This document shows, piece by piece, positions 1 to 64,000 of a DNA stretch of 64,000 nucleotides. Positions within the stretch are counted from its first letter, which is position 1; each line of letters begins with the position of its first letter. The DNA is taken from contig CAZBAJ010000001.1 of the NCBI GenBank assembly GCA_964490125.1, positions 67,573-131,572 of the forward strand. Reading direction: 5' to 3'. Both the position numbers and the translations under genes were made by a program. The notes below the pieces were generated by a model. The model saw only the letters and a program-made list of their open reading frames with translations, was not told where the DNA came from and made no database searches. The stretch is from an uncultured Candidatus Saccharibacteria bacterium. GTDB lineage: Bacteria; Patescibacteriota; WWE3; UBA101185; UBA10185.

Positions 1-383
1 ATTTTGCGCTTTTATTGTACACCGCACTTGTTGTGGCTATTTTTAAACTTATTCCTGTTACTCTAACCCTGCCCGGTATTGCGGGATTTATTCTTACAAT
101 AGGTATGGCGGTGGACGCCAGTATTTTGGCGTTTGAGCGGATTCGCGAGGAGATTAAGTGGGGTAAACCTCGCGGTGTCGCTCTTAAATTGGGTTTTGAA
201 AGATCGTGGAGCTCTATTAGGGATTCTAATATCTCGTCGCTAATTACCGCAGGCGTGTTGTTTTATTTTGGTTCCGGTATGGTGCGGGGTTTTGCGTTAA
301 CTTTAGCAATAGGTGTTGCGGTGTCGCTGTTTACTAATATTTTTGTCGTCCGCACTGTAATTAGAACTTTAGGAAGGTTTTAG
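1..383 (+). CDS. secD: SecD C-terminal part (partial, continues upstream of window)
   Basis: Open frame from window edge; hydrophobic TM-rich C-terminus typical of SecD; followed 270 nt later by SecF-like gene. Confidence 0.65.
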   Translation, partial: FALLLYTALVVAIFKLIPVTLTLPGIAGFILTIGMAVDASILAFERIREEIKWGKPRGVALKLGFERSWSSIRDSNISSLITAGVLFYFGSGMVRGFALTLAIGVAVSLFTNIFVVRTVIRTLGRF

Positions 384-654
384 AAGGTTGTGTTGGAATA
401 ATACTTGCGGTTAATTTAAAGAATAATTAACTAAAGTTTTGGTTATAAGGTTAGCTATGGGAAAAAAGAAACATAAAAAATACTTAGCGCAAAAGAAAGC
501 CCAAGTTGTTGTTGGTACTTCAGCTTTGGATGCAAAATCAGCGCCTAATTTAAATGCTACCGGTATGTCGACTTTGGGAGCAAGGACGATAGTTAGTCAC
601 AACTTAATTAGTCCGTCAAAAAGTCAATCAGAGGATCCCAAGTCGCATAACATT

Positions 655-1539
655 ATGAAATACAAGTGGTGGTACATAGGTTTTTCTGCTGTACTTTTGA
701 TTCCGTGCATTATTTCCTTGGCGATATTTGGGTTAAAAACCTCCATCGATTTTACGGGCGGGTCGGTTTTAAAATTTAGTCGGACGGAAGGATCTTGGGA
801 TCAAGTTCAGGTTCATCAGATGTTTGTCGACAAAAAAATAGAAGTTGCGCAAATTTTGCTGGACGACGGAGGAAGGGCGCTGACGGTAAGAACCAAACCC
901 ATTGATTCTGCTAGAAACGAGGAAATCAAGTTAGCTTTTGGTAATGCCATTACCCAAACCTCCTTTGAAACCGTTGGCTCTTCCATTGGCGCGGAAACCG
1001 CCAAAAGAAGTCTAATTGCTTTTGGTGTGGCTTGCTTGGGCATCGTGCTTTATATAGCCTATGCTTTTAGAAATATTCCAAGACCTTATTCCAGCTTGCG
1101 GTTTGGGCTTAGTGCCATCTTGGCCATGGTTCACGACGCAATAATCGTCACTGGAGTTTTTTCGTTGCTTGGACATTTTGAGGGTGTGGAAGTCGATCCC
1201 ATGTTCTTAACGGCGCTTCTAACAATAATCGGCTTTTCCGTCCACGATACTATTGTAGTTTTTGACCGCGTCCGCGAGAATTTAGGCAAATTTAAAGGTA
1301 AAAATATCGACTGGATTGCCAATTTTTCTATTTTGGAAACCATGCGCAGGTCAATTGCTACTTCCGCCACGGTTGTAATCACCCTAACCTCGCTCTTGAT
1401 TTTTGGCGGACCTACAATAAAACACTTTATTTTAGCACTGTTGATTGGAGTAATTTCCGGGACCTATTCGTCAATCTTCAACGCTACACCCGTGCTAGTA
1501 ATCTGGGAGGACTTTTTAAGTCGACAAAAGAAACAATAG
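655..1539 (+). CDS. secF: Protein translocase subunit SecF
   Basis: SecF-like TM topology and conserved C-terminal half; longest ORF begins at 439 but the N-terminal extension is low-complexity and the canonical SecF N-terminus MKYKWWYIGF starts at ATG 655. Confidence 0.7.
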   Translation: MKYKWWYIGFSAVLLIPCIISLAIFGLKTSIDFTGGSVLKFSRTEGSWDQVQVHQMFVDKKIEVAQILLDDGGRALTVRTKPIDSARNEEIKLAFGNAITQTSFETVGSSIGAETAKRSLIAFGVACLGIVLYIAYAFRNIPRPYSSLRFGLSAILAMVHDAIIVTGVFSLLGHFEGVEVDPMFLTALLTIIGFSVHDTIVVFDRVRENLGKFKGKNIDWIANFSILETMRRSIATSATVVITLTSLLIFGGPTIKHFILALLIGVISGTYSSIFNATPVLVIWEDFLSRQKKQ

Positions 1540-1571
1540 GTCCACCGTGCGAGCGTAGCAAACCACTCTTT

Positions 1572-2111
1572 CTAAAAAGCCTTGGGCTTAAAGCCTTTGG
1601 GATTTAGAACTTTAAAGTGCTTGTTTTTCTGCGTTAAAACAAACAAACCGCTATTTTGAGCCTTTTCGGCAAAGTCGCTTGTAACAGTCATACCAGCTAT
1701 TCCGCCTAGTACTTGATAATTTTGGTAGTTTGGGAAGGATGATTTGAATAGTGGTAATTTTCTGCCTACAAAATCATTTAAATCGTTGATATGTGGCTTT
1801 TGTTTGACTTCCAGTACTGCTACAACTTTGCCGTTTGTTAGTACTATATCCCACTCGTTTCTTTGTGGGTCTCTTACATTTTTTGCTACGGTGTCAAATT
1901 TTATACCGTTAAGTTGTTTTTGAGTTTCTAGCCCCGTGTAAAAATAATCTTCGGCTACCTGTCCGATATTATTAGAAATGTTCCCATAGTCAGTAGTAAC
2001 CCTTTTTACCTCTGCGCTAAGTTCCTTTATTGCCATATCACGCTCCTTGGCGCTTTTGGCAACCTCTTTGACTATATCTTCCAGTGATTTTTTATTTGTC
2101 CTTTGTTTCAC
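1572..2111 (-). CDS. Hypothetical protein with restriction-endonuclease-like (PD-(D/E)XK) signature, paralog 1
   Basis: Motif EWDIVLTNGKVVAVLEVKQK (D...E-V-K); clear paralog of 4055..4549 (shared AEDYFY, NGIKFD, LEVK, GFKPKA C-terminus); apparent GTG start; TTGACT-N17-TAAAAG promoter-like sequence ends 6 nt before the start (leaderless?). Confidence 0.55.
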   Translation of the reverse strand: MKQRTNKKSLEDIVKEVAKSAKERDMAIKELSAEVKRVTTDYGNISNNIGQVAEDYFYTGLETQKQLNGIKFDTVAKNVRDPQRNEWDIVLTNGKVVAVLEVKQKPHINDLNDFVGRKLPLFKSSFPNYQNYQVLGGIAGMTVTSDFAEKAQNSGLFVLTQKNKHFKVLNPKGFKPKAF

Positions 2112-2296
2112 ACTAAACTTTTATCAAAACACTAAACAAAAGTCAATATGACAATTTATGTCTGTGGGATTTACATGCGGGTTTGGGACTCCAGACTTTC
2201 GCTTGCCGTCGGTTTATAAACCGAATAATCTTTTCAGATAACAAGCCCTATTATATTACCATAAAGTGGTGCAATGGGGTGTGCTAAACTTGTCGC

Positions 2297-4051
2297 ATGA
2301 AAAAATGGGTAGTTAGGGAGGTTTACAATCCCGGTGCTAATGTGCTAAATGATTTTAATTCTATTCTCGACTTACTACTACAAAATCGGGGGATCGACGA
2401 AAATTTACGCCAGGAATTTCTAAATCCATTACATATTTCAGAGTATCTAAAGAAATTGCGGAGCGACTTTAAGGAGTCGCTCAAACAAGCGCGCGATGAG
2501 ATTACCAACGCTATAAATCAAAGTCGTCCAATAATAATTCACGGCGACTACGATGCGGATGGGATTTGCGCTACCGCCATTTTGTACAAAACCCTCACAG
2601 AAACACTCGGTTACAAAAAAGTGGCTTATTTTATACCCAATCGATTTGACCAGGGCTACGGGCTTTCCGCGGATTCGGTTAAGGAAATGGACGACTTAGT
2701 GAATGGCCGATTTGGTTTAATAGATGATGTCGATAATAAAGCTGGCAAAAGGGTCGTCCTGCATAAAAACAAGTCAAACGAACCAACCGCTCTTATTATA
2801 ACGGTGGATTGTGGGATAACCGCGGAGGAGGCAGTTTTGCAACAGGCGCGCGACTTAGGTTTTAAAATTATTATAACCGACCACCACCAAAAGCAGGAAT
2901 CTCTACCCCAATCGGATGTTTTGCTTTGGAACGACCAGATGGTAGGCGCTAGTGCTGCGCTAATGTTGGCGCTTGTTTTGGGCTTGCGAGATGAGCAATT
3001 ACTTTGTTTGGCGGGCATTGCCACCGTGACGGATTTAATCCCGCTTAAAGGGTTTAATCGGGCGTTGGTTAAAAAGTCGCTTGCGATTTTAAATACCAAC
3101 CCACCTTTGGGAATAAAAACGCTCATCGATGTTGCTGGTAGATCTAACGGTGAGCTTGGGGTGTACGACCTGGGTTACATAATCGGTCCTCGTCTTAATG
3201 CCTCAGGTCGATTGGATTCAGCTTACGAGTCGCTAAAATTACTGTTGGAAAATGACAAAAAAGAAGTCGCCCAAATTGCCCAAAAACTTAACGCAGTAAA
3301 TTTAGAGCGCCAGGAAATGACCCAAAAAATGTACGACTTGGCGGAGCGCCTTTACATAGAAGATGCCGGACGCAACAAGCAGAAAATAATTATCGTAGTT
3401 TCTGAAAACTTTCATGAGGGTGTTATTGGTTTGGTGGCAGGTAAGTTGGCACAAAAATATGCTAAGCCCACAATTGCTATAAGCATTAATGGAGAAATGG
3501 CAAAAGGTTCGGTGCGGTCTGTGGCTGGTGTAAATATTATAGAATTTTTGCGACATTTTGGAGACCGGTTTACTAGTTTAGGCGGACATCCTATGGCGGC
3601 GGGTTTTTCTGTTAAAAAAGTCGACCTGACTAAACTTACAGAGGACTTATACAACTACGCGCAGGAAACCATTTCTGACGATGTTTTAGTCCCGCAACTT
3701 ACTGTGGATTTAGAATTGCCGATTGCACAAATAAGTAGCGATTTATTAAAGCAGGTCGACCAGTTAAAACCGTATGGAATAGGTAACCCGGAACCGCTCT
3801 TTCTGTCACGGAAGGTTGGTGTTGCCGGATGCGATTTTGTCGGCAAAGAGGGCTCCCATTTGTCGCTCAAACTTTTTGACGGACAAACCACCTACAAAGC
3901 CGTTATGTTTGACGCCAAAAATTTGGGAATTTCCGGCTTTAACTTGGGCGACAAACTAGATATCGTCTACACCGCGTCGCTTAAAGATTACAACGGAAAA
4001 ACCTACACGGATTTAGTTATTAAGGATTTTGCTATTTCGTTGCAAGGTTAA
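2297..4051 (+). CDS. recJ: Single-stranded-DNA-specific exonuclease RecJ
   Basis: DHH motif region IIIHGDYDADGICATAIL, DHHQ, DHHA1-like GGHPMAAG; 584 aa. Confidence 0.9.
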   Translation: MKKWVVREVYNPGANVLNDFNSILDLLLQNRGIDENLRQEFLNPLHISEYLKKLRSDFKESLKQARDEITNAINQSRPIIIHGDYDADGICATAILYKTLTETLGYKKVAYFIPNRFDQGYGLSADSVKEMDDLVNGRFGLIDDVDNKAGKRVVLHKNKSNEPTALIITVDCGITAEEAVLQQARDLGFKIIITDHHQKQESLPQSDVLLWNDQMVGASAALMLALVLGLRDEQLLCLAGIATVTDLIPLKGFNRALVKKSLAILNTNPPLGIKTLIDVAGRSNGELGVYDLGYIIGPRLNASGRLDSAYESLKLLLENDKKEVAQIAQKLNAVNLERQEMTQKMYDLAERLYIEDAGRNKQKIIIVVSENFHEGVIGLVAGKLAQKYAKPTIAISINGEMAKGSVRSVAGVNIIEFLRHFGDRFTSLGGHPMAAGFSVKKVDLTKLTEDLYNYAQETISDDVLVPQLTVDLELPIAQISSDLLKQVDQLKPYGIGNPEPLFLSRKVGVAGCDFVGKEGSHLSLKLFDGQTTYKAVMFDAKNLGISGFNLGDKLDIVYTASLKDYNGKTYTDLVIKDFAISLQG

Positions 4052-4054
4052 GAT

Positions 4055-4549
4055 CTAGTACGCTTTTGGTTTAAAACCTTCTGAATTTAGCACTCTAAAG
4101 TTTACGCCGTCCTGCGTCAACACAGAAAGCCCGTATTTCTCCGCTTCCTTCATGCTGTCTTTTGGCACTGCCATACCTGCTACACCGCCATAGACATGAA
4201 AATTTGAAAAACCTGGTACAGTTTGTTTAAAAAGGGGCAGTTTTTGTGTGGCAAAATCCTCTACATCTTTAGGATGAAGCTTGTGTTTAACTTCTAAAAC
4301 CGCTACCGAATTACCGTTTTTCAGCACAATATCCCATTCAAGGTCGTTAAACCCGCCAAAATTTTTGGCTACATCGTCATATTTAATTCCGTTTAATACT
4401 TTTTTATGCTTAAGCGCGGAGTAAAAATACTCTTCAGCCACATCACCCAAATTGTTTCCTATTCCACCCATTCTTTGCATAGCTTTTTCTACATAGGCGT
4501 CAAGTTCCGCTAATGCACGACTCCGTTTGGTTGACGAGGGTTTTTTCAT
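4055..4549 (-). CDS. Hypothetical PD-(D/E)XK-like protein, paralog 2
   Basis: EWDIVLKNGNSVAVLEVKHK motif; paralog of 1572..2111; TTGACA-N17-TATTAA on minus strand ends 6 nt before ATG, no SD (leaderless?). Confidence 0.55.
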   Translation of the reverse strand: MKKPSSTKRSRALAELDAYVEKAMQRMGGIGNNLGDVAEEYFYSALKHKKVLNGIKYDDVAKNFGGFNDLEWDIVLKNGNSVAVLEVKHKLHPKDVEDFATQKLPLFKQTVPGFSNFHVYGGVAGMAVPKDSMKEAEKYGLSVLTQDGVNFRVLNSEGFKPKAY

Positions 4550-4624
4550 AAGGATTTAATATCAAAAATCACTTCTAGTGTCAATACGACAATTTATGTC
4601 TATGGGATGTAGATAAGGGTTTGG

Positions 4625-4710
4625 GACTCCAGAGAGAGAGAGTTAAATGTGCATCACCGTCCGTGGACGATGTTGTCGTTTTAACCTCCTCTCCCTGGAG
4701 TCTTTTTTTT
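4625..4710 (+). terminator. Conserved structured hairpin (about 23-bp imperfect stem; arms GACTCCAGAGAGAGAGAGTTAAA / TTTAACCTCCTCTCCCTGGAGTC) followed by T8; copy b of a repeated element
   Basis: Inverted repeat read directly; on the minus-strand RNA the A-C mismatches become G-U wobbles (stronger fold); T8 on plus strand overlaps the stop codon of the convergent small ORF. Confidence 0.6.
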
Positions 4711-4888
4711 ACGAAAACAGCACCTCCACGATAGCGTGGGCTATCCACACAATCAGCGCCACGATTACGAGGAAAAACAACAGCCCCATCACTAGGGCCG
4801 CCCACCATTCCTCGGCCAATATCCCCAGGAACAGGGTGACCCCCAGTCCCGTGAGGACAACTTTCAACAGAAATTTGAACACCGACAT
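4709..4888 (-). CDS. Small two-TM hydrophobic peptide (60 aa, MSVFKFLLKVVLTGLGVTLFLGILAEEWWAALVMGLLFFLVIVALIVWIAHAIVEVLFS)
   Basis: SD GAGGGAGG 6 nt upstream of ATG 4888; TTGTAC-N17-TATAAT promoter on minus strand; markedly GC-rich relative to surroundings; paralog-like to 8075..8239. Confidence 0.55.
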   Translation of the reverse strand: MSVFKFLLKVVLTGLGVTLFLGILAEEWWAALVMGLLFFLVIVALIVWIAHAIVEVLFS

Positions 4889-4983
4889 CTTATCCTCCCT
4901 CGACCCAGAGTTGTTTGTCAACGATGCCTATAATTATAACATGTATTGTTGACTTGTACAAAATATTGGTTTATGTTAGACTC

Positions 4984-5254
4984 CTTACAGTCGCAAAGAT
5001 CCGGCAAACACCGGGGAGCATGGGGAAGAAAGTCCTGTTGAAGGAAGGACGCTGGAAAGTGTCGCCTAAATCCGTCAACCAAGATAAGTAGAACCCCACG
5101 GGAAAGCCCGTTACAGATTAAATCCAGTCGGCAAGAAACCGGAGGGATGCAAAGGTTTGGGTGGAAACACTCAAGCAAAATGAGGTGGCAACGCGGTAAA
5201 ACGCCCTCATGAGATTGTCAAATTAATTTTGGCGGTTTTGTGAGGGCATTTTTT
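4984..5254 (+). promoter_or_regulatory. T-box riboswitch leader (Asp/Asn) with intrinsic terminator
   Basis: Promoter TTGACT(4949)-N17-TATGTT; T-box-like AAATGAGGTGGCAACGCGG (UGGC would pair with a G73 tRNA: Asp/Asn); terminator GCCCTCAT...GTGAGGGC + T6 at 5203-5254; directly upstream of class IIb aaRS gene. Confidence 0.6.
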
Positions 5255-5296
5255 GTCGTCATACCGCAAGTGGCAATAAACCACAAGAAAGGAACC

Positions 5297-6586
5297 ATGG
5301 AGCGTACCTACATTAAAGACCTAAAAGAAAAGCTTGGGCAGGAAGTTAAAATCGACGGGTTTGTGCAAGTGCGACGGGATCAGGGCGGGATTAAATTTAT
5401 AGTTTTGCGCGATGTTACGGGAACTGTGCAATGCATTGTAATGAAGCAGTCGGGGGAGGTGTTTGACCAGGTTGGCGGGCTGTCGTTGGAATCGGTAGTA
5501 GAAATTGGCGGACTTGTTAAAGAGCAAAAGCAGGCGCCCGGCGGATTTGAAGTGGAAATAAAGTCGCTTAAAGTTTTGTCTGTTGCAGAGCCTTTGCCCA
5601 TTCCGGTAATGGAAGAAAAAGGCGGTAATGAGGTTGACGCGACTTTGCGGTTTGACTATAGGTGGATTGATCTGCGCAAGCCGGAAAAGCTTAAAATTTT
5701 TAAGGTCTGGACGGCGCTGGAGAAAGGTTTTAGAAAGTATTTTGCAGACAACGGGTTTATTCAGGTTTATTCTCCGTCAATAATGGGTACTGCTAGCGAA
5801 GGTGGCGCGGAGGTCTTTGAGATTAAATATTACGACAAAAAAGCCTATTTATCCCAGTCGCCACAATTCTACAAGCAGTTAGCCCAAGCCGCGGGTTTTG
5901 AGAAAGTGTTTTTGATGGTTCCGTATTATCGGGCGGAGCTTTCCTTTACAACCCGTCACATGACTGATTTTACCGGTTGGGATTTTGAGATGTCGTTTAT
6001 AGAGTCGCACGAGGATATTGCAAAAGCAGAAGAAGGGATGTTGGTTGAGGGTTTCAAAGCGGTTAAGGCAGAAGTCTTGTCGGACTTAGAGGTTCCTACT
6101 TTACCGTTTCCAAGGTTGACTATGAAGGAAGCTAAAGAGCGACTTAAAAAGGTTGGAATACCTAGCGAGAAGGACGGAGACTTTTCTTCTGAAGAAGAGC
6201 GGGAAATTGGTCGACTTATGAAGGAAGAAACCGGACATGATTTTGTATTTGTTACGGAATATGGCGCACCGTACCGGGCTTTTTACCACATGCGACCAGA
6301 AAATGATCAGAGTGTAACCAAAAGCTACGATCTTATGTACAAAGGTTTAGAGATTACAACGGGTGCCCAAAGAGAACATCGTCCGGAAATTCTAAAGAAG
6401 CAGGCAATAGAAAAAGGCGTGCCGACCGAGCCCTTAGAGGGCTATTTTAGCTACTTTAAGTACGGTTGTCCGCCTCATGGCGGCGCAGGCATAGGTCCCG
6501 GCAGAATTGTCATGAAGATTTTGGATTTGGAAAGCGTAAAAGACGCCACCTTTTTGCCAAGGGATGTAAAGCGTCTGACGCCTTAG
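5297..6586 (+). CDS. aspS: Aspartyl- or asparaginyl-tRNA synthetase (class IIb, archaeal/eukaryal-type, about 430 aa)
   Basis: N-terminal OB-fold then class II catalytic core (GAPYRAFYHMRP... GGAGIGPGR motif 3); start taken as MERTYIK at 5297 (SD AAAGGAA) because ATG 5240 lies inside the T-box terminator. Confidence 0.8.
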   Translation: MERTYIKDLKEKLGQEVKIDGFVQVRRDQGGIKFIVLRDVTGTVQCIVMKQSGEVFDQVGGLSLESVVEIGGLVKEQKQAPGGFEVEIKSLKVLSVAEPLPIPVMEEKGGNEVDATLRFDYRWIDLRKPEKLKIFKVWTALEKGFRKYFADNGFIQVYSPSIMGTASEGGAEVFEIKYYDKKAYLSQSPQFYKQLAQAAGFEKVFLMVPYYRAELSFTTRHMTDFTGWDFEMSFIESHEDIAKAEEGMLVEGFKAVKAEVLSDLEVPTLPFPRLTMKEAKERLKKVGIPSEKDGDFSSEEEREIGRLMKEETGHDFVFVTEYGAPYRAFYHMRPENDQSVTKSYDLMYKGLEITTGAQREHRPEILKKQAIEKGVPTEPLEGYFSYFKYGCPPHGGAGIGPGRIVMKILDLESVKDATFLPRDVKRLTP

Positions 6587-6607
6587 GTTTAAGGCCGTTG
6601 CGACAAT

Positions 6608-6631
6608 AAATTCTATTCAGATTAGAGACAA
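6608..6631 (+). promoter_or_regulatory. Conserved 24-nt motif AAATTCTATTCAGATTAGAGACAA, copy 1, immediately upstream of TTGTCA -35-like hexamer
   Basis: Near-identical copies at 10987..11010 and 53438..53461, each just after or overlapping a stop codon and 1-6 nt upstream of a -35-like hexamer. Confidence 0.5.
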
Positions 6632-6682
6632 CTATCTTGTCAAGTGTATTTTTTAGTGTAATCTTCCCCGCAGGTGGACCAT

Positions 6683-6755
6683 GGGCCGTCCGATCCGGGA
6701 TCAAGCTTGATCTTCAATCTTGCATAGACGGGTTCGACTCCCGTACGGTCCACCA
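6683..6755 (+). ncRNA. tRNA-like element (7-bp acceptor GGGCCGT/ACGGTCC, T-arm ACGGG-TTCGACT-CCCGT, discriminator A, CCA) without a canonical D/anticodon region
   Basis: T-loop TTCGACT and encoded CCA read directly; region between acceptor and T-arm (38 nt, contains palindrome GATCAAGCTTGATC) does not fold as anticodon arm; promoter-like TTGTCA-N16-TAATCT upstream. Confidence 0.35.
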
Positions 6756-6849
6756 AAAATTTAATTTGACTTTTTAATTGGTTTAGTGTAAGTTATTAAC
6801 AGAAGATCAAGCTTGTATCCGACGAAAGTCTCTTGCAAGATGCACAGAA

Positions 6850-6871
6850 GCTCGCGAAAGCGGGCTTTTTT
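6850..6871 (+). terminator. Intrinsic terminator/attenuator hairpin GCTCGC-GAAA-GCGGGC + T6 in leader of carboxypeptidase gene
   Basis: Stem-loop and U-tract read directly, 35 nt upstream of ATG 6906. Confidence 0.6.
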
Positions 6872-6905
6872 GTTTGTGTCTAGATGCTACAATAATCCCT
6901 AGCGT

Positions 6906-7970
6906 ATGGATATCGGTATCGTTAGGAACACATTAATAGTTGTTCTGCTTTTGGGTGCAAAAACCCTAGCTTTCTTGGAATCCAAAGTGTTTGACATTTT
7001 GGTAAAAATTGCACTGGCTCTGGCGATTGGTTACGCGCTGGCGTTAAATAGATTATCAATCGAACACCTGTACACGAGGGCACAGGGTGATGTAAAAACA
7101 TACATTTGGTACAAAACCCTGCCAGCCGACTATTTTGCCAAGCTAGACCAAGAGTCCCAGGCCGTTTTTGCCAGGTATCAAGAGGCCATCAAGCCTAAAC
7201 CACCAACTAGAATCGCAGAAACTCCGTTCCCATCAATTACTGCCAAGTCGCACATTATAATAGATGTCACAACAAACACCGTTTTAAGTTCCAAGGATAC
7301 CAATTTGCCTCTGCCTCCTGCCTCAACCGCTAAGCTAGCAACCGCTTTAGCGTCGCTCAAAATTTACAAGCTGAATGAAGAAATCACCGTTCCTCAGTTT
7401 TGTACGCAGGTTGACGGCACAAAAGCCGAGTTTCTCCAAGGTCAAAAATTTCTGGTGGGTGACTTATTAAAAGCCCTGTTGGTTTATTCCTCTGGTGACG
7501 CTGGTTGTGTGCTATCCATTGGCAAAACTTCTTACGCGGATTTTATTAGACTTATGAACGAGGTCGCCAAAGAGGCGGGCATGCAAAACACAAAATTTAC
7601 TAATCCTATTGGTTTGGACGACGCGGACGGTCAAAATTTAGCTTCCGCGGAGGATTTAGCAAAGCTGGGCATGTTTGCGGTTAAAAACGACTTTATAAAA
7701 GAAGTTGTACGACTTAAAGACCTTGAGCTTAAAGATTTGGACGGAGAATATGTTAAGCGACTTGCAAACACCAATAAATTGTTGACGGAAATTCCGGAAA
7801 GTGTAGGCATAAAAACCGGTACGACCACAGGGGCCGGGGAGGTTTTAATTTATGAATACGCCAAGGACAAGACGAATTTAATAATCGTCGTAATGGGTTC
7901 AGCTGATCGCTTTAAGGATGTAAAAGATTCATTGGCTTGGGCTCTAAATTCCTACGAATGGGATAAATAG
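6906..7970 (+). CDS. dacA: Serine-type D-Ala-D-Ala carboxypeptidase (PBP5/6 family, S11)
   Basis: SXXK (ASTAKL), SXN-like (SSGDAG), KTG (KTGTT) motifs; N-terminal TM. Confidence 0.75.
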   Translation: MDIGIVRNTLIVVLLLGAKTLAFLESKVFDILVKIALALAIGYALALNRLSIEHLYTRAQGDVKTYIWYKTLPADYFAKLDQESQAVFARYQEAIKPKPPTRIAETPFPSITAKSHIIIDVTTNTVLSSKDTNLPLPPASTAKLATALASLKIYKLNEEITVPQFCTQVDGTKAEFLQGQKFLVGDLLKALLVYSSGDAGCVLSIGKTSYADFIRLMNEVAKEAGMQNTKFTNPIGLDDADGQNLASAEDLAKLGMFAVKNDFIKEVVRLKDLELKDLDGEYVKRLANTNKLLTEIPESVGIKTGTTTGAGEVLIYEYAKDKTNLIIVVMGSADRFKDVKDSLAWALNSYEWDK

Positions 7971-7997
7971 GATTGGACGGATCTGGAAACTAGAACG

Positions 7998-8076
7998 GGA
8001 TTCCAGAGAGAGAGAGTTAAATGTGCGACAAGATGTTGTCGTCGGTTTAACCTCCTCTCTCCGGAGTCTTTTTTTT
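7998..8076 (+). terminator. Conserved structured hairpin + T8, copy c of repeated element (arms GATTCCAGAGAGAGAGAGTTAAA / TTTAACCTCCTCTCTCCGGAGTC)
   Basis: Same arms and shared loop words (TGTGC, GATGTTGTCGT) as copy at 4625..4710; follows dac stop; T8 overlaps stop codon of convergent small ORF. Confidence 0.6.
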
Positions 8077-8239
8077 ATTTCTCCTTCTCCTTCTGCCAAA
8101 ACTTGATGGTGGAAAGGATACAAAGGCCGGCTATGCCGACCAGCAGAGTCGCCTCTAGCCACCGTCGCTGAGATGCGAGCCAGGCTGACTCTATTAGCGC
8201 CGACACCACCAGCGCTAACGCTAAGATATACTTGACCAT
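8075..8239 (-). CDS. Small two-TM hydrophobic peptide (54 aa, MVKYILALALVVSALIESAWLASQRRWLEATLLVGIAGLCILSTIKFWQKEKEK), not in supplied ORF track (<60 aa)
   Basis: Translated by hand from minus strand; SD AGGGAGG 4 nt upstream of ATG; GC-rich; same TM-charged-TM architecture and same placement relative to hairpin as 4709..4888. Confidence 0.5.
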   Translation of the reverse strand: MVKYILALALVVSALIESAWLASQRRWLEATLLVGIAGLCILSTIKFWQKEKEK

Positions 8240-8310
8240 GGTCCCTCCCTGTTTGACTTAGTCGCTTTTCAAAGCTCCGCGGTTATTATAACAAATATAA
8301 GGAGGAAAGT

Positions 8311-9471
8311 CTATTTTGAGGTTGGCGAACCCGTGTTACTTTCTACAGGCAAGATATAGTCGCCGGAGATGGCGGGGTAGTAAACGGTGAGTTGACCCGC
8401 ACCCCCGCCTACTGTCGTGTAATTTCCCTCAAACACATAAATTGGTTGTAAATACTTTTGCAATTTTGGCGTGTCGTAATAAGCCAGGTAGATACTGTTA
8501 ATTAAAATCTTGTCAATTCTTATTGGCACATACGGTTCAAACGGATTGCCGTCCTTTGCCATAATCCCAGCAATTACGCCCTTGTTTTTATTGACTTCCG
8601 CCCACGCCATGGCAACAGAAATTATCGGGTAAGTAGCGTTTTGGTCTTTTTCTTTGTCCACTAATTCCCATTGATACGCCTCCACCTTGGGGAAAATTAA
8701 CTGCTTGTATTTTGTATCTCTCGGCGTTCCTACCCAAACATGTAACAAACCTTTATACGGGTCCGGTCCTAAGATAGGAAAGCTTTTAAAACCTCTAAAA
8801 AAATCCACCCTAACAATTTGCGTTTCGTAGTCAAAGTTTACGGCGTGAATTTCTCCGCCTACATATTTGCCCAAATACGCTTTAGAAGTTCCTGTGTAGT
8901 ACATTTCTCCAAACCGTCCGGCAGAAACTAGCATGTTTCTGGCTTGGTCTGTTGCGGTGTCAGCCTTTAGTCGTCCAGCAATATAATAATTAGCTTTGCC
9001 AAATAATGGTAGATCTAATTTAATTTCCCGGGTTTTAGTATTGACATCAAGTCGCCCGTTAAAAGTAGGATCTACCCATGAATAAATTGGGTCAGTAGTT
9101 TGACTGATAAAACTGTCGTCATAATAACCTAAAATAGCTCCTGTGCGTTGGGCGTTTTTGCCTGCTTCATAGGAAAAAAGTGGTTGACGGAGTCTAAAAA
9201 CGGGCATTTTATTGGGAAAATCTGTGGGAAGACGACCGTTTTTGGTGTTTAAAATGTACTGCGGGTCCGAATTAGTGATTTTTTTGTATTGAAACTCCGG
9301 CGCGTCAATTTTGCCAAAGAGGGTGGTTGGCAGATCTTTTGGCGGATTAATCATGTAGACGAGTTTTTTGACGGGTGCTTTTAGGGTAACAAAGGCTATG
9401 TATAAGCCCAAAACCGCCACTACGGTAAAAAGAATGCGTTTAAATAGAGCAGATGTTTCTACCAAATTCAC
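8311..9471 (-). CDS. Hypothetical membrane-anchored (signal-anchor) secreted-domain protein
   Basis: N-terminal TM helix then 350-aa non-hydrophobic domain; no recognised catalytic motif. Confidence 0.5.
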   Translation of the reverse strand: MNLVETSALFKRILFTVVAVLGLYIAFVTLKAPVKKLVYMINPPKDLPTTLFGKIDAPEFQYKKITNSDPQYILNTKNGRLPTDFPNKMPVFRLRQPLFSYEAGKNAQRTGAILGYYDDSFISQTTDPIYSWVDPTFNGRLDVNTKTREIKLDLPLFGKANYYIAGRLKADTATDQARNMLVSAGRFGEMYYTGTSKAYLGKYVGGEIHAVNFDYETQIVRVDFFRGFKSFPILGPDPYKGLLHVWVGTPRDTKYKQLIFPKVEAYQWELVDKEKDQNATYPIISVAMAWAEVNKNKGVIAGIMAKDGNPFEPYVPIRIDKILINSIYLAYYDTPKLQKYLQPIYVFEGNYTTVGGGAGQLTVYYPAISGDYILPVESNTGSPTSK

Positions 9472-9517
9472 AAATTTATTATAGCAACAAATTGTGCTGG
9501 TGGTGTAAAATGTTGAT

Positions 9518-10999
9518 ATGACCGAAGATACAAAGTTGGTAAAAACTAGGATGGCACCCAGTCCGACCGGAGAGTTTCATATTGGTGGCATGCGTACACT
9601 GCTTTATAACTACGCTTTTGCCAAGAAAAATCACGGTAAATTTCTTTTAAGGATAGAAGACACAGATCGGGAAAGGTTTGTGGAAGGAGCAATAGAAAGG
9701 GCTTACCAGGTGATAAAAGATTACGGTTTGAGTTGGGATGAAGGTCCGTTAGTAGGAGGTCCAAACGAGCCTTATGTTCAGTCACAGAGACTGGACTTGT
9801 ACAAAAAACACGCTTTAGAACTTGTGGAAAAAGGTCACGCTTATTACTGCTTTTGTACAAAGGAGCGACTTGATGAGATGCGTAAGAAGCAACAGCATGA
9901 GCATTTAAGCGTTACAAAGTACGATCGCCATTGTTTGAGTTTGACCTCGGAACAAGTTGCTGAAAATCTAAAAACGGGTGTATCTTATGTTATACGGATG
10001 AAAGTGCCTTCAGACAGGGCGGTTTCTTATGACGATGTGTTTTTGGGGAAAATTGAGGTACCGTCCAACGACATTGAAGATCAGGTATTGTTAAAATCGG
10101 ATGGATTTCCCACCTACCACCTTGCCGTAGTTGTTGACGATCATTTAATGGGCGTTACCCACATTTTGCGCGGTAGAGAGTGGCTTCCATCTACGCCCAA
10201 ACATGTTTTGTTGTATGAGTTTTTTGGTTGGGATATGCCTATAACAGGTCACTTTCCGGTTTTAAAAGAAGTCGGTTCAACTAAAAAAATGTCTAAACGC
10301 TTTGGGGATGTTGCGGCTACGGACTTTCTAAAAAACGGCTACTTGCCCGAGGCGCTTTTAAACTTCATCATGCTTTTGGGCTGGAACCCCGGCACAGAGC
10401 AAGAAGTATTTTCTTTGGAGGAATTTATTAAGGTTTTTTCGCTTGAACGAATTCATAAAACAGATTTAGTGGCTTTTGATAGGGAAAAGTTATTATGGTT
10501 TAACGGTTACTACATCCGCCAACTATCCGATAGCGATCTTTACGAAAAAATATCTGCGTGGGCAAAAAAGTGGGATACAGATTTGAATTTGGAATTAAAG
10601 GATCGGGAGTTTTCCACTAGAATTTTGGCGCTAATAAAGGACAGAATGAAATTACTTAGCGACTTTAAGGAGCTGTCGACCTACTTTTTTGTAGATCCCG
10701 TGGTTGACACCAAAGCATTCTCTAATCATTCTGGAGAAAAATGGCAAGCTATTTTGCAGGGTTTTGAAAAAGCTTTCTCAGAACTTGAAGAAGGCCGTTG
10801 GAATAAGGAAAATCTAGATAAAATATCGCACCAGGTTTTGGAAGAGCAAGGATTTTCACCAAAAGAGGCGTTTATGACCTTGCGTCTTGCCGTTACAGGA
10901 CAAACTGCTACACCGCCACTTTTTGATGTGCTTGAACTTTTGGGAAAAAGAGAGGTGGGGCGCCGTCTTAAAGTCGTCCTACCAACAAATTCTAATTAG
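9518..10999 (+). CDS. gltX: Glutamyl-tRNA synthetase
   Basis: HIGH-class motif PTGEFHIGG and KMSKR; 493 aa. Confidence 0.9.
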   Translation: MTEDTKLVKTRMAPSPTGEFHIGGMRTLLYNYAFAKKNHGKFLLRIEDTDRERFVEGAIERAYQVIKDYGLSWDEGPLVGGPNEPYVQSQRLDLYKKHALELVEKGHAYYCFCTKERLDEMRKKQQHEHLSVTKYDRHCLSLTSEQVAENLKTGVSYVIRMKVPSDRAVSYDDVFLGKIEVPSNDIEDQVLLKSDGFPTYHLAVVVDDHLMGVTHILRGREWLPSTPKHVLLYEFFGWDMPITGHFPVLKEVGSTKKMSKRFGDVAATDFLKNGYLPEALLNFIMLLGWNPGTEQEVFSLEEFIKVFSLERIHKTDLVAFDREKLLWFNGYYIRQLSDSDLYEKISAWAKKWDTDLNLELKDREFSTRILALIKDRMKLLSDFKELSTYFFVDPVVDTKAFSNHSGEKWQAILQGFEKAFSELEEGRWNKENLDKISHQVLEEQGFSPKEAFMTLRLAVTGQTATPPLFDVLELLGKREVGRRLKVVLPTNSN

Positions 11000-11010
11000 A
11001 TTAGAGACAA
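10987..11010 (+). promoter_or_regulatory. 24-nt motif copy 2 (AAATTCTAATTAGATTAGAGACAA) overlapping gltX stop, upstream of recA promoter TTGACA-N17-TACATT
   Basis: Sequence identity to copies 1 and 3. Confidence 0.5.
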
Positions 11011-11071
11011 CTTGTTGACAAAAGTCTCGCGCTGAAATACATTCACACCATAAATTGCAGAAGGAGGAAAT

Positions 11072-12196
11072 ATGGCACAAAAAGCTGACAAAATTGATAA
11101 GTCGGACAAAGCCGAAAAAAGCGGAAAGGCGCTGGCGTTACAATCAGCGTTAGATCAAATTAAAAAGTCGTACGGTGACGGCTCTATTATGAAGCTGGGC
11201 GACAAAGTATTAGAGAAAGTTGCAGTAATTCCCACGGGTTCTATTGCTTTAGACTTGGCGTTAGGAGTTGGCGGATTGCCAAAAGGCAGAATTATAGAAA
11301 TTTACGGACCGGAATCTTCCGGCAAGACAACCCTGTGCCAGCATATTATTGCGGAGGCTCAAAGAATGGGCGGGACTGCGGCGTTAATTGACGCGGAACA
11401 CGCTTTTGATCCCATTTACGCGGAAAAAACCGGTGTAAACATTAAAGACTTGTTGGTTTCCCAACCGGATACCGGTGAGCAAGGTTTGGAGATTGCCGAC
11501 ACTTTAATAAGAAGCAACGCCGTGGATTTGATTGTAGTGGACAGTGTGGCGGCTTTAGTACCAAAGGCGGAAATAGAAGGTGACATTGGTGACAGTTTTA
11601 TGGCATTGCAGGCCAGACTTATGAGCCAGTCGTTGCGTAGGCTTAGTGGCGCGGTGAGTAGGTCTAACTGCACATTAGTTTTTACCAACCAATTAAGAAT
11701 GAAAATTGGTGTAATGTTTGGTAATCCGGAAACTACTCCCGGTGGACGAGCTTTGCGCTTTTACGCCAGCGTGCGGATGGAGATTAGAAAAATTGAAGAC
11801 ATTAAAGGTGAGGGTCAGGCGACAGGTATAAGATGCAAAGTGACGGTAAGAAAAAATAAAGTGGCACCGCCTTTTAGAGTAGCGGAGTTTGACATTATGT
11901 TTGCCCAAGGAATCAGCAAAGAGGGCAGTTTGCTAGATGTGGGATCGGAGTTTGGGATTATTAAAAAGTCGGGTTCTTGGTACGAGTATAACGGGGAAAA
12001 GTTGGGTCAGGGTAAGGAGTCGGCGCGGGTGTATTTGCGGGAAAATAAAAAGTTGGCCGACGAGTTAGAGAAGAAGATTAGGGAGTTCTCCACCCAAAAG
12101 TCAGAGGAATTTTTGTCTTTGGGACAAGAGGAGAACGGTGGAAAGGGAGGTTCCGATCCGTCTTCGGTTCTCTCGCCAGACTTAGATGAAGAGTAG
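11072..12196 (+). CDS. recA: Recombinase RecA
   Basis: Walker [12 protein letters not shown], conserved L2 region; acidic C-terminal tail; SD GAAGGAGGA. Confidence 0.95.
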
Positions 12197-12235
12197 CCGT
12201 AGTGCGGTGAAAATCGTAAAGAAAGTTGGTAGTAT

Positions 12236-12466
12236 ATGTTAATGAAGAATAAGCTAACTGGCAGAAGACCAGGTCATATTTATGTAGGCGGTAGATGGCT
12301 TAAGATCGGCTCTGATACAGGTATAGAGACTACTATTCCTGATTACGATGCCCAGTACCTTAAGCGTCTGTTTCGCGAAATTCGAGAAACTAAGCCTTTT
12401 CCACAGCCCCAGGAAGTAGAGTATGAAGGTGCTTGCTCCAGATGTGGGAGAAAAACCTATTATTAA
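12236..12466 (+). CDS. Putative antitoxin partner of PIN protein (uncharacterised 76 aa)
   Basis: Small ORF immediately upstream of and overlapping PIN-domain gene by 44 nt; no recognised DNA-binding motif. Confidence 0.3.
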   Translation: MLMKNKLTGRRPGHIYVGGRWLKIGSDTGIETTIPDYDAQYLKRLFREIRETKPFPQPQEVEYEGACSRCGRKTYY

Positions 12467-12956
12467 GACAGTACTTGACACAAACATTTTGCAATATTTG
12501 CAGAAATCGGTGTTTTCTACGGATTTGGCTGACTTTATTACTAGATTTAGAGAAAGGGATTCTAAACCTAAGATATCGGATATTAGTCTTTGCGAGTTGC
12601 TTTCGGGCTGTAATCACAATCAGGAAGTGGCTTCTTTAAAGATCTTAAATCAGTTTGAAAGGTATTCAATAGATGAGGATATACTGACGGTTGCTGCGAA
12701 ATTACAGAACATCTATCGACTGTTGGGCGTGGAACCAGATCAAGTCAGCTTAGCTGATAGGATAATTGCCGCAACCTCTATAGTAATGGGTGCGGATATC
12801 CTAACCGCAAATGTCAATGACTTTCCGCGTCCGGTATTTAAAGAGAAACACGAGGAGCTGTTTTTATACAGAAAAGGATACAAAACTTGCTTGCAGGTCG
12901 TTCAAATATTGTCGCCAAACTGGGAGTTGGTAGAAAGTTACTTAACAGATGCATGA
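12423..12956 (+). CDS. vapC: PIN-domain ribonuclease (VapC-like toxin)
   Basis: N-terminal VLDTNIL motif and C-terminal ADRIIAATSIVMGADILTANVNDF typical of PIN/VapC. Confidence 0.65.
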   Translation: MKVLAPDVGEKPIIKTVLDTNILQYLQKSVFSTDLADFITRFRERDSKPKISDISLCELLSGCNHNQEVASLKILNQFERYSIDEDILTVAAKLQNIYRLLGVEPDQVSLADRIIAATSIVMGADILTANVNDFPRPVFKEKHEELFLYRKGYKTCLQVVQILSPNWELVESYLTDA

Positions 12957-13503
12957 CGAAATTTATCAAAAAATACTAAACAAGGTGATGTTGTTTTTGT
13001 CGTACCGACCAAGGACAACCCAGGAGGTAAAGCAAAGGTTGGGGAAGTATTTAAAGTCAGAAAAAGATTTAGCGGATCCCCAGTACGACGAGTTAAAAAA
13101 GCAAATTACCCACGAAATTTTGGATTACCTTGATCAGAATAAACTTGTGAGTGACGAGGAGTTTGCCAAACTACTCATTGAGTCCAAAACCAAAGGTAAA
13201 AGTGTCTTGGGCAAGCGCGCAATTTTGGCTAAACTTATGCAAAAGGGCATTAGTAAAAGTGACGCAGGTATGTTTATTGACACTACGGTTTCTACCCAAG
13301 ACGAGCTAACAACCGCGATAAAAGCCCTTATTGCCAGATATAAAATCACCGCCTTTGCCGGGTCTATGCCAGGTCATGCTCTGGAACCCCAGCTTTACGA
13401 CAACCCTAAAACCCGCGGGAATATGGCAAATTACCTTGCTACTCGGGGATTTTCCTACGACATTGCCAAGCAGGCGGTTGACTATTTGCTAAAACGCCCG
13501 TAA
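12949..13503 (+). CDS. recX: Regulatory protein RecX
   Basis: Helical repeats with LSYRPRTTQEVKQRL and KLMQKGISKSDA patterns; position downstream of recA; ATGA overlap with preceding gene. Confidence 0.6.
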   Translation: MHDEIYQKILNKVMLFLSYRPRTTQEVKQRLGKYLKSEKDLADPQYDELKKQITHEILDYLDQNKLVSDEEFAKLLIESKTKGKSVLGKRAILAKLMQKGISKSDAGMFIDTTVSTQDELTTAIKALIARYKITAFAGSMPGHALEPQLYDNPKTRGNMANYLATRGFSYDIAKQAVDYLLKRP

Positions 13504-13545
13504 AATCAGAGTCGCTTATGAAATTCACATTTTTAAGGAGGACAT

Positions 13546-15339
13546 ATGAATACATTACTAATGCTGTTGGTGGCGGTTCTGCTTGCGGTTGTGGCGATTC
13601 TTGCGTTTGTTCTAATAAAAAAGACCAAAAATCTACCCCAACTTCCGTCTAGCTTAAAAAGTTCCCAAGATCAGTTAGTGTTGCAGGGCGACAAATCAGT
13701 GCAGGGCGGTTCGACGGTGCAAAAAATCGACCGAATCGATACAAGTAGTCACCCAGAGCAAAAAGATCGGTTGGGGCAAGGGTATCAAGCAGATCAATAC
13801 AGTCAACCAAGCCACATTAATCAAAGCCAACAAAATCAACCAGTAGACAAAGCTAGCTCTACTGCGCAAGTCAACCAGCCCAACCAACTCAACCAAATTA
13901 ATCAGACTACTCAAGTCAGCCAAGAACAAGTCCAGAGGTTTGTGGACCAGGCAAAGTCTAAAGCCAGGGAAATTATTATCGAAGCCAAGGACGAGGCTAT
14001 TAAAATAAAAAGTTTGGCGGAGTCGGAATCGGCAAAGGTGCGGGGCGAGGTTACCTCGTTAGAAAAAAAAGTGGCGGACAAGCTCACCCAACTAGATACT
14101 AAAGAAAAAGAGTTGGAAGACAAGTCGCAAAAATTAAGTCAAACCCAACAAGAATTACAAAAGAATAAGGAAAAGTTAGATCAGACGGTTACGGAGGCGC
14201 AGGAAAAACTCCAAGCCGTTTCCGGGTTAACTAAAGAGGAGGCAAAAAACCAGCTCCTTGCCAGTGTGGAAAAAGACCTTAAGCAGGAAAAAGGCAAACG
14301 CGTTAAGGAGATGGAGGAGGAAATTAAAAACGAGAGCGACAAGTTGGCGCAGGACATCCTGATTACAGCCATGCGTAAAGGCGCCACGGATCTGGTGGTG
14401 GAGCATACGGTTTCCAAAATTAAATTGCCCGACGATGACATGAAGGGCAGAATCATAGGTAAAGAGGGACGCAATATTAGGACTTTTGAAGAGCTTACGG
14501 GTGTGGATTTGGATATGGATAGCTCGCCCGGCGATATTATGATTTCCTCTTTTGACCCCGTGCGACGGGAAATTGCTAGACTTTCTATGGAAAAACTTAT
14601 TTTGGACGGTAGGATTCAACCTGCTCGAATAGAGGAAATTGTATTGGCGACCCAAAAGGACATGGATCAAATTCTCTTTAAAGAGGGGGAAAATCTGTGT
14701 CATCGGCTTGGGGTTTACAATTTACCGCGAGATATTGTGGCGGTTTTAGGTCGCTTTAAATTCAGGTTCTCTTATGGTCAAAATATGATTGAACACACGC
14801 TTGAGGAAACGCGGATCGGTGTTTCTATTGCCCAAGAAATTAAGGCGGATGTAGAAACGGTAAAAATGGGTTGTTTGTTGCACGACATTGGAAAAGTTAT
14901 TTCCGACGAAGAAGGTACGCATATTCAGCTAGGAGTGGACTTTATTAAAAAGTATAAGCTGTCCGACAAAGTGGTAAACTGCGTGGCGGAACATCACGGC
15001 GACAAGCCCTTTACTTCTATTGAGTCTGCCATTGTTAACTTGGCCGACCACATAAGTGGCGCTCGCCCGGGTGCCAGGAGCGAAGATTACGAGTCGTACA
15101 AAAAAAGAATGGACGACTTAGAAAACGCCGCAACTTCCTTTGACGGGGTAGAAAAAGCTTATGCCATTTCTGCGGGTAGGGAGGTTAGGGTAATTGTAAA
15201 ACCAGAGCGGGTGGATGACGCCACAGCCTCTGTTCTAGCGCGCGAGATTGCTAAAAAGATAGAACTAGAACAAAGTTATCCTGGTGTGGTAAAGGTAACG
15301 GTAATTAGAGAGGTCAGGGTGTCGGAGACGGCTAAATAG
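13546..15339 (+). CDS. rny: Ribonuclease Y
   Basis: N-terminal TM, coiled coil, KH domain (GRIIGKEGRNIRTFE), HD domain (LLHDIGK); contains about 100-aa Q/N-rich low-complexity insert after TM. Confidence 0.9.
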   Translation: MNTLLMLLVAVLLAVVAILAFVLIKKTKNLPQLPSSLKSSQDQLVLQGDKSVQGGSTVQKIDRIDTSSHPEQKDRLGQGYQADQYSQPSHINQSQQNQPVDKASSTAQVNQPNQLNQINQTTQVSQEQVQRFVDQAKSKAREIIIEAKDEAIKIKSLAESESAKVRGEVTSLEKKVADKLTQLDTKEKELEDKSQKLSQTQQELQKNKEKLDQTVTEAQEKLQAVSGLTKEEAKNQLLASVEKDLKQEKGKRVKEMEEEIKNESDKLAQDILITAMRKGATDLVVEHTVSKIKLPDDDMKGRIIGKEGRNIRTFEELTGVDLDMDSSPGDIMISSFDPVRREIARLSMEKLILDGRIQPARIEEIVLATQKDMDQILFKEGENLCHRLGVYNLPRDIVAVLGRFKFRFSYGQNMIEHTLEETRIGVSIAQEIKADVETVKMGCLLHDIGKVISDEEGTHIQLGVDFIKKYKLSDKVVNCVAEHHGDKPFTSIESAIVNLADHISGARPGARSEDYESYKKRMDDLENAATSFDGVEKAYAISAGREVRVIVKPERVDDATASVLAREIAKKIELEQSYPGVVKVTVIREVRVSETAK

Positions 15340-15446
15340 GATTTTGTTTTGGAAGGGAATGTATTGCGAGGATCTGGGCGTCCGCCAAAAGCGGACAGGG
15401 ACCCAGTCCGAGCAAGACTTCCCGACAAAACATCAACGAATAAACT

Positions 15447-16229
15447 ATGAGAATACTATACATCGGCGAAATCGTCGCAAAACTTGGTCGAAAAGCAGTT
15501 AAAGAGGTATTGCCAAGCCTTATTTCTAGTGATAGGATAGACCTTGTTATTGCCAATGCCGAGAATTTGGCTCACGGACGGGGCGCAACCAAGGAGACGC
15601 TCGAGGAGATGATGGCAACGGGTGTAAATTACTTTACAGGTGGCGACCACATTTTTTGGCAAAAGGACTTTGAAGATTACGCCACTGAATTGCCGGTTGT
15701 GTGTCCTGCCAACTATCCGGAACCGGTTGCGGGCAAAACCTACGCCGTTATAGAGACCAAAGAGTTTAAGGTGGCAATATTAAATCTTATGGGCAGAACC
15801 TTTATGAATGAAAACTTTGACAGCCCCTTTCAAAAAATAGATTATTTTCTTAATTCTCTTTTACCTTCGCAAGGGGTGGACGCGCAAAAAGACTTTATCC
15901 TGGTGGACTTTCACGCTGAAGCCTCCAGCGAAAAATTGGCGTTTGCTAATTATGTTGACGGACGGGTGGGGGCGGTTATAGGCTCTCACACGCACATTCC
16001 CACCGCGGATGTCCAGATGTTACCAAAAGGTACCTATTTTGTTAGCGACGCGGGGATGACGGGTTCGGCTGATTCCGTTTTAGGCGTCAAAACCCAAATA
16101 ATTTTAAACAAATATCTTACAGCCAGAAACCAAAAGTTTGAATGGGAAGAAGATGGACGCGCGTGGTTTAGGAGCGTTCTTATTGATACCAAAGCAAAGC
16201 AGATTTCCAGAATTGATAGGCTTGTTTAG
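15447..16229 (+). CDS. ymdB: YmdB-family metallophosphoesterase (2',3'-cyclic-nucleotide phosphodiesterase-like)
   Basis: N-terminus MRILYIGEIVAKLGRKAV and GDH/HTH metallophosphoesterase signatures; conserved rny-ymdB synteny. Confidence 0.75.
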   Translation: MRILYIGEIVAKLGRKAVKEVLPSLISSDRIDLVIANAENLAHGRGATKETLEEMMATGVNYFTGGDHIFWQKDFEDYATELPVVCPANYPEPVAGKTYAVIETKEFKVAILNLMGRTFMNENFDSPFQKIDYFLNSLLPSQGVDAQKDFILVDFHAEASSEKLAFANYVDGRVGAVIGSHTHIPTADVQMLPKGTYFVSDAGMTGSADSVLGVKTQIILNKYLTARNQKFEWEEDGRAWFRSVLIDTKAKQISRIDRLV

Positions 16230-16254
16230 CCTTTGAAAGGGGGTGTATTTTATT

Positions 16255-16530
16255 ATGGCGACAAAATTTGAATTAGTAAATCAGCTTGCCGACAAGGCAG
16301 GTCTTACCAAAGTGGATGCCTCCAAGGCTTTAGATGCGTTGGAAATGATTATTCAGAAGAACCTTTCAAAGGGTGAAAAAGTTACTTGGACTGGTTTTGG
16401 AACCTTTGAAGTAAGACACAGAGCTGCCAGAACAGGCAGGAATCCTCAAACAGGAGCTCCTATGCACATTCCGGCAACTAAGTCCCCGGCTTTTAAAGCA
16501 GGAAAAGGACTTAAGGATGCGGTTAAGTAA
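16255..16530 (+). CDS. hup: DNA-binding protein HU
   Basis: HU fold signature GFGTFEVRHRAARTGRNPQTG; SD GAAAGGGGGTG before ATG 16255. Confidence 0.9.
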   Translation: MATKFELVNQLADKAGLTKVDASKALDALEMIIQKNLSKGEKVTWTGFGTFEVRHRAARTGRNPQTGAPMHIPATKSPAFKAGKGLKDAVK

Positions 16531-16556
16531 TTAACCTAGGGTTTAGTACTTGAGCC

Positions 16557-16596
16557 ACGGAGGGGACGCGCAAGTTGCCCCTCCGTTTTTGTTTTT
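16557..16596 (+). terminator. Rho-independent terminator after hup (9-bp perfect stem ACGGAGGGG/CCCCTCCGT + T5GT5)
   Basis: Read directly. Confidence 0.75.
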
Positions 16597-16644
16597 ACCG
16601 GAGGACTTATTAATGAGGATAATTAGGTTTTGGTACAGTTTGCT

Positions 16645-17931
16645 TTAAAGCGGACAAATGGAAGTCACATGCGTTTCCACAACCGATGCCAAACTCATAA
16701 CAGAATTTTCCCGTAATTTCTCCGGGACTTTGTCGTAGCTACCCGGCAGGGTAAACCAAAAAGTGGAACCCTTACCAAGTCCTTCTGATGCTACACCTAC
16801 CTCTCCGCCCATAGTTTCGACCATATTTTTAACAATGTACAAACCCAAACCCGTACCACCGGATTCTGCAATAGTTTGGTAAGAATTATCTATTCTACCG
16901 AATTTATGGAATAAGCGTTTGACATCTTGGGGATCTATGCCCTTGCCCGTGTCGGTAACCGTAAATTTTAAAAATCCATCCGATTGGTTGGTTACGACAA
17001 GCTTAATCCAACCGGTAGTAGTAAATTTAATGGAATTACCCAACAAGTTCACTAGCATTTCTTGCAACTTTCCCCGGTCAGCAAACACATACTGGCAGTC
17101 TCGCGCAATTTCCACGCTAAAGCCCAAACCTTTTTCCCCAGCTTTAATAGAAAAGTCCTGTGTCACCCCGTCTAAAAAGCGTCTAATATCCAATTCCTCA
17201 ATTTTTAACTGCAAACCTCCTTGATCTATTTTAGAGGTATTTAAAGTATCGTTTATCATGTTAAGCATGCGTTCCACACCGTTTTTTGCCTTTGCCAGAT
17301 AGTCTTTTTGCTTGTCCGTCAAACTGCCGTATTTGCTATTTTCCAACATCCAAATATAGCTTTTAATAATGGTCATAGGAGTGCGTAGTTCATGGCTGGC
17401 AATGGAAATAAACTCATCTTTGGACTTTTCCAAAAGCTTTTCCCGCGTAACATCGGTCAGCGTGATAATGCACTCTTCCTGATTCTGCGGGTTCTTTATA
17501 TTGGTCGACTGAAGTTTTAAGTATTTTTTTCCGTACGACGAGTCAAAAACCAGATTCTGTAACAGCACATCCGCCCCTTTAAAACAGTAATCCTGCGGGG
17601 TGATGTTTTGACCTTCTTCGGTTTCCAGACTTAACATGTCGCCCAACTTTTTACCCTCTACCTGATCAGTTGTTACTTGCAACAAGTCTTCCGCCGGCTT
17701 GTTAATAATATTAATATTAAAGTCTTTATTTACCGCCACTACCGCTTCCGAGATGTTATACAGCAGGTTTTCCGTGTGTTCTTTTTCTTGTAATAATTCC
17801 AGTCCGCGTTTGTAGATCTGTTCGGCTAAAATTTGGTGTTCTGGGTTGTTACAAAAAATTTGCGGCTGATTTTGAGAATTATGTGGGTTTGGCGGACTTT
17901 GCAAATTAATCGTCGGAGTGTTTGTGGGCAT
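16645..17931 (-). CDS. Cytoplasmic PAS-domain sensor histidine kinase
   Basis: H-box HELRTPMTIIKSY, HATPase G-boxes (GGTGLGLYIV); no TM segment; no adjacent response regulator. Confidence 0.8.
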   Translation of the reverse strand: MPTNTPTINLQSPPNPHNSQNQPQIFCNNPEHQILAEQIYKRGLELLQEKEHTENLLYNISEAVVAVNKDFNINIINKPAEDLLQVTTDQVEGKKLGDMLSLETEEGQNITPQDYCFKGADVLLQNLVFDSSYGKKYLKLQSTNIKNPQNQEECIITLTDVTREKLLEKSKDEFISIASHELRTPMTIIKSYIWMLENSKYGSLTDKQKDYLAKAKNGVERMLNMINDTLNTSKIDQGGLQLKIEELDIRRFLDGVTQDFSIKAGEKGLGFSVEIARDCQYVFADRGKLQEMLVNLLGNSIKFTTTGWIKLVVTNQSDGFLKFTVTDTGKGIDPQDVKRLFHKFGRIDNSYQTIAESGGTGLGLYIVKNMVETMGGEVGVASEGLGKGSTFWFTLPGSYDKVPEKLRENSVMSLASVVETHVTSICPL

Positions 17932-17949
17932 GGTTAAAATGTATCAGTA

Positions 17950-20832
17950 GTGCATTCAAGCGTCAAATTTGGTAAGATTTTGACTATGTTAAAAGAGACA
18001 AAAACCCTACCGCAAATGGAAAATGATGTTTTGGACTTTTGGAAAAGCCAAAATATTTTTGAGAAGTCGGTTGACAAGAACTCTGTTGACAACGCGTATG
18101 TTTTTTACGACGGTCCGCCTTTTATTTCCGGTCTCCCGCATTACGGTCATCTGCTTGGGTCTATTGCCAAAGATGTAATTCCTAGATATTGGACTATGAA
18201 AGGCAAGCGCGTTGAGCGGGTGTGGGGTTGGGATGCCCATGGTTTAACGGTGGAAAATAAAGTTCAAGCGCGACTTGGAATAAAAAACCGGCGCGACATA
18301 GAGAAATTTGGCTTAGAGAAGTTTACGGAGGAGTGTTACAAATATACCTCGGAAATTTCTGCGGAATGGGCTTGGTATGTAGACAAAATCGGGCGGTGGG
18401 TGGACTTTGAGAATGCCTATAGGACAACCGACCAGAGCTATATGGAAAGTGTAATTTGGGCGTTTAAGCAACTGTACGACAAAGGATTTATTTACGAGGG
18501 TATACGGACTTCCTTATATTGTACAACTTGCGGAACGCCGGTTTCTAACTTTGAAATCGCCATGGATAATTCGTACAAAGATTACGAGGATCCGGCTATT
18601 ATCGTTCAGTTTAAAGTATTGACAGAGGGTAAATTCAAGGGTGATTACATTTTGGCTTGGACGACTACTCCATGGACAATTCCCTCCAACCGCGCCTTGG
18701 TGGTTGATCCAAAGGAAGACTATATAGTTTTTGAAAGCGAAGTTCCGGGAAACAGATACATCTGTGCAAAAAAGCGATTGGAAGCAGTAATTGGCGATTC
18801 TAAGCATACGGTTTTGGAAGAATTTAAAGGATTGGAATTGCTGGGTTTAGATTACGAACCGCCGTACAGGTTTTTTAAGTCGAATGATAGAGAGTTTAAA
18901 GTGTACGACTTTGAGGGCATGGTAAATATGGAGGAAGGTACCGGCATTGTCCACAGCGCGCCGGGTTTTGGGGATATTGACACTCAAATGGGCAGGCATT
19001 ATGGGTTGCAGATTATGATGACGATAGACGGTGAAGGCTGTTTTGTCCAAGGTAACGCCGGAGAGAACCCTTTTGTAGGAATGTTTTACACCAAAGCAAA
19101 TCCGGTCATTACCGAGGATTTAGAAAAAAGAGATTTTCTGTTCGACAGTAGTAAAATAGTCCACCGAGTCCCGTATCACGATAGATGTAATACAATTTTG
19201 ATTCAAAAGGCGCAAAATTCTTGGTTTGTAAATGTCCAACAGTTAAAAAGTCAACTAATTGAAAATAATAAGGATATTAATTGGGTACCGGAACATATTA
19301 AAGAAGGTCGGTTTAAAATCGGCATCGAACAGGCGCCTGATTGGTGTATTTCCCGAACGCGCTTTTGGGCAACCCCCATGCCCGTTTGGGAAAGCGAGGA
19401 CGGCGAGCGAGTGGTAATAGGCTCAATTAAAGAGTTGGAAGAATTGTCGGGCAAAAAAGTGGAGAATCTACACCGGCCGTATATTGACGAGATTACTTTT
19501 ACTAAAAACGGCAAGCTGTTTAAGCGTCGCACAGAGGTTTTGGATTCCTGGATGGAAGCAGGTTCCATGCCGTACGCGCAGATTCACTATCCGTTTGAGC
19601 ATAAAGATAAGTTTGAGAAGAATTTTCCCGGCGATTACATCGTGGAATATATTCCGCAAGTACGGGCGTGGTTTTATGTCATGCATGTCTTGTCGACCGC
19701 GCTTTTTGGTACAAAATCCTTTAAGAATGTTGTTTGCACTGGAACCATGGCAGGCAACGACGGACGCAAGATGAGCAAAACCTTTGGAAACTACGCAGAT
19801 CCTAAGGATGTTTTAAATAAATATGGGGGCGATGCGCTAAGGCTTTATCTTTTGGGCTCGCCGTTAATGGTAGGGGAAAATGCCAATTTTGACGAGTTGG
19901 ATATAAAGAATAAGTTGCAACGGACATTGAATCCGCTTTGGAATAGTTACAAATTTTTTGAGACTTACGCTACTGCCAATAATTGGACTGCAGGAAAAAC
20001 CTCTACTAGTACACATATTTTGGATGTATGGATCAAGCTACGACTAAGTCAAACCATCAAGTCAATATCGGAAAATTTGGAAAGTTATACTACTCCGCCG
20101 GCGGTTAGGGTTGTAGAGGACTTTGTAGACGATTTGTCTCGTTGGTATGTGAGAAGGTCGCGGGATAGGGTTTCCGGTGGAGATAATGAGGCTTTGTCGA
20201 CTTTGTACCAAGTCTTACTGCAACTTACCCACGCTATCGCGCCAATAATTCCATTTTTGGCAGAGTCAATGTATTTAGGACTCCAAAAATTCGATTCAAC
20301 CCTCAAGGAAGCGTCAATCCATCTAAGGTCGTACACGGATTTTTCCTTTAATTCAGAAAGTCAGCAAAATATTCTGGACGACATGGAAACCGCCAAGAAA
20401 ATTGCGTCTCAAGCCTTGTCAGCAAGGACAGAAAGCGGTATAGCAGTTAGACAACCCTTGGCAAAAATCAGCGTCTTAGGCGTCGTACCGCTAACTAAAG
20501 AATACGACCAGTTAATAAAAGACGAGGTCAATGTTAAAGCCGTTGAGTGGGTTGACGCAAAGCAGTCCGAAGAGGAGAAGGCGGAGTTAAAAGTAATTCT
20601 GGATACTACTATTACCGAAGAACTTAAAATAGAGGGAATTGCCAGGGAGTTGGTGCGGGCAATTCAGGATTTGCGCAAAGAAAAAGGTTTAACAGTAAAT
20701 CAAAAAGTAAAAGTGACTTACCCGGCAACACCGGAAAATACCAAAGCGGTACAAGTTTTTGGCGAAGAGATAAGCCAAAAGGTGGGCGCAACGGAGTTAG
20801 TTTCCGGCAATGCGTTGGTACTAACCCGATAA
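17950..20832 (+). CDS. ileS: Isoleucyl-tRNA synthetase (eukaryote/archaea-like type)
   Basis: HYGH and KMSKT motifs, CP1 editing domain; 960 aa. Confidence 0.9.
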   Translation: MHSSVKFGKILTMLKETKTLPQMENDVLDFWKSQNIFEKSVDKNSVDNAYVFYDGPPFISGLPHYGHLLGSIAKDVIPRYWTMKGKRVERVWGWDAHGLTVENKVQARLGIKNRRDIEKFGLEKFTEECYKYTSEISAEWAWYVDKIGRWVDFENAYRTTDQSYMESVIWAFKQLYDKGFIYEGIRTSLYCTTCGTPVSNFEIAMDNSYKDYEDPAIIVQFKVLTEGKFKGDYILAWTTTPWTIPSNRALVVDPKEDYIVFESEVPGNRYICAKKRLEAVIGDSKHTVLEEFKGLELLGLDYEPPYRFFKSNDREFKVYDFEGMVNMEEGTGIVHSAPGFGDIDTQMGRHYGLQIMMTIDGEGCFVQGNAGENPFVGMFYTKANPVITEDLEKRDFLFDSSKIVHRVPYHDRCNTILIQKAQNSWFVNVQQLKSQLIENNKDINWVPEHIKEGRFKIGIEQAPDWCISRTRFWATPMPVWESEDGERVVIGSIKELEELSGKKVENLHRPYIDEITFTKNGKLFKRRTEVLDSWMEAGSMPYAQIHYPFEHKDKFEKNFPGDYIVEYIPQVRAWFYVMHVLSTALFGTKSFKNVVCTGTMAGNDGRKMSKTFGNYADPKDVLNKYGGDALRLYLLGSPLMVGENANFDELDIKNKLQRTLNPLWNSYKFFETYATANNWTAGKTSTSTHILDVWIKLRLSQTIKSISENLESYTTPPAVRVVEDFVDDLSRWYVRRSRDRVSGGDNEALSTLYQVLLQLTHAIAPIIPFLAESMYLGLQKFDSTLKEASIHLRSYTDFSFNSESQQNILDDMETAKKIASQALSARTESGIAVRQPLAKISVLGVVPLTKEYDQLIKDEVNVKAVEWVDAKQSEEEKAELKVILDTTITEELKIEGIARELVRAIQDLRKEKGLTVNQKVKVTYPATPENTKAVQVFGEEISQKVGATELVSGNALVLTR

Positions 20833-20897
20833 TTGACCTTGGTATATTCGGTTATACCAAAATTGGTTAAAACGGTATACCGCGGTATACTACACGC

Positions 20898-21827
20898 GTG
20901 ACCTGGTTTGCTTTTACAATCATCTCGCCTATTTTAAACGCGCTGGTAAATTATATTGACAAATATCTAATAGAAAAGGTGGTTGAGGGCAGGGGAATAG
21001 GCTCGCTCATAATTTTTAGCGCATTAATGGGTCTGCCGGTGGCGCTTTTAATTTTGCTTTTTGGACCAAATGTTTTTGGAATTTCCACAAAAAACGCGCT
21101 ACTAATAATGCTAAATGGGACTTTTTATGTAGCCTGGGTTTTGCCTTACCTTTACGCACTTCAGAAAGACGAGGCATCAGTGGTAGTTCCGCTCATTTTA
21201 CAACTTACCTCTGTGTTAGCTTTTATTCTTGGATTTATATTCCTTGGGGAAACATTAAGCTTACGACAAGTTATCGGCTGTTTGTTGATTTTGATTGGTG
21301 CTTTAGGTTTGACACTGGAAATTAACTCCTCAATCGGTGGAAAATCCACTTATAAGATAAAGTCGGATGTTTTGCTGTTTTCATTGCTGTCTTGCTTCTT
21401 TGCTGCTGTTAGTGGCGTGATATTTAAGTTTATTGCTCTTGAAGAGAGTTTTTGGGTGACCTCGTTTTGGGAAAATATTGGAATTTTCATCTCTGCCCTT
21501 ATTCTTCTATGCATACCTGTCTATAAATCACAATTCCAAAGAGTTTTTAAAAAAGACGCTGTTAGGGTTTTTTCATTAAACGCGTTAAACGAGTCTTTGA
21601 TTTCTGTAGGTAGGACTTCTTTAAACTACGCCACTCTTCTGGCTCCTATCGCCTTGGTATTTTTTGTGGACTCTGGTTTCCAACCTTTTTTTGTTCTATC
21701 CTTTGGTATTCTGCTCTCCATTTTCTTCCCAAAGTTTGTCGAAGAAGATCTTAGACAGGTCAAACTTATTCAAAAGTTCCTTTCTATTCTTATAATGTTC
21801 GGTGGTACATATCTCATATCGTTTTAA
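20898..21827 (+). CDS. Polytopic membrane protein, EamA/DMT-family-like
   Basis: About 10 predicted TM helices in two 5-TM halves; no catalytic motif. Confidence 0.4.
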   Translation: MTWFAFTIISPILNALVNYIDKYLIEKVVEGRGIGSLIIFSALMGLPVALLILLFGPNVFGISTKNALLIMLNGTFYVAWVLPYLYALQKDEASVVVPLILQLTSVLAFILGFIFLGETLSLRQVIGCLLILIGALGLTLEINSSIGGKSTYKIKSDVLLFSLLSCFFAAVSGVIFKFIALEESFWVTSFWENIGIFISALILLCIPVYKSQFQRVFKKDAVRVFSLNALNESLISVGRTSLNYATLLAPIALVFFVDSGFQPFFVLSFGILLSIFFPKFVEEDLRQVKLIQKFLSILIMFGGTYLISF

Positions 21828-22692
21828 CCTATTGACAACTTTCTTATGTACTATTAACATAAGTTTAGTTATGTTAAAAAGATCCTGGTTTCTTATTGCG
21901 GTTTCTTTGTTTTTCTTGTTGTTTTGGGCTGTTGTTAATATTTTTAACCCCGACGAGGTCTGGCAGGGGTACTTTTCTGACACCTACGGCGTTATAGCCT
22001 TGTTTGGTAGCATACTTGGTTTAGTAGTCGCAAGATCTTGGGGCTACTTTAAGAGTCAGATCGGCATCTCCTTGACCTTACTTTCACTTGGATTGATGTG
22101 CCAGTTTTTAGGGCAGGCTGGTTATACTTTTCTGTATTATGCGTATGGTTTAGAAAATGCTTACCCTGCTTTTTGTGAGATATTCTTTGTGTTAAGCGTG
22201 CCGTTGTATATTTTTGGTAGCTATTACATTGCTAAGGCATCTGGTTTACACGCGTCTTTAGAAAAATCGACCAACAAGCTCATTGCCTTATGTACACCTG
22301 TTTTAATTTTAATTTTTTCATATTTTTTCTTTTTAAGAACCTACGATTTTAGTTCCAATCCGTTAATAAATACAATCATAGAAATTTATTATCCATTAGG
22401 TCAGTCACTTTTCTTGTCTATGAGTTTAGTTGCATTTTTGACTACAAGAGGATACCTCGGCGGTATTATGAAAAAACCTGTTCTGATGATTCTTATTGCC
22501 TTGGTATTTCAGTATTTGGCCGACAGCATGTTTATTTACGAGACCACTCATGAAACATGGCAGGCTGGAAGTCTTAGCGCTCTAGTTTTTGTTATTTCGT
22601 ACTCGTTAATGGCGTTGGCTTTAGTTAATTTTCAAAACTTGGCAAAGGTAATTAAATCAGGGTCCCTTCAGACAAGTAGAATCGATGCTTAA
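21802..22692 (+). CDS. Hypothetical polytopic membrane protein
   Basis: Multiple hydrophobic segments; possible start at MLKRSW (21871). Confidence 0.4.
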   Translation: MVHISYRFNLLTTFLCTINISLVMLKRSWFLIAVSLFFLLFWAVVNIFNPDEVWQGYFSDTYGVIALFGSILGLVVARSWGYFKSQIGISLTLLSLGLMCQFLGQAGYTFLYYAYGLENAYPAFCEIFFVLSVPLYIFGSYYIAKASGLHASLEKSTNKLIALCTPVLILIFSYFFFLRTYDFSSNPLINTIIEIYYPLGQSLFLSMSLVAFLTTRGYLGGIMKKPVLMILIALVFQYLADSMFIYETTHETWQAGSLSALVFVISYSLMALALVNFQNLAKVIKSGSLQTSRIDA

Positions 22693-23554
22693 GAAGCCCA
22701 GTCATTTTGCACCCCGTTCTATCCATGTAAATAACCATCTTTGCAAAACTATGGGATATAGTGTAAAATCTTACAGTATGCGTTCTAGCAAGATAGATGT
22801 AAAGACCGATGGATCACTGTGGAGCCAGTTGGCCGACAGGTTTAATACATTTAAAGTAAAAAGATGTATTCACTCAGATGCTGCCGTAAATATCGAAGTT
22901 GGCTGGCCTGTTTTTTTGTCCTTTATAGAAGGTTTAATTAAAGATCTTGGGCATGACAGGCTGACTGTTTTGGATTTTGGGTGCGGGGTAGGGGAGTTTT
23001 GCAGAACCTTAGCTGAATGCGGTCATGAGGTTACAGGCATAGATCATTCCGAGGGAATGCTTTCCTTGGCAAAAAGTAAGGTGGATAGAGGGGTTAAGCT
23101 TATTCATGCAAATCATAAGCACGAGGTTTTTAGTAGTCAAGAATTGGCGGAAAAATACGATGTTGTGACAGCGATACATAGTCTAGAATGGATCGCCGAT
23201 AACGAGGTTGAAGATGCCTTTGTTAATTTATCCAAGGTAATTAAGAAAAATGGTTTTCTGATTTTTGCTGTGTTTCCACAGGGTCATGTTGTGGACTCCC
23301 TAAAGATTAAAGACTTGTTTGAAGATTTCGATTCCCTAGATAAGCCGCATTTTGGATACGCAAATTTTGACGGTGTTAAGGTACCAGTTTGGATAAGAAC
23401 TACGACCATGTACGATAAGATGCTAAAGCCATTAGGTTTTAAAAGAGTCTTTAATGTCGAACCCGATTACCCCAAAGATTTCTTTAAAAAATATAACTGG
23501 ACTGGTTCTAAATACCCAGAAATGACCATTTTAGCTTATAAAAAGCTTGGCTAG
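22685..23554 (+). CDS. Class I SAM-dependent methyltransferase
   Basis: Motif I VLDFGCGVGEF; 289 aa. Confidence 0.65.
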   Translation: MLKKPSHFAPRSIHVNNHLCKTMGYSVKSYSMRSSKIDVKTDGSLWSQLADRFNTFKVKRCIHSDAAVNIEVGWPVFLSFIEGLIKDLGHDRLTVLDFGCGVGEFCRTLAECGHEVTGIDHSEGMLSLAKSKVDRGVKLIHANHKHEVFSSQELAEKYDVVTAIHSLEWIADNEVEDAFVNLSKVIKKNGFLIFAVFPQGHVVDSLKIKDLFEDFDSLDKPHFGYANFDGVKVPVWIRTTTMYDKMLKPLGFKRVFNVEPDYPKDFFKKYNWTGSKYPEMTILAYKKLG

Positions 23555-23568
23555 ACGAGCGCCCCGAA

Positions 23569-24465
23569 TTAAGCAGATTTATTGATTATGTATTTCCTTA
23601 AGAATCTGGCTGGACGGTAGCTTAACTTGCTTTGCCTAAGTCCCTGCAATCCTGTATCTTGTTGTAGATTTATGTATTTAGCCCCGCGTTGTCGTAAAAT
23701 ATTATCTGACTCGTGTTCTAGAAACAGTGAAGAGTCTTCGTACGCAACATCAGCTTTTCCTAAATGTCCCATAGACCATCCGTTTGGCAGTAGTTGACTG
23801 AATGAAAAACCGACAAACTTGTCTTTTATGAAAAGCCCGGTGTTTACACAGTCAAAATGATAAGACGCTTTGATGTACTCCTCTACCGAGTCCAGGTCTT
23901 CTGATGTTTTCGATCTGTCAAAACCTTTATTTTTTGACCACACTTCTGTTAAAGTAAAAACCAGTTTTTGAGTGCCAGGAACGTCAAGATCCAGTAATTG
24001 TACTTTACATCCTGGATTTTTTTTGACAAAGTTGTTTAGCCTTTTTCTCAGTGGTTTATATTTACCCCCCTGCATATTAGCAAAGTCGTTAAGATTGATA
24101 ACATAGTCAAAACCGTCCCTATCTTCTGCAAATTCTACATCGTTACTTAGTCCTGCCAGTGTTATTTCGGGTACCATTTTTAGTTCCTCTGGGCAAGCTA
24201 ACAACTTACTAAACAAGTCCTCTCCCACAGTCGTTCCTAAAAACGAGTGGATCATGACATCTTTTAAATAGTCGACAATTTTAATAACCAGTACATTTTG
24301 GCTTATCGCGTACATGTTTAGGCGTTTGCTGTTCCAGTAGACAAGGCTCATGGGGTTAAAGTCGCTGTAAGGTTCGTAATGCGACACAAAGTCGGCTATT
24401 GTTTGCAACTCACCATGTGTTACTTTTTTAAAGTTTAGGTTATCCATTATAGATATTGACACCAA
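23569..24465 (-). CDS. Hypothetical protein, possibly DUF2156/LPG-synthase-C-like (aminoacyl-tRNA-dependent transferase fold)
   Basis: About 300 aa, pattern SDFNPMSLVYW near N-terminus reminiscent of MprF C-terminal domain family; weak recollection only. Confidence 0.25.
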   Translation of the reverse strand: MVSISIMDNLNFKKVTHGELQTIADFVSHYEPYSDFNPMSLVYWNSKRLNMYAISQNVLVIKIVDYLKDVMIHSFLGTTVGEDLFSKLLACPEELKMVPEITLAGLSNDVEFAEDRDGFDYVINLNDFANMQGGKYKPLRKRLNNFVKKNPGCKVQLLDLDVPGTQKLVFTLTEVWSKNKGFDRSKTSEDLDSVEEYIKASYHFDCVNTGLFIKDKFVGFSFSQLLPNGWSMGHLGKADVAYEDSSLFLEHESDNILRQRGAKYINLQQDTGLQGLRQSKLSYRPARFLRKYIINKSA

Positions 24466-24526
24466 GTTTTAACATGCTAATAATAGTATTATACAGGGTT
24501 AGGGATTTCTCTAACTAGATCGTCAC

Positions 24527-24814
24527 ATGGAGGCGGTTGAGATGGATATTAACAAATACCAGCAGGCTGTACTTAAAATCGTAAACATGCAAAAGGAGAT
24601 CATTGGACCGTTGGCAATAGACATGGCAAAAAGGGTGGGCGCTATTAAAATTGAAAACGGTGTGGTGGAGATTATTGGCGAGCCCAAAGAAGTCCTGCAT
24701 AAATTGGTAAAAGAGTACGAGGTTTTGTTTGGCGCCCTTTCTGTCAAGGTAAGTAAGGATTCTATTAAAGAAATGGGCTTTACCGCGGAAGAATTGCCTG
24801 AGATTTTAAGGTAG
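24527..24814 (+). CDS. Hypothetical small protein (95 aa)
   Basis: ORF only. Confidence 0.35.
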   Translation: MEAVEMDINKYQQAVLKIVNMQKEIIGPLAIDMAKRVGAIKIENGVVEIIGEPKEVLHKLVKEYEVLFGALSVKVSKDSIKEMGFTAEELPEILR

Positions 24815-25720
24815 TTAGCTTAATAGCAGGTTATCATTTTTCTTTAAATAGTTTTTGCTACTTATTACCTTTTTGCCGGTTTTTTCCTCAAGTTCCAGCC
24901 TGGCGTTTTTGGCAATCCGTCCACCCTTTTTAGCGGGGATTTTGTTTTCTTCCAAACCTTTGGTTTGCATAGTTTCAGCAATTTGACGGGTAGAAAGCTC
25001 TGCCAAAGCGGTAAAGACTAATTCCGCATCGGTCATGTGGTCGCGCAGGTTTTGTGTTTTAAGTCCTTTTAGTTTTTTATGGTCTTTTACAGACAGATCA
25101 CTCCATTCCTCATGAATTATATTTGTAAGGAGGGCAAATTCTTTTGATTCCGTAACTTCGTTGTTTTTCCAATAATCGGTTAGTTTATTTCGGACTTCTT
25201 GACCCATCATGCGTTGCTGAATCCATTTGTCACTCCTGCCCATTTTTTGCCAGTATTCGCGACCTCTGCTCAAAGCTTTTTCAGGGTCTGACATTTCCTC
25301 AAGGCGTTCGTATCCAACTTTTGCTAGCCACAGCTTTATTGGTTCTGCTTTAGGACTGGGGACTGATTGAATTAGCCTTAGTAGTGTTTCTACATCAGCA
25401 ACATCGGTTAGATAAAATTTACCATCTGCGGATTCCATTTTCAGTTGGTCACATTTTGTGACCAACTCACTTCCTTCCTTTTTAAGGCGGTTTTTTAGAG
25501 TCGTCCAGTAACTTTTTGCTTTCTTAAAGTCTGTGTGATTAGTCAGTACTGCGACTATATCGATAATAGAAAAATACCATTTTTCTTGGGTTTCATCGTA
25601 AGATCTTCGGATATTAAAACCTTCAAAAGTAGCTAGTAATTTTGGATTATTATTTATTCTGCTCATACAAACTTTATAGCAACAATTTAAATCGTTGTCT
25701 AGTGTGAAATAGTACGACAA
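24815..25720 (-). CDS. BRO-N domain protein (phage antirepressor/DinD-like)
   Basis: N-terminal FEGFNIRRSYDETQEKWYFSIIDIVAVLT matches BRO-N pattern; basic C-terminal domain. Confidence 0.5.
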   Translation of the reverse strand: MSYYFTLDNDLNCCYKVCMSRINNNPKLLATFEGFNIRRSYDETQEKWYFSIIDIVAVLTNHTDFKKAKSYWTTLKNRLKKEGSELVTKCDQLKMESADGKFYLTDVADVETLLRLIQSVPSPKAEPIKLWLAKVGYERLEEMSDPEKALSRGREYWQKMGRSDKWIQQRMMGQEVRNKLTDYWKNNEVTESKEFALLTNIIHEEWSDLSVKDHKKLKGLKTQNLRDHMTDAELVFTALAELSTRQIAETMQTKGLEENKIPAKKGGRIAKNARLELEEKTGKKVISSKNYLKKNDNLLLS

Positions 25721-25819
25721 AATTACTGGGGTTGTTATTTCGTCGATATCTCGAACATTTTTAAACCCTGATACAGGTCATCTAGAAAAACTTACTATGT
25801 ATAAAAATACAATTTACTG

Positions 25820-26221
25820 TTGTATAATATTTTAATGGACATGACGAAAGCAAAAAACGAGGCGTTTATATATTACAACTCAATGCGTGTAGCAGGATTA
25901 TTTTGTCCCGCATTTAATGAGAAAGTTCATGTTACATTGATGGGGTGGAATCATCTGGTTCGACCAAAGAACAAATCTCGTACAAATGCCGATCTGTACA
26001 GAAGATTCAAGTTGTTAAAACATGTTAGAGGGATAGTTGAGAAATCCGCCACTATTCAGGATATAACAATAAAAGGTAATAGGACTTTCTATGCACTGGA
26101 AGCAATGGTTGTTGAGGATGTTAATAATGTTAAGGTTGCGAGAAAGGTACGGGTTTTAATAGCCGACAGTGTAACAGGTAAAAAATTCTATTCCGTTATG
26201 GATAAGAAGAAGAAGATTTAG
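25820..26221 (+). CDS. Hypothetical protein (133 aa)
   Basis: ORF only. Confidence 0.35.
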   Translation: MYNILMDMTKAKNEAFIYYNSMRVAGLFCPAFNEKVHVTLMGWNHLVRPKNKSRTNADLYRRFKLLKHVRGIVEKSATIQDITIKGNRTFYALEAMVVEDVNNVKVARKVRVLIADSVTGKKFYSVMDKKKKI

Positions 26222-26305
26222 GTGAAGTGCCTCACGCTTTGGTCTCGTGGACGTTAGCGTACCGTACGCCAATGGCGTATCACTTCACTGGGACAGTATA
26301 CTACA

Positions 26306-27802
26306 ATGTTTAAGGGCTGTAAAGTAAACACATTTTGGATAATAACGGTTTTTTCAATTGTCGCCCTCTTCTTTAGTTGGCTCTTTGTCTATAAAACTGG
26401 CATAAATACTTTGGCGATTCAGTCGGAGGACACTATTCCGGCTATGTTTCTACCTGTAAATATAATAAAAGAAGGAACTTTTTATGCGGACTCGTACTAC
26501 CAAATGATTATCCAAAAATATCCGCATCCTGATGACAAAAAGTACGACAAAGGTTTAACGCCGTTTTATTTTAGAAAAATCGTCAAAGAAGATCCTACAA
26601 AGTCATGCGTGGGGGAAGGATGTACTTTGGAGACACACTACATTTCCGCCTTTCCCGTAATGACGGGGCTTATGAGTCTGCCAGTCTATCTAATTCCGGT
26701 TTTGGCGGGCATGCCCGTTACTTGGGAAAATCTTATTTTGCTTTCTCACCTCTGCGCGTCGCTAATCATGGCTTTAAGCGGGGGCTTCTTTTACCTTTTG
26801 TTAAAAAAGCTGGTTGACGATAAAAAGGCGATTTTACTCACTACGCTTTACCTTTTTGGGACGGTTAATTTTGCTATGATTTCTCAATCTTTGTGGCAAC
26901 ATGGAGCCGTTCAATTGTTTACCGTTCTAAGCCTGCTGTTTTTATTAAAGTCGCGCGACTTGAGAGGAATCGGACTTAGCGACAATATCGGGGGCGGTGA
27001 TGTAATTGTTAAGTCAAAGAGAAGCTATGGAAATTTGGTATTATCGGGGTTTTTCTTAGGGTTAGCAGTACTTGCCCGACCTACTGCCGGGATACTCCTT
27101 CCGTACTTTGTTATTTTAGCCATTTATCTTTGGAATTCTGAAACTCTGGAAAGCAGATTGTCGTTTGGGATGCTATTTTCCATAGTCAAAACCAAAGTTA
27201 TATTTTTAGTTGGTTTAATTCCTGCCGTAGTGTTTTTTATCTGGTACAACGCCACTTATTTTGTTGACTTGGGAAACCAGGGTTACGCTAACCAAGTAGG
27301 GAGTAATTGGTTAACGCCCTTCCCGTGGGGATTTTTGGGACTTTGGCTGTCGCCCAGCAAGGGTCTGCTAATCTACTCGCCGATTTTTATTTTTAGCATA
27401 GTTGGTGCCTACCTAGCTTTAAGAAAATCAGCTTGGCGTCAAAATCTAATCTACTTAGTTTTTTTGTCGATTGTCCTAACCCACACTTTGATTTTAGGTG
27501 CGTGGAAACATTGGTACGGCGGTTATTCCTTTGGTTACAGAATGGCAAGCGATATTATTCCGTTTCTTATTTTGCTACTAATCCCGTATTTTAAGTCGTC
27601 CTTATACAACCGCACCAAACGGCTTTTTTACGGCGCAATTATAGCGTCAATCTTAATAGAATTTATGGGTTTAGCCTTTTTTGACGGGATTTGGCACGGC
27701 ACCTACGACAAAGGCTTTTGGCACCAAGAGTGGCTTTGGAGCATTCAAAACAGTGAGGTCGTTTTTAACATCCGCCGATTACTGGTAAAATTAGGTCTGT
27801 GA
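26306..27802 (+). CDS. Large polytopic membrane protein, putative GT-C-type glycosyltransferase (DUF2079-like)
   Basis: About 12 TM helices, 498 aa, heads a glycosyltransferase cluster. Confidence 0.4.
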   Translation: MFKGCKVNTFWIITVFSIVALFFSWLFVYKTGINTLAIQSEDTIPAMFLPVNIIKEGTFYADSYYQMIIQKYPHPDDKKYDKGLTPFYFRKIVKEDPTKSCVGEGCTLETHYISAFPVMTGLMSLPVYLIPVLAGMPVTWENLILLSHLCASLIMALSGGFFYLLLKKLVDDKKAILLTTLYLFGTVNFAMISQSLWQHGAVQLFTVLSLLFLLKSRDLRGIGLSDNIGGGDVIVKSKRSYGNLVLSGFFLGLAVLARPTAGILLPYFVILAIYLWNSETLESRLSFGMLFSIVKTKVIFLVGLIPAVVFFIWYNATYFVDLGNQGYANQVGSNWLTPFPWGFLGLWLSPSKGLLIYSPIFIFSIVGAYLALRKSAWRQNLIYLVFLSIVLTHTLILGAWKHWYGGYSFGYRMASDIIPFLILLLIPYFKSSLYNRTKRLFYGAIIASILIEFMGLAFFDGIWHGTYDKGFWHQEWLWSIQNSEVVFNIRRLLVKLGL

Positions 27803-29052
27803 GCGATACATACAACATTATTTGCCTTTCCAACCAGCTTTGGCTTAAAGATTATTGGACAAATAAAAGTCATGTCATGAGCCGTCTTAGCAAGTTGGGG
27901 CATAAGGTGCTTTTTGTGGAGCCACCGATTAATACCGGCAGACTTTTTTTACGACAGGTGTTAGCCGGTGCGTGGTCAAAAAATCGGCTAATTACCAAGA
28001 CAAGCGTTATTAAAGAAAGCGGGGTTTTAGTTTATTCGCCTTTAAATTTTTTGCCAAACTCTGGTTTCAATACAAGTCGACATATAAAGAGTATAGAAAA
28101 ATTAGCAAAAAGTTACTTTGATCCCACAAGAAAGACTCTGTTGTGGGTTTATCATGTCCAACTAAAAGAGCTTATGGACTATGTGGGTAGGCTCCATCAC
28201 GACATTTTAATTTACGATTGTGTAGATAACTACCTTGGTTTTCCCGAAAATAGTGATTTTTATGCCACCACCGTGAGTAAAAAGCAATTAATTCTGCAGG
28301 AAGTGGAATTGGCTAAAAAGGCGGATTTGATTTTTGCTTCCGCACCGGGTTTGGTTGACAGGCTGATTAAACATAATCCTAACACACACTTTACGCCAAA
28401 TGTGGGAGATTACCAAAAGTTTAAAGACGCAAAGTTAATAAAGGAGCTTCCCAGCGACTTAGCTAAAATAAAGAAACCGGTAATTGGTTTTACTGGGGCT
28501 CTGGATGAATATAAATTCGACATGGAACTGTTTAAAAAGGTTATCAAAGAGTGTCCGAACTGTTCGTTTGTGCTTATCGGCTCTATGGCAATAAAAGGTA
28601 AGGAGGTTACAAAAGACGAACTGGGTTTATCTGACTTTGAGAACGTTTATTTACTTGGTCCAAAACCATACGCGGATATTCATAATTATTTTGCTGGTTT
28701 TGACGCCTACATTATTCCTTACCAGCTAAACGATTACACTGTTGGCGGGTGTTTTCCCGTAAAGTTTCACGATGCTTTGGCAGCGGGTTTGCCCGTGGTG
28801 GTAACCGATATGCCTGTCTACACATTGTTTAAAGATGTTTGTTATATTTCTAAAAGTGACGATGAGTTTGTTGACAATGTAAAGCGGGCGGTTGCGGAAG
28901 ATTCGGTTGACAAGATTAAAGCCAGACAAGAAGTCGCCAAACACAATAATTGGGACGGTAAAGTTGCCAGTATGCTAGAGTTAATAAACAAAGTCATTGC
29001 GAGGAGCGAACTAAAGCAGCAATCTGGGATTGCTTCACTGCGTTCGCAATGA
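27799..29052 (+). CDS. Glycosyltransferase family 4 (group 1)
   Basis: C-terminal GT4 signature ...FHDALAAGLPVVVTD. Confidence 0.7.
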   Translation: MSDTYNIICLSNQLWLKDYWTNKSHVMSRLSKLGHKVLFVEPPINTGRLFLRQVLAGAWSKNRLITKTSVIKESGVLVYSPLNFLPNSGFNTSRHIKSIEKLAKSYFDPTRKTLLWVYHVQLKELMDYVGRLHHDILIYDCVDNYLGFPENSDFYATTVSKKQLILQEVELAKKADLIFASAPGLVDRLIKHNPNTHFTPNVGDYQKFKDAKLIKELPSDLAKIKKPVIGFTGALDEYKFDMELFKKVIKECPNCSFVLIGSMAIKGKEVTKDELGLSDFENVYLLGPKPYADIHNYFAGFDAYIIPYQLNDYTVGGCFPVKFHDALAAGLPVVVTDMPVYTLFKDVCYISKSDDEFVDNVKRAVAEDSVDKIKARQEVAKHNNWDGKVASMLELINKVIARSELKQQSGIASLRSQ

Positions 29053-29062
29053 CGCTCGATAT

Positions 29063-30193
29063 ATGAAAATACTTTACACATTAAATTCAGGCGTTCCTGG
29101 CGGTATGGAGCAGCATGTTTTGGACTTAGTAAGCCAAATGCTTGCCCACGGTCACGAGGTGTATGTTTGGTGTAATGGCGGGGTAATTTACGACTGGTAT
29201 AAAAAAGCGGGTGCTAAAGTTACAGAGAAAACTATTAGAGACGACATTGATATTACCTACATCAAAGAGTTACGACAATTTCTAAAAGAAAACAAGATTC
29301 AAATAGTTCATGCACACGAGCTTAAAGCGGTTGCTAATACACTGCTTGCGGGGTTTTGGGCGGGGGTCAAGGTTAGAATTACTCATCAACACACGCCGTT
29401 TACCGATTGGCAAGTCCCAAAGTCAAAAAGACTTATTTACGATATTTTTTATTCCTTAGCGGTAAATATTTTGGCGACAAGGGAAATTGCGCTAACCAAA
29501 ACTATTAAGCAGTTAAAGATGCAGGCGGGAATTACTCAAAAAAAGCTTGCGGTGATTCCAAACGGCATCGATACCTATAAGTTTTTTGTAGCAGAAAACG
29601 AACGGGAAATATATCGCAAAGAGGTTTGTAAAAAATATCGCATTGATCCGTCAACCAAAATTATTGGAAACATTAGCAGGACGACTAAGGAAAAAGGTCA
29701 CGACCTGTTAATTAGAGCGTTTGCGGAATTACTTTCCGACAAAAACATAAACCGCGCCAAGTATACACTTATGATTTGTGGCGGTGGTGACTTGGAAGAA
29801 GATTTGTGGACTTTGGCAGGGGAGTTGGGCGTTAAAGACCTGATGGTTATTACTGGTCGGTTTGACGACGACTTAAAGCTTAAATTTTATAGCGCGTTTG
29901 ACTATTTTGTTTTCCCAACTTTGGCAGAAGGCTTTGGAATAGTGCTAATTGAGGCTTTAATTTGCGGACTTCCGGTTTTATGTTCAGACATGCCGGTACT
30001 TAAAGAGGTTGGTGGGCAGTTTCCGTTGTATTTTAAGTTGGGGGAGTATCAGGATTTGGCAGAAAAACTGGTGGACATATTAGAAAAACCGCGGGACGAC
30101 GGTCAACAAAAAAGTTACATTGAAAAGAATTATTCTTTGGAAAAGTTTGGCGAGAATTATCATAAACTGTATGAAAGTTGTCTAAAAATTTAA
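29063..30193 (+). CDS. Glycosyltransferase family 4
   Basis: PTLAEGFGIVLIEALICGLPVLCSD; start at MKILYT. Confidence 0.75.
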   Translation: MKILYTLNSGVPGGMEQHVLDLVSQMLAHGHEVYVWCNGGVIYDWYKKAGAKVTEKTIRDDIDITYIKELRQFLKENKIQIVHAHELKAVANTLLAGFWAGVKVRITHQHTPFTDWQVPKSKRLIYDIFYSLAVNILATREIALTKTIKQLKMQAGITQKKLAVIPNGIDTYKFFVAENEREIYRKEVCKKYRIDPSTKIIGNISRTTKEKGHDLLIRAFAELLSDKNINRAKYTLMICGGGDLEEDLWTLAGELGVKDLMVITGRFDDDLKLKFYSAFDYFVFPTLAEGFGIVLIEALICGLPVLCSDMPVLKEVGGQFPLYFKLGEYQDLAEKLVDILEKPRDDGQQKSYIEKNYSLEKFGENYHKLYESCLKI

Positions 30194-30198
30194 TAAAT

Positions 30199-31317
30199 AT
30201 GAAAGTTCTTTTTCTAGCAAGGTCAGATCTTTACACGGTTGCCGGCGGGGACACCGTCCAAATAGAAAATACCGCAAAAGAGCTTAAAAAGCTTGGCGTG
30301 GATGTAGATGTTGCGACAAACTCACATGTGGATATTAAAAATTACGATCTTGTTCATATCTTTCAGCTTGACTGGGTGCCGGAGACCTACTTTTATGTTA
30401 AAAAAGCTAAGGAATACGGCAAACATATTGTTTTGTCGCCCATTCACCACGCAGAAGTTGAGGTTAAAAAGTTTGATGACATTTACACTTTTGGACTCCG
30501 TAAACTGGTGGGTTATTTTATCCGCAAGCAAGAGCATCGTGATATTTTAAAGAATATTTACCGGTCTTTGCACGACAAATCTAAGCTACTTCCAACCTTA
30601 AAAGGTGCTTTTTTTGGTTACAGGCGGACGCAAAGAGAGGCGTTAATAATGTCGGACATAGTTTTGGTGCAGACGGATCAGGAAGCCAAGGATTTACAGT
30701 CGACTTATAGAGTGGATTTTAAATGGCAAAAGGTGGTAAATGGCGTGTCAGAGCAGTTTTTGTCGTGCGACAAGTTTGTAAACAAACTAGCGTTTAAGGA
30801 TTACATAATATGCGTCGGGAGAATAGAGGCCAGAAAAAACCAATTAAATATTATTGAAGCGGTTAAACTTTTCCGCCAGGAAAAAGGTTTTGAAGATGTC
30901 AAGCTGGTGTTTTTGGGCAGACGGAGCGAACATCACAAAAGCTATATTGCCAAGTTCGACAATCAATTAAAGAGCAATAGCTGGATTGTCCACCCGGGTT
31001 TTATTCCGCAGGATGATATTCCCAGTTACTATCATTTTGCTAAAGTGGGAGTTTCTGCCAGCTGGTTTGAAACCACCGGACTCACCAGTTTGGAGGCGTT
31101 ATTTTGCGGAACAAATGTAGTAGCCAGTGGGGAACGGGCAAGAGAGCTTTTGGGCGACTTGGCGGTTTATTGCGAGCCAGCTGATGTAATCTCCATTAAA
31201 AATGCGCTTAGGGAGGCTTACACAAGACCTGCACCAGTAGTTCCGGCAAGTTTTAAAAAGGAATACACTTGGGAAAATGCCGCCAGGCAGACTTTGGAGG
31301 TTTATCATGAACTTTGA
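30199..31317 (+). CDS. Glycosyltransferase family 4
   Basis: ETTGLTSLEALFCGTNVVAS; start MKVLFLA. Confidence 0.7.
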   Translation: MKVLFLARSDLYTVAGGDTVQIENTAKELKKLGVDVDVATNSHVDIKNYDLVHIFQLDWVPETYFYVKKAKEYGKHIVLSPIHHAEVEVKKFDDIYTFGLRKLVGYFIRKQEHRDILKNIYRSLHDKSKLLPTLKGAFFGYRRTQREALIMSDIVLVQTDQEAKDLQSTYRVDFKWQKVVNGVSEQFLSCDKFVNKLAFKDYIICVGRIEARKNQLNIIEAVKLFRQEKGFEDVKLVFLGRRSEHHKSYIAKFDNQLKSNSWIVHPGFIPQDDIPSYYHFAKVGVSASWFETTGLTSLEALFCGTNVVASGERARELLGDLAVYCEPADVISIKNALREAYTRPAPVVPASFKKEYTWENAARQTLEVYHEL

Positions 31318-34162
31318 GCCTGTTTTTATAGCCTTGATTTTTGGTTTTTCGCTAATAGCGATGCTAGTAAGTCCTAAAAAATCGGTCTACCTTATTTTGG
31401 CTGCTTCGGTTTTATTACACAAGGAGCTTTTTAGCGTTTATTCTTGGAACATTCTGCCAATTAGAGTCGTTATGGGAGCAGTTTTGGGCTTTGTAATGCT
31501 CGACATCTTTAAGTCGGTCAAAAATAAACGGTTGGATTGGTTTAAGGAGCAGTTTCAAAGTCCGCTCCCGATTTTGCTCTTGGCATTTTGGGCGATTGCC
31601 GGAGTTTCCATATTTTTTTCCAAAAACATACCTGCTAGTTTGTCAGTTTATGTTTTCTTAACCACGGTTGTTGCGCTTTATTTTTACTTTAGTAAGATTT
31701 TTGACGGAGATAAATTTAGCGTATTACAAATTATTAAGGTTTACATCGGCATCGCTTTTATTTTGTCGCTCATAAGTTTTGTGCAAATTTGGGTTTATAA
31801 AAACTACAACTTTATCTTTGGCGCGTTTTGGAATGTACCCGGTCATACGCCTAGAGTAGGCTCGCTGTTTTGGGATGTAAACCATTTTGCCGGTTTTTTG
31901 GTGCTGTTACTGCCGATTGTGGGTGCTTTAGTTTTGGTGTCGACTTGGAGGCGTCGTCTAAAGTTTGGGCTAATGGGTATAACAATGTTTGTGACCTTGG
32001 CGTTGACTAACGCCCGCAGTGGTTGGATTGCCGGCGCGTTGGCGCTCTTGGTATTTGTGTTAATTTTGGTGTTTAGAAAGTTTAAATACAAGGGTTTTGC
32101 GGTCATATTTTCTTTACTTTTGGCTGTTACTGGGGGGGTTTTGTCACAGTATTTAGATAAGCAAAGCCCTGTACGACGGGAGATCCGGCAGTATTTTCAT
32201 TACCGCTTGGATTCGTTTGACTCGCATTTTTTGTTGCTTACCGGCGCCTGGCAAGTGTTTGAAAAATATCCCATTTTGGGCGGCGGGTACGGCGGTTTTT
32301 TTGAACACTTTGCTAAATCCAAAATCTCTGCAACTTTTTTTGCGCGTGATCCCGCCGCCCTGAATACCCGTGTGCCGGCTCATTCCACTTGGGGAGAGCT
32401 TCTAGCAGAAACCGGCGTTTTAGGTTTTTCTCTCATGTTGATGTTTTACGCCACCGTAGTTTTTACTCTACTTTACGCGTCCTTGCGCCTAAAAAAACGC
32501 CAGGAATTTATAGTTACTTCCGCCATGACGGCTTCCGTCGTAGGTATTCTGACGGCTGGAATTTTTTATTCTTACAACTCGGAGTTTTTCTGGATCATCT
32601 TACTTTTGTATTTTCTTTACGGGTTATATTGCTTGCGGACGGAATTTGTCGATCGTGGTGAAAGCCTTTGGAACGATATTTATTCTTATTTTATTTCTAA
32701 TCCAAAGTTTCCGCCGGCAGTTTTATTTGTTATCGCTTCAGCCCTAATTTTTATCAACCTAGGTTCTAATCATCTAATTCCGTACGATGAGGCTATTTAC
32801 GCCAAGGTCTCTCAAAACATTGTGCAAACAAACGATTGGCTAACCATGTTCTGGCGGGATGGTCTTCCGTGGTTTGAGAAACCGCCTTTGTATTTTTGGC
32901 TTTCCGCGTTGGCTTTAAAAATTCTTCCAGCAACTCCGGAGCTTGCCGTCCGCCTGCCGTCCGCCATATTTGGACTTCTGTCCGTTATGCTAATCTACAT
33001 CTTTGGTAAGAAGCTGTTTGGCAAAACCGCGGGTTTTATAGCAGGTTTTAGTTTGCTCACAATCTTTCATTTTTTGTATTACTCGCGACTCGGCATGCTA
33101 GATGTCACCTGCACATTTTTTATTCTCGCATCGCTTTATTTTTACTACCTAGCCTCGCAAGAAATTGGCAAAGCTAAACTTGTTTTGGCAGGACTTTTTC
33201 TGGGACTTGCAGTTTTAACTAAAGGCGTGGTGGGGTTTTTACCTCTAATAATTATTTCACTTTGGGAAGTTTCTGGACTTTTTAAGCGTCGCCCAACCGC
33301 GTCTACCATTTTTGTCTCACTAGCCAAAATTCTTGTCGTCCTACTTACCTCTGCAGTGATATTTTTGCCATGGCATTTAAAAATGTATCAGCTTCACGGT
33401 CAACCCTTTATAACAAGCTATTTGGGTTATCATGTTTTTGGCAGGGCGACGCTGGAAACGGAAGATAAGACCGGGCCGATTTACTGGTATTTTATTGTAC
33501 TAAAAGTTTCCATGCGACTTTGGTTTTTAGCTTTGATTCCCTCTGTAGTTTATGCGATTTACGGTCTAGTTAAGAATAAAACGGATCGTCCAAAGCTAGG
33601 TTTACTACTAATCTGGGCGGTGTTAATTTTGGCAGTTTTTTCCTTATCAAAGACCAAGTTGGTTTGGTATATTATGCCCATTTACCCTGCTTTGACGCTG
33701 TTAATTGGTTATTTCTATTCCGTTGCTTTAGCTTTTGTCGACCACAAACTTTCCCAACTTAAGCATGTCTCGTCCTTCTTTTTAAAAACTCTAATAATTT
33801 ATCTAACAGTTTGCGTCGTCTTGATTTATACGCTAATAAATAAGAATCTAATTTACCCGTCCGACTTAACGGGGTCACAGGCGCAAATGATGCAACTTAA
33901 AAACAGCATTTACGGTCAAAAAGAAAAAGTGTATTTGGACAGAATCGAGCTTCCGCTAGCGCTTTTTTATGCAGACGGACCTTTTGAAATCACCGATTTT
34001 ACTCCGTTACGCCAGTCGCTAAAAACCGCTAACGCGGAAAAAACCCGGCTACTATTTATTACCAAAGAAAGTCGATTTAAACAATTTCAAAAAGAGTATC
34101 CGGCAATAAAGCTTGTCGGCTCGGCAAAGGAGTGGTATTTTGGGGAGCTGGTGGCGCAATGA
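31307..34162 (+). CDS. Fusion membrane protein: O-antigen ligase/polymerase-like (Wzy_C) N-domain + PMT/ArnT-family (GT39/GT83) C-domain
   Basis: N-half: NARSGW region typical of Wzy_C; C-half: YDEAIYAKVSQN...FEKPPLYFWL hallmark of PMT/ArnT family; about 950 aa, more than 20 TM helices. Confidence 0.65.
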   Translation: MNFEPVFIALIFGFSLIAMLVSPKKSVYLILAASVLLHKELFSVYSWNILPIRVVMGAVLGFVMLDIFKSVKNKRLDWFKEQFQSPLPILLLAFWAIAGVSIFFSKNIPASLSVYVFLTTVVALYFYFSKIFDGDKFSVLQIIKVYIGIAFILSLISFVQIWVYKNYNFIFGAFWNVPGHTPRVGSLFWDVNHFAGFLVLLLPIVGALVLVSTWRRRLKFGLMGITMFVTLALTNARSGWIAGALALLVFVLILVFRKFKYKGFAVIFSLLLAVTGGVLSQYLDKQSPVRREIRQYFHYRLDSFDSHFLLLTGAWQVFEKYPILGGGYGGFFEHFAKSKISATFFARDPAALNTRVPAHSTWGELLAETGVLGFSLMLMFYATVVFTLLYASLRLKKRQEFIVTSAMTASVVGILTAGIFYSYNSEFFWIILLLYFLYGLYCLRTEFVDRGESLWNDIYSYFISNPKFPPAVLFVIASALIFINLGSNHLIPYDEAIYAKVSQNIVQTNDWLTMFWRDGLPWFEKPPLYFWLSALALKILPATPELAVRLPSAIFGLLSVMLIYIFGKKLFGKTAGFIAGFSLLTIFHFLYYSRLGMLDVTCTFFILASLYFYYLASQEIGKAKLVLAGLFLGLAVLTKGVVGFLPLIIISLWEVSGLFKRRPTASTIFVSLAKILVVLLTSAVIFLPWHLKMYQLHGQPFITSYLGYHVFGRATLETEDKTGPIYWYFIVLKVSMRLWFLALIPSVVYAIYGLVKNKTDRPKLGLLLIWAVLILAVFSLSKTKLVWYIMPIYPALTLLIGYFYSVALAFVDHKLSQLKHVSSFFLKTLIIYLTVCVVLIYTLINKNLIYPSDLTGSQAQMMQLKNSIYGQKEKVYLDRIELPLALFYADGPFEITDFTPLRQSLKTANAEKTRLLFITKESRFKQFQKEYPAIKLVGSAKEWYFGELVAQ

Positions 34163-35391
34163 GATATGTAACGGTGTTAAAAAAAGTTTCCTTGGTTAGC
34201 GCCGGCAACATAATAAATGCGGGTTTTGGACTAATTTTTCTTACCGCTTGCGCAAAAACATTAAATGTAGCCGACTTTGGCAAATACGCCCTGCTGACTA
34301 CCCTTTTGGTTTTTATGTCCAAGGTGGTGGATTTTGGCTCAAATTCTGTTTTTGTAGCCGAGTCGCTTAAAACCCAAAACCGACAAATGTTAATTGAGCG
34401 TTTTTATCTGCTTAAAGTAGCGTTATTCGGTGTAGCTTGTCTTCTATCCGTTGTCGTACTGTACTTTTTAGGTTTTGGCTCGCCTCCGGTAATAACTATT
34501 TTTCTTGTCGGACTTATTTTTTACTCCATTAATGTCACGCTTTTTGCTATTTATCAGTCTTTAGAAATGTTTAGACATGCGGTTTTGCTAAACACCATTC
34601 CGGCAATAGTCAAAGCAATTTTGGGCGGACTTATGCTTCTGCACATTTTTACCCCGTCGTTACTAACTATTTACGCCATATTTTCCCTGTCCATGGGACT
34701 CTGCATAGTCCTCTACTTTTTTATCCCAAAGGAATTTAAGTTTTTCCGTCAAACTGATAACTCGTCACAAGGGTTTCTGCCCATTCTTACAACCAGTTTT
34801 CCCGCAGGAATTTCCCAGCTTATTTCCCAAGGCTGGCCCGCAATTTCCAATACTATTGTTAAAATTTCCAAAGGATTTACAGATGTTGGGGTTTTTTATT
34901 TGGCCGACAAAATTGCCAATGTCTTTAATCTAGTCTCGCTTTCTATTTTTACGGTTATTTTGCCCCAAAATGCCCGGCGTAAAAAGGAGAATCTCCCGCA
35001 CGACTTAAAAGAAACCGCGTTTTTAGGTGTGCTTATTTTGCTATTGGCGTTTGGATTTGTTGGTGTTTCCGGTATTTTTGTGACCAAACTTTTTGGCGAC
35101 AAATTTAGCGGTTCTTTATTGATTTTGGACATTTTGATTGTTTCCTCGGCAATTTCTGCCATCCACGCGTTTATGGAAAATTATTTTTATATTCACGACA
35201 GCACCAAGACTATTATGTATATTTCTTTGGTAAAGCTTGGCGTATTTATTGCCCTTGCTCTAGCGCTGATTCCAGTTTTGTCCCTTAAAGGACTGGCACT
35301 AGCACAACTTGTTTCTTCCTTGCTTGGTCTTACGATTGTGGTTTTGACGACCATCTTTGCAAGTCGCAAACGCAGTTGGTCTAAGGTGTGA
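34159..35391 (+). CDS. wzx: Polysaccharide flippase (MOP/Wzx family)
   Basis: 12-14 TM, MOP-like repeats; ATGA overlap with upstream gene. Confidence 0.6.
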   Translation: MRYVTVLKKVSLVSAGNIINAGFGLIFLTACAKTLNVADFGKYALLTTLLVFMSKVVDFGSNSVFVAESLKTQNRQMLIERFYLLKVALFGVACLLSVVVLYFLGFGSPPVITIFLVGLIFYSINVTLFAIYQSLEMFRHAVLLNTIPAIVKAILGGLMLLHIFTPSLLTIYAIFSLSMGLCIVLYFFIPKEFKFFRQTDNSSQGFLPILTTSFPAGISQLISQGWPAISNTIVKISKGFTDVGVFYLADKIANVFNLVSLSIFTVILPQNARRKKENLPHDLKETAFLGVLILLLAFGFVGVSGIFVTKLFGDKFSGSLLILDILIVSSAISAIHAFMENYFYIHDSTKTIMYISLVKLGVFIALALALIPVLSLKGLALAQLVSSLLGLTIVVLTTIFASRKRSWSKV

Positions 35392-35485
35392 TTTTTGATT
35401 ACATGCGGTCTAAAGGTGGTTTTTCTGCTGTTGTTACAGGTTTGGTTTATTTATAAGGGTAAATTAGATATAATGACCGAAATGT

Positions 35486-37552
35486 TTGATTTATAACGGG
35501 TGTATAGATATGCAAGTACAACAATTACCGATTTACCAATTCTTAGAAGGTACTGGGAAGAGCTTTATAATACCTGTATATCAAAGAGATTATGCTTGGA
35601 CTAGGATTAATTGCCAAAGATTGTGGGATGACCTAGTAGATTTGAAAAACAACGCGAGAGCAGACCACTTTTTAGGTACCCTTGTCACCATCGGAAGCGG
35701 TTTCCAAGAGTACACGGTTATTGATGGTCAGCAGAGATTAACAACAACATCAATTTTACTAATTGCCTTACACACATTTATAAAAAACAAACTGGAAAAA
35801 AATGATGAAGAAAAAATATTATCCGAACAGGTTTTGGACTTTTTGATTAACAAGTATTCACCGGAACAAGATAAAAGAATAAGACTAAAGCCTAATAAAC
35901 AGGATAAGGAGCATTTTGAAAAGCTTTTTACAAACGGAAATGCCGAAAATGTTAATTCAAATATAGTGAGTAACTACAACTTTTTTTATGAAAAAATAAA
36001 GTCTGAAATATTATCCCCAAAAGAAGTATTCGACGCATTTAGAAAATTAAAAATCGTACTTATCGATTTGGTTAGAGGACAAGATGATCCGCAGTTAATT
36101 TTTGAGAGTTTAAACTCAACGGGGGTCGATCTTACTGCAGGAGATCTGATTCGTAATTACATCTTAATGGATTTACAACCCATCGAACAAGAAGGAATGT
36201 ATAAGAATTACTGGCTTAATATCGAAAGGTTAACAGGAAACATTGCAGAGTTCGTCAGAAATTACTTGATTTTTAAAACTAAGACATCGGTAAAAAAGGA
36301 TGATGTTTATACAGTATTTAAAAAATTCTCCTTGGATAATTTTCACAGGGATAAGGAATCCATTTTAAAGGATCTACTATATTACGCTGAAATGTATGGT
36401 TGGTTAGTACAGATAAACAACCATCCCAATAGTGTAGTAAATAATCAATTAAACAGACTTAACAAGCTTGAGTTCACGGTATCGCATCCGTACCTACTGG
36501 ATGTTTTCAGCGATTTAAAGGATGGTATTTTAACCGAACAGGCGGTTAAGGACATTTTAATAACTATTGAAAGCTATGCGTTCAGAAAAATGCTTGTAGA
36601 CAACACCACGCAAGGTTTAAACAAGATGTTTATCACACTTTCTAAGGACATAAAAAAAGAAGCATCTTGGAAAGAAATATATTTAGACATTTTGAATTTT
36701 ATACTTCTAGAAAAAAGAGTTTCCCAAAGATTCCCCAGTGATGATGAATTTGAAGCCGCGTTGATAACAAAAGAGGTTTATAGGCTACAAGCAAAGAACA
36801 GAAACTTTTTGCTAGAATCTTTAGAAAACTATAGTTCTGCTTATCCTGTAAATGTTGACGAATTGACAGTCGAACATATAATGCCCCAAACACTTACAAA
36901 AGAATGGAAAAGTAAATTGGGGGATAATTGGCAAGAATTACATAAAAAATATCTACATACTCTAGGCAATTTAAGTTTAACTGCAAAAAATACAGAGTTA
37001 TCCAATAATACTTTTGAAAATAAACAACAGATTGACTATCAAACCAGCAGATTGAAGTTAAATTTTAAACTGGAAGGTCTTACTGATTGGAATGAGGAGA
37101 AAATAATCGAGAGAGCAAAAGATTTAATAAAAAACGCCATAGATATTTGGCCGTTTCCTAAAACAACATACATCAAACCAATCCCCGAAGAGCAGGTTTT
37201 TGATTTAACCAGCGAAGATAGCTTTAGTGGAAGCAAGCCGTCTTTCCTTTATTTTGAAAACGATGATAGAGGGACTGAATTAAAAACATGGAGAGACTTG
37301 CTTACAAAAGGTTGCAGATTCTTGCATGATTTTTCGCCAACCCAGTTCTTGGAAATGCAGAACAGTCATGAATTTAAATGGTATTTCGACAACCAGAAGC
37401 CGTTAAGGCATCCTTTGGAGTTTATGCCAAATAAGTTTGTTGAAGGAAGTATTAGTGCTAATGGCGTTATCGCTTTTCTTTCAAAAATCTGTGAGAGGTT
37501 AAATTACCCTGCAGAAAACATATCATTTTCTATCAAAAATATAAAAGAATAA
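35486..37552 (+). CDS. DUF262 (ParB/Srx-like NTPase, DGQQR) + DUF1524 (His-Me finger, HIMPQ) protein: GmrSD/SspE/BrxU-like nuclease
   Basis: IDGQQRLTT motif N-terminal, TVEHIMPQT C-terminal; alternative start MQVQQL at 35510. Confidence 0.75.
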   Translation: MIYNGCIDMQVQQLPIYQFLEGTGKSFIIPVYQRDYAWTRINCQRLWDDLVDLKNNARADHFLGTLVTIGSGFQEYTVIDGQQRLTTTSILLIALHTFIKNKLEKNDEEKILSEQVLDFLINKYSPEQDKRIRLKPNKQDKEHFEKLFTNGNAENVNSNIVSNYNFFYEKIKSEILSPKEVFDAFRKLKIVLIDLVRGQDDPQLIFESLNSTGVDLTAGDLIRNYILMDLQPIEQEGMYKNYWLNIERLTGNIAEFVRNYLIFKTKTSVKKDDVYTVFKKFSLDNFHRDKESILKDLLYYAEMYGWLVQINNHPNSVVNNQLNRLNKLEFTVSHPYLLDVFSDLKDGILTEQAVKDILITIESYAFRKMLVDNTTQGLNKMFITLSKDIKKEASWKEIYLDILNFILLEKRVSQRFPSDDEFEAALITKEVYRLQAKNRNFLLESLENYSSAYPVNVDELTVEHIMPQTLTKEWKSKLGDNWQELHKKYLHTLGNLSLTAKNTELSNNTFENKQQIDYQTSRLKLNFKLEGLTDWNEEKIIERAKDLIKNAIDIWPFPKTTYIKPIPEEQVFDLTSEDSFSGSKPSFLYFENDDRGTELKTWRDLLTKGCRFLHDFSPTQFLEMQNSHEFKWYFDNQKPLRHPLEFMPNKFVEGSISANGVIAFLSKICERLNYPAENISFSIKNIKE

Positions 37553-37553
37553 T

Positions 37554-38249
37554 ATGGTGCCAAAATCGATAAGATACTCAAAATTTAACGATATTCATGC
37601 GGTTCTGAGTAAGTCTAAACTTTTGATTGAAAAAATTGAAGAAGAATACAAAAACTCCTTAACATTACAGACTGTTTCTGATGAATTACTAGTGGATATA
37701 AAGGATTATTTAGGTAATCTTCGTTCGGCATTAGACTATCTAAGAGCAAAGGTTTCAGGCCACAATTTTCCAATTTGCAAGACAGAAAAAGAATTTGAAA
37801 ATGCCACAGCCGACCTGCCGGACGAGTTAAAAACCATGTTTAAAAAATTTCAACCTTTTCAAGGAAACGAATGGATTGGGCGGTTCAACATCTTAAATAA
37901 CAAATCAAAACACCTGACCCTTATTCCACAAAAGAGAAAAGAGATTATTGAGACAAGAGTAACCCACCCTAGCGGAGGCGGGGTGAGCTGGTCTCAGGGC
38001 GTGACTTTCGGTAGCGGAGTAAGTGTTATGGGTGTTCCGATTGATCCGCGTACGCAAATGCCGATTCCTAATAATATTGTAAAAACTGAAAGAATTACTT
38101 GGGTTAGTTTTGAGTTTGATAATTCAAATTGCCCAGAATTGCCCCCAGACATTTCTGCCCTCCCGTTTTTAAAACAATGCTTTGGAAATGTTATCCGTGT
38201 AATTTCTGAAATTGAGACCGTGGTAAAGGGGTACGATTTAGATGCTTGA
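37554..38249 (+). CDS. Hypothetical protein (231 aa) translationally coupled to the DUF262/DUF1524 gene
   Basis: Starts 2 nt after upstream stop (TAATATG); end overlaps next GT4 start by 8 nt; no recognisable motif. Confidence 0.5.
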   Translation: MVPKSIRYSKFNDIHAVLSKSKLLIEKIEEEYKNSLTLQTVSDELLVDIKDYLGNLRSALDYLRAKVSGHNFPICKTEKEFENATADLPDELKTMFKKFQPFQGNEWIGRFNILNNKSKHLTLIPQKRKEIIETRVTHPSGGGVSWSQGVTFGSGVSVMGVPIDPRTQMPIPNNIVKTERITWVSFEFDNSNCPELPPDISALPFLKQCFGNVIRVISEIETVVKGYDLDA

Positions 38250-39390
38250 GATTGGACAAAAAAAACCTTACAATAGTAGGTTAAAAATTGGAATAGATGC
38301 CAGGTTTTGGAGTCAGACGGGGGTTGGGCGGTATATCCGCCAGATTGTTGGGGAACTTGCCAAGCTGGACGACAAAAATGATTATGTGGTGTATGTAATG
38401 GCGGAGGATTTTGACAAAGTCGTCCTGCCCGCAAATTTTAAAAAAGTAAAAACTAATATTCGTTGGCACACCTTGTCGGAGCAGTTTATTTTGCCAATCC
38501 TCTACCTTCAAGAAAATCTGGATGTCCTAGTCGTCCTAAATTTTAATGTCCCAATTTTTTACCCCAAAAAGTTTGTTACAACCGTCCACGATTTAACTTT
38601 ACTGCGAACCCGTACCGGTCGCGCAACCCGCCTTCCTTATGCACTTTATCTTATAAAATATCTGGCGGGGTGTTTAACGCATTATGTGGCTATAAAAAGG
38701 TCGGCCAAACTATTTACTGTGTCCAATTATGTCAAGAACGACATTATAAAAACCTTTGGAGTAAAGCCGGAAAAAATTGTTTTGACGCCAAATGCTGTGG
38801 ATCAAAGATTTTATAAAAGGCCGGACGACGAGGTGGTGCGGGTTTTGCAAAAATACGGCTTAGCTAAGCCTTACCTGTTCTATGTGGGCAACGCGTGTAC
38901 GCATAAAAATTTATGGCGGTTGGTGCAGGCGTTTGACATTTTGAGTGAGTCCGAGCCGGATTTGCGTTTGGTTTTAGGCGGTAAGCGGGATTTTAATTAC
39001 GACAATTTGGAGAAGAAGTTTGCGGGGCTAAGGTGTGTGGAAAAGATTAAGTTAATTGGTTTTGTTGACGACGACGATTTGCCGGCTTTATATAGTGGGG
39101 CAAGTTTGTATGTAAATCCATCTATGTACGAAGGTTTTGGCATTCAAATTTTGGAGGCCTACGCTTGCGGATGTAGGGTTGCTTGTTCCAACTCCACTTC
39201 TTTACCAGAAGTTGGTGGGGGTTTGGCGGAGTATTTTGATCCTGTGGATGTTCAAAATATTGCCAATGTAATAAAAAATGCTTTACATAAAGATGCGCCC
39301 GATTTTGAAACCAAAGCTCGTCAGCATGCCGGACGATATTCATGGAAAAGTTCTGCTCAAGCTGTTCTGCAAACCATTCAAAATATATGA
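38242..39390 (+). CDS. Glycosyltransferase family 4
   Basis: YVNPSMYEGFGIQILEAYACG. Confidence 0.75.
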   Translation: MLEIGQKKPYNSRLKIGIDARFWSQTGVGRYIRQIVGELAKLDDKNDYVVYVMAEDFDKVVLPANFKKVKTNIRWHTLSEQFILPILYLQENLDVLVVLNFNVPIFYPKKFVTTVHDLTLLRTRTGRATRLPYALYLIKYLAGCLTHYVAIKRSAKLFTVSNYVKNDIIKTFGVKPEKIVLTPNAVDQRFYKRPDDEVVRVLQKYGLAKPYLFYVGNACTHKNLWRLVQAFDILSESEPDLRLVLGGKRDFNYDNLEKKFAGLRCVEKIKLIGFVDDDDLPALYSGASLYVNPSMYEGFGIQILEAYACGCRVACSNSTSLPEVGGGLAEYFDPVDVQNIANVIKNALHKDAPDFETKARQHAGRYSWKSSAQAVLQTIQNI

Positions 39391-40685
39391 AGATCGCCTT
39401 AGTTTTTGACGACTTAATACAGTTTGGCGGGGCGGAAAGACTCTTGCTTGCCGTCCACGAACTTTACCCAGACGCTCCTGTTTACACATCCTTGGCAAGT
39501 GACGAGTGGATTGCGCGCTGTAAGGAAAAAAACATCCGGTTGGTAACGTCATGGATGCAGGGTCTGCCGTTTAAAAGGTCGCTCAACCGGTTTTACGGAC
39601 TTTTGGGTTTGCACGCCCTGGCTTTTGAGTCGTTTAAATTTGACGACTTTGATGTGGCGATTTCTATTTCTGCCCGATTTGCCCACGGAATTGCTACTAA
39701 ACCCTGCACTTTACACATTTGTTATATGAACTCGCCCGGTAGAATGTTTTGGGAGTCGCAGGATTACTTTGACCGGGAGAATTTTTTGCGGTACGACTTA
39801 GTAAGACGATTGTTTTGGTTTTTTGCCACGCCGTTTTTGTCTTTATTGCGACTTTGTGATTATGCCGGCGCGCGGAGGGTGGACTATTTTATTGCCAATT
39901 CCAAAACTCCGCAGGCGCGTATTGCCAAGTACTACAAGCGCGACTCTTCCATAATTTACCCTTTTGTAGACGACATAGACCAATTAAAGGGGCGCGCCCC
40001 CGTGACGAGCGATTCCGCAGTCCGCCTTGGCGGACGAGGACCTAGCGAGGATGGGGGCGTCGCCCCGTATTATTTAGTAGTCACAAGGTTGAATGCTTGG
40101 AAGCGCGTGGATATCGCTATTGAGGCATGCAAAACAATTGGCGCAAATTTAAAAATCATTGGCGAGGGTCCGGATAGGTTGCGTTTAGAAAAATTGGCGA
40201 CAGGAAATAATAAGATCGCTTCGGCTACGCCTCGCGATGACATTGGGGATAATGGTCAGAGCGATGGTTCTGATGACAATCCGAGAGGAAATCAGACCGA
40301 CAGTCGCGATGATACTAGTATTGACTTTCTGGGCTATGTGAGCGACGAGGAAAAAACCCACGCCATGCAAAATTGCACAGCCCTTATCGTCACTCAGAAA
40401 GAGGATTTTGGCATTACCGCGCTGGAGGCCATGGCGCTAGGAAAACCAGTAATTGCTTACCGAGCTGGTGGCGTGTTAGAAACCGTTATAGAAGGCGTTA
40501 CGGGAGAGTTTTTTGACGCCCAAACCCCGCAGTCGCTCGCCCAAAAATTGTCCTCCTTTACCCCGTCAACCTACAAAGCGCAAGACTGCATCAACCAGTC
40601 GTCCAACTTCTCCAAACAAAAACTTCTTACCAAATTGGACGAGGCAGTCAAAACCCTTTACAATAGAAAAACTAACCTGCCGTAA
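39387..40685 (+). CDS. Glycosyltransferase family 4 with acidic low-complexity insertion
   Basis: GITALEAMALGKPVIAYRAGG; insertion ATGNNKIASATPRDDIGDNGQSDGSDDNPRGNQTDSRDD; start MKIALVF (ATGA overlap). Confidence 0.7.
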   Translation: MKIALVFDDLIQFGGAERLLLAVHELYPDAPVYTSLASDEWIARCKEKNIRLVTSWMQGLPFKRSLNRFYGLLGLHALAFESFKFDDFDVAISISARFAHGIATKPCTLHICYMNSPGRMFWESQDYFDRENFLRYDLVRRLFWFFATPFLSLLRLCDYAGARRVDYFIANSKTPQARIAKYYKRDSSIIYPFVDDIDQLKGRAPVTSDSAVRLGGRGPSEDGGVAPYYLVVTRLNAWKRVDIAIEACKTIGANLKIIGEGPDRLRLEKLATGNNKIASATPRDDIGDNGQSDGSDDNPRGNQTDSRDDTSIDFLGYVSDEEKTHAMQNCTALIVTQKEDFGITALEAMALGKPVIAYRAGGVLETVIEGVTGEFFDAQTPQSLAQKLSSFTPSTYKAQDCINQSSNFSKQKLLTKLDEAVKTLYNRKTNLP

Positions 40686-40688
40686 CTT

Positions 40689-41333
40689 ATGTTATATCCG
40701 GTACTAAAAAGGCTTGTCGACATAGTTGGCTCCATCTTTGCGCTAATTTTGTTTTCTCCCATTATGTTTTTTACCGCCCTGTACATTAAGCTAAAATCGC
40801 CCGGTGGACCGGTTTTTGCCGACATCCCGCTACGCGTGGGTAAGGACGGCAAAGAGTTTAGGTTTTTAAAATTCCGCTCCATGATTCCAGGTGCTCATGA
40901 TTGGTTGGAAAAACACCCCGATTGGATGGAAAAATATAAAGCTAATAATTATAAACTGGATCCTAAGGAAGATCCTCGCATTATTCAAACCGGCTACATT
41001 CACTTTATGCGCAAATCCAGCATAGACGAGCTTCCCCAGTTTATAAATGTCCTGCGGGGAGAGATGAGCATCGTGGGTCCGCGTGCGTATTATCCGTTTG
41101 AAATTAAAGATCAGGCGGTAAAATTTAACATCGCACCCCAAGTCGTCCAAAAAGTAATTTCCGTAAAACCGGGTATAACGGGGGTGTGGCAAGTGGGTGG
41201 GCGGTCAAAGGTAAATTTTGACAAACGCATACAACTTGATGCAGACTATGCAGGTAAGAAATCAATTTTGTACGACATCTTGCTGATTTTAAAAACGCCG
41301 TACGCTGTGGTTACCATGAAAGGAGCCTACTAA
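40689..41333 (+). CDS. Polyprenyl-phosphate sugar-1-phosphate transferase (bacterial sugar transferase, WbaP/CpsE C-terminal type)
   Basis: LKFRSM, IVGPRA, PGITGVWQV motifs; 214 aa. Confidence 0.8.
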   Translation: MLYPVLKRLVDIVGSIFALILFSPIMFFTALYIKLKSPGGPVFADIPLRVGKDGKEFRFLKFRSMIPGAHDWLEKHPDWMEKYKANNYKLDPKEDPRIIQTGYIHFMRKSSIDELPQFINVLRGEMSIVGPRAYYPFEIKDQAVKFNIAPQVVQKVISVKPGITGVWQVGGRSKVNFDKRIQLDADYAGKKSILYDILLILKTPYAVVTMKGAY

Positions 41334-43295
41334 ATGGAACAGAAATTTTGGAAACCTAATATTAAGAATGAAAAAAATAGTGCGACTTTAGCGTCGACTA
41401 ACGGGTCGAACGGGTCTAAACCTAAAAAGGGCATAAAGATTTTAGGGATTACGGGTGGAGTTTTGTTGGTTATTTTGGCGGTAGTGGGCATTTTAGCCTA
41501 CAAATTTGTTATAGATCCGGCTTTGGCTCTAAAAGTTAGGGCGGAAAAATTGCAGGAGGATGGTCAACTTGCTAACAAAGCCTTTTTAGATAGGGACTTG
41601 GTGCTGTTGGAAAAAGTTTTTGTTCAAACCGAGCAGGATATTGAGGGTTTACGACAAGACAGAGATGCTAAGTTTGGTTGGGCTAAAAATTTACCTAAAG
41701 TAAAAGAGTTTTATACCGATACTGAATATTTTTTAAACTCCGCGCTTTACGCAATTGACGCGGGTAGGGAATTTTCCAGAATCATTACACCGTTTGCAGA
41801 CGCGGCTGGACTAAAAGTTGCCGAGGGTCAGGAAACTTCCACATTAAGTTTTGCTGACGCTTTTTCTGCGTGGATTGCCTTAATGCCTAAAGTAGCAAAT
41901 GATATCGACCCTTTGTTAGTTAAAGTCGACAAAGTTGGTACCGAGCTTGCCAAAGTGGACGCCAGTAAATATCCGGAGGAGTTTAGAGGTACACCCATTA
42001 AGTCGAACATTATTTATGCCCAAACCACGCTTTCTACCCTAAGCGATTACGCACCCGACCTTAAGCAAGCTTTGGTAATAGTTCCTAAAATTCTAGGTGT
42101 GGGGGTTGGTGTTCCGGAAAAGCGCTACATGATTATTATGCAAAACAATGCAGAAATGCGTCCTACCGGTGGTTTTTGGACAAATTACGCCACTTTTAAG
42201 ATTAAAAACGCCATGCTGAATTCCGACTTTTCTTCCAAGGATATGTACAGCATAGACTACACCTTGGATGCTATTGACGCATACACGGATTTTTCCATTG
42301 GTATGCCAGCTCCAATTAGGCGGTATCTTATGCTGGAGCGCTGGTTTGCCCGGGATGCCAATTTTTCACCGGATTTTCCAACTTCGGTTGCCGATTTTAT
42401 GAGGTCGTACAATAGAGCAATGCAAATTAATCCTGTGGAGATTAAGCCGGTTGACGGGATTTTTGCCATTGATACCAATGTGGTTAGTGAGCTTCTGGAA
42501 GTTACCGGTCCAGCAACAGTTAACGGCATTAGCTACAACAAAGATAATGTCGTACTGGAATTGGAAAAAATTGCCTCGCTGGCTTTGCGAGAACAGTCAA
42601 ACCGCAAAAAAGTTTTGGGCGACTTAATGGAACGCATGTTAGTAAATGTTTTTGAGTCGGACAAAAATTTGTGGCCAAAGCTTGTTGACAAAGGTGTCGA
42701 CTTGTTAAACAGAAAGCATATTGTTATTTACATGAAGGACCCGGAAACCCAAGCTTTGTTAGAAAAATACAATTTTGCCGGTCGACTTATAGATACGCCA
42801 AACAGTGATTATTTGTCGGTGGTTACCAGTAATTTGGCAGGTGACAAGACCAATTTATTTGTGCGACGGGAAATTACCAGCACGACAACAAATTCCGGCG
42901 GTAAGTGGGCAAGAGAGGTTAAAGTAAAATACACCTACGGACCTGCGGAAGGCGATTACGCCTTGTTTGCGACTACTTATAAAGATTACCTTAGGGTGTA
43001 TGTGCCAAAAGGCTCGACCTTAGTTAGTGTAGAAGGTTCCGACAACGATGATACAGGTAGTGCGGACGAGTTAACTAAAACGGCTTTACACGGTTACATT
43101 ACTTTGGCGCCAGGTGGTACTAAAGAAATAACCTTTAAGTACACTTTGCCTGACGGGGTGGTAAAGCCCGGCGAGTACAAGCTGTATATCCAAAAGCAAG
43201 CCGGCCAGCCGAAGGAAAAATATAACCTAAGTGTCAACGGTAAGCAGTCCACGGTGGAGACGGATGTGGATTATAAGTTTACGGCTAAGATATAG
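41334..43295 (+). CDS. Membrane-anchored extracytoplasmic protein of unknown function (DUF4012-like?)
   Basis: N-terminal TM anchor then 600-aa soluble domain; last gene of glycan cluster. Confidence 0.35.
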   Translation: MEQKFWKPNIKNEKNSATLASTNGSNGSKPKKGIKILGITGGVLLVILAVVGILAYKFVIDPALALKVRAEKLQEDGQLANKAFLDRDLVLLEKVFVQTEQDIEGLRQDRDAKFGWAKNLPKVKEFYTDTEYFLNSALYAIDAGREFSRIITPFADAAGLKVAEGQETSTLSFADAFSAWIALMPKVANDIDPLLVKVDKVGTELAKVDASKYPEEFRGTPIKSNIIYAQTTLSTLSDYAPDLKQALVIVPKILGVGVGVPEKRYMIIMQNNAEMRPTGGFWTNYATFKIKNAMLNSDFSSKDMYSIDYTLDAIDAYTDFSIGMPAPIRRYLMLERWFARDANFSPDFPTSVADFMRSYNRAMQINPVEIKPVDGIFAIDTNVVSELLEVTGPATVNGISYNKDNVVLELEKIASLALREQSNRKKVLGDLMERMLVNVFESDKNLWPKLVDKGVDLLNRKHIVIYMKDPETQALLEKYNFAGRLIDTPNSDYLSVVTSNLAGDKTNLFVRREITSTTTNSGGKWAREVKVKYTYGPAEGDYALFATTYKDYLRVYVPKGSTLVSVEGSDNDDTGSADELTKTALHGYITLAPGGTKEITFKYTLPDGVVKPGEYKLYIQKQAGQPKEKYNLSVNGKQSTVETDVDYKFTAKI

Positions 43296-43344
43296 ATTTT
43301 GGTACGGGTGTTGACAAAACAAACCACTTGTATAAGATATAAAT

Positions 43345-43962
43345 ATGGCAAAAGGTTTTGAAGTACCTAAAGATTATTCTGAACGAACCGAACAGGGTCA
43401 GAGGGCTATAGACGACTACAGGCATTGGATCAAGGGGAGTGGACCCCACTCTAGGTTAGGGATATTCTACAGAAGTGCGAAAACTGCATATGAGCGCGAA
43501 AAGGGCGTGGTCTCCTCTGCAGAATACGCAAGAAGATTCGCCAGGTTTCTTGAAGTATCCCCCCCCGTTGTTCTTACATCTGAAAAAATCGACGATTTAG
43601 ACTATTTGGCTGAATTAATTTCTAGCAAACCAAAATCCATTGTTTGTTTGGATACTAGCGAAAGGTTGCGTTGGGCGATGAGTGATGCACAAGTTAGAGT
43701 TTATCAAGTGGCAACGGATTATGATATCGCATTCACTCCTCCTTTTACCAACGAAGGTTCGCGTGACCCTCTTGGGTTTGATGGTTGCGTTGTAATGTAC
43801 CCTAATGGGATTGAGAGTAACCCAAGTACTGTTCCGAGCATGGAGGCAATGATAGAGGATAGGAGTGTTGCAGAGGCGTGGAAACAGCAGGCGGACGCTT
43901 ATGTCGAGAATAACTGCACATGGAGAGAGTTGGTAGCCGATGTTGTAGAGCAGCCCCAATAG
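43345..43962 (+). CDS. Hypothetical protein (205 aa)
   Basis: ORF only. Confidence 0.35.
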   Translation: MAKGFEVPKDYSERTEQGQRAIDDYRHWIKGSGPHSRLGIFYRSAKTAYEREKGVVSSAEYARRFARFLEVSPPVVLTSEKIDDLDYLAELISSKPKSIVCLDTSERLRWAMSDAQVRVYQVATDYDIAFTPPFTNEGSRDPLGFDGCVVMYPNGIESNPSTVPSMEAMIEDRSVAEAWKQQADAYVENNCTWRELVADVVEQPQ

Positions 43963-44012
43963 AACTCTCTTGTTAAGTAGTATCTCGTTAATTTTTCTTG
44001 TAAAATCTATTA

Positions 44013-44699
44013 ATGATAAGGTCAGAAAGTGTCGAGTGTATTGTGTTAAAGAACCTTAATTACAAAGATTCTGACAAGTTGTACACCCTTTTTTCCCCCG
44101 TTTACGGGAAATTTACCGCTACGGCAAAAGGCGTACGGAGGATTAGTTCCAAACGACTTGGCAGCCTGGATACTCTAAATCTTGTTCAAATCAGCTTTTC
44201 CGAGTCGTCCAGAGGTATAAAAATTATCCACCAGGCGCAGGTTATAGAGTCGCACAAACATTTAAAAAAAGCCATGTCAGGCATAGCTAAAGGCTTGTAC
44301 ATGGCGGAATTGGTACACAGGTTTTTTTACCAAGAAACTTACCAGCACGAGTCGGCGCCCGAGGTTTACGGACTTATTACAAAGTCGCTTGGCAGTTTAA
44401 ACAAATTTTACGCCAAGTATCCGGAAGGCAGTTTTAACTTTGTGCCCGTGCGAATTATGAATCTTTTTGAGTCGCGCTTAATGCGCATTTTGGGTTACGA
44501 AATGAGCTTAGATAACTTTTTGCTGACGCGGTTGGAGCTGGGCGACACGGAAATTGAGTATTTACGGTCGCTTAAAGTAGGGCAGGGTTTTGGCGACTTA
44601 AAGCTGATTCAAGGGGGTCATAAAGCGGGAGATGCGGTAATAAAAGAATATGTTTCCGAGGTTTTGGATGAACGCATTTACTCTAGCAGGTTGTTTTAA
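44013..44699 (+). CDS. recO: DNA repair protein RecO
   Basis: N-terminal OB-fold pattern (ECIVLKNLNYKDSDKLYTLFSPVYGKFTATAKGVRR). Confidence 0.6.
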   Translation: MIRSESVECIVLKNLNYKDSDKLYTLFSPVYGKFTATAKGVRRISSKRLGSLDTLNLVQISFSESSRGIKIIHQAQVIESHKHLKKAMSGIAKGLYMAELVHRFFYQETYQHESAPEVYGLITKSLGSLNKFYAKYPEGSFNFVPVRIMNLFESRLMRILGYEMSLDNFLLTRLELGDTEIEYLRSLKVGQGFGDLKLIQGGHKAGDAVIKEYVSEVLDERIYSSRLF

Positions 44700-44941
44700 A
44701 ATCTTTCGTAAGTTTTTTCCATTATTTCCCGGGCTTTTAAGATACCTTTTAACGATCGCATTTTTTTAGGAACCTTAATCGATCCAGCGTAGTCGAGTAT
44801 ATCTTTCGCCTTTCTTAATATCGCATAACCGCTTTTTTGTTCCAGAATCACTCTATCTCCGGGTTTAAAATCTAAGTGGTGTCTTATTTCTTTTGGCAAA
44901 ATTATATAATTTCTTTTTGTGAGCGTGACAGGATAATTCAT
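44696..44941 (-). CDS. AbrB/MazE-family (SpoVT_AbrB swapped-hairpin) small DNA-binding protein
   Basis: VTLTKRNYIILPKEIRHHLDFKPGDRVIL; no cognate toxin adjacent. Confidence 0.5.
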   Translation of the reverse strand: MNYPVTLTKRNYIILPKEIRHHLDFKPGDRVILEQKSGYAILRKAKDILDYAGSIKVPKKMRSLKGILKAREIMEKTYERF

Positions 44942-45236
44942 ATCCTTACAATTTTACCTTTTCTTTGACATTTTTTCAGCAAGCGTGCTTTAATACGGTG
45001 GTAATGAAAGACTCAAACGATGATGAAAAAGTAACGGGGGGGGAGAAGAGGAACATGAGGATGCTTCAGTTGGGCGGGGAAGCGACGAGCATGCGGGTCG
45101 AGAGAATGAACCCGATAGTTGGCTAAAAGATCTTCAAACACTATTAGGCAAGCGTTTTTCCGGTACGGTAACCGCAGTTGATGGCGATCTATCAATACTA
45201 GATATTGATACCACACCACCGATACGCCACGAAATT

Positions 45237-46892
45237 ATGATTGGTAGCGAGGGGCAGTTTGTAGACTCTTTTGGTAAAAAGTTTGAAACCGGTTTTGAAG
45301 GGTGGAAGCCGGGTCAGTTTATCAACTCTAAATTCACAGTTCAAAAAAGGGGAGACGATTTAGTACTTCTTGTTGCAGACTCGGTTGTAGGTGACATCCG
45401 TTACGCTGATATATTTGAACTTCACGGTTTATCTGAGGAAGCTAAACAGCAACTTCTAAAGGTAGGTGTTGCCGAAATTGATGTGGATATAGAGATAACC
45501 GGGGATATGCGTTACGAGATTAGCAATATGTTTCGGTATGAGGCGCGAATTGACAGGATTAATTCCATACAGCTGGCTTTTGATGGTGATTATGAAAATT
45601 TGGTTTTAGGTCAACAGGTTCTTGTCGAAGGAAGGGTAACTGATTACGAGAAGTCTGAAGGACAGGGTGTGTCAGAATATGGTCATTGCAAAGTGGAGTT
45701 GCCCGACGGTACAGTTGTTGCTGTGACAATGTGGAACGGATACTTAACCTATGAGGACGGGGCGTTAGGTGTCATTGATCCGCCGTATCCTTTAGAAGGA
45801 GATAAAGTGCAGATTAATTGCACTTACGGAAACCCCGGGGCAAGGTACGGAAAAGATGACGGGTTGTCACTCTTTGCCTACTACACAAGATCGACATTTA
45901 TGCTCGAGCCGTCCCAGGAAAGAGCAGAGTTGTATGCAAGTCGCAGAAAATTGGTTGACGAGGCTATGCAGGCGTTTTTAGATACACAGGATTTAGCGGA
46001 AGCTAGGAAGATATTGGCACAGGTTACTAAAGGAACTTTGATAACAGGAGGAACTTCAGTGAAGGGGGGTTTAACCGCTGATGAGCAGGATTTTATTCGG
46101 AATGCCGTAGAATTAAAGTTTACTGATCCAGATGAAAAACCTCTAGATTTGTTTGGCGATGAGTACGAGGCGGAGGAGATAAACAAAGTATGGGGTGTGG
46201 AGGTTTATGCCATGAGTAGAGCGGATTTCTACCGTTTTTGTATGAGTTTTGCTACGGGTGGAATAGTCTACGAAAATACCGGGAGCCTGGATTACCCTTA
46301 CAGATTTTTCGATAAAGCCCTAACTCGTGAACAACAGATTGAGGTGTTGACGACAGCGGTCAGCACGCTTGCCCCCAAGGTCATCGGTAAAAGGACATAC
46401 AGTACCAGGAACATGTTTGGTCAAGAGTCCGTTGACAGAGGAAGCATCGTAGACCCAAATCTAATCGATTGGGACACAGCTTATTTATTTGAACAATCGT
46501 TGTCGTATTTGTCTGGATATTCTTTACCCTCCGTAGCTAATGTGTTTATTGATTTAGTAATCGACATGTATGATAAGGACCGCTACAGAAAAGACATCGA
46601 TGCCGATGAGAGGAGAGATTTTTATGAGTATTATATTTGCGATTGCTATCGAAGAAATTTACAAAAGGCTTTGGTTATGGAGCGCGGACAGGTTTTGGGG
46701 GTTAGCAACGCAGAGATTCTAGGTCTTTATGCTAAGCAACTGCCCTTACTAAGGGCACTTTCAAAAAAAATGCAAGTAGATTCGTGGAATAACGACGGGC
46801 GCTATACTGTCTGGGAATATGTAGACGACTGTGCCGATCTAACCGAGAGGGCTACCGTAGTTTCCCGTGAAAATAATTTCTTAAACAATTAA
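45237..46892 (+). CDS. Hypothetical protein; reading frame open upstream to 45027, probably interrupted by G8 tract (see findings)
   Basis: ORF; in-frame protein-like sequence upstream of ATG with no stop back to 45027; ATG 45004 ORF in +1 frame. Confidence 0.45.
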   Translation: MIGSEGQFVDSFGKKFETGFEGWKPGQFINSKFTVQKRGDDLVLLVADSVVGDIRYADIFELHGLSEEAKQQLLKVGVAEIDVDIEITGDMRYEISNMFRYEARIDRINSIQLAFDGDYENLVLGQQVLVEGRVTDYEKSEGQGVSEYGHCKVELPDGTVVAVTMWNGYLTYEDGALGVIDPPYPLEGDKVQINCTYGNPGARYGKDDGLSLFAYYTRSTFMLEPSQERAELYASRRKLVDEAMQAFLDTQDLAEARKILAQVTKGTLITGGTSVKGGLTADEQDFIRNAVELKFTDPDEKPLDLFGDEYEAEEINKVWGVEVYAMSRADFYRFCMSFATGGIVYENTGSLDYPYRFFDKALTREQQIEVLTTAVSTLAPKVIGKRTYSTRNMFGQESVDRGSIVDPNLIDWDTAYLFEQSLSYLSGYSLPSVANVFIDLVIDMYDKDRYRKDIDADERRDFYEYYICDCYRRNLQKALVMERGQVLGVSNAEILGLYAKQLPLLRALSKKMQVDSWNNDGRYTVWEYVDDCADLTERATVVSRENNFLNN

Positions 46893-46949
46893 TCTGATGT
46901 AGTGAGGACGGACATTTGACAAACCTAGTCGCATGTTCTTAAATTGCCA

Positions 46950-47111
46950 TGTTCGACGATGAACGCTGTGGCAGGCGGGAGTCGAGCAAAGTTACTCAAA
47001 TACTCAAAGCGTCCGCCGTTGGCGGAAAGTAGGGTGGAACCGCGCGGGCTAAGGCCTCCGTCCCTAAAGTCGTACAAAGATTTTAGGTTGCAAAAACGCA
47101 AAAGGAGGAAA
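46950..47111 (+). promoter_or_regulatory. T-box leader (Gly), probably translational type
   Basis: Promoter TTGACA(46915)-N17-TTAAAT; T-box AGTAGGGTGGAACCGCGCGG (UGGA matches U73 of tRNA-Gly); no U-tract terminator; CCTCC at 47054 could pair the SD AAAGGAGGA. Confidence 0.55.
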
Positions 47112-48497
47112 ATGCAAGCTAATCAACAAAGTCAAAATAGTCAAGATGATGTTTTGCAAAAAGTTATCTCGTTATGTAAACGCCGAGGGTTTGTTTTCCC
47201 CGGATCGGAAATTTACGGCGGTCTTGCTAATACTTACGACTTTGGTCCTTTAGGTGTCATTCTAAAAAAGAATATTTCCGATGTTTGGTGGAATTATTTT
47301 GTAAGTAGTCGACCGAACATTTACGCGGTTGATACCTGCAATCTAATGAGTCCAAAGATATGGGAGGCTTCTGGACACACAGCCAGCTTTACCAATATTT
47401 TAATCGACTGCATTAATTGTAAATACCGAACGCGTGCCGATCATTTAATTGAAGACGGTGTTAAGGATATTGGAAATGTGGAAGGTTGTCCTTTGGAAGA
47501 GCTTGACAAAATAATTCAAGAGAACAAATTAGTCTGCCCAAAATGCGGTAAGTCGGAGTGGACAAAATGCAGACACTTTAACCAGTTATTTGAAACAAAG
47601 ATAGGAATAATAACAACAGGACAAGATAAGGCTTATCTTAGGGGAGAACTAGCCCAAGGAATGTTTGTAAATTTTAAAAATGTCCTTGACAGTATGCGTC
47701 CAAAATTGCCGTTTGGAATTGCGCAGGTCGGTAAAGCGTATCGTAACGAAATTACTATGGGTAAGTTTACATTTAGAACTTTGGAATTTGATCTCGCCGA
47801 ATTTGAATACTTTGTTAATCCACCGGATTGGGAAAGTGGTTTTGAATATTGGAAGACGGAAATGTGGAAATTTGCATTGTCCGTCGGATTAAAGGAAGAT
47901 AATTTGCGTTGGCGTGAGCATTCCAAAGATGAGCTATCTCATTATTCAAAGCGTACAGAGGATTTGGAATATAAGTTTCCTTGGGGTTTTAAAGAGATGT
48001 GGGGTTTAGCTTATCGTACAGACTTTGATTTAAGGAATCACATGGAAAAATCCGGAGTTGATTTGCGCTATCAGGATCCAACTACTAACGAAAAATTTGT
48101 ACCACATGTACTGGAACCCACATTTGGTATATCAAGGTTATTTACTATCTTACTTGTTAGCGCGTATTCTGAGGACATTGACGGCAGAGTTATTTTAAAG
48201 TTGGACAAAAAAATTTCCCCGTATCAGGTGGCGGTTTTTCCTTTGGTTTCTAATAAACCGGAGCTTGTAGAAAAAGCTCGGCAAATTTATGCTGACTTAT
48301 TGAAGCAGGGGATTCGCGTGGCGTGGGATGACCGAGGGAATATAGGCAAACGCTACCTTTCTCAGGATGAGATCGGAACTCCCGCGTGTGTGACAGTGGA
48401 TTATCAGACTTTGGAGGACGACACGGTAACTTTGCGGGATAGGGATAGTAAAGAGCAGATTAGGCTTATTTCCAAAGAGATCACGACAAGAATATAA
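47112..48497 (+). CDS. glyS: Glycyl-tRNA synthetase (alpha2 dimeric, eukaryote/archaea-like GlyQS)
   Basis: RRGFVFPGSEIYGGLANTYDFGPLG N-terminus, class II motifs; start at ATG 47112 with strong SD. Confidence 0.85.
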   Translation: MQANQQSQNSQDDVLQKVISLCKRRGFVFPGSEIYGGLANTYDFGPLGVILKKNISDVWWNYFVSSRPNIYAVDTCNLMSPKIWEASGHTASFTNILIDCINCKYRTRADHLIEDGVKDIGNVEGCPLEELDKIIQENKLVCPKCGKSEWTKCRHFNQLFETKIGIITTGQDKAYLRGELAQGMFVNFKNVLDSMRPKLPFGIAQVGKAYRNEITMGKFTFRTLEFDLAEFEYFVNPPDWESGFEYWKTEMWKFALSVGLKEDNLRWREHSKDELSHYSKRTEDLEYKFPWGFKEMWGLAYRTDFDLRNHMEKSGVDLRYQDPTTNEKFVPHVLEPTFGISRLFTILLVSAYSEDIDGRVILKLDKKISPYQVAVFPLVSNKPELVEKARQIYADLLKQGIRVAWDDRGNIGKRYLSQDEIGTPACVTVDYQTLEDDTVTLRDRDSKEQIRLISKEITTRI

Positions 48498-48526
48498 AAG
48501 TGGTTCCTTCCCAAACCACCTGTTGC

Positions 48527-48823
48527 CTAGAACCCTTTAACAAGCTGGTCTGTAGAGCCTATATCCCAACCTGCTAAGTCATTTCCGAATTTTCTCCTAA
48601 GGTAGTCCGAAGTCCTAAAATGATAATCATCCTGTTGTTCCTTAGTTCCGTCGTGCTTACAAGCAAATCCAATCCCATATTGATCTTTGCTTACCCGGCG
48701 AATATAAAGTTGGATATAGTTATCATCCTTAGCCCACTCATTGGCAACCTCTAGTAAGTCTTTATTATTTACTCGTTGGTCGAACTTCCACAAACCCAAG
48801 ATTAAGCTTTTAGTATTTTCCAT
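48527..48823 (-). CDS. Hypothetical protein (98 aa)
   Basis: SD GGAGGTGAA before ATG. Confidence 0.4.
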   Translation of the reverse strand: MENTKSLILGLWKFDQRVNNKDLLEVANEWAKDDNYIQLYIRRVSKDQYGIGFACKHDGTKEQQDDYHFRTSDYLRRKFGNDLAGWDIGSTDQLVKGF

Positions 48824-48852
48824 TCTTATTCACCTCCTTTGGATAACAAAAA

Positions 48853-48892
48853 ACCGCGGCTTCTTTCTTTTCCGCGGTGCTTAAATACAACC
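48853..48892 (-). terminator. Rho-independent terminator downstream of HEPN gene (CACCGCGG...CCGCGGT + T6 on minus strand)
   Basis: Read directly. Confidence 0.6.
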
Positions 48893-48954
48893 GATCGCCA
48901 ACTGAACGAAAAGAAAAGGAATGGAAAGGAACCGGATTTATTGTAACATCTTAG

Positions 48955-49401
48955 CTATTTTTGCACAACATTCTTATCAATTTGCCTTTGGAACTCCTCA
49001 AAATCTCCAAGGTTTATCTGGATGTACTCGTATACTTTGTTTAGATCTATGTCTAAGTAGCTGTGGACGGTTATGTTCCTGAAACCCGTGGCTTGGGTTA
49101 ATTTCTCCGACAAATTCTTGTCGATTATTTTCCTGTCGGCTAGAATTTTAAATACCTCTTTAAGTTCTTTAGGTCGTTCAAAGCCGTCGGAAGCTATTAT
49201 AAGCTTAGCGATATCTAGGCACGCCTCTATAATAACTTGAAGTTGTCGGATGGCAAAATCATATTCGTATGGATTTTCACAGAATTCGGTTTCGTCAGTT
49301 CCAATATAACCGTTTAGTAGAAGAAGGCGTCTGTCTATCTCCTCCATTCTTTGTTTTATAGCCTGTTTATCTACCATTTTTACTTTGTAGTCTTTCCACA
49401 A
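48955..49401 (-). CDS. hepT: HEPN-domain toxin (HepT/DUF86-like)
   Basis: R-x4-H motif in GFRNITVHSY; overlaps upstream MNT gene by 35 nt. Confidence 0.7.
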   Translation of the reverse strand: MWKDYKVKMVDKQAIKQRMEEIDRRLLLLNGYIGTDETEFCENPYEYDFAIRQLQVIIEACLDIAKLIIASDGFERPKELKEVFKILADRKIIDKNLSEKLTQATGFRNITVHSYLDIDLNKVYEYIQINLGDFEEFQRQIDKNVVQK

Positions 49402-49792
49402 TTTTATTATAGCGCATATCGTACAGGGGTTTTATGTCTGTATAGTCGTCTAACGCGCGGTTTTCAAAGTTCGCCTTGTTTTTAGCATCGGCTGTGTAGA
49501 TTGACTTACCAAAAAGTACGGATGTGTAATAAAGCGGGTACGACATAATTTGCCGAGGTATAGCTTCTATTGTTTTATCTTTTGCAAGAGCTGTAAGTTC
49601 TTCCTGAAGTTTGAACATGTAATTATAAAGATCACCGGGAAGTCTTTCGTCGTCTAGTACAACGCAAATATCCACATCGCTTGCTGGTGTGGCGCTTCCG
49701 TTGACCTGAGATCCGTACAGGTAAGCGTGAAGAATCTCTGGGTGATTTCTAAAACCCTCTATTAAATTTTGTAAGGTTGCTTGGATGTCCAT
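49367..49792 (-). CDS. mntA: Minimal nucleotidyltransferase antitoxin (MntA-like)
   Basis: YLYGSQVNGSATPASDVDI (GS-x-DVD motif). Confidence 0.7.
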   Translation of the reverse strand: MDIQATLQNLIEGFRNHPEILHAYLYGSQVNGSATPASDVDICVVLDDERLPGDLYNYMFKLQEELTALAKDKTIEAIPRQIMSYPLYYTSVLFGKSIYTADAKNKANFENRALDDYTDIKPLYDMRYNKIVERLQSKNGR

Positions 49793-49892
49793 ACCTGTAT
49801 TTTACACGATATATTCAAAAATAAAAAACAGCCGAGCTTATACCACTTTCGCCTTTTCTTTGTCTTGACACATCAGTCCAAATGGTAGATAT

Positions 49893-49919
49893 TGGTGAAG
49901 ACTGGTGAATTATGGTGAA
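49893..49919 (+). promoter_or_regulatory. Putative MraZ operator: three direct repeats TGGTGAA at exact 10-bp spacing, overlapping mraZ promoter (TTGACA 49866)
   Basis: Read directly; MraZ proteins bind promoter-proximal direct repeats with 10-bp periodicity. Confidence 0.5.
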
Positions 49920-49963
49920 AGTTGCCATAAAGAAAAATCGCGCAGAAAAGCGTCGTACCGAAT

Positions 49964-50395
49964 ATGAAGATGTTTCTTGGGGAATACCAACCAAATATTA
50001 CGGAAGGAAATCGCATTGCCCTGCCCAAGAAACTGCGGGAGCAAATTGTCGGCGACCAGATAATTTTAGCCAAGGGTTTTGAGCCGTGTGTGTTTGTGTA
50101 CGACAAGGAAGATTGGGCGCAGGAGTGGCAAAAGCAGGTTGACAATCCTATAACGGACGCGCGGACGCGAAATTTAAAAAGGTATATTTTTTCTGGTGCG
50201 ACCGAAGCAGAAATTGATGACCAGGGTAGGTTTGTGGTTCCGCAGTCACTAAGAACTTACGGCGGACTTGCTAAAGATGTGGTGGTTATAGGCGCCGGCG
50301 ACCATGTGGAGCTGTGGGATAAGTCTGGTTGGAGCAAGCATTTAGAAAAAATAAGTGGCGACTTGGTAAAAGAGAAACCTTGGATGGACCTATGA
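49964..50395 (+). CDS. mraZ: Transcriptional regulator MraZ
   Basis: Two DXXXR-containing repeats (GNRIALPKKLRE, DDQGRFVVPQSLR). Confidence 0.85.
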   Translation: MKMFLGEYQPNITEGNRIALPKKLREQIVGDQIILAKGFEPCVFVYDKEDWAQEWQKQVDNPITDARTRNLKRYIFSGATEAEIDDQGRFVVPQSLRTYGGLAKDVVVIGAGDHVELWDKSGWSKHLEKISGDLVKEKPWMDL

Positions 50396-51393
50396 AGTCT
50401 GTGGCAGAAGGTCCAAAGTACCATGTGCCGGTAATGCTTGCGGAGACGCTAAAGTTTTTGCAAGTGCGGTCGGGTGGCAAGTATATTGATACAACCTTGG
50501 GCGACGGGGGGCATGCGCTTGAACTTTTAAAACTGGGGGGTGAGGTTTTAGGAATCGATGTTAACCAAGGGTCTATCGATAGGGCGGTAAAACGGATTAA
50601 TCTGGCGGGTTTGGGCGACAAGTTTAGTTGGACTTTGGGGAATTTTAAGAACATCGACAAGTTAGCGCAAGAAAAAGGATTTACGCAGGTTGACGGGATT
50701 TTATTTGATTTGGGTGTTAGTACCACACAACTGCGGGATGAGCGATTGGGTTTAGGTTTTGATTCGGATTATGAGCCAGATATGCGGTTGGACGACAAAT
50801 TGGGAGTTAGAGCGTTTGATTTAATAAACGGTTTGTACGAGAACGAGCTGGCGGATTTATTCTGGGAATTTGGCGAAGAGCGGTTTGCTAAAAAGTTTGC
50901 TAAGGAGATTGTAAAAGCTCGCGGTATGGAAAGGATTTCTAGTGCAAGGAGATTGGCGGAAATTGCACGGAAGGCTTTTCCAGGCTACGAGAATGGTAGG
51001 TTGCACCCTGCCACTCGGATTTTTATGGCACTGCGAATTGCCGTAAACGATGAGCTTGAAAACTTAAAAAGTGCACTGCCCCGGGCTGGGCGCTTGCTTG
51101 CTTGCCCTCGTAAAGAGAGGGTAAAGGACAATGTACTGTCACTGCCTGGCGGACGAATGGTCGTTATAAGTTTCCATTCGCTCGAGGACAAAATTGTAAA
51201 AGAGTTTGCCCAAGGCGCCCAGCCCAAAGATGTAAAAGGTGTTGGTGGCGATGTTGAAGGTGATGGGGGTTATGATGATGCTTTGGTTTTAGCGGAGCTT
51301 ACCAAAAAACCGTTAGAACCGACGCCGGAGGAAGTTTTAAACAACCCCAGCGCGCGGAGCGCAAAAATGCGTGTGGTAGAAAGGGTTTTGTAG
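50392..51393 (+). CDS. rsmH: 16S rRNA (cytosine1402-N4)-methyltransferase RsmH (MraW)
   Basis: YHVPVML... DTTLGDGGHA; position after mraZ; ATGA overlap. Confidence 0.85.
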   Translation: MKSVAEGPKYHVPVMLAETLKFLQVRSGGKYIDTTLGDGGHALELLKLGGEVLGIDVNQGSIDRAVKRINLAGLGDKFSWTLGNFKNIDKLAQEKGFTQVDGILFDLGVSTTQLRDERLGLGFDSDYEPDMRLDDKLGVRAFDLINGLYENELADLFWEFGEERFAKKFAKEIVKARGMERISSARRLAEIARKAFPGYENGRLHPATRIFMALRIAVNDELENLKSALPRAGRLLACPRKERVKDNVLSLPGGRMVVISFHSLEDKIVKEFAQGAQPKDVKGVGGDVEGDGGYDDALVLAELTKKPLEPTPEEVLNNPSARSAKMRVVERVL

Positions 51394-51472
51394 ATATGGA
51401 GCCGATCGAGAATAAGTTGGAAAACGGGTATTAGGCATCAAAGTGGTTTTGTTAGTTAAGGTAGTAGCAAAA

Positions 51473-51748
51473 ATGACTAAACTGTCCAAAATATCAATAG
51501 CGATTTTTAGCTTATCTTTTTTAGTCCAATTAGCTGTGTGCAATCATGTTGCGGTTAAAACCAAAGAGCTTAACACCGTCAACAGCCAAATTTCTGGGCT
51601 TCAAAGTCAAATTTCTGCCATAAATCAAGAAATATATTTAGCATCGTCCATTGTGGGTATGGAGAAAAAAGCCAAAGACCAAGGTTTTGCCTCTATGCAA
51701 GTTCAGGTTAAGACTATTGTAAATCCGACTATTGCTCGGGCGTTTTAG
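51473..51748 (+). CDS. ftsL: Cell division protein FtsL-like (single TM + coiled coil)
   Basis: Size, TM, position between rsmH and ftsI. Confidence 0.5.
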   Translation: MTKLSKISIAIFSLSFLVQLAVCNHVAVKTKELNTVNSQISGLQSQISAINQEIYLASSIVGMEKKAKDQGFASMQVQVKTIVNPTIARAF

Positions 51749-51750
51749 CT

Positions 51751-53439
51751 ATGCACAACCGCTTTACTCTGGTTAAACTTGGGATTATCGTATTGTCGTT
51801 TATTGCGGCATCCCGACTTTTTAGCATTCAAATCTTGTCGCACAAACTATACATAGCCCGCGCCTACGATCAATACGCCAACTTTATAACAATTCCTGCT
51901 AAACGCGGGGAAATTTTAACCTCCGACGGTTATCCTTTGGCGTCAAATCAAGTGTCGTACTTACTTTACGCCGAACCTAAAAAACTTAAAGACAAGCAAA
52001 AACTAATTGACGCGGTGCTGTCTATTTTACCAAAGGAAATTAGTGCAAAGGAAGATGAGCGACTTAAAGAGTTGCTTGACTACAATTTGGCATGGGTGGC
52101 TTTGGAACATAACTTGTCCCCAACTCAAAAAACAACCTTGGAGCAACTAAAGCTAGAAGGAATTGGGTTTGAAGAAGAATCCGTGCGGTTTTATCCGGAA
52201 GGCTCTTTAGCGGCGCATGTTTTGGGTTATGTGGCGGAGCAGGAGGACGGTACACAAGGCGGTTACTATGGTATTGAGGCGGCTTTTAATGGCGACTTAC
52301 AGGGTCGACCAGGCAAAGTAACGGAGGAAAAAGATGCACTAGGTCTTTCTATTTTGACGGGCGGATTTACAAAAGTTCCACCGGTGGACGGCAAGCCAAT
52401 TAGGTTAACCATAGACCGCACTGTGCAGTACATTATAGAAAAAAAGCTTAAGGAGGGTGTAGAAAAGTACGATGCTGGAGACGGCGTGATTATTGTAATG
52501 AATCCCATGGACGGCAGTATTTTGGGCATGGCGACTTATCCGGCATATGATCCTCAAAACATGGATTTTACCGAGCCCGCTGTTTCTGCCGAGTCCGGTA
52601 GAAAGGCGCGTGAGCATAGAAATCTGGCAATTTCGTATTTATATGAGCCGGGTTCCGTAATAAAGCCGTTAACTGTTTCCTCCGCCATAGATTTAGGTTT
52701 AGCGACGCCGGAAACTGCTTATTTCGACCCGGGTTCTGCAGTGTATTCAAATTATACTATTAGAAATTGGGATGGAAAAGCTTTAGGACCCATGAATTTA
52801 ACCACTCTGCTCCAAAAGTCTAACAACATTGGTGCGGCATGGGTAGGACATTTGGTTGGTGCAGACGCACTTTCTACTTATTTTAGAAAATATGGTCTTG
52901 GCGCCCTTTCCGGGGTGGCACTGGAGGGTGAGGAGGCAAGTTTACTTAGGGATTACAAGGAAACTACTGACATTGATCTTGCTACTATGTCCTTTGGACA
53001 GGGAATTTTAGCAACGCCTTTACAGGTGTTAAACGCGTTTAATGCTATTGCAAATGGTGGTATTTTGTATCGCCCAAAAATTGTAGCGGACACGGAGCCA
53101 AAAGAGCTTGGTAGAGTAATAAAAAAAGAGACTTCCAATACTATGATAGATATGCTAATAAAAGCGGTGGACGGTGGGGAGTCAAAATACTTTAATATTA
53201 AAAACTATGTAGTGGCGGGCAAAACGGGTACTGCGCAAATTGCAGTTGCCGGTGGTTACGATCCGCATAAAACTAACGCCACATTTGTGGGCTTTTTGCC
53301 CGCCACCAAAAGATTTTCTATGATAGTTAAGTTGCGAGAACCCCAAACAAGTATTTACGCGGCAGAGACTGCCGTCCCTCTTTGGATGGAGACGGCCGGC
53401 GAGCTGGCAAAGTACTATTCTATCCCGTCAGATAAATAA
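51751..53439 (+). CDS. ftsI: Peptidoglycan D,D-transpeptidase FtsI (class B PBP)
   Basis: SVIKP (SXXK), SNN (SXN), KTGT motifs; N-terminal TM. Confidence 0.85.
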   Translation: MHNRFTLVKLGIIVLSFIAASRLFSIQILSHKLYIARAYDQYANFITIPAKRGEILTSDGYPLASNQVSYLLYAEPKKLKDKQKLIDAVLSILPKEISAKEDERLKELLDYNLAWVALEHNLSPTQKTTLEQLKLEGIGFEEESVRFYPEGSLAAHVLGYVAEQEDGTQGGYYGIEAAFNGDLQGRPGKVTEEKDALGLSILTGGFTKVPPVDGKPIRLTIDRTVQYIIEKKLKEGVEKYDAGDGVIIVMNPMDGSILGMATYPAYDPQNMDFTEPAVSAESGRKAREHRNLAISYLYEPGSVIKPLTVSSAIDLGLATPETAYFDPGSAVYSNYTIRNWDGKALGPMNLTTLLQKSNNIGAAWVGHLVGADALSTYFRKYGLGALSGVALEGEEASLLRDYKETTDIDLATMSFGQGILATPLQVLNAFNAIANGGILYRPKIVADTEPKELGRVIKKETSNTMIDMLIKAVDGGESKYFNIKNYVVAGKTGTAQIAVAGGYDPHKTNATFVGFLPATKRFSMIVKLREPQTSIYAAETAVPLWMETAGELAKYYSIPSDK

Positions 53440-53461
53440 ATTCTATTCAGATTAGAGACAA
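53438..53461 (+). promoter_or_regulatory. 24-nt motif copy 3 (AAATTCTATTCAGATTAGAGACAA) directly after ftsI stop, upstream of TTGCAA hexamer
   Basis: Identity to copy 1. Confidence 0.5.
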
Positions 53462-53584
53462 GTGTATTGCAATGTTATTACTTTTGGTAATAATGGTGTC
53501 AGTCATAATTTTGCTAGGCAAGCCGGTAAGTTTGCATCTTAAGTGAGTGGGTACGGTTGCTACTATGCCGGCTTGTTATATATG

Positions 53585-53935
53585 AATACACGACTTATTG
53601 GAAAAGTGGGCGAGGTTATAGCGTCCAAATATTTACAGGAAAAAGGTTTTTCCATTGTGGCAAAAAATTGGACTTGTCGCTGGGGAGAAATCGACCTAGT
53701 TGCGGAAAAAGACAATATTTTAACTTTTGTGGAGGTTAAGTATCGCGCCGGAGGTATAAATTGTCACCCGTCCGAGGCCATGACTTACTACAAACGCAAA
53801 AGTTTGCAACGGAGCATTAATATATATTTGGCAAAAAATTATGTCACCAAGCCTTGGCGAGTGGATGTGCTGTGCGTTAGCAAGCTGGGCAAATCATTGC
53901 GGGTTGATTATTATGAGTATGTATCCTTGCTCTAG
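53585..53935 (+). CDS. yraN: YraN-family (UPF0102) endonuclease
   Basis: GKVGEVIASKYLQEKGFSIVAKNW...GEIDLVA...FVEVKYR. Confidence 0.7.
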   Translation, partial: NTRLIGKVGEVIASKYLQEKGFSIVAKNWTCRWGEIDLVAEKDNILTFVEVKYRAGGINCHPSEAMTYYKRKSLQRSINIYLAKNYVTKPWRVDVLCVSKLGKSLRVDYYEYVSLL

Positions 53936-54039
53936 TTATTTTGCTTTAAATTCAAGTCGTTTGACTGAATTTGTGTTTAGTACTAAGTCGTCCAAAAATT
54001 ACACTTGTATTTTTTGTCGGACTACTTTACTATAATGAT

Positions 54040-54441
54040 ATGACAAAAAAAGTCCTGATAGTAGAAGACGACATGGCGTTGTTTAACATGTACTCCGTGG
54101 AACTTAAAATTAAGGGCTACGATGTGTTAAATGTAAACGACGGTCTTCAGGCGCTTTCTAAGGCTAAAGAGTATCAGCCGGCAGTTATTTTGTTGGACAT
54201 TATGTTGCCCGGCATGAACGGACTTAACATTCTTACGGAACTTAAGGCAGACTCCCAAACCGCGGATATTCCAGTTATCATGCTCACCAATTACGGTAGT
54301 GAGGACAATGTTAAAAAGGCTTTGGAAAGTGGCGCAACAGACTACATTATGAAGTACAAGATACTGCCTTCCGAATTGGCAGAAAAAATAGAGGTAGTTT
54401 TGGGTACTTCTAGCCAGTCCGATGTCAAAATAGCAATTTAA
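54040..54441 (+). CDS. Single-domain response regulator (CheY-like receiver)
   Basis: VLIVEDD..., LLDIMLPGMNG, phospho-acceptor Asp context. Confidence 0.8.
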   Translation: MTKKVLIVEDDMALFNMYSVELKIKGYDVLNVNDGLQALSKAKEYQPAVILLDIMLPGMNGLNILTELKADSQTADIPVIMLTNYGSEDNVKKALESGATDYIMKYKILPSELAEKIEVVLGTSSQSDVKIAI

Positions 54442-54447
54442 GATCTA

Positions 54448-56169
54448 ATGAATGACCAACCCGCCCTTGACGCATATCTAAACCTTGCGATTTTACTTTT
54501 ACTTGCGTTTTTTATTATTTTTATTGTAATTCGCCAGATAGTAAAGTCCAAAAAAACCAAAAAACTACTTAAAGACCAAAACCAAGCTTTAGAAAGAGCA
54601 AAACAACAACTTACGGTGTGGCAGGCTTTGCCCGACTTATTAAAAAGGCAAGCTTACACGGGTGACCTTGAGCAAAATTTGGATTTAGTGGCAAGTTATT
54701 TACTAAAAGCTTTGGACGCGTCGTCAATTTCTTATGTCTACAAAACTCCCCAAGGATACTCTTTTAGGGCAAGACTTCTAGGCGATGTGAGCCGCGCGTA
54801 TTTTATTAAAAGCAAGCAAGCAGTAATTTCCGGTTATTTAACTACCGCGGGCATGACTAATCAGGAAATTCTTGCGGAAGACCATATTGCGGGGGGCTCG
54901 GTTTTGACACCAGAAAATCCCCAACCGGGTGAATGTATTAGCGATTATTTAACCTCCGCAATGGCACCCATTTATTTTAAGAGCGAGATAGTAGGTTTGG
55001 TGGGTGTTTTTGGCAGTAATCCCGGTTTAACGGATTCTTCCACAGCGGAGGTTATTACCAAGGTGGTGGAGCTGGCGACTTTTTATGCTGACGAGTACAA
55101 AGTCAATTTAGCCAGGGAGCAAGGAAAAATTGAATCGGTTTTGCACAGTATGGACGAGGGTGTGGTGCTCTTTGATAGCGCTTATAAAGTGTCGCTCATG
55201 AATAAAACGGCCTGTATATTCTTAGCGTGTAAGGATGACTTACCCAAGGATATTACCGAGTTTACAACTTTATTAAAAGCCGCGTTACCTATCCAAGAAG
55301 TGGTTTCTGGAGTTATGGACGGAGGAGAAATTAAGTCGCTAAAAAGAATATTTGTTAATAATTATTATTTAGGTTTTACATTTATGCCGGTTAAGTACGA
55401 CCGGGAGATTATTGGCGTGGCGGTAATTATAAGCAACGATTCAGAAGAAGAGCGACTTAAAAATCTGCGTGAGGATTTTACTGCCATGATGGTTCACGAA
55501 CTTCGCGCTCCGCTTACTATTATTAGAGGTTCGGCGGACATGATTTTGCAAAATAAAGAAAAATTCTCGCCTCAAGATGTTGACCTGTTTTTAACACAAA
55601 TTAAAACCTCCGCGTGGGATTTGCTAAAACTGGTAAATGATCTTTTGGATTCGGCAAAGATTGAGTCCGGCAAATTTACGGTTGACAAGTTGCCATGCGA
55701 CCTAAACGCTGTTTTGCGTCAAGAGGTAGAAAATTACAAAGTCTTTATCGAGTCAAAAAACATTGACTTAACACTGGACTTGGCGGATAACCTGCCACAA
55801 CTGCAGCTGGACAAAGAAAAGATCGTTCAGGTGCTTAATAATTTAATGTCCAACGCGGTTAAATTTACCTACAAAGGGGAAATTACCCATATGGCAGAAC
55901 GCGGGTTTATTAAGGTAGGGTCGCGGTTGCAGGGTGGCTTTGTGCAGATTTTTGTGGCGGACAACGGGCCCGGCATTCCAAACGAAGTCAAAAAGCAATT
56001 ATTTAATAAGTTTGTTCAGGCTCGGGAGTCTAGTATTTCAAACGAAAGTGGCACAGGTTTAGGTTTGGTTATTGCTAAAGGTATTGTGGAGGCGCATGGT
56101 GGTAGAATATGGGTGGAAGATAATGTACCAAAAGGCTCTGTATTTATTTTTACTCTACCTGTAAGTTAG
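54448..56169 (+). CDS. Membrane sensor histidine kinase
   Basis: N-terminal TM, HELRAPLTII H-box, HATPase (GTGLGLVIAKGIVEAHGG). Confidence 0.85.
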   Translation: MNDQPALDAYLNLAILLLLAFFIIFIVIRQIVKSKKTKKLLKDQNQALERAKQQLTVWQALPDLLKRQAYTGDLEQNLDLVASYLLKALDASSISYVYKTPQGYSFRARLLGDVSRAYFIKSKQAVISGYLTTAGMTNQEILAEDHIAGGSVLTPENPQPGECISDYLTSAMAPIYFKSEIVGLVGVFGSNPGLTDSSTAEVITKVVELATFYADEYKVNLAREQGKIESVLHSMDEGVVLFDSAYKVSLMNKTACIFLACKDDLPKDITEFTTLLKAALPIQEVVSGVMDGGEIKSLKRIFVNNYYLGFTFMPVKYDREIIGVAVIISNDSEEERLKNLREDFTAMMVHELRAPLTIIRGSADMILQNKEKFSPQDVDLFLTQIKTSAWDLLKLVNDLLDSAKIESGKFTVDKLPCDLNAVLRQEVENYKVFIESKNIDLTLDLADNLPQLQLDKEKIVQVLNNLMSNAVKFTYKGEITHMAERGFIKVGSRLQGGFVQIFVADNGPGIPNEVKKQLFNKFVQARESSISNESGTGLGLVIAKGIVEAHGGRIWVEDNVPKGSVFIFTLPVS

Positions 56170-56183
56170 AAGTTAGGAGGTTT

Positions 56184-57734
56184 ATGGCTGACAAAAATTT
56201 AACCATCGTTAAGGAAATTTTTAGAAATTACGACATTAGGGGGGTTTACGGTAAGACTTTGTTTGATGATGACGCTTATTTAATTGGTAGGGCGTTTGGT
56301 TTGCGACTTAGTAAACTGGGAGCAAAAAACTGCGCGGTGGGTTACGATAATAGGCTAAGTTCACAGGCGCTGTATGCAAAATATCGGGATGGACTTTTAT
56401 CGGCTGGGATTGATGTAATTGAGCTTGGGGAGTGTTTAACGCCGTTAATTAAATTTTATGTGTATGAAAAAAAGTTGGACGCGGGAACTTCTCTTACGGC
56501 AAGTCATAACAGCGCGGAATATAACGGATTTAAACTAATGCTTAAGGATGCCAAGCCCTTTTTTGGCGACGAGATTTTAAGTTTGTACGACGATATTGTT
56601 GCGGGACTTGGAGACGAGTTATCTACTGGTATCGACGAAGCTATTTCTGCCAGAACTTCGGTTGGGTTATTAAATCAAAATGATTCTTCTGGGAAGCCAG
56701 TCTCCAAAAAAATTACCTTTGGGAAAGTCATCCCAGGAAACGACCTGTTAGAACTTTACGCAAAATTTTTGGCGGAGAGATTTGATTTTAAAGGTAAAGG
56801 ATTTAAAGTTGCTCTAAATTGTGGCAACGGTACGGCAAGTAATTTTGCGCCAAAAATTTTGCGTGATCTTGGTGTGGAGGTTGTAGAAGTTAACTGTGTG
56901 TCGGACGGAACCTTCCCCAACGGTGCCCCCGACCCCGAGCGTCACGATTTTATGCAGGCTCTAGAGAAAAAAGTCCTGCAGGAAAAATGCCACCTAGGTT
57001 TTGGGTTGGACGGCGATTCCGACAGATTCGGTTTGGTGGATGAAAACGGCTTTCATTACGAGTCGGACAAACTTATGATGTTACTTGCCAGTTACCTTTT
57101 GCCCCAGCACCCCGGCGGACTCATTTGTTGCGATATCAAGTCGTCATCAAGTCTCATAAAACTTATTACAGAGCTTGGAGGAAAAGGTCAAATTATTAAA
57201 ACCGGCTATCCCTACCACATTCCGCAGGCGCAAGGCGACGCGTTATTTAGCGCGGAGCTTTCCGGCCATTTCTTTTTTGGGCGCAAACTTGGCTTTTACG
57301 GGTTGGACGACGGGATAATTTCCGCTTGCATGTTGTTAAAGGTGTACGACGAGCTGTCCGACAATGTTGGCACTGCTCAAAGCAAAACTTTTAGTCAACT
57401 TATGGCGGATTTTCCCAAGCTGTATCACACGGCGGAAGTTAAAATTAATTGTGACGACGCGGTAAAGATGTCAGCCATAGAAAAAATTGTTGCCAAAGCA
57501 AAGGGCGATACGCGAATTAAAGATGTTTTAATTATTGACGGCGTTCGTGGGGCAACTTCCGACACGGGTTGGTTTCTACTTCGCGCTTCTAACACCTCGC
57601 CTTACATTGTGGGACGGGTAGAAGGCGCCACGGAGCAAGAAGTCGACCAGATAAAATCTTTAGTAGCAGAGTTGTTAACCGTCGGTGAACTTTCTGGCGA
57701 GGTAATAACTTCCGCCCCAGTCTATTATTCCTAG
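56184..57734 (+). CDS. Phosphoglucomutase/phosphomannomutase family protein
   Basis: TASHNSAEYNGFK active-site serine loop, GLDGDSDR metal-binding loop. Confidence 0.8.
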   Translation: MADKNLTIVKEIFRNYDIRGVYGKTLFDDDAYLIGRAFGLRLSKLGAKNCAVGYDNRLSSQALYAKYRDGLLSAGIDVIELGECLTPLIKFYVYEKKLDAGTSLTASHNSAEYNGFKLMLKDAKPFFGDEILSLYDDIVAGLGDELSTGIDEAISARTSVGLLNQNDSSGKPVSKKITFGKVIPGNDLLELYAKFLAERFDFKGKGFKVALNCGNGTASNFAPKILRDLGVEVVEVNCVSDGTFPNGAPDPERHDFMQALEKKVLQEKCHLGFGLDGDSDRFGLVDENGFHYESDKLMMLLASYLLPQHPGGLICCDIKSSSSLIKLITELGGKGQIIKTGYPYHIPQAQGDALFSAELSGHFFFGRKLGFYGLDDGIISACMLLKVYDELSDNVGTAQSKTFSQLMADFPKLYHTAEVKINCDDAVKMSAIEKIVAKAKGDTRIKDVLIIDGVRGATSDTGWFLLRASNTSPYIVGRVEGATEQEVDQIKSLVAELLTVGELSGEVITSAPVYYS

Positions 57735-57773
57735 TCCTTGGGGTACGCATACAAGTAGAATACTCTGGTAAAA

Positions 57774-60395
57774 TTGGGTCGCTTTGATTACTTTATGAGT
57801 AATATTTTTGAACATCTACAAGAAGACGCAATAAAATGGCGAGAAGATGGATACAAAACTGACCAGTATTCTGCGGTTGGTGAAATATTGTCGTGGAATA
57901 GAGACGAGACAGGTCAGTTGCGGTATCTGCGGGAGGCACAATTGAATGCCTTAGAGGTTTACTGGTTTGTACGACTTGTTTTAAAGACGCCAAAACTGCT
58001 TGATTTGTACAACAGATATTATCCTAGAAGTAGCGATTTAGCCAATGCCTTGGGTGTACCTAGAACAAACATAGTTACAAATATGCTAATTGATCACGAA
58101 GATCTATTTGAGAAAATAAAAACAGATGTTGAGTTTGCAAAATCCATGCAGTTGGACTCTTTGCACGAATCCTTAAACCTACCATACTCAAGCTACATCC
58201 TGGCTTTGGCTATGGGCGCAGGAAAAACAGTACTCATAGGTGCCGTTATAGCAACAGAATTTTGCTTAAGCATCGAATATCCTGAAGCAAATTTTATGAA
58301 AAACTCCTTAGTTTTTGCTCCCGGCACCACAATCATTGAGTCTTTAAGGGAAATTTCTGGCATGCCCTTTGACAAAATATTACCACCAAGATTTTATAAG
58401 TCTTTTACAGCCAATATAAAAATGGTCTATACCCGAAACGGTGAAAAAACGATCCCTGTACAGGATTCAAGTACCTACAACATTATTGTAACCAACACAG
58501 AAAAAATAGCATTAAGAAAAATCGCTAAACGGAAAGAGCAGTCCCAATTAGAATTTGAGGAGTTAGAGAAGCAAGAAAAGTTGCTAGCAAATGCTAGGCT
58601 CAATAAGATCTCAAGCCTACCGAATTTGGGTGTATTTTCCGATGAAGCCCACCACACTTATGGAAACAAATTGGGCGACGAATTAAAGCGTGTAAGAAGT
58701 ACCATAAACCACCTACACGCTGAAACTGATCTTGTGTGTGTAGTTAATACCACAGGGACACCTTACTATAAAAAACAACCGATAAAAGATGTAGTTTTTT
58801 GGTATTCGTTAAAGCAGGGTATACAGGATAACATTTTAAAGAGCCTACACAACGGTATTTTAACCTACGATATTAAGGACGAAAAACCCGAGGAAATTAT
58901 CGATGATATTGTCAAGGACTTTTTAGAAAAGTACGATAAAACCGCTTTAAGCAACGGTGCCAAAGCTAAAATCGCATTTTATTTTGCTAATCAGGAGCAT
59001 TTGGACTTATCCAAGCCGTACATTGAAAAATCTTTAGCTAAATACGGACAGAATCCCACGATTATTCTAGTCAATACCCAAAAATCTTCACAGAAAGAAA
59101 TAGATGAATTCAACCGACTTAACGACCCCGATAATCAGAAACGAGTAATCCTGCTTGTTGGGAAAGGTACCGAGGGCTGGAATTGCCCCTCTTTATTTGC
59201 TACCGCCCTAGTTAGGGAGTTTACAAGTTCAAATAACTTTATTTTACAGGCATCCACTAGGTGTTTACGACAAATACCGGAGAATAAACAGCCAGCAACT
59301 GTCTACATAGAATCAAAAAATCAGGCAATTCTTAATAAAGAGTTAAAGGAGACATTTGCTATGAGTTTGTCGGATCTTAACAGAGTGGATCAAAAGATGG
59401 AAACCCAAGTTTTAGAATTTAAAAAGACGGTTTACCCTTCCCTAGAGATTACGCGGACGATAAAAAAGGTTATGCAAGGAACTAACAAACAAAGTCAGAT
59501 CAAACTTTCTAAACCAAAGGGCGTTTACCAAAATTTGGTTGTTAAGTCCATTTTTGAGCCAAAACTAGAAAGTACGGGAACTGTTCTTTCACCAACAGGT
59601 GAGGATGTTCAGGTAATTTTTTCTACTGAAACATACGATATCTATACAGCTGTACAGATGATTACTGATAATTATCACCAGAATTGTCTGCCCATCCTTG
59701 GGGAATTAAGAAAATTGTATCCAAGTGGCCAGTTACCTAGAAACCACCTTAGAGAGCTTTTTGACCAAGTAGAAAGACAATGTCAGAATTACATCACGAT
59801 AGAGGAGAAGATAACCGAGGCCTTGGCTCTGATAAAATTTCAGGATGAGGATCAAAAGCCCGTCTTTTATAAAAACGATAAAGGTGTTTATTGCCACACG
59901 ATCCGATATAAAAAGGGTACTTTTGGAGACAATAATGAGCTTTTAGTCCATCAAAAAGATTATGCTGGAATAAATATCCGAGAGCTTGGTTTTCACTATA
60001 CGCCTTACAATTTTGACTCCGAACCAGAAAAAAGTTTTTACGATTACATGCTTAATAAACTACAAACAAAGGCGGAAGATGTAGATGATATATATTTTAC
60101 AGGGGGTTTAACTAATACAAAGCAAACGGATATGTATTTTCAATACAAAGGAACGGATGATAGATATCACAACTACTTTCCTGACTTTGTCGTGGTCAAA
60201 AAGGACGGAACATTTTTAATAATTGAGATTAAGGCGGAGGGTAAAGAAAACGACCTAGAGGTACAGACAAAAATAAAAGCGGTAAGAAAGTTAGAAAATT
60301 TGCCAGAGAATCGGTTTAAATACGAGATAATTTATACCGACAATCCCGTGCCTGTAAGAAAATTTGAGGGTGCAGAAGCATGGTTAAAAAGTTAA
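57774..60395 (+). CDS. res: Type III restriction enzyme Res subunit (SF2 helicase + C-terminal PD-ExK nuclease)
   Basis: Walker A AMGAGKT, DEAHH box (FSDEAHHTYG), C-terminal PDFVVV...IIEIK. Confidence 0.75.
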   Translation: MGRFDYFMSNIFEHLQEDAIKWREDGYKTDQYSAVGEILSWNRDETGQLRYLREAQLNALEVYWFVRLVLKTPKLLDLYNRYYPRSSDLANALGVPRTNIVTNMLIDHEDLFEKIKTDVEFAKSMQLDSLHESLNLPYSSYILALAMGAGKTVLIGAVIATEFCLSIEYPEANFMKNSLVFAPGTTIIESLREISGMPFDKILPPRFYKSFTANIKMVYTRNGEKTIPVQDSSTYNIIVTNTEKIALRKIAKRKEQSQLEFEELEKQEKLLANARLNKISSLPNLGVFSDEAHHTYGNKLGDELKRVRSTINHLHAETDLVCVVNTTGTPYYKKQPIKDVVFWYSLKQGIQDNILKSLHNGILTYDIKDEKPEEIIDDIVKDFLEKYDKTALSNGAKAKIAFYFANQEHLDLSKPYIEKSLAKYGQNPTIILVNTQKSSQKEIDEFNRLNDPDNQKRVILLVGKGTEGWNCPSLFATALVREFTSSNNFILQASTRCLRQIPENKQPATVYIESKNQAILNKELKETFAMSLSDLNRVDQKMETQVLEFKKTVYPSLEITRTIKKVMQGTNKQSQIKLSKPKGVYQNLVVKSIFEPKLESTGTVLSPTGEDVQVIFSTETYDIYTAVQMITDNYHQNCLPILGELRKLYPSGQLPRNHLRELFDQVERQCQNYITIEEKITEALALIKFQDEDQKPVFYKNDKGVYCHTIRYKKGTFGDNNELLVHQKDYAGINIRELGFHYTPYNFDSEPEKSFYDYMLNKLQTKAEDVDDIYFTGGLTNTKQTDMYFQYKGTDDRYHNYFPDFVVVKKDGTFLIIEIKAEGKENDLEVQTKIKAVRKLENLPENRFKYEIIYTDNPVPVRKFEGAEAWLKS

Positions 60396-60417
60396 TTTAA
60401 GTTTATAATCTGCAAAT

Positions 60418-62172
60418 ATGGAAAAATCAACTACAACCCAAAAAGTTTCTAAAGTAAAAGGCAGACCAATGCTCCATTGGGTTGGCAAAAAGCCGTTAGA
60501 ATTAATCCAAAGCTACCCAGCCCAACTTTGTGAAAGCTTTGGTGTAAAAAAACCTTACGAGACTCCCAGCTTTGAGTCGCTTGATAAAAATTGGAGCAAT
60601 TTATTGTTTCATGGGGACAATAAAGAGATTTTATCGACATTGTTAGTTAACGGATTTAGAGGCAGGGTAGATTTAATTTACATCGATCCTCCGTTTGACA
60701 GCGGGGCGGATTATATTCGTAAAGTTGAATTGCGGGGAACAGACAAGAAGATAGACGGGGAGGAGCAAAACATTATTGAGCAAACGCAATACACAGACAT
60801 TTGGGCAAACGATAACTACCTCCAGTTTATGTACGAGCGATTAATATTGCTAAGGGAATTGTTAAGCGACAAAGGGAGTATTTATTTGCATTGCGACTGG
60901 CACAAAAGCCATTATTTACGGTTTTTACTAGACGAGGTTTTTGGTGACGAGAATTTCTTGAACGATATTTCGTGGTGTTACACAGGACCGTCTGGCTCTG
61001 AAGAGTATTTCCCAAGACGACATCAATACATTTTCCTGTACGCTAAAAACAAAGGGCATCACATCTTTAATCAGGTTTTTGAAAAGCACAAATCCGGACT
61101 CCATAACACAGGGCAAGTTTTTGGATCTAATGGTGATGGTGTCGATGTATCTACCTTAGTAGAAAAGGGAAAGAAGAAAGAAGACTGGTGGGAAGATTCC
61201 TTTGGCGATGAGGTTTGGAAGGATATTTGGAACACAGAGCGTTATAGGGGTCAGCTCACGGAGTATCCGACGCAGAAACCAGAACCATTACTGGAAAGGA
61301 TTATCTTTGCATCGACAAATGAGAATTCCATAATCTTGGACTGTTTTGCCGGGAGCGGTACAACTTTAGCCGTTGCCCAAAAATTGGGAAAAAGATGGAT
61401 CGGAGCTGATTTAAACAAAGGGGCAATCCAAACTATCTCCAAGCGGATTCAGGGCGTAATAAAAGAGTCAAAGGAAACTAAATACCCGTCATTTATTCAT
61501 TATCGAGTCAACAACTACGATTTTCAGGATGATGCATTGATAAAAAGGATTATTTTTGAGAAATATGGCATAGAACAACTTAAAACCGATGGATTTTTTG
61601 ACGGGCTTTTGGGAGGTAAGCTTGTTAAACTGCTGGATTTCCATAAACCATTAACAAAACTCGATATTCAACTTGTTAAGGATGAGCTTGATTTACGCAA
61701 AGATGAGGATCGGGATATTTTGCTTATTTGTAGTGGTTCAGAGTTGGACACTGAAGAGGAGTTGGCTCGTTATAACAGGATTAGCGCAGTAAATCGGATT
61801 CATTACAGAGATGTGCAGAAGGATGGGATCATGGCGTTTGACCACGCCCAAGCAGATATAAAAGTCATTAAAAAGGACGGTAAAGCGGTAGTAGAGATTA
61901 ACGACTATTTTTCTCCCACGATCTTGAAGCGCTTATCACTGGATCGCACGGTATTTGATGAGCAAATTACGGATTTTAGGGCGCAAATCGATGTCGTCCT
62001 TATCGACGTTGATTATAACGGAAAAAGTTTTAATATTTGCATTTCCGATGTGCCCGAGAAGAAAAAGGACTTTATTAAGGCTAAGTACGAGTTTGATATT
62101 AAGGATAAGAAACAAAAAATTGCAGTAAAAGTGGTAGACATGATGGGAGAAGAGGTTTTATTTGTCGACTAG
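60418..62172 (+). CDS. mod: Type III R-M Mod subunit (beta-class N6-adenine/N4-cytosine DNA methyltransferase)
   Basis: DPPF (IYIDPPFDSG) precedes FAGSGTT (motif I): beta-class order. Confidence 0.75.
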   Translation: MEKSTTTQKVSKVKGRPMLHWVGKKPLELIQSYPAQLCESFGVKKPYETPSFESLDKNWSNLLFHGDNKEILSTLLVNGFRGRVDLIYIDPPFDSGADYIRKVELRGTDKKIDGEEQNIIEQTQYTDIWANDNYLQFMYERLILLRELLSDKGSIYLHCDWHKSHYLRFLLDEVFGDENFLNDISWCYTGPSGSEEYFPRRHQYIFLYAKNKGHHIFNQVFEKHKSGLHNTGQVFGSNGDGVDVSTLVEKGKKKEDWWEDSFGDEVWKDIWNTERYRGQLTEYPTQKPEPLLERIIFASTNENSIILDCFAGSGTTLAVAQKLGKRWIGADLNKGAIQTISKRIQGVIKESKETKYPSFIHYRVNNYDFQDDALIKRIIFEKYGIEQLKTDGFFDGLLGGKLVKLLDFHKPLTKLDIQLVKDELDLRKDEDRDILLICSGSELDTEEELARYNRISAVNRIHYRDVQKDGIMAFDHAQADIKVIKKDGKAVVEINDYFSPTILKRLSLDRTVFDEQITDFRAQIDVVLIDVDYNGKSFNICISDVPEKKKDFIKAKYEFDIKDKKQKIAVKVVDMMGEEVLFVD

Positions 62173-62190
62173 TTATGATAGTCTAAAACC

Positions 62191-64000
62191 ATGAACAAAC
62201 AAACTGCCCAAATACTTTGGTTTGATCAAATTTCCAAGCATGATATTGCCATAGCTGGCGGAAAAGGTGCCAACCTGGGGGAAATGACTACCGCGGGAAT
62301 TCCGGTACCTAACGGATTTGTTGTTACTTCTAAAGCCTATTACGACTTTTTGGACAAAACCTCTCTTAAGCAAAAAATTTTAACAGAACTTAGCGGACTT
62401 GATCACAACGACAATGCAAAACTAAACGAAGCGTCCAAAAGAATAAAAACCGCCATTATGGAAGCAGAACTTCCCGGCGAGCTTGCCCAAGAAATTAAAG
62501 AGTTTTATCATACCCTTTCCGGTGAGCACGATAAATTAGTTGCAGTTAGGAGCTCCGCCACGGCGGAAGACCTGCCAGACGCCTCGTTTGCCGGTCAGCA
62601 GGAGACTTATTTAAACATTAAGGGCTGGAAAAATGTAGTGGAAAATGTCCAAAAGTGCTGGGCGTCGCTTTTTGAGTCGCGCGCCATTTTTTACAGGAGC
62701 GACCGAGGTTTTTCCCATTTTAAAATTGGTATTGCCGTGCCTGTCCAACTCATGGTACAAAGCGATGTTTCTGGCATTATGTTTACCGTCAACCCGCTAA
62801 CTAATAATAGGGGAGAAATATCCATCGAGGCGGCGTGGGGTTTGGGTCAGCCTGTGGTTTCGGGAGAAGTTACGCCGGATCAGTATTTAGTCGACAAAAA
62901 AACCTGGCAAATTACGCACAAACATTTGTCCAAACAAACTTGGCAAATGACGCTTATTGGCAACATCAATGTGTCGCGCGATTACCAAGAAGTCCAAAAA
63001 CTGTCCGACTTAAAAATTAAGGAGCTTGCTAAAATTGGCGCGCATATAGAAAGGCATTACGGTCATCCGCAGGACATTGAGTGGGGCATGGAAGGTCACA
63101 AGTTGTATATTGTCCAATCTCGACCTGTCACTACGCTAAAGCAAACTAATATCTCGGAGGAAAAGCAGTCGCTTGATACCAGTAAAGAGGTAACGGAATT
63201 GTTTGCCGGACTTTCTGCCAGTCCGGGAATTGCCAGTGGGCCGGTAAAAATTGTTAAGTCGCCCAGTGAGATTGGCGTGGTTGTGCAGGGCGATGTACTG
63301 GTTGCGGAAATGACCAATCCGGATTATGTGCCGGCTATGCGTAAAGCCTGCGCTATTGTTACAGACAGTGGGGGCAAAACTTCACACGCGGCTATTGTGA
63401 GCCGTGAGTTGGGTGTGCCGGCGGTGGTGGGTAGTGGAGTAGCAACAGAGCGACTTAAAAACGGCCAAATAATTACGGTTGACGGCACAAACGGTAAAAT
63501 TTACGAGGGTAATATTGTTATTCAAAATAAAGTCGCGCAAGTTAACAAATCTTTGTCACAGATTAAAACCGCTACCAAGGTGTATGTAAACTTGGCGGAG
63601 CCTCAACTTGCAGAGGACATGGCCAAGCGCAATGTTGACGGTGTAGGGCTTTTGCGGGCGGAATTCATCATTGCTAATATTGGCACCCATCCCAAAAAGT
63701 TTATTAAGGAAAAACGCTCGCAGGAGTTTGTTAAAAAGTTGGCGGACGACTTAGAGCTTTTTGCTAAGGCATTTGATGGTCGTCCTGTAGTTTATAGATT
63801 TACCGACTTTAAAACTAATGAATATCGTTCCCTCGAGGGTGGTGAGGAGTTTGAAGGAGAAGAGCCCAATCCGCTAATAGGTTTTAGAGGAACGGGCAGA
63901 TACATCGAGGATGCGGAAGTTTTTAATTTGGAGCTGGAGGCTATTAAAATCGTCCGCAATAAAAAGGGTTACAAGAATTTGCATGTCATGTTGCCGTTTG
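62191..64000 (+). CDS. ppsA: Phosphoenolpyruvate synthase / pyruvate,water dikinase (partial, runs off window)
   Basis: N-terminal ATP-grasp-like AIAGGKGANLGEM, phosphohistidine domain GGKTSHAAIVSRELGVPAVVG; no stop before window end. Confidence 0.8.
   Translation, partial: MNKQTAQILWFDQISKHDIAIAGGKGANLGEMTTAGIPVPNGFVVTSKAYYDFLDKTSLKQKILTELSGLDHNDNAKLNEASKRIKTAIMEAELPGELAQEIKEFYHTLSGEHDKLVAVRSSATAEDLPDASFAGQQETYLNIKGWKNVVENVQKCWASLFESRAIFYRSDRGFSHFKIGIAVPVQLMVQSDVSGIMFTVNPLTNNRGEISIEAAWGLGQPVVSGEVTPDQYLVDKKTWQITHKHLSKQTWQMTLIGNINVSRDYQEVQKLSDLKIKELAKIGAHIERHYGHPQDIEWGMEGHKLYIVQSRPVTTLKQTNISEEKQSLDTSKEVTELFAGLSASPGIASGPVKIVKSPSEIGVVVQGDVLVAEMTNPDYVPAMRKACAIVTDSGGKTSHAAIVSRELGVPAVVGSGVATERLKNGQIITVDGTNGKIYEGNIVIQNKVAQVNKSLSQIKTATKVYVNLAEPQLAEDMAKRNVDGVGLLRAEFIIANIGTHPKKFIKEKRSQEFVKKLADDLELFAKAFDGRPVVYRFTDFKTNEYRSLEGGEEFEGEEPNPLIGFRGTGRYIEDAEVFNLELEAIKIVRNKKGYKNLHVMLPF

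Follow-up and report, generated by a model that had tools for sequence, protein, structure and literature searches.

The best structural matches to the two restriction-enzyme-like (PD-(D/E)XK) nuclease proteins considered here are to the C-terminal nuclease domain of NucS/EndoMS (PDB entries 2vld and 5gke), which has the same core with the D...ExK arrangement. The two proteins are encoded in a 64 kb stretch of DNA from a Patescibacteria genome (the window), which was analysed together with a comparison set of 16 related loci (Patescibacteria metagenomes; L numbers below). NucS carries a DNA-binding domain at its N-terminus as well as a clamp-binding tail, whereas the window proteins (164–179 aa) have only an N-terminal helix; their sequence identity to NucS/EndoMS is 11–21% and they gave no sequence-level match to PDB chains. 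Identity with NucS/EndoMS, a two-domain protein with a C-terminal clamp-binding motif, was rejected on these grounds. The CARF-associated PD-(D/E)XK domains of the Card1/Can2/Csx1 type were also matched structurally (TM 0.41–0.48), in the nuclease part only, and the HMM matches to Card1_endonuc and PADLOC Csx1/CARF_PDDEXK were all below the curated cut-offs. The window proteins differ from these in having neither a CARF sensor domain nor a CRISPR context, and assignment as a CARF-nuclease effector (Card1/Can2) was rejected because no CARF domain is fused. The PD-(D/E)XK endonucleases with a coiled-coil stalk (DUF3782 + PDDEXK_10) noted by Hartmann et al. (2016; PMC4786415) share with the window proteins the architecture of a helical stalk at the N-terminus and a PD-(D/E)XK head behind it. 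In the window proteins, however, the stalk is short and both gathering thresholds are missed: PDDEXK_10 (PF07788) scored 13.3 bits against a cut-off of 21.2, and DUF3782 (PF12644) gave no match. Distant family members collected with our own profile showed weak matches only (DUF3782 in 5/62, PDDEXK_10 in 3/62).

Type I toxin–antitoxin loci such as txpA/RatA and bsrG/SR4 combine a small hydrophobic peptide, a strong promoter with an SD and a large 3' stem–loop. The peptide–hairpin layout of the window, with a T8 run past the hairpin on the opposite strand, resembles them, but the cargo in relatives is hydrophilic or Cys-rich and the T-run is not conserved. A type I system was rejected since relatives carry cargo ORFs of different kinds and no conserved antisense promoter was found. 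Integron gene cassettes serve as an analogy only; each cassette in the slots described below has a promoter of its own, which is not typical of integrons. An extensive leaderless transcriptome has been described for Mycobacterium tuberculosis (Cortes et al., 2013, as cited in PMC12641261); the −10 box approximately 6–7 nt before ATG/GTG and the absence of an SD are shared by the window genes, whose leaderless starts differ in being predicted from sequence alone. No report of leaderless transcription in Patescibacteria was found in the literature searched.

The products of copies A and B were aligned by BLASTP with 83 of 160 residues identical (E 2e-57), in agreement with the earlier note on this DNA, which had described the genes as paralogs. 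The N-terminal 25 residues of copy A are kept at the protein level in the L012 and L048 orthologs, which have an ATG at the position of the window GTG. The AF2 model shows an α-β-β-β-α-β core topology (helix 6–49, strands 59–65, 71–78 and 81–90, helix 93–110, strand 118–127), for which Foldseek returned NucS/EndoMS, Card1 and Can2 as top matches, together with R.BspD6I and SfsA (probability 0.99–1.0). E39, D73, E86-V-K88 and Q146 are invariant in an alignment of 13 sequences; E39 and D73 again do not vary among 62 distant family members, in which the conservation of K88 is at least 90%. The catalytic signature of the superfamily is present, with E on helix 1, D on strand 2 and (D/E)xK on strand 3. 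These data support the PD-(D/E)XK fold proposed in the earlier note, and its possible refutation, that the proteins lack a nuclease fold, is opposed by a confident fold prediction. Copies A and B are thus confidently predicted to have a PD-(D/E)XK fold and are putative nucleases of that superfamily. In each, a long N-terminal helix would lead into the nuclease core, and the two would be diverged paralogs within an uncharacterised family of small stand-alone PD-(D/E)XK nucleases that occur in Patescibacteria. The family comprises 3052 cluster representatives at E ≤ 1e-3 (approximately 3000 clusters at 50% identity). The dN/dS values of the nuclease genes were 0.04–0.18 (approximately 0.04 for copy B against L032; low for copy A). 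The coordinates of the features are collected in Table 1.

Table 1. Features of the two nuclease-like loci and their surroundings in the 64 kb window (promoters, blocks and hairpins as predicted).
Feature	Position	Strand	Basis
Nuclease-like gene copy A, 179 aa, GTG start	1572..2111	-	52% identical to copy B
Promoter A: -35 TTGACT 2141-2146, 17 nt, TG-extended -10 TAAAAG 2118-2123, 6 nt, GTG 2109-2111	2112..2146	-	Sequence and alignment
Block 3, copy A	2141..2162	-	Pattern match and alignment
Block 2, copy A	2166..2170	-	Nine-locus alignment
Block 1, copy A	2180..2194	-	Exact repeat and alignment
Probable decayed hairpin remnant upstream of copy A	2196..2240	-	Aligns to L012/L029 hairpins
recJ, core gene between paralogs A and B	2297..4051	+	DHH, DHHA1 and RecJ_OB domains
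Nuclease-like gene copy B, 164 aa, ATG start	4055..4549	-	AF2 (pLDDT 84.8) and Foldseek
Promoter B: -35 TTGACA 4579-4584, 17-nt T-tract spacer, TG-extended -10 TATTAA 4556-4561, 6 nt, ATG 4547-4549	4550..4584	-	Read from sequence; geometry conserved in related loci
Block 3, copy B (-51 to -30): GACATAAATTGTCGTATTGACA	4579..4600	-	In 14/16 related loci
Block 2, copy B (-59 to -55): ATCCC	4604..4608	-	Conserved column block, nine-locus alignment
Block 1, copy B (-83 to -69): CTGGAGTCCCAAACC	4618..4632	-	Exact in 9 fetched loci, near-exact in L005
Long RNA hairpin closing the small-gene slot upstream of copy B	4625..4702	-	-44.3 kcal/mol, z -7.4; covariance model 101 bits
mp1, 2-TM peptide gene, 59 aa, ATG 4888, SD GGGAGG	4709..4888	-	Homologs 93-95% identical in L046, L048, L049
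Second small-gene slot: mp2 8075-8239 and hairpin 7999-8068, no nuclease gene downstream	7999..8239	-	Repeat and covariance model

The 29-nt pattern GTCAATAYGACAATTTATGTCTRTGGGAT was found with zero mismatches at 2142–2170 and 4580–4608 and nowhere else in the 64 kb (0 expected from shuffles), and GGGTTTGGGACTCCAGA is exact at 2179–2195 and 4617–4633, its only copies in the window; a repeat search joined the two as one 93-nt repeat (74% identity). The near-identical DNA upstream of both starts reported earlier was thereby recovered. Over the 86 nt upstream of the genes 62 positions are identical between A and B, with nearly 100% identity in the blocks; at fourfold-degenerate coding sites the figure is 10/38, which is random (synonymous sites saturated). 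The pattern of conserved blocks and variable spacers holds in nine aligned loci and in further loci. The possibility that this DNA belongs to a mobile repeat was not borne out, since no dispersed repeat was found and a metagenome-wide scan gave the full element in four of 30 matches, all four upstream of genes of the nuclease family.

Block 3 contains a TGTCR-N3-TGACA near-palindrome overlapping the −35 box, one base short of perfect in both window copies; the window holds no further copy, and a regulon is not visible within the 64 kb. The 5' half of block 1 doubles as the base of the hairpin 3' arm at copy B, and block 1 is kept in the hairpin-less L005, L009 and L051. Blocks 1–3 accompany the nuclease gene to a different context (the mraZ locus in L052). 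They also persist together in L005, L009 and L051 without a hairpin or a same-strand upstream gene, which argues for a function at the DNA level. L050 and L053, however, lack blocks 1 and 2, and L004 lacks all three; some lineages can therefore dispense with them. We infer that blocks 1–3 are putative protein-binding regulatory DNA: the approximately 50 bp upstream of the −35 box would consist of three blocks under purifying selection, acting as an operator or as sites for an activator, perhaps also in the manner of an UP element, and block 3 would contribute an AT-rich stretch with the TGTCA-N3-TGACA palindrome across the −35 box.

The promoters of the related loci share a σ70-type consensus of TTGACA, 17 bp and a TG-extended TATTAA-like box, and the copy-A orthologs of L012, L048 and L053 have the promoter A geometry with an ATG. 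The −10 box ends exactly 6 nt before the start codon in both window copies and in 14 of the 16 related loci (L004, L007 A and B, L009, L012, L029, L032, L046, L048 A and B, and L050–L053); in L011 the distance is 7 nt. No GGAG-like SD motif precedes the nuclease start codons, and in-frame stop codons within the −10 boxes of both copies mean that neither ORF can begin further upstream. Given the fixed 6-nt distance and the lack of an SD, the nuclease mRNAs are probably leaderless, and the earlier description of a duplicated promoter with leaderless-looking starts is supported by the related loci. With the −10 box ending 6 nt before the start codon, RNA polymerase would be expected to start at its A/G (predicted start of promoter B at 4549). 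Each gene has its own conserved, predicted expression module of near-consensus −35 box, 17-bp T-tract spacer and TG-extended −10 box lacking T(−7). Two points run counter to this. The −10 hexamers (TATTAA, TATTAC, TATACA, TAAAAG) all lack the usually critical T at −7, and L005, like the assemblies identical to it, has at the leaderless position an ATG that does not share the reading frame of the gene. Leaderless starts are also not special to these genes, since the arrangement is common in the genome: a TAnnnT box 5–8 nt before the first ATG/GTG was found for 15 of 53 window ORFs against a background of 7.8%. The predicted promoter unit reads TTGACA/TGATATTAA.

Stem variation in the hairpin consists of A-U to G-U changes on the 5' arm only, which keep the pairing on the minus-strand RNA; by this pattern of variation the hairpin is an RNA stem–loop on the gene strand. 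The minus-strand sequence directly after the stem is CCCAAACCC, and T8 lies on the plus strand in the window copies only. A canonical intrinsic terminator was ruled out because no U-tract accompanies the stem on the sense strand. Rfam 15 gave no match at gathering score for the hairpin or the blocks, the sole match being a spurious miRNA precursor (E 0.0095). Apical segments of the hairpin have been exchanged between loci, and part of the conservation near block 1 could therefore be due to gene conversion rather than selection. The earlier note had placed a third, decayed hairpin at 2140–2240. The part at 2142–2195 belongs to the promoter-upstream element, and only 2196–2240 can be of hairpin origin, as a probable remnant: the covariance model detected no hairpin there (the remnant being too decayed), while alignment with the L012 and L029 hairpins at the equivalent position showed CCGACGG..A.GC retained and 15 nt of the 3' arm deleted. 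The gene corresponding to copy A still has a full hairpin upstream in L012, L048 and L029, which makes decay at 2196–2240 plausible and fits the earlier proposal that copy A lost its hairpin. The hairpin would lie outside the nuclease unit, as the 3' RNA stem–loop of a separately promoted, SD-bearing upstream small-gene slot.

The gene order secD-secF-[A]-recJ-[B]-aspS-dac is common to L005, L007, L012 and L048, and the secF-recJ-aspS position of recJ is unchanged in every relative. The suggestion that recJ sits where a peptide gene was lost is contradicted by this fixed core position. The spacer between recJ and copy A is approximately 185 nt in the window against approximately 460–470 nt in L012 and L048. 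As judged from the aligned loci, a small ORF is deleted from the window spacer and recJ is no replacement for it; at copy A the slot ORF and most of the hairpin would have been deleted. The copy number of the nuclease gene varies, non-orthologous family members replace one another at one position and inheritance is mosaic, so that an accessory gene of conflict or DNA-processing type fits better than a RecJ partner.

The earlier note had proposed that the membrane peptide and the nuclease are functionally linked. The recurrence of the order that it described, small gene, hairpin, promoter and nuclease, was confirmed at window B, L007/L032 B, L046, L048 B and A, L012 A and L029 A, with the blocks in the same order at seven or more loci, and mp1 lies upstream of copy B in the window, L046, L048 and L049. 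A single two-gene unit (for example a toxin/immunity or effector pair), with the hairpin and promoter as its internal control region, would account for this order but is very unlikely in view of what occupies the slot. The place before the hairpin is taken by a gene for a 2-TM peptide in the window, in L046 and in L048, by genes for two small, soluble and unrelated proteins in L007/L032, and by genes for Cys-rich proteins in L012 and at the L048 A locus; L005, L009, L050, L051 and L053 have no such gene. The mp2 gene and its hairpin occur without a nuclease gene, and at the mp2-slot position of L007 the hairpin stands behind an unrelated soluble ORF. The histories of the two genes are discordant: against L048 the peptide is 93% and nuclease B 69% identical, and against L007 nuclease B is 90% identical with an unrelated small gene. 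The promoters are separate, that of mp1 being at 4933–4960 (TGTACA-16-TATAAT with TG), and the translation signals differ (SD versus leaderless). The proposed link is therefore not upheld; on these sequence comparisons mp1 is an independent module outside the nuclease unit, and the peptide–nuclease pair is an accident of adjacency of two independently evolving modules.

When the window is compared with L007, homology extends through the small-gene promoter, is lost past the −10 box and returns at the stop codon and hairpin, and the slot ORF would have been replaced between close relatives. From this one might take the hairpin and block 1, perhaps with blocks 2 and 3, to be recombination junctions of an exchangeable-cassette system, conserved for swapping rather than for control of transcription. 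The region has a mosaic make-up whose breakpoints separate the small gene from the nuclease gene; position A holds non-orthologous family members (window A and L007 A 50% identical, L007 A and L004 74%); a conserved promoter and a conserved hairpin bound the slot; the cargo has a GC content of approximately 50% against 38–45% in the flanks; and apical hairpin types are shuffled among loci. Such a system is nevertheless unlikely, as the neighbouring genes that were examined include no evident recombinase or integrase, ordinary homologous recombination between strains accounts for the mosaic pattern, blocks 2 and 3 keep fixed positions relative to the promoter, as is typical of regulatory sites, and intact hairpins number only two in 64 kb. 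It is quite unlikely that the blocks act as RNA, either as the small-gene 3' UTR or a Rho-loading region, for which the C-rich, G-poor minus-strand sequence past the hairpin would speak, or as an antisense small RNA ending at the hairpin and the plus-strand T8 seen in both window copies. The T-run is absent in L007, L012 and L029, the element varies most at the candidate plus-strand −10 position and no plus-strand promoter is conserved, the blocks are conserved in L005 and L009 without a same-strand upstream transcription unit, and Rfam gave no match. Hairpin segments do move between loci, but recent gene conversion between the paralogs, leaving the A/B upstream similarity as a functionless by-product, is the least probable reading: the spacers keep locus signatures (CGCAT at window A, L007 A and L029 A; CTTAT at window B, L007 B and L032 B), the block pattern is identical in the single-copy genomes L005, L009 and L051, synonymous sites in the adjoining coding sequence are saturated, and uniform identity across blocks and spacers is not seen. 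The explanation that we favour, with reasonable confidence, is that of diverged PD-(D/E)XK paralogs with their own leaderless promoters and regulatory blocks and with the hairpin as a separate module. A further, highly doubtful idea is that of 'expression slots', in each of which a small, GC-richer ORF that is freely replaced would lie between a conserved promoter and a conserved long hairpin abutting block 1; the hairpin and blocks would be exchange sites for small genes and nuclease alleles among Patescibacteria strains, which the nuclease might recognize or cut, in an integrase-less, cassette-like diversification.

The novelty of the locus is a further member of a known superfamily together with an undescribed cis-element. 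The analysis defines a widespread nuclease family without a Pfam or NCBIfam model, and it provides a sharply defined, comparatively validated promoter and a predicted leaderless-start architecture for Patescibacteria, for which hardly any transcription data exist. The conserved cis-element of approximately 50 bp may be used to fish for its binding protein.

The genes on either side of recJ, referred to as copies A and B, are paralogous, as had been claimed (52% identity over 160 residues, E 2e-57), and dN/dS values of 0.04-0.18 indicate purifying selection on both. Sequence searches of Pfam, NCBIfam, PADLOC, PHROGs and PDB with the window proteins gave zero matches above curated thresholds. 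In an alignment of 13 close homologs, E39, E71-W-D73, E86-V-K88, K90, H92 and T145-Q146 were invariant. The AlphaFold2 model obtained from this alignment (pLDDT 84.8) opens at the N-terminus with a long helix (residues 6-49), after which comes a beta-beta-beta-alpha-beta-alpha-beta core. Foldseek against the PDB matched it at probability 0.99-1.0 to NucS/EndoMS, Card1, Can2, the R.BspD6I small subunit and SfsA, all of which are PD-(D/E)XK nucleases. The proposed nuclease fold was thus recovered, both copies having a modelled PD-(D/E)XK fold with its catalytic signature and a predicted nuclease activity.

When 1.84 billion cluster representatives were searched with a profile, 3052 proteins were returned at E<=1e-3, most with a longer N-terminal extension. 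Among 62 scanned members, weak matches were obtained to Card1_endonuc (nine), NERD (six), DUF3782 (five) and PDDEXK_10 (three). Because few members give even such weak domain matches, we place the family as an unmodelled branch close to the endonucleases with a 'coiled-coil stalk + PD-(D/E)XK head' that Hartmann et al. (2016; PMC4786415) mention. The gene of P0020, a distant family member, stands alone at its locus and its context is uninformative.

Related loci (L004-L013, L021, L029, L032, L037 and L046-L053) were found by exact-protein look-ups and pattern scans; the genome matches came from MAGs of Patescibacteria/Saccharibacteria type. Beyond copy B the window carries a long hairpin, a minus-strand small peptide gene, a T-box-like leader, aspS and a D-Ala-D-Ala carboxypeptidase gene, then another hairpin accompanied by a peptide gene and, further on, gltX and recA. 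Relatives keep the gene order secD-secF-(A)-recJ-(B)-aspS-dac. Two nuclease copies are present in the window, L007 and L048, and a single copy adjoining aspS in L005 and L009; a copy also lies beside aspS in the short contigs L050 and L051, neither of which reaches the secF side of recJ. The gene has other surroundings in L004 and L052 (mraZ) and in L011. Scans of the window gave zero tRNA or tmRNA genes and, over positions 1-64000, zero Rfam families at gathering score.

Features of the window and of related loci (block positions are counted from the start codon)
Feature	Location	Strand	Description
secD(3')-secF	window start		first genes of the window
Copy A	1572-2111	minus	179 aa, GTG start
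recJ	2297-4051	plus	between copies A and B
Copy B	4055-4549	minus	164 aa
mp1	4709-4888	minus	2-TM peptide ahead of hairpin
mp2	8075-8239	minus	2-TM peptide ahead of hairpin
Block 1	-83 to -69	gene strand	CTGGAGTCCCAAACC, nine-locus alignment
Block 2	-59 to -55	gene strand	ATCC(C/T), nine-locus alignment
Block 3	-51 to -30	gene strand	GACATAAATTGTCATATTGACA, nine-locus alignment
'Expression slots', window	4709-4960, 7999-8313		conserved promoter, replaced small ORF, long hairpin
'Expression slots', elsewhere	L007 127-216, 3100-3555; L012 1640-2024; L048 8620-8975		same make-up
L007/L032 B locus			two soluble ORFs ahead of hairpin
L012 A locus			Cys-rich 70-aa protein ahead of hairpin
L048 A locus			Cys-rich 73-aa protein ahead of hairpin
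L029			CxxCxGxG-containing ORF remnant, adjoining transposase fragment
L007 dac locus			different soluble ORF ahead of hairpin

Two side features of the window were recorded. A candidate T-box leader lies upstream of aspS at 4987-5211 (plus strand; Rfam RF00230, 40 bits, E 2.3e-6, gathering score 93), with a terminator-like hairpin at 5203-5247 followed by a T-run; L005, L009 and L050 have no T-box-like leader, and their aspS carries a TGATAAAAT box 7 nt before the ATG, of leaderless type. A direct repeat ending in AAATTCTAWTYAGATTAGAGACAAST occurs in three plus-strand copies of 76-78% identity, at 6589-6633 and 10968-11012, just past the stop codons of aspS and gltX, and at 53419-53463, overlapping the end of ORF 51712-53439.

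Within the 64 kb, the near-identical DNA upstream of both copies was recovered only at 2142-2170/4580-4608 and 2179-2195/4617-4633; this confinement to two sites, with the paralogy, confirms the observation of the earlier note. The shared sequence stands; the assignment of 2142-2195 to a hairpin does not, this stretch being a promoter-upstream element. Alignment of nine distinct loci resolved three blocks with variable spacers of fixed length between them. A palindrome, TGTCA-N3-TGACA, lies inside block 3 and overlaps the -35 box.

In the A-B comparison, identity amounts to 72% over the 86 nt ahead of the genes and is nearly complete in the blocks; at fourfold-degenerate sites it is random (10/38). 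Recent gene conversion is argued against by the spacers, whose signatures stay specific to the locus from genome to genome: CGCAT for A, CTTAT for B. A DNA-level role is favoured by L005, L009 and L051, in which the blocks are kept with neither a hairpin nor a same-strand upstream gene. In L052, where the nuclease gene lies at mraZ, the blocks go with it; they are partly absent in L050 and L053 and are deleted in L004. Taken as comparative evidence, these patterns argue for selection of the blocks as DNA, not through RNA or gene conversion. The earlier note had allowed for an unrelated mobile repeat. A window search with the palindrome and block 3 returned the two sites already known and otherwise just near-matches at chance level; in an exact 20-mer metagenome scan, 26 of 30 matches were due to chance, with neither blocks nor a homologous gene, and every occurrence of the full element lay upstream of the nuclease family. 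Since it has no other copy in the window and is restricted to this family in the metagenome-wide scan, the element is not a mobile repeat of the dispersed kind, and no regulon is visible. We conclude that the blocks are the family's own candidate cis-regulatory region, with an inferred mechanism.

A divergent plus-strand promoter within the element was rejected, its candidate -10 falling on the least conserved columns. Readings of block 3 and of the hairpin as dif/Xer-like or integron attC sequences found support in no test. Rfam, at gathering and E-value thresholds, gave no family for the blocks or hairpin, the only matches being a sub-threshold T-box and spurious miRNA precursors.

The claimed duplicated promoter is present ahead of both copies. 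Across the related loci it is made up of a TTGACA box, 17 bp of spacer whose end reads TTTTTGA and a hexamer resembling TATTAA, with exactly 6 nt between this hexamer and the ATG. The distance of 6 nt from the -10 box to the start was found in 14 loci; the exceptions are L011 (7 nt) and the L005 group, whose ATG at this site is not in the reading frame of the nuclease gene. The start codon is GTG in copy A, with ATG at the same position in the L012 and L048 orthologs. No SD-like motif was found ahead of the nuclease genes; GGAGG is present ahead of other window genes, for example recA and the small peptides. Starts further upstream are excluded by in-frame stop codons within the -10 boxes. For copy A the gene caller chose an internal ATG (154 aa) behind an apparent SD; this ATG was rejected as a K-to-M substitution, the L012 codon being AAG, and the 25 residues upstream of it are conserved as protein. 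Given the conserved geometry, the lack of an SD, the in-frame stops and these 25 N-terminal residues, a leaderless mRNA from the predicted start, as had been claimed, is the best reading. T at -7 is missing from every -10 hexamer, so the promoter may rely on an activator or on its TG extension.

Leaderless-type geometry is common in the window and not special to the nuclease genes. A TAnnnT box lies 5-8 nt before the first ATG/GTG in 15 of 53 window ORFs, against 7.8% at internal ATG/GTG (p ~9e-6); examples are recJ (2282-2299), gltX (9500-9520) and those at 9471, 17931, 43345, 44013 and 49792. By a crude count, SD-like motifs are not enriched (6/53 window ORFs). A literature search for leaderless transcription in CPR or Saccharibacteria brought up no relevant paper.

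At L005 5990-6060 the ATG at the conserved position opens a 10-codon ORF, MEKIKKVREV*, identical in L006, L010 and L021; the nuclease frame is -1 relative to this ATG and crosses A-rich tracts (GGAAAAAATCAAAAAAG). Four independent assemblies agree on this arrangement, for which slippage, reinitiation or a different start are possible.

A covariance model built from six hairpins matched the window at 4617-4711 and 7991-8077, both on the minus strand, and L007 twice; the remaining 56 kb of the window gave zero hairpins, and a viral contig scan with the 3' arm gave 0 matches. Stem differences are A-to-G on the 5' arm opposite U, so that pairing is kept in the minus-strand RNA only, and apical segments shuffle between loci. 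A T8 follows the hairpin on the plus strand in the window copies only. The hairpin is accordingly read as a 3' RNA stem-loop; with no U-tract after it on the sense strand, it does not qualify as a canonical terminator.

Ahead of every hairpin lies a small gene that has a strong promoter and an SD of its own. Homology was found neither between mp1 and mp2 (E 0.72) nor between mp2 and any database entry. Nucleotide homology between the window and L007 spans the small-gene promoter, ends past its -10 box and restarts at the stop codon/hairpin; this break places the small ORF in a slot whose conserved borders are the promoter and the hairpin. The cargo has a GC content of ~50% (flanks 38-45%) and differs between relatives with 82-95% identical flanking genes. 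At L029 26-352 a transposase-like C-terminal fragment lies directly upstream of a slot, whose small CxxCxGxG-containing ORF it has apparently cut short.

The A-locus hairpins are intact in L012, L048 and L029, so the copy A unit once had one. The loss suspected there is seen at 2196-2240, where GGTTTATAAAC and CCGACGG..A.GC are retained and 15 nt of the 3' arm are missing. Upstream of this remnant, a TG-extended TAATAT box at ~2250-2258 (minus strand) resembles the L012 small-gene promoter and could be an orphan promoter directed at copy A. The suggestion that recJ took the place of a lost peptide gene fails: recJ replaced nothing, and the small ORF was instead deleted from the recJ/copy-A spacer.

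A functional peptide-nuclease unit, also proposed, is contradicted by cargo that varies or is absent, by the mp2-hairpin unit, which has no nuclease gene, and by discordant histories. Between the window and L048, identities are 95% for aspS, 93% for mp1, and 69% for both copy B and recJ; with L007 they are 93% for aspS, 90% for copy B and 69% for recJ, and the small gene is unrelated. Copy A is 75% identical to the A-position gene of L012 and 50% to that of L007, which is 74% identical to the L004 gene; position A is occupied by non-orthologous family members. The small-gene and nuclease modules are exchanged independently, with the hairpin/block region at the junction. Cassette exchange taking place at the hairpin and the blocks, with the nuclease itself as a possible driver, we consider very improbable. 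With its biological role inferred, the nuclease adds a new, unmodelled member to the PD-(D/E)XK superfamily, one that has a well-defined conserved promoter and cis-element and adjoins a swappable small-gene slot.

What the first reader, a model, noticed from the sequence alone, without database searches (positions are those of the whole stretch)
4560..4960. Repeated module: conserved long hairpin-T8 element convergent with a GC-rich 2-TM micro-protein gene (type I toxin-antitoxin-like), copy b
An imperfect stem of about 23 bp (GACTCCAGAGAGAGAGAGTTAAA ... TTTAACCTCCTCTCCCTGGAGTC) is followed by T8 on the plus strand. On the minus-strand RNA three A-C mismatches become G-U pairs, so the fold is stronger in antisense.

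The T8 overlaps the TAA stop of a convergent 60-aa ORF with two hydrophobic helices separated by EEWW. That ORF has a GGGAGG SD and a TTGTAC-N17-TATAAT promoter, and is far more GC-rich than the surrounding genome.

The arrangement resembles 3'-overlapping type I TA loci such as txpA/RatA, bsrG/SR4 and fst: small membrane toxin mRNA and antisense RNA overlapping at a shared terminator. The plus-strand promoter region is also the divergent promoter of the PD-(D/E)XK paralog 4055..4549.
Basis: partly seen in the sequence, partly recalled or inferred. Interest (0 to 1): 0.7.

Follow-up and report, generated by a model that had tools for sequence, protein, structure and literature searches.

The report
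Swappable micro-gene slot ending in hairpin
The hairpin and the small membrane-peptide gene are real, but the hairpin is better read as the fixed end of a slot in which related Saccharibacteria-like strains carry different tiny genes than as a toxin-antitoxin pair.

Summary
A 78-nt imperfect palindrome at 4625-4702 is followed by T8 and overlaps the stop codon of a 59-aa two-helix ORF (4709-4888, minus strand). That ORF has a GGGAGG ribosome-binding site and a TGnTATAAT promoter.

A second full copy lies at 7999-8068 next to an unrelated 54-aa two-helix ORF. A decayed copy lies at about 2175-2241.

The type I toxin-antitoxin reading is not backed by comparison with relatives. In seven related genomes or contigs the same hairpin follows at least six unrelated small ORFs, most of them hydrophilic.

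One strain is 100% identical to the window for 1149 bp up to the hairpin base. Beyond that point it carries a different gene. Conversely, genomes only about 70-80% identical in the flanking genes share the 59-aa cassette at 95-100%.

The T8 run goes with the cassette, not with the hairpin. No plus-strand promoter for an antisense RNA was found. The 59-aa peptide is an orphan.

My best reading is a strain-variable, self-promoted small-gene slot resembling a phage moron. Its conserved 3' stem-loop would act as terminator or stabiliser and as the recombination junction. What the peptides do is unknown.

The parts
4625..4702 (.). Hairpin copy b: a 78-nt imperfect palindrome with a 23-position basal stem and a variable apical mini-stem.
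   Evidence: CM hit E = 4e-25.
4703..4710 (+). T8 run (A8 on the minus strand, between the stop codon and the hairpin). It belongs to the 59-aa cassette, not to the hairpin.
   Evidence: It is absent in L031 and L033, whose hairpins are identical or nearly so. L022 and L024 have TCTCTTTTT instead.
4709..4888 (-). 59-aa two-helix hydrophobic ORF (MSVFKFLLKVVLTGLGVTLFLGILAEEWWAALVMGLLFFLVIVALIVWIAHAIVEVLFS). It is an orphan.
4894..4899 (-). Shine-Dalgarno sequence GGGAGG, 5 nt upstream of the ATG.
4933..4960 (-). Promoter of the small ORF: TGTACA-16-TATAAT with an upstream TG (extended -10).
4703..4985 (-). The exchangeable block: 3' spacer, ORF, 5'UTR, and the divergent promoters of the cassette and of the T-box leader.
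   Evidence: It is 95-100% identical to L022 and L024 while the flanks are 57-85% identical. It is unrelated to L031, whose flank is 100% identical up to 4703.
4541..4633 (-). Conserved block upstream of the nuclease-like paralogs. It holds a TTGACA-17-TATTAA promoter and CTGGAGTCCCAAACCC, and overlaps the outer part of the invariant hairpin arm.
   Evidence: Repeat D1 with 2103-2195. Also conserved in L022, L026, L029 and L036.
4055..4549 (-). 164-aa protein with a PD-(D/E)XK nuclease fold, directly downstream of the hairpin on the same strand.
7999..8068 (.). Hairpin copy c.
   Evidence: E = 1e-20.
8069..8076 (+). T8 after copy c. With the hairpin it forms a canonical intrinsic terminator 29 nt after the stop of the plus-strand gene 6906-7970.
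8075..8239 (-). 54-aa two-helix ORF, unrelated to the 59-aa ORF. No homologue was found anywhere.
8285..8313 (-). Promoter of the 54-aa ORF: TAGACT-17-TATAAT with an upstream TG. Its ribosome-binding site GGGAGGG is at 8243-8249.
2175..2241 (-). Decayed copy a. Only GGGACTCCAGA and fragments of the other arm and of the promoter remain, and no ORF.
   Evidence: The same site in L022 holds a full hairpin plus a 73-aa Cys-rich ORF.
1572..2111 (-). 179-aa paralog of the 164-aa nuclease-like gene, next to copy a.
4987..5211 (+). T-box leader of the class II aminoacyl-tRNA synthetase gene 5240-6586. It is the conserved right-hand boundary of slot b.
   Evidence: RF00230, 40 bits, E = 3.4e-7, below the gathering score.

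Best explanation
The hairpin is the conserved 3' end of a small-gene expression slot.

**Anatomy of a slot.** Each slot has four parts:
- a strong extended -10 promoter
- a short 5'UTR with a strong Shine-Dalgarno sequence
- one or two tiny ORFs rich in third-position GC
- the roughly 80-nt stem-loop, 6-18 nt after the stop codon

The ORF content differs between closely related Saccharibacteria-like strains, while the hairpin stays almost invariant.

**Shown.**
- Cassette content is exchanged.
- The breakpoints fall at or inside the hairpin.
- The cassette has moved recently between genomes that are otherwise about 25% divergent.

**Inferred.**
- On the minus-strand mRNA the stem-loop ends or stabilises the small-gene transcript. 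It also insulates the downstream nuclease-like gene, which has its own promoter.
- The hairpin, as the only near-identical stretch in diverged DNA, serves as the homology anchor for allelic replacement. This would follow natural transformation, which has been demonstrated in Saccharibacteria.
- In this window the A8/T8 run carried by the two hydrophobic cassettes makes the hairpin a canonical terminator for plus-strand transcription as well. That would serve the penicillin-binding-protein gene at copy c and any read-through from the RecJ gene at copy b.

The 59-aa peptide is probably a genuine small membrane protein of unknown role.
For: **Same hairpin, different genes.**
- Site b holds the 59-aa two-helix ORF in the window, L022, L023, L024 and L025.
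- Site b holds a 54-aa acidic ORF in L004.
- Site b holds a 42-aa ORF1 plus the acidic ORF in L026.
- Site b holds ORF1 plus a 69-aa CxxCxGxG zinc-finger ORF in L034 and L033, and the zinc-finger ORF alone in L031.
- Site c holds the 54-aa two-helix ORF in the window and a 63-aa hydrophilic ORF in L018.
- Site a holds a 73-aa Cys-rich ORF in L022.

**Breakpoints.**
- L031 is 100.000% identical to the window over 1149 bp ending exactly at 4703, the hairpin base. It is unrelated beyond that point.
- Against L022 and L024 the 164-aa gene is 57-78% identical, but 4670-5030 is 95-100% identical.
- The apical loop of window copy b matches L022 site a, not L022 site b.

**Recent spread rather than selection.** The 59-aa ORF has 6 variable sites across 5 strains. 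Five are nonsynonymous and all are G>A or C>T.

**Presence or absence.**
- Site c is empty in L022 and L029.
- Site b is reduced to CTCTCTGGAGTCCCAAACC in L036.
- Site a is decayed in the window and in L026.

**Evidence that these are real genes.**
- The ORF1 core shows 15 synonymous against 6 nonsynonymous changes.
- GC3 is 0.50-0.75 against 0.36-0.48 in housekeeping genes, with low GC2 in most of the ORFs.
- Consensus promoters with an upstream TG are present for both window ORFs.

**Hairpin as an RNA element on the minus strand.**
- It folds independently within the full predicted mRNA.
- Five of the six variable stem positions switch between A-U and G-U on that strand.
- Five different apical sequences each form their own mini-stem.

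**Supporting literature.**
- Natural competence and homologous-recombination insertion in Saccharibacteria: PMC10633639.
- Definition of a moron (own promoter and terminator, deviant GC, presence or absence among relatives): PMC3594210.
Against: - There is no transcript data, so terminator or stabiliser activity is inferred from structure only.
- The minus strand has no U-run after the hairpin (CCCAAACCC follows). This genome's other terminators, such as the T-box terminator at 5203-5247, are canonical hairpin-plus-U sites. Termination of the small-gene mRNA may therefore be inefficient.
- The basal stem shows no two-sided compensatory change.
- One arm is strictly invariant while the other drifts. 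That points to an additional sequence-specific constraint that a terminator role does not explain.
- The sample is small: seven related genomes or contigs and three sites.
- Homologous recombination explains replacement of cassettes. It does not explain how unrelated ORFs first came to sit between the same flanks.
Confidence: 0.55

Rival explanations
1. Type I toxin-antitoxin locus. The 59-aa peptide would be a membrane toxin. A plus-strand RNA ending at the hairpin-T8 terminator would overlap the 3' end of the toxin mRNA and repress it.
For: - Both window cassettes encode roughly 55-60-aa two-helix hydrophobic peptides with strong expression signals.
- Both, and only these, carry the A8/T8 run that makes the hairpin a plus-strand terminator.
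- The locus shows horizontal mobility and orphan status, which are common for type I toxins.
Against: - No plus-strand promoter lies in 4550-4625.
- At copy c the hairpin lies 29 nt after a plus-strand coding gene.
- The hairpin is shared with cassettes that encode hydrophilic proteins.
- There is no match to any toxin family in Pfam, NCBIfam, PADLOC or PHROGs.
- The two peptides are unrelated to each other.
Confidence: 0.12
2. Site-specific cassette system in the manner of an integron. The hairpin would be a folded recombination site at which small-gene cassettes are inserted or exchanged by a dedicated enzyme. That enzyme might be the adjacent PD-(D/E)XK nuclease-like paralogs.
For: - Breakpoints coincide with the hairpin base and lie inside the hairpin.
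- One arm is invariant across all copies.
- Two of the three sites adjoin paralogs of a nuclease-fold protein.
- Empty sites keep only CTGGAGTCCCAAACC.
- Copy c carries about 25 nt of a/b-type flank beyond the hairpin.
Against: - There is only one hairpin per slot, and no second site on the promoter side.
- The hairpin does not travel with its ORF, unlike an attC site.
- The GTTAAA...TTTAAC boxes are internal and in the opposite order to attC R''/R'.
- No arrays of cassettes, no target-site duplication, and a very low copy number.
- Homologous recombination within the conserved hairpin explains the same breakpoints.
Confidence: 0.13
3. An ordinary intrinsic terminator next to spurious or decaying orphan ORFs. 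The repeat similarity would reflect a segmental duplication, and the small ORFs would have no function.
For: - Sites a and b are paralogous duplications that include the hairpin flank.
- Copy c plus T8 is a textbook terminator for the gene 6906-7970.
- The 59-aa ORF shows no purifying selection.
- The 54-aa ORF has no homologue.
Against: - Every cassette has a strong Shine-Dalgarno sequence and a TATAAT -10 hexamer, preceded by TG in most.
- Codon-position GC periodicity is present.
- ORF1 is under clear purifying selection.
- The zinc-finger ORF is conserved across diverged lineages.
- The hairpin is conserved at 95-100% where the flanks are about 70-75% identical.
- T8 is absent in most copies.
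Confidence: 0.1
4. A selfish palindromic repeat of the MITE, REP or Correia-element type that happens to lie beside small ORFs.
For: It is a long imperfect palindrome with conserved arms and a variable centre, present at several loci and shared between species.
Against: - There are only two copies plus one remnant in 64 kb, and two hits in the related MAG.
- It always sits at the same three syntenic sites.
- It always has the same orientation, directly 3' of a small ORF.
- There is no target-site duplication.
- It was not found in 185,579 species representatives outside this clade, nor in viral contigs or phage records.
Confidence: 0.05

Closest known systems
Phage morons: autonomous 'more DNA' transcription units (PMC3594210).
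   Same: - One small gene with its own promoter and its own stem-loop terminator.
- Base composition differs from that of the neighbours.
- Present, absent or different between close relatives.
- Spread by horizontal transfer.
   Different: - This slot lies among housekeeping genes (RecJ, an aminoacyl-tRNA synthetase, a penicillin-binding protein), not in a prophage.
- The terminator-like hairpin has the same sequence at every slot and across species.
- That hairpin is the recombination junction. Morons have no common terminator.
Integron gene cassettes with attC sites.
   Same: - Small, mostly orphan ORFs.
- Each is followed by a 60-140-nt imperfect palindrome with conserved base and variable centre.
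- Cassette content varies between strains.
   Different: - The boxes are inverted and internal (GTTAAA...TTTAAC).
- The hairpin stays with the chromosome rather than with the ORF.
- Each cassette has its own promoter.
- There is a single slot rather than an array.
- I did not look for an integrase.
3'-overlapping type I toxin-antitoxin loci (txpA/RatA, bsrG/SR4, fst/RNAII).
   Same: - A small hydrophobic peptide gene with strong expression signals.
- A long 3' stem-loop that could terminate both strands.
- Multi-copy, and poorly annotated.
   Different: - No antisense promoter was found.
- The hairpin is shared with hydrophilic cassettes.
- The peptide has two helices and belongs to no known family.
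Intercistronic and 3' stabiliser stem-loops (REP/BIME in E. coli operons), and RNase III retroregulation sites (lambda sib). Both are cited from my own knowledge.
   Same: A long stem-loop just downstream of an ORF and upstream of the next gene on the same strand. Such an element can set the half-life of the upstream mRNA segment.
   Different: - Very low copy number here.
- One arm is invariant.
- It is associated with gene replacement.

Membership tests
Type I toxin-antitoxin system | Small (under about 60 aa) hydrophobic peptide gene. | tested here: met
   The 59-aa and 54-aa ORFs each have two hydrophobic helices. Toxicity itself cannot be tested here.
Type I toxin-antitoxin system | A cis-encoded antisense RNA gene with its own promoter that overlaps the toxin mRNA. 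| tested here: inconclusive
   The consensus scan finds no plus-strand promoter in 4550-4625. At copy c that space is coding sequence. A consensus scan cannot prove absence.
Type I toxin-antitoxin system | The toxin and its RNA partner are conserved together as a unit. | tested here: not met
   The hairpin is kept while the ORF is replaced by unrelated hydrophilic ORFs. T8 is lost along with the cassette.
Type I toxin-antitoxin system | Homology to a described toxin family. | tested here: not met
   Nothing significant in Pfam, NCBIfam, PADLOC or PHROGs. The exhaustive phmmer search found only the ORF's own cluster.
Integron attC site / gene cassette | R'' (RYYYAAC) and R' (GTTRRRY) boxes at the outer ends of the palindrome, in that order. 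| tested here: not met
   GTTAAAT comes before [GT]TTTAAC, and both lie inside a further 17-18 bp of stem.
Integron attC site / gene cassette | The attC site travels with the ORF it follows. | tested here: not met
   L031 has the identical hairpin and flank but a different ORF.
Integron attC site / gene cassette | An integron integrase (IntI) and an attI site nearby, or arrays of cassettes. | not tested
   The window's proteins were not screened for tyrosine recombinases. No arrays exist: only two hairpins in 64 kb.
Moron-like autonomous transcription unit | Own promoter and own terminator-like stem-loop. | tested here: met
   Promoters with an upstream TG. Stable stem-loop 6-18 nt after the stop codon. 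Activity was not measured.
Moron-like autonomous transcription unit | Deviant composition, and presence or absence between relatives. | tested here: met
   GC3 is 0.50-0.75 against 0.36-0.48. Empty or remnant sites occur in L022, L029, L036 and L026.
Moron-like autonomous transcription unit | Resides in a phage or prophage genome. | tested here: not met
   The neighbours are RecJ, an aminoacyl-tRNA synthetase, a peptidase S11 protein, GluRS and RecA. No similarity to phage records or viral contigs.
REP / MITE-type dispersed palindromic repeat | Many dispersed copies per genome; for MITEs, target-site duplications. | tested here: not met
   Two copies plus one remnant in 64 kb. Two loci in the related MAG. 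No duplication at the junctions.
Rho-independent (intrinsic) terminator | Stable stem-loop immediately followed by a U-run on the transcribed strand. | tested here: inconclusive
   This is met on the plus strand in the window (T8). It is not met on the minus strand, and not met on either strand in L004, L018, L026, L031 or L022 site a.
Any Rfam RNA family | Score at or near a family's gathering threshold. | tested here: not met
   No hit at gathering thresholds. Only spurious hits of 12-18 bits over the hairpin.

The most novel reading that the evidence does not exclude
The hairpin is the recognition site of a previously undescribed cassette-exchange system in Saccharibacteria/CPR. A structure-specific enzyme, possibly the adjacent PD-(D/E)XK nuclease-like paralogs, would cut at the hairpin base. 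Self-promoted micro-genes would then be inserted or swapped at a few fixed chromosomal slots. The invariant arm, with its (AG)5-7 tract, would be the protein-binding or promoter-like element. That element also occurs alone upstream of genes in other CPR genomes.
Probability: 0.12. Interest if true: 0.85.

Novelty: new variant of a known kind. Interest (0 to 1): 0.55.

Why it matters
Saccharibacteria have roughly 1-Mb genomes with little accessory DNA and live attached to host bacteria. A locus that swaps highly expressed micro-proteins between strains, and between species about 25% divergent, is a candidate for strain-specific functions. Those could include host interaction, competition or defence.

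The conserved promoter-to-hairpin frame could also serve as a natural expression and integration site for genetics in these naturally competent organisms.

If the hairpin proved to be a true recombination site, this would be a new class of gene-cassette system. If it does not, the result still corrects a plausible but unsupported toxin-antitoxin annotation.

Tried and rejected
- **Known RNA families.** Rfam returned nothing at gathering thresholds and only noise at E <= 10.
- **tRNA or tmRNA.** None was called anywhere in the window.
- **attC site.** I rejected this on box order, box position and the behaviour of the hairpin in L031.
- **Phage or viral origin.** No hit in viral contigs for the arm, and none in 50,697 phage records for either module.
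- **Wider distribution of the hairpin.**
  - The scan of 185,579 species representatives gave true hairpins only in one Saccharibacteria MAG (L004, L018). Its other 14 hits were single-arm matches: L008 and L009 carry the arm upstream of a gene, and the rest look like chance.
  - The metagenome scan gave only two non-hairpin promoter-like hits.
- **Homology of the peptides.**
  - The 59-aa ORF has only near-identical relatives.
  - The 54-aa ORF has none.
  - The two are unrelated to each other.
- **Antisense ORF 4647-4952.** The corresponding frame in copy c stops after 9 codons, so I dismissed it.
- **Covariation.** The basal stem shows no two-sided compensatory change, so structure cannot be proven that way.
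- **Strand assignment from mismatches.** It favours the minus strand only slightly.
- **Literature.** Searches for such an element in Saccharibacteria or Patescibacteria found nothing.
Full report
**1. What is in the sequence**

GACTCCAGAGAGAGAGAGTTAAA (4625-4647) and TTTAACCTCCTCTCCCTGGAGTC (4680-4702) form a 23-position stem around a 32-nt centre. The centre has its own mini-stem. T8 follows at 4703-4710.

On the minus strand, ORF 4709-4888 encodes 59 aa with two hydrophobic helices separated by EEWW. Its signals are:
- GGGAGG five bases before the ATG
- a promoter TGTACA-16-TATAAT with an upstream TG

The arm recurs at 7999 with one mismatch. No match occurred in 100 shuffles.

Both strands fold far better than shuffled sequence. 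For copy b, z is -4.9 on the plus strand and -7.4 on the minus strand.

A covariance model built from ten copies finds exactly two full copies in the 64-kb window and a weak remnant at 2175-2241. Rfam has no family for it.

The ORF is 53% GC in a 42% GC window. The excess is in third codon positions: GC3 is 0.75 against 0.36-0.48 in neighbouring genes.

**2. Surroundings**

On the minus strand the order is: promoter, 59-aa ORF, hairpin, a second conserved promoter, then a 164-aa gene (4055-4549).

That gene and its paralog 1572-2111 have weak sequence matches to PD-(D/E)XK nucleases. Their AlphaFold model (pLDDT 83) matches the nuclease domains of NucS/EndoMS, Card1 and Can2.

To the right lies a T-box leader at 4987-5211 (E = 3.4e-7, below Rfam's gathering score). 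It precedes a class II aminoacyl-tRNA synthetase gene.

Copy c (7999-8068 plus T8) sits 29 nt after the stop of a plus-strand peptidase S11 gene. It faces an unrelated 54-aa two-helix ORF with the same kind of promoter and ribosome-binding site.

**3. Relatives change the picture**

The closest syntenic genome with an organism label is a MAG named 'uncultured Candidatus Saccharibacteria'.

I recovered syntenic loci from seven related genomes or contigs. The hairpin is present at the same three sites, always 6-18 nt after the stop of a small minus-strand ORF. Each of those ORFs has a strong ribosome-binding site and a TATAAT -10 hexamer, preceded by TG in most. The ORFs themselves are unrelated to one another:

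| Site | Locus | ORF content |
|---|---|---|
| b | window, L022-L025 | 59-aa two-helix peptide |
| b | L004 | 54-aa acidic protein |
| b | L026 | 42-aa Lys-rich ORF1 plus the acidic protein |
| b | L034, L033 | ORF1 plus a 69-aa CxxCxGxG zinc-finger protein |
| b | L031 | the zinc-finger protein alone |
| c | window | 54-aa two-helix peptide |
| c | L018 | 63-aa hydrophilic protein |
| a | L022 | 73-aa Cys-rich protein |

Some sites are empty or reduced to the sequence CTGGAGTCCCAAACC. These are site c in L022 and L029, site b in L036, and site a in the window and L026.

**4. Exchange with breakpoints at the hairpin**

- L031 is 100.000% identical to the window over 1149 bp, from within the RecJ gene through the 164-aa gene and the whole hairpin. 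The identity ends exactly at 4703, the hairpin base. Beyond it L031 carries the zinc-finger cassette and has no T-run.
- L033 is 99.4% identical in the same flank and carries ORF1 plus the zinc finger.
- L022 and L024 are only 57-78% identical to the window in the 164-aa gene and 76-90% in the synthetase gene. Yet they are 95-100% identical across 4670-5030, which covers one hairpin arm, the ORF, both divergent promoters and the start of the T-box.
- Among five strains the 59-aa ORF differs at six sites. Five are nonsynonymous and all are G>A or C>T. The high identity therefore reflects recent transfer rather than purifying selection.
- The apical loop of window copy b equals that of L022 site a and differs from L022 site b. 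The two halves of the hairpin can therefore have different histories.

**5. The hairpin itself**

In ten copies, the arm that is the left arm on the window's plus strand is invariant: GGGAYTCC(AG)nTTAAATGTGC. The only variation is n = 5, 6 or 7.

The other arm varies only by A/G transitions at six positions. Five of these switch between A-U and G-U on the minus-strand RNA. There is no two-sided compensatory change.

Five different apical sequences each form their own mini-stem. The hairpin forms independently in folds of the whole predicted mRNAs.

On the minus strand no U-run follows the hairpin. On the plus strand a T-run is present only with the two hydrophobic cassettes: T8 in the window and TCTCTTTTT in L022 and L024.

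**6. Assessment of the toxin-antitoxin idea**

For it:
- two hydrophobic peptides
- strong expression signals
- a hairpin that can terminate both strands in this genome

Against it:
- no promoter for the proposed plus-strand RNA
- copy c is simply the terminator of the upstream plus-strand gene
- the hairpin is shared with hydrophilic cassettes
- T8 goes with the cassette
- no toxin family membership
- only the ORF's own cluster among 1.84 billion representatives
- no homologue at all for the 54-aa ORF

I put this reading at about 0.12.

**7. Best explanation**

This is a strain-variable small-gene slot resembling a phage moron. It has its own promoter, its own stem-loop, deviant composition, and presence, absence or replacement among relatives (definition in PMC3594210). 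It is chromosomal, and one conserved hairpin serves all slots.

Shown:
- The cassette content is exchanged.
- The breakpoints are at or in the hairpin.
- The transfer across lineages is recent.
- At least some cassette ORFs are real genes. The ORF1 core has 15 synonymous against 6 nonsynonymous changes, and the zinc-finger family is conserved across lineages.

Inferred:
- The stem-loop ends or stabilises the minus-strand mRNA and insulates the downstream gene.
- The hairpin acts as the homology anchor for replacement by homologous recombination after natural transformation. Both processes have been demonstrated in Saccharibacteria (PMC10633639).

**8. Rivals**

- A dedicated hairpin-directed recombination system: 0.13.
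- An ordinary terminator beside non-functional ORFs: 0.10.
- A selfish palindromic repeat: 0.05.

**9. What remains unexplained**

- Why one arm is invariant.
- Why the same 22-mer TCCAGAGAGAGAGAGTTAAATG stands alone upstream of unrelated genes in other CPR contigs, preceded by TTGACA in three of four.
- Why only the hydrophobic cassettes carry A8.
- How unrelated ORFs first came to lie between identical flanks.

**10. Limits**

- The sample of relatives is small, and several contigs are about 1 kb.
- There are no expression data.

Noticed in passing
window 4987-5211 (+): T-box leader (RF00230, 40 bits against a gathering score of 93, E = 3.4e-7) with its terminator at 5203-5247, upstream of a class II aminoacyl-tRNA synthetase gene (5240-6586). 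Its promoter lies inside the exchangeable cassette block. The leader is absent in L029 and L030, where the synthetase gene starts 63 nt from the paralog.
   Followed up: partly
window 6589-6633, 10968-11012, 53419-53463 (+): Three copies of a roughly 45-nt repeat ending AAATTCTAWTYAGATTAGAGACAAST. Two start just after, and one just before, the end of a plus-strand gene (repeat D2). Function unknown.
   Followed up: no
window 6682-6756 (+): A tRNA-like 3' end (GGGTTCGACTCCCGTACGGTCCACCA, a T-arm plus CCA) in a 319-nt intergenic gap. ARAGORN does not call it. It scores only 17.6 bits against the Rfam tRNA-Sec model.
   Followed up: partly
L008:1330-1360, L009:305-335, L020:1325-1350 (-), L021:555-585 (-): The invariant hairpin arm TCCAGAGAGAGAGAGTTAAATG occurs without a partner arm upstream of unrelated genes in other CPR or unclassified contigs. 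TTGACA directly precedes it in three of the four, like a promoter with a conserved spacer.
   Followed up: partly
window 4631-4642; L022 6400-6415; L024 1040-1052: The (AG)n tract in the invariant arm is 6 units in the window, 7 in L022 site b and 5 in L024. This is microsatellite-type length variation inside the stem.
   Followed up: partly
window 4550-4590 and 2112-2150 (-): Both nuclease-like paralogs have a conserved TTGACA-17-TATTAA/TAAAAG promoter with an upstream TG. It ends only about 6 nt before the start codon, which suggests leaderless mRNAs. An inverted repeat GACA-N5-TGTC lies just upstream of the -35 element.
   Followed up: no
window 4051-4625 (+): The RecJ gene (2297-4051, plus strand) and the 164-aa gene (4055-4549, minus strand) converge with a 3-nt gap and no terminator-like site between them. 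The first plus-strand terminator after RecJ is therefore the hairpin-T8 at 4625-4710. RecJ read-through would be antisense to the 164-aa gene.
   Followed up: no
L026:1154-1282, L034:277-399, L033:3-125: A conserved 40-42-aa Lys-rich micro-protein family (core VKVVTNPSGxVVATNxxTGKVVI) under purifying selection: 15 synonymous against 6 nonsynonymous changes in the L026/L034 comparison. It has no family match.
   Followed up: partly
L031:130-342, L033:137-342, L034:410-619: A family of 68-70-aa stand-alone DnaJ-type zinc-finger (CxxCxGxG) proteins. The C-terminal half is conserved and the N-terminal half is variable. They occupy the same slot as the 59-aa peptide.
   Followed up: no

Follow-up and report, generated by a model that had tools for sequence, protein, structure and literature searches.

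A candidate message-less tmRNA-like domain in an optional RNA-gene cassette between the AspRS and dac genes of a Patescibacteria chromosome

The insert between the AspRS gene and the D-Ala-D-Ala carboxypeptidase gene (dac), both housekeeping genes, of a Patescibacteria (CPR) chromosome is a real but optional element. It was analysed within a stretch of 64,000 nucleotides, referred to below as the window, and the features of the insert are given on the forward (+) strand. On sequence and comparative grounds, positions 6608–6865 appear to be a self-contained accessory RNA-gene cassette, the main product of which would be a 73-nt tRNA-like domain (RNA1), probably chargeable with alanine and non-decoding; we give this reading a probability of about 0.5. 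RNA1 itself is neither a canonical tRNA nor a canonical tmRNA. In the best reading, it corresponds to a tmRNA stripped of its entire message part and reduced to the tRNA-like domain, that is, an alanine minihelix with one irregular central arm. Its most likely ancestor is a tmRNA, a tRNA-Ala being the less likely one.

Results

The cassette comprises 258 bp and a complete transcription unit, arranged in the order upstream motif, promoter-like boxes P1, tRNA mimic RNA1, second promoter-like site P2, a short RNA (RNA2) and the terminator stem. When it was deleted in silico, the spacer remaining in the window aligned end to end with the 58-nt spacer of the relative L208, which defines a clean 258-bp indel. 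The site is empty in eight relatives (L077, L207, L203, L001, L080, L081, L202 and L208), where the gap between AspRS and dac is 21–58 nt; one of these has an AspRS 96% identical to that of the window. The cassette is flanked by 11-bp direct repeats that match at 10 of 11 positions, the left one being TGCGACAATAA at 6599–6609 and its partner lying at 6885–6895. The cassette-free relatives contain a single copy of this repeat, which is the -10 region of dac.

Its presence among the relatives is patchy. Identical cassettes were found in contigs of two further samples (L205 and L206), bringing the number of independent samples to three, and the left end was also found in the sample contig L201. 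Samples containing this strain are SRR8925812, SRR11845629 and SRR12133404. These copies exclude an assembly artefact. Only one intact sequence type of the element was found. No further copies were detected in the window, in the metagenome scan or in the viral-contig scans: the 5' pattern returned only the L002 type described below and random GC-rich matches from the metagenome, the 5' and RNA2 patterns gave no matches in the viral contigs, and BLAST against phages and plasmids returned fragments of the T-arm or the terminator only. The cassette contains neither terminal inverted repeats nor a recombinase, and its reading as a MITE was dropped for lack of the former.

A diverged copy of the cassette is present in a second lineage (L002/L204), the AspRS of which is only 82% identical at the amino-acid level. 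This copy keeps the upstream motif (22/23), CTTGTC, TGTAATCTTC (10/10) and the leader together with the 5' half of the RNA (30/31), whereas divergence has affected the promoter spacer and the sequence immediately ahead of the leader. Such mosaic conservation, in which boxes and RNA are kept and spacers are not at 82% AspRS identity, is a signature of selection rather than of decay. The copy in L002 is interrupted in the T-arm by an IS3-family element. An apparent continuation of L002 like the window from 6816 onward (GATCA...GTATCC) was abandoned, as GTATCC belongs to the inverted repeat of that element. Since the cassette is absent beside the 96% identical AspRS and the sole other carrier lineage is disrupted by the insertion, it must be regarded as dispensable.

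The promoter-upstream motif AATAAATTCTATTCAGATTAGAGACAA (6605–6631) has an identical copy at 53435–53461 and a copy with three mismatches at 10984–11006 before recA. It is also found before recA in the relative L001. That the motif is common to the recA promoters of this genome and of L001 argues for a host-type, regulated promoter. Downstream of it lie the promoter-like boxes P1 (6637–6662), TTGTCA at 6637–6642 and TGTAAT at 6657–6662. Both are kept in L002, although the intervening spacer differs there, and the promoter that the earlier note assigned to the RNA is plausible. It should be noted that a simple sigma-70 scan called neither P1 nor P2. The second site, P2 (6766–6794), was recognised by inspection and a repeat search and consists of TTGACT at 6766–6771 followed by TTTAGTGTAA; the same 10-mer is found in P1 at 6652–6661 and is not enriched elsewhere in the window.

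Between P1 and RNA1, inspection pointed to a predicted 5' leader at 6670–6682. It contains GGTGGACC (6673–6680), complementary to GGTCCACC at 6747–6754, so that the alternative helix noticed previously is indeed there. The leader also holds GGACCAT (6676–6682), a near-duplicate of the 5' acceptor strand, and its conservation in L002 equals that of the mature RNA.

RNA1 occupies 6683–6755 and was examined by motif inspection, a chance test, folding and the relaxed and mitochondrial modes of ARAGORN. As the earlier note described, it has a 7-bp acceptor helix (GGGCCGT at 6683–6689 with ACGGTCC at 6745–6751) made of six Watson–Crick pairs and G3:U70, a canonical T-arm (ACGGG/TTCGACT/CCCGT, 6728–6744), a discriminator A (A73) at 6752 and an encoded CCA at 6753–6755. 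The 7-bp acceptor, the 5-bp T-stem, the T-loop of the TTCRANY type, the discriminator and the CCA are hallmarks of tRNA; G3:U70 within the 7-bp acceptor helix, A73 and CCA are the sequence features of an alanyl-tRNA synthetase substrate. For the chance test, the pattern was defined as a 5-bp stem, a TTCRANY loop, 7 nt, N, CCA and a fully complementary 7-mer 20–69 nt upstream. The window contains one occurrence, against two among 300 dinucleotide-shuffled versions, and the acceptor/T-arm motif is thus well above chance in the window. The view of RNA1 as a genuine structured-RNA gene, related to tRNA and encoding its own CCA, is supported.

The acceptor and the T-arm are separated by a 38-nt middle part, which holds the palindrome GATCAAGCTTGATC (6699–6712). 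The central arm of RNA1 extends over 6692–6719, with the minimum-energy hairpin GGGAUCA-AGCU-UGAUCUU. Folded alone, RNA1 gave z = -1.9, which is not exceptional. A small ORF, MGRPIRDQA (6681–6710), was rejected: the one substitution between the window and L002 is non-synonymous, and in L002 the frame enters the insertion sequence.

Neither ARAGORN at default settings (0 genes in the window) nor Rfam at gathering scores (0 matches) called a canonical tRNA or tmRNA, and both identities were rejected on these results. The best Rfam match was tRNA-Sec with 17.6 bits and E = 0.62 (gathering score 47). The tmRNA mode of ARAGORN was negative even at -ps60, and RNA1 matched neither the tmRNA model RF00023 nor the mt-tmRNA model at E <= 10; meanwhile, the control sequences L183 and L145 did give sub-threshold RF00023 matches. 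We also rejected a permuted two-piece tmRNA, as the 5' strand lies upstream of the T-arm, in the standard order, and the score with the tmRNA_permuted model RF04321 was 13.1 bits against a gathering score of 47. A true permuted tmRNA gene, located in the phage contig L148, was called by ARAGORN. It shares an exact 29-nt identity with RNA1 that is confined to the T-arm and acceptor. The pattern T-arm + NNNN + TCCACCA occurs at 119 viral-contig loci, about 76 of which have ARAGORN-called tmRNA genes, and among these 119 matches we judged the identity with L148 to be compatible with chance. For SmpB, no motif match was found in the window and no Pfam match among the ORFs scanned.

According to the earlier note, neither a D arm nor an anticodon arm is possible in the 38-nt middle part. 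Degenerate versions of these arms can be drawn, albeit poorly: the -ps and -mt modes of ARAGORN gave a cloverleaf with the anticodon UUC, in which the D-stem has 3 bp, the anticodon stem contains two U.U mismatches and position 33 is a C (C33). On the strength of this cloverleaf, RNA1 could be taken for an unusual decoding tRNA, namely a tRNA-Glu(UUC) with alanine identity, which would be a mistranslating tRNA. We consider this extremely improbable, given C33 in place of the universal U33, the mismatched anticodon stem, the 3-bp D-arm, a minimum-energy fold that favours a single hairpin over the cloverleaf and the lack of a call at default thresholds.

Of the identities put forward in the earlier note, a tmRNA-like tRNA domain fits best, considering G3:U70, A73, the T-arm, the 5' segment and the lack of a tag frame. 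G3:U70, A73 and CCA are the alanine identity set common to tRNA-Ala and tmRNA (PMC3590771). The T-arm ACGGG-TTCGACT-CCCGT and the UCCACCA end of RNA1 are identical to those of many bacterial tmRNAs (RF00023, RF04321), and the stretch TYCGAYCCGGGAUCA resembles their D-loop/P2a. The 5' segment (G)TYCGATCCGGGATCA compared with the tmRNA D-loop/P2a consensus TTCGAC-GGGGATCA scored better than about 97% of shuffles (p about 0.03). This is a partial match to the D-loop GGnUUCGAC and the P2a GGG, the sequence being (U)UCGAUCC-GGGAUCA in L002 and UCCGAUCC-GGGAUCA in the window; the tmRNA-type D-loop is truncated in RNA1, with the GG and a linker of 4–5 nt missing.

Unlike bacterial tmRNA, RNA1 also has no pseudoknots, no long P2 helix and no tag reading frame, and it is about 300 nt shorter. 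The absence of a tag frame, already noticed earlier, was borne out, as the acceptor and the T-arm leave room for 38 nt only and RNA2 has no stop codon before the terminator in any frame. RNA1 resembles tRNA-Ala or its minihelix in G1-C72, G2-C71, G3:U70, A73, CCA and its length of 73 nt, and CUUGCAU (6719–6725) is similar to the anticodon loop of tRNA-Ala(UGC), but this heptamer lacks a flanking stem. In further contrast to tRNA-Ala, the D-arm and anticodon arm are degenerate and no tRNA finder called a tRNA-Ala.

Folding and the repeat search showed that the segment 6802–6820, which is either the 5' part of RNA2 or a 3' trailer of RNA1, is complementary to 6698–6715 in the central arm of RNA1. 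The helix formed by these 19 nt comprises 18 bp with one bulge (U6816). It includes a perfect 14-nt inverted repeat (6702–6715 with 6802–6815); an 11-mer direct repeat was confirmed too, the second copy of GATCAAGCTTG lying at 6805–6815 (6807 in the earlier note). In the fold of the whole region 6670–6875 (z = -4.5), the inverted repeat is extended to the 18 bp. The complementary pair ATCTTGCA (6717–6724) and TGCAAGAT (6834–6841) is present as well. The long-range pairing suggested from these elements is thus strong as far as the 18-bp helix is concerned, but by strand polarity the second, 8-bp pairing would be sterically hard to add. We rejected the formation of both at once: the polarity is unfavourable, and the 13-nt linker would be too short for 26 bp. 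Within RNA2, folding also gave an internal hairpin at 6812–6839, in which CUUGUA and UGCAAG enclose the GNRA hairpin GAC-GAAA-GUC (6821–6830).

The presence of a partner that pairs with the P2-equivalent arm of a tmRNA-like domain also raises the idea of a new, unpermuted two-piece tmRNA, with RNA1 as the acceptor piece, RNA2 as the message piece and the 18-bp helix as the joint. A GCA codon at 6842 opens the frame AQKLAKAGFFVCV*, which would serve as a tag. This frame was rejected as a tag, as it runs through the terminator to a stop at 6880–6882 in flanking DNA outside the cassette, shared with L208. Moreover, RNA2 contains no internal stop codon in any frame, the strand polarity places the body of RNA2 at the junction, unlike in tmRNA P2, the cassette is dispensable and even relaxed tmRNA searches with ARAGORN were negative. 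A two-piece tmRNA is accordingly hardly credible to us.

The unit ends with an intrinsic terminator at 6846–6871, supported by the terminator scan, folding and the L208 alignment. It has a 10-pair stem with the GAAA loop that had been described (hairpin 6846–6869) and a T run reaching 6871, 34 nt before the ATG of dac (6906). The stem lies within the cassette, and the T run reaches into flanking sequence that is shared with L208.

Directly before dac lies an extended -10 box, TGCTACAAT (6885–6893), which is conserved in all relatives as TGTTA(C/A)AAT (TGTTAMAAT). As this box follows the cassette terminator in the window, the hairpin serves as the end of the RNA gene and not as an attenuator of dac. 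The earlier note had placed the RNA in the leader of dac, ahead of an attenuator, and named a tRNA-mimic riboregulator among its options; such an element would work much like a T-box. The terminator 34 nt before dac and the complementarity between the mimic and the downstream stretch speak for this reading, and a T-box leader likewise combines a tRNA-shaped RNA, a complementary stretch and a terminator upstream of a gene. However, the unit is a 258-bp optional cassette that eight relatives lack, relatives express dac without it, and dac has its own conserved -10 box past the terminator; together, these observations leave the leader and attenuator unsupported. Unlike in a T-box, the tRNA-shaped part is self-encoded, and there is no specifier loop, T-box sequence or antiterminator alternative; no T-box match and no cis-regulatory Rfam family above noise were obtained. 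The comparative data have largely refuted the riboregulator, which we regard as very unlikely, and a role of the cassette as a control element of the neighbouring cell-wall gene is unlikely.

Discussion

The most plausible working of the cassette, as a source of a non-decoding tRNA-like domain, would be as follows. Transcription would start near 6670 from P1, RNase P would remove the 13-nt leader at G6683, and the 3' end would be trimmed to the encoded CCA. Alanyl-tRNA synthetase could then charge RNA1 through G3:U70 and A73. For want of a usable anticodon arm, RNA1 would be unable to decode; if active at all, it may be a non-decoding alanyl carrier or a mimic of the tmRNA domain. This reading is supported by the finding that minihelices of tRNA-Ala suffice as substrates of alanine-dependent enzymes (PMC6103681). 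The downstream 70 nt may be transcribed separately from P2 or form a 3' trailer on the RNA1 transcript, and the 18-bp pairing with the central arm would control the folding, maturation or availability of RNA1. The hairpin at 6846–6871 would terminate the unit, and dac would be transcribed from its own downstream -10 box without regulation by the cassette.

A serious rival, possible but in our view not probable, is that RNA1 is a decaying, non-functional remnant of a tmRNA or tRNA-Ala gene, either an internally deleted duplicate or the leftover of a mobile element, with promoter and pairing features that are fortuitous or residual. The absence of the cassette from eight relatives, among them the closest one outside the strain, the insertion sequence in the copy of the other lineage, the flanking 11-bp direct repeats, the degenerate anticodon and D regions and the scores below all detection thresholds are consistent with a relic. 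The perfect palindrome, with the halves GATCAAG and CTTGATC, is also what would be expected as the scar of a precise deletion of the tmRNA P2 interior. Against decay stand the acceptor helix, T-arm, A73 and CCA, all of which are perfect, the completeness of the unit from the upstream motif through the terminator, and the mosaic conservation relative to L002.

Non-proteinogenic tRNAs are used for the synthesis of peptidoglycan bridges. By analogy, RNA1 could be a dedicated non-decoding alanine donor, the charged mimic feeding an aminoacyl-tRNA-dependent transferase of the Fem/MprF type (GNAT fold) that acts on the cell envelope. This agrees with the alanine identity set on an intact minihelix, and AlaPGS uses minihelix-Ala as well as it does full-length tRNA (PMC6103681). 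The cassette adjoins dac, and the window also contains a PBP transpeptidase and a stand-alone protein with an LPG_synthase_C (aminoacyl-tRNA transferase) domain at 23569–24465. However, the transferase gene is 17 kb away and linked to the cassette by presence in the same window, the cassette is optional, an ordinary tRNA-Ala would serve the same enzyme, and no Fem-family protein was found in the window. We therefore think a dedicated donor quite unlikely. A neighbouring hypothetical protein of 386 aa was considered as a Fem ligase and rejected, having no Pfam or PDB similarity.

Returning to the message-less tmRNA domain, we know of no tmRNAs reduced to the tRNA-like domain other than those described from jakobid mitochondria. 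In the account given in PMC3590771, which cites Jacob et al. 2004, jakobid mitochondria have a reduced tmRNA, and Jakoba libera has a contiguous, non-permuted form. RNA1 agrees with the definition of this type in PMC3590771 in combining a tRNA-like domain of alanine identity with the lack of an mRNA-like region; as far as that account describes them, the likeness extends to the third-pair G:U, the A discriminator, the T-arm and the missing tag frame. RNA1 differs from the jakobid tmRNA in its location in a bacterial chromosome, its optional cassette, its encoded CCA, its truncated D-loop and the complementary downstream RNA, besides failing to match the Rfam models. Another parallel is the pseudo-tRNA tRNAOther of Bacillus cereus, the loss of which alters the cell wall and antibiotic resistance (PMC3399842), an indication that RNAs of this sort can have a function. 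It is likewise a chromosomal tRNA-like gene in variable DNA that does not work in translation, but tRNAOther retains a cloverleaf and its sequence is unrelated to RNA1.

A speculative extension, which we hold to be rather unlikely, is that CPR bacteria and some phages (L183, L195 and L145) may carry an unrecognised class of stand-alone, alanine-accepting, message-less tmRNA domains ("mini-tmRNAs"). The present cassette would then be a mobile module through which ribosome rescue or the alanylation of the envelope is modulated, with a recA-type and possibly damage-responsive promoter and a co-encoded complementary RNA as a check. If this were true, such RNAs would gain access to stalled ribosomes, or supply aminoacyl-tRNA transferases, and no tag would be added. 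A bacterial example would be a tractable system for the solo role of an alanine-charged, anticodon-less tRNA domain, the more so as this one brings a promoter and a complementary partner RNA of its own and as strains that contain or lack it occur naturally. It would also raise the questions of competition with genuine tmRNA or tRNA-Ala and of the spread of such RNAs by mobile DNA. Standard tRNA, tmRNA and Rfam annotation misses genes of this kind. If RNA1 is only a decaying relic, its value is modest; it would document the persistence of tmRNA-derived fragments in reduced genomes, and it would still correct the tempting but wrong interpretation as a riboswitch for a cell-wall gene.

Short tmRNA-like sequences, which are putative genes, were also observed in viral contigs: L183 (45 nt), L195 (73 nt) and L145, L170 and L194 (95 nt each). 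They share with RNA1 fully complementary acceptor strands with G3:U70, the same T-arm, the ACCA end and the absence of a message part. Unlike RNA1, they belong to other hosts and to viral or proviral contexts, and there is no similarity beyond the T-arm and acceptor. L195 has the same 38-nt spacing as RNA1, together with a clear tmRNA-type D-loop. The L195 sequence adjoins terminase and portal genes.

An optional, putative RNA gene between AspRS and dac

The window covers part of the chromosome of a Patescibacteria (CPR) bacterium, and all of the best matches to its AspRS in the genome collections are Patescibacteria MAGs. The class II AspRS gene (5240-6586) is followed by dac (6906-7970), which encodes a Peptidase_S11 D-Ala-D-Ala carboxypeptidase; genes for SecD/F, RecJ, GluRS and RecA, as well as a minus-strand gene for a hypothetical protein, are found nearby. 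The 73-nt RNA1 (6683-6755) encoded between AspRS and dac appears, as judged from its sequence, to be genuine, an unannotated mimic of a tRNA that is of the tmRNA-domain type and is carried by an optional cassette.

All the sequence features named in the earlier note were found in the window. The acceptor strands GGGCCGT (6683-6689) and ACGGTCC (6745-6751) form six Watson-Crick pairs and a G:U pair at the third position. The T-arm ACGGG-TTCGACT-CCCGT occupies 6728-6744, A6752 and CCA (6753-6755) complete the 3' end, and the 38-nt middle contains the palindrome GATCAAGCTTGATC. An alternative 8-bp helix (6673-6680/6747-6754), a second copy of GATCAAGCTTG (6805-6815) and a GAAA-loop terminator (6846-6871) are also present. 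The pattern of a T-arm, 7 nt, N and CCA, together with a 7-mer of full complementarity lying 20-69 nt farther upstream, occurred once in the window versus twice in 300 dinucleotide shuffles. Identical sequences were recovered from two more samples (contigs L205 and L206), and the left end also from a third (L201), so the RNA1 sequence is not an assembly artefact.

ARAGORN, proposed earlier as a check, reported 0 tRNA and 0 tmRNA over the whole window, and Rfam gave no match at gathering thresholds. In the permissive mode of Rfam, tRNA-Sec came out on top, matching 6682-6752 with 17.6 bits (E = 0.62); tmRNA_permuted scored 13 bits, on the T-arm and CCA only. With relaxed thresholds ARAGORN called a 'tRNA-Glu(UUC)', and in its mitochondrial mode it drew a cloverleaf on exactly 6683-6755, having a 3-bp D-stem, two U.U mismatches in the anticodon stem and C33 in place of U33. 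The view that the 38 nt cannot form D and anticodon arms was thus slightly too strong, since a poor cloverleaf can be drawn. In the minimum-energy fold, the stretch separating acceptor and T-arm forms one irregular hairpin, GGGAUCA-AGCU-UGAUCUU. These calls and the fold indicate that RNA1 is tRNA-shaped at its acceptor/T-arm end and degenerate in the remainder; decoding by it is very unlikely. A near-duplicate precedes the acceptor 5' strand (GGACCAT|GGGCCGT, 6676-6689), giving two alternative registers for pairing with ACGGTCC, and relaxed ARAGORN takes the upstream one, with A3:U70 instead of G3:U70.

Presence and absence of the cassette

AspRS neighbourhoods were compared in 62 genomes and in further contigs retrieved via protein look-ups. 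In eight relatives (L077, L207, L203, L202, L001, L080, L081 and L208) only 21-58 nt lie between the end of AspRS and the beginning of dac; the AspRS of L077, which has no cassette, is 96% identical. With 6608-6865 removed in silico, the window spacer and the 58-nt spacer of L208 aligned over their whole length. Given these short spacers and this alignment, we conclude that RNA1 lies in a clean 258-bp presence/absence cassette, which is flanked by 11-bp direct repeats.

The spacers of the eight relatives share a conserved extended -10 box, TGTTA(C/A)AAT, and its copy in the window, TGCTACAAT (6885-6893), is located downstream of the terminator. The earlier note had described a dac leader with an attenuator. 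This reading finds no support, because the relatives' box is kept beyond the terminator and the cassette is optional. It seems that dac has retained its own promoter there, and the hairpin would end the RNA gene and at most insulate dac from upstream transcription. A riboregulator of dac was rejected on the same grounds, the box being 3' of the terminator and eight relatives lacking the cassette; the cassette is not one. In another relative (L078/L079, 85% AspRS identity) a nucleoside 2-deoxyribosyltransferase gene (4295-4699) lies between AspRS and dac; insertions and deletions, of gene size and smaller, recur in this spacer.

The intact cassette is represented by one sequence type only. A diverged copy occupies the same site in L002, L072, L074 and L204, contigs of a lineage with 82% AspRS identity. 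It agrees with the window in 22/23 positions of the upstream motif, throughout CTTGTC, in 10/10 positions of TGTAATCTTC and in 30/31 of the leader and RNA1 5' half, whereas the promoter spacer and the stretch just 5' of the leader have changed. Such mosaic conservation indicates purifying selection on the putative promoter boxes and RNA. The copy is broken: directly after GGGATCACGGACGG it meets an element of the IS3 family, which carries transposase frames and has imperfect terminal repeats. The DNA on the far side of this element is a different gene, of HD-domain type and unrelated, which implies that the insertion went along with a rearrangement. The main rival explanation, in which the cassette is a decaying relic, draws on this insertion together with the absence of the cassette from the nearest relative and the degenerate arms of RNA1. 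Taking the conserved parts and the broken copy together, we consider that the cassette has been constrained and is nevertheless dispensable. The IS3-family element (about 5432-6433 in L002, the same in L072 and L204) was inserted in the T-arm region and has two transposase frames (HTH, rve), the second of them broken.

Anatomy of the cassette and predicted internal pairing

The cassette opens with the 27-nt motif AATAAATTCTATTCAGATTAGAGACAA (6605-6631), downstream of which lie the boxes of the promoter-like site P1, TTGTCA and TGTAAT; a simple sigma-70 scan did not call them. The 13-nt leader that follows, directly before RNA1, carries GGACCAT, which nearly duplicates the 5' strand of the acceptor, and GGTGGACC, which can pair with the RNA1 3' end. 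The A/T-rich stretch 3' of the CCA holds a second promoter-like site, which re-uses the 10-mer TTTAGTGTAA of P1; this 10-mer is not enriched elsewhere in the window.

The downstream RNA2 (~70 nt) comprises an internal hairpin and the terminator, and its first 19 nt (6802-6820) match, apart from one extra U, the reverse complement of RNA1 6698-6715. On folding of 6670-6875, the 18-bp RNA1/RNA2 helix was the dominant long-range feature (z = -4.5). The flanks of the shared palindrome match in the complementary sense only, not in the direct sense, which argues that pairing, and not simple duplication, was what was kept. Of the long-range pairings suggested earlier, the second, ATCTTGCA/TGCAAGAT, would not readily coexist with this helix because a 13-nt linker would have to span both.

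The 27-nt motif has an identical copy at 53435-53461 and a three-change copy at 10984-11010, just upstream of the recA promoter; it also precedes recA in the relative L001 (9070-9093). Its form is AA(T/C)AAATTCTA(T/A)T(C/T)AGATTAGAGACAA, it stands immediately 5' of -35-like boxes at three places, and zero chance copies are expected. Because it recurs in the window and before recA in L001, the motif appears to be a host promoter-associated site, possibly an operator. As an operator or UP element, it could link the cassette promoter to recA regulation. The ~120 nt of non-coding sequence between the second copy and a UPF0102 (YraN-like) gene (53462-53583) contain promoter-like boxes and a long stem, GCAAGCCGG...CCGGCTTGT, with no Rfam match.

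Probable kinship with tmRNA

G3:U70 together with A73 is the alanine identity set common to tRNA-Ala and tmRNA (PMC3590771). A scan of viral contigs for the T-arm followed by NNNN and TCCACCA yielded 119 loci, in 76 of which ARAGORN calls tmRNA genes and in a few tRNA-Ala. The RNA1 5' segment, above all its L002 variant GUUCGAUCCGGGAUCA, is similar to the tmRNA D-loop/P2a consensus UUCGAC-GGGGAUCA, with a local-alignment score above ~97% of shuffles, and the perfect palindrome GATCAAG|CTTGATC would be the expected remainder if the interior of a P2 helix had been excised. On these grounds RNA1 is regarded as a probable tmRNA derivative keeping the tRNA-like domain only, in line with the 'tmRNA-like tRNA domain' among the options listed earlier. 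A tmRNA proper fails as a candidate, since RNA1 lacks a message and pseudoknots and matches no tmRNA model. A tRNA-Ala ancestor is the less likely alternative; CUUGCAU, which looks like the anticodon loop of tRNA-Ala(UGC), was noted at 6719-6725. Neither ssrA, tRNA-Ala nor smpB was found within the window by ARAGORN, an SmpB motif search and domain scans of the ORFs. The closest described RNA is the reduced mitochondrial tmRNA of jakobids, which lacks the mRNA-like region and is contiguous in Jakoba libera (PMC3590771).

The scan of viral contigs also yielded short sequences with a complementary 5' strand and the T-arm of RNA1, and without a message: 45 nt in L183 (5693-5737, +), 73 nt in L195 (6371-6443, -) and 95 nt in L145 (2588-2682, -; also in L170 and L194). 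That in L195 has a clear tmRNA-type D-loop and adjoins terminase and portal genes. Their 5' strands are fully complementary to a tmRNA-type 3' end (G3:U70, ACCA). ARAGORN made no call on these sequences, and the Rfam tmRNA model aligned end to end with those of L183 (27 bits) and L145 (23 bits), both below its gathering score of 47. Such candidates may form a class of tmRNA-domain-only RNAs, and derivatives of the RNA1 kind may thus be recurrent. In the phage contig L148, the acceptor piece of a permuted (two-piece) tmRNA (7120-7429) ends in 29 nt identical to window 6728-6756, and the coding piece starts with the same GGGCCGT as the RNA1 acceptor.

Proposed working of RNA1

From the observed anatomy, cassette boundaries, conservation pattern and dac promoter position, combined with established knowledge, the following course may be proposed. 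P1 would drive transcription, RNase P would cut at G6683, and RNA1, ending in CCA, would be charged by AlaRS, an enzyme that needs no more than a G3:U70 minihelix. The charged RNA1 would not decode. More speculatively, it could act as a mimic or competitor of tmRNA at SmpB and stalled ribosomes, or give its alanine to an aminoacyl-tRNA transferase such as the LPG_synthase_C protein of the window, and RNA2 or the 3' trailer could mask the RNA1 central arm and in this way control folding or maturation. AlaPGS accepts minihelix-Ala as a full substrate (PMC6103681). The pseudo-tRNA tRNAOther of Bacillus cereus, which affects the cell wall and antibiotic resistance, is a precedent for functional pseudo-tRNAs (PMC3399842).

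The LPG_synthase_C protein (MprF C-terminal, aminoacyl-tRNA transferase; 23569-24465, -; E = 2e-14) is a stand-alone protein of 298 aa without the flippase part, and may use alanyl- or lysyl-tRNA for purposes other than translation. Genes of defence or toxin types are dispersed in the window: a GmrSD restriction enzyme (35486-37552), a HepT/nucleotidyltransferase toxin-antitoxin pair (48955-49792), a ResIII helicase adjoining an N6/N4 DNA methylase (57774-62172), and, encoded between recA and recX, a PIN-domain protein (12423-12956).
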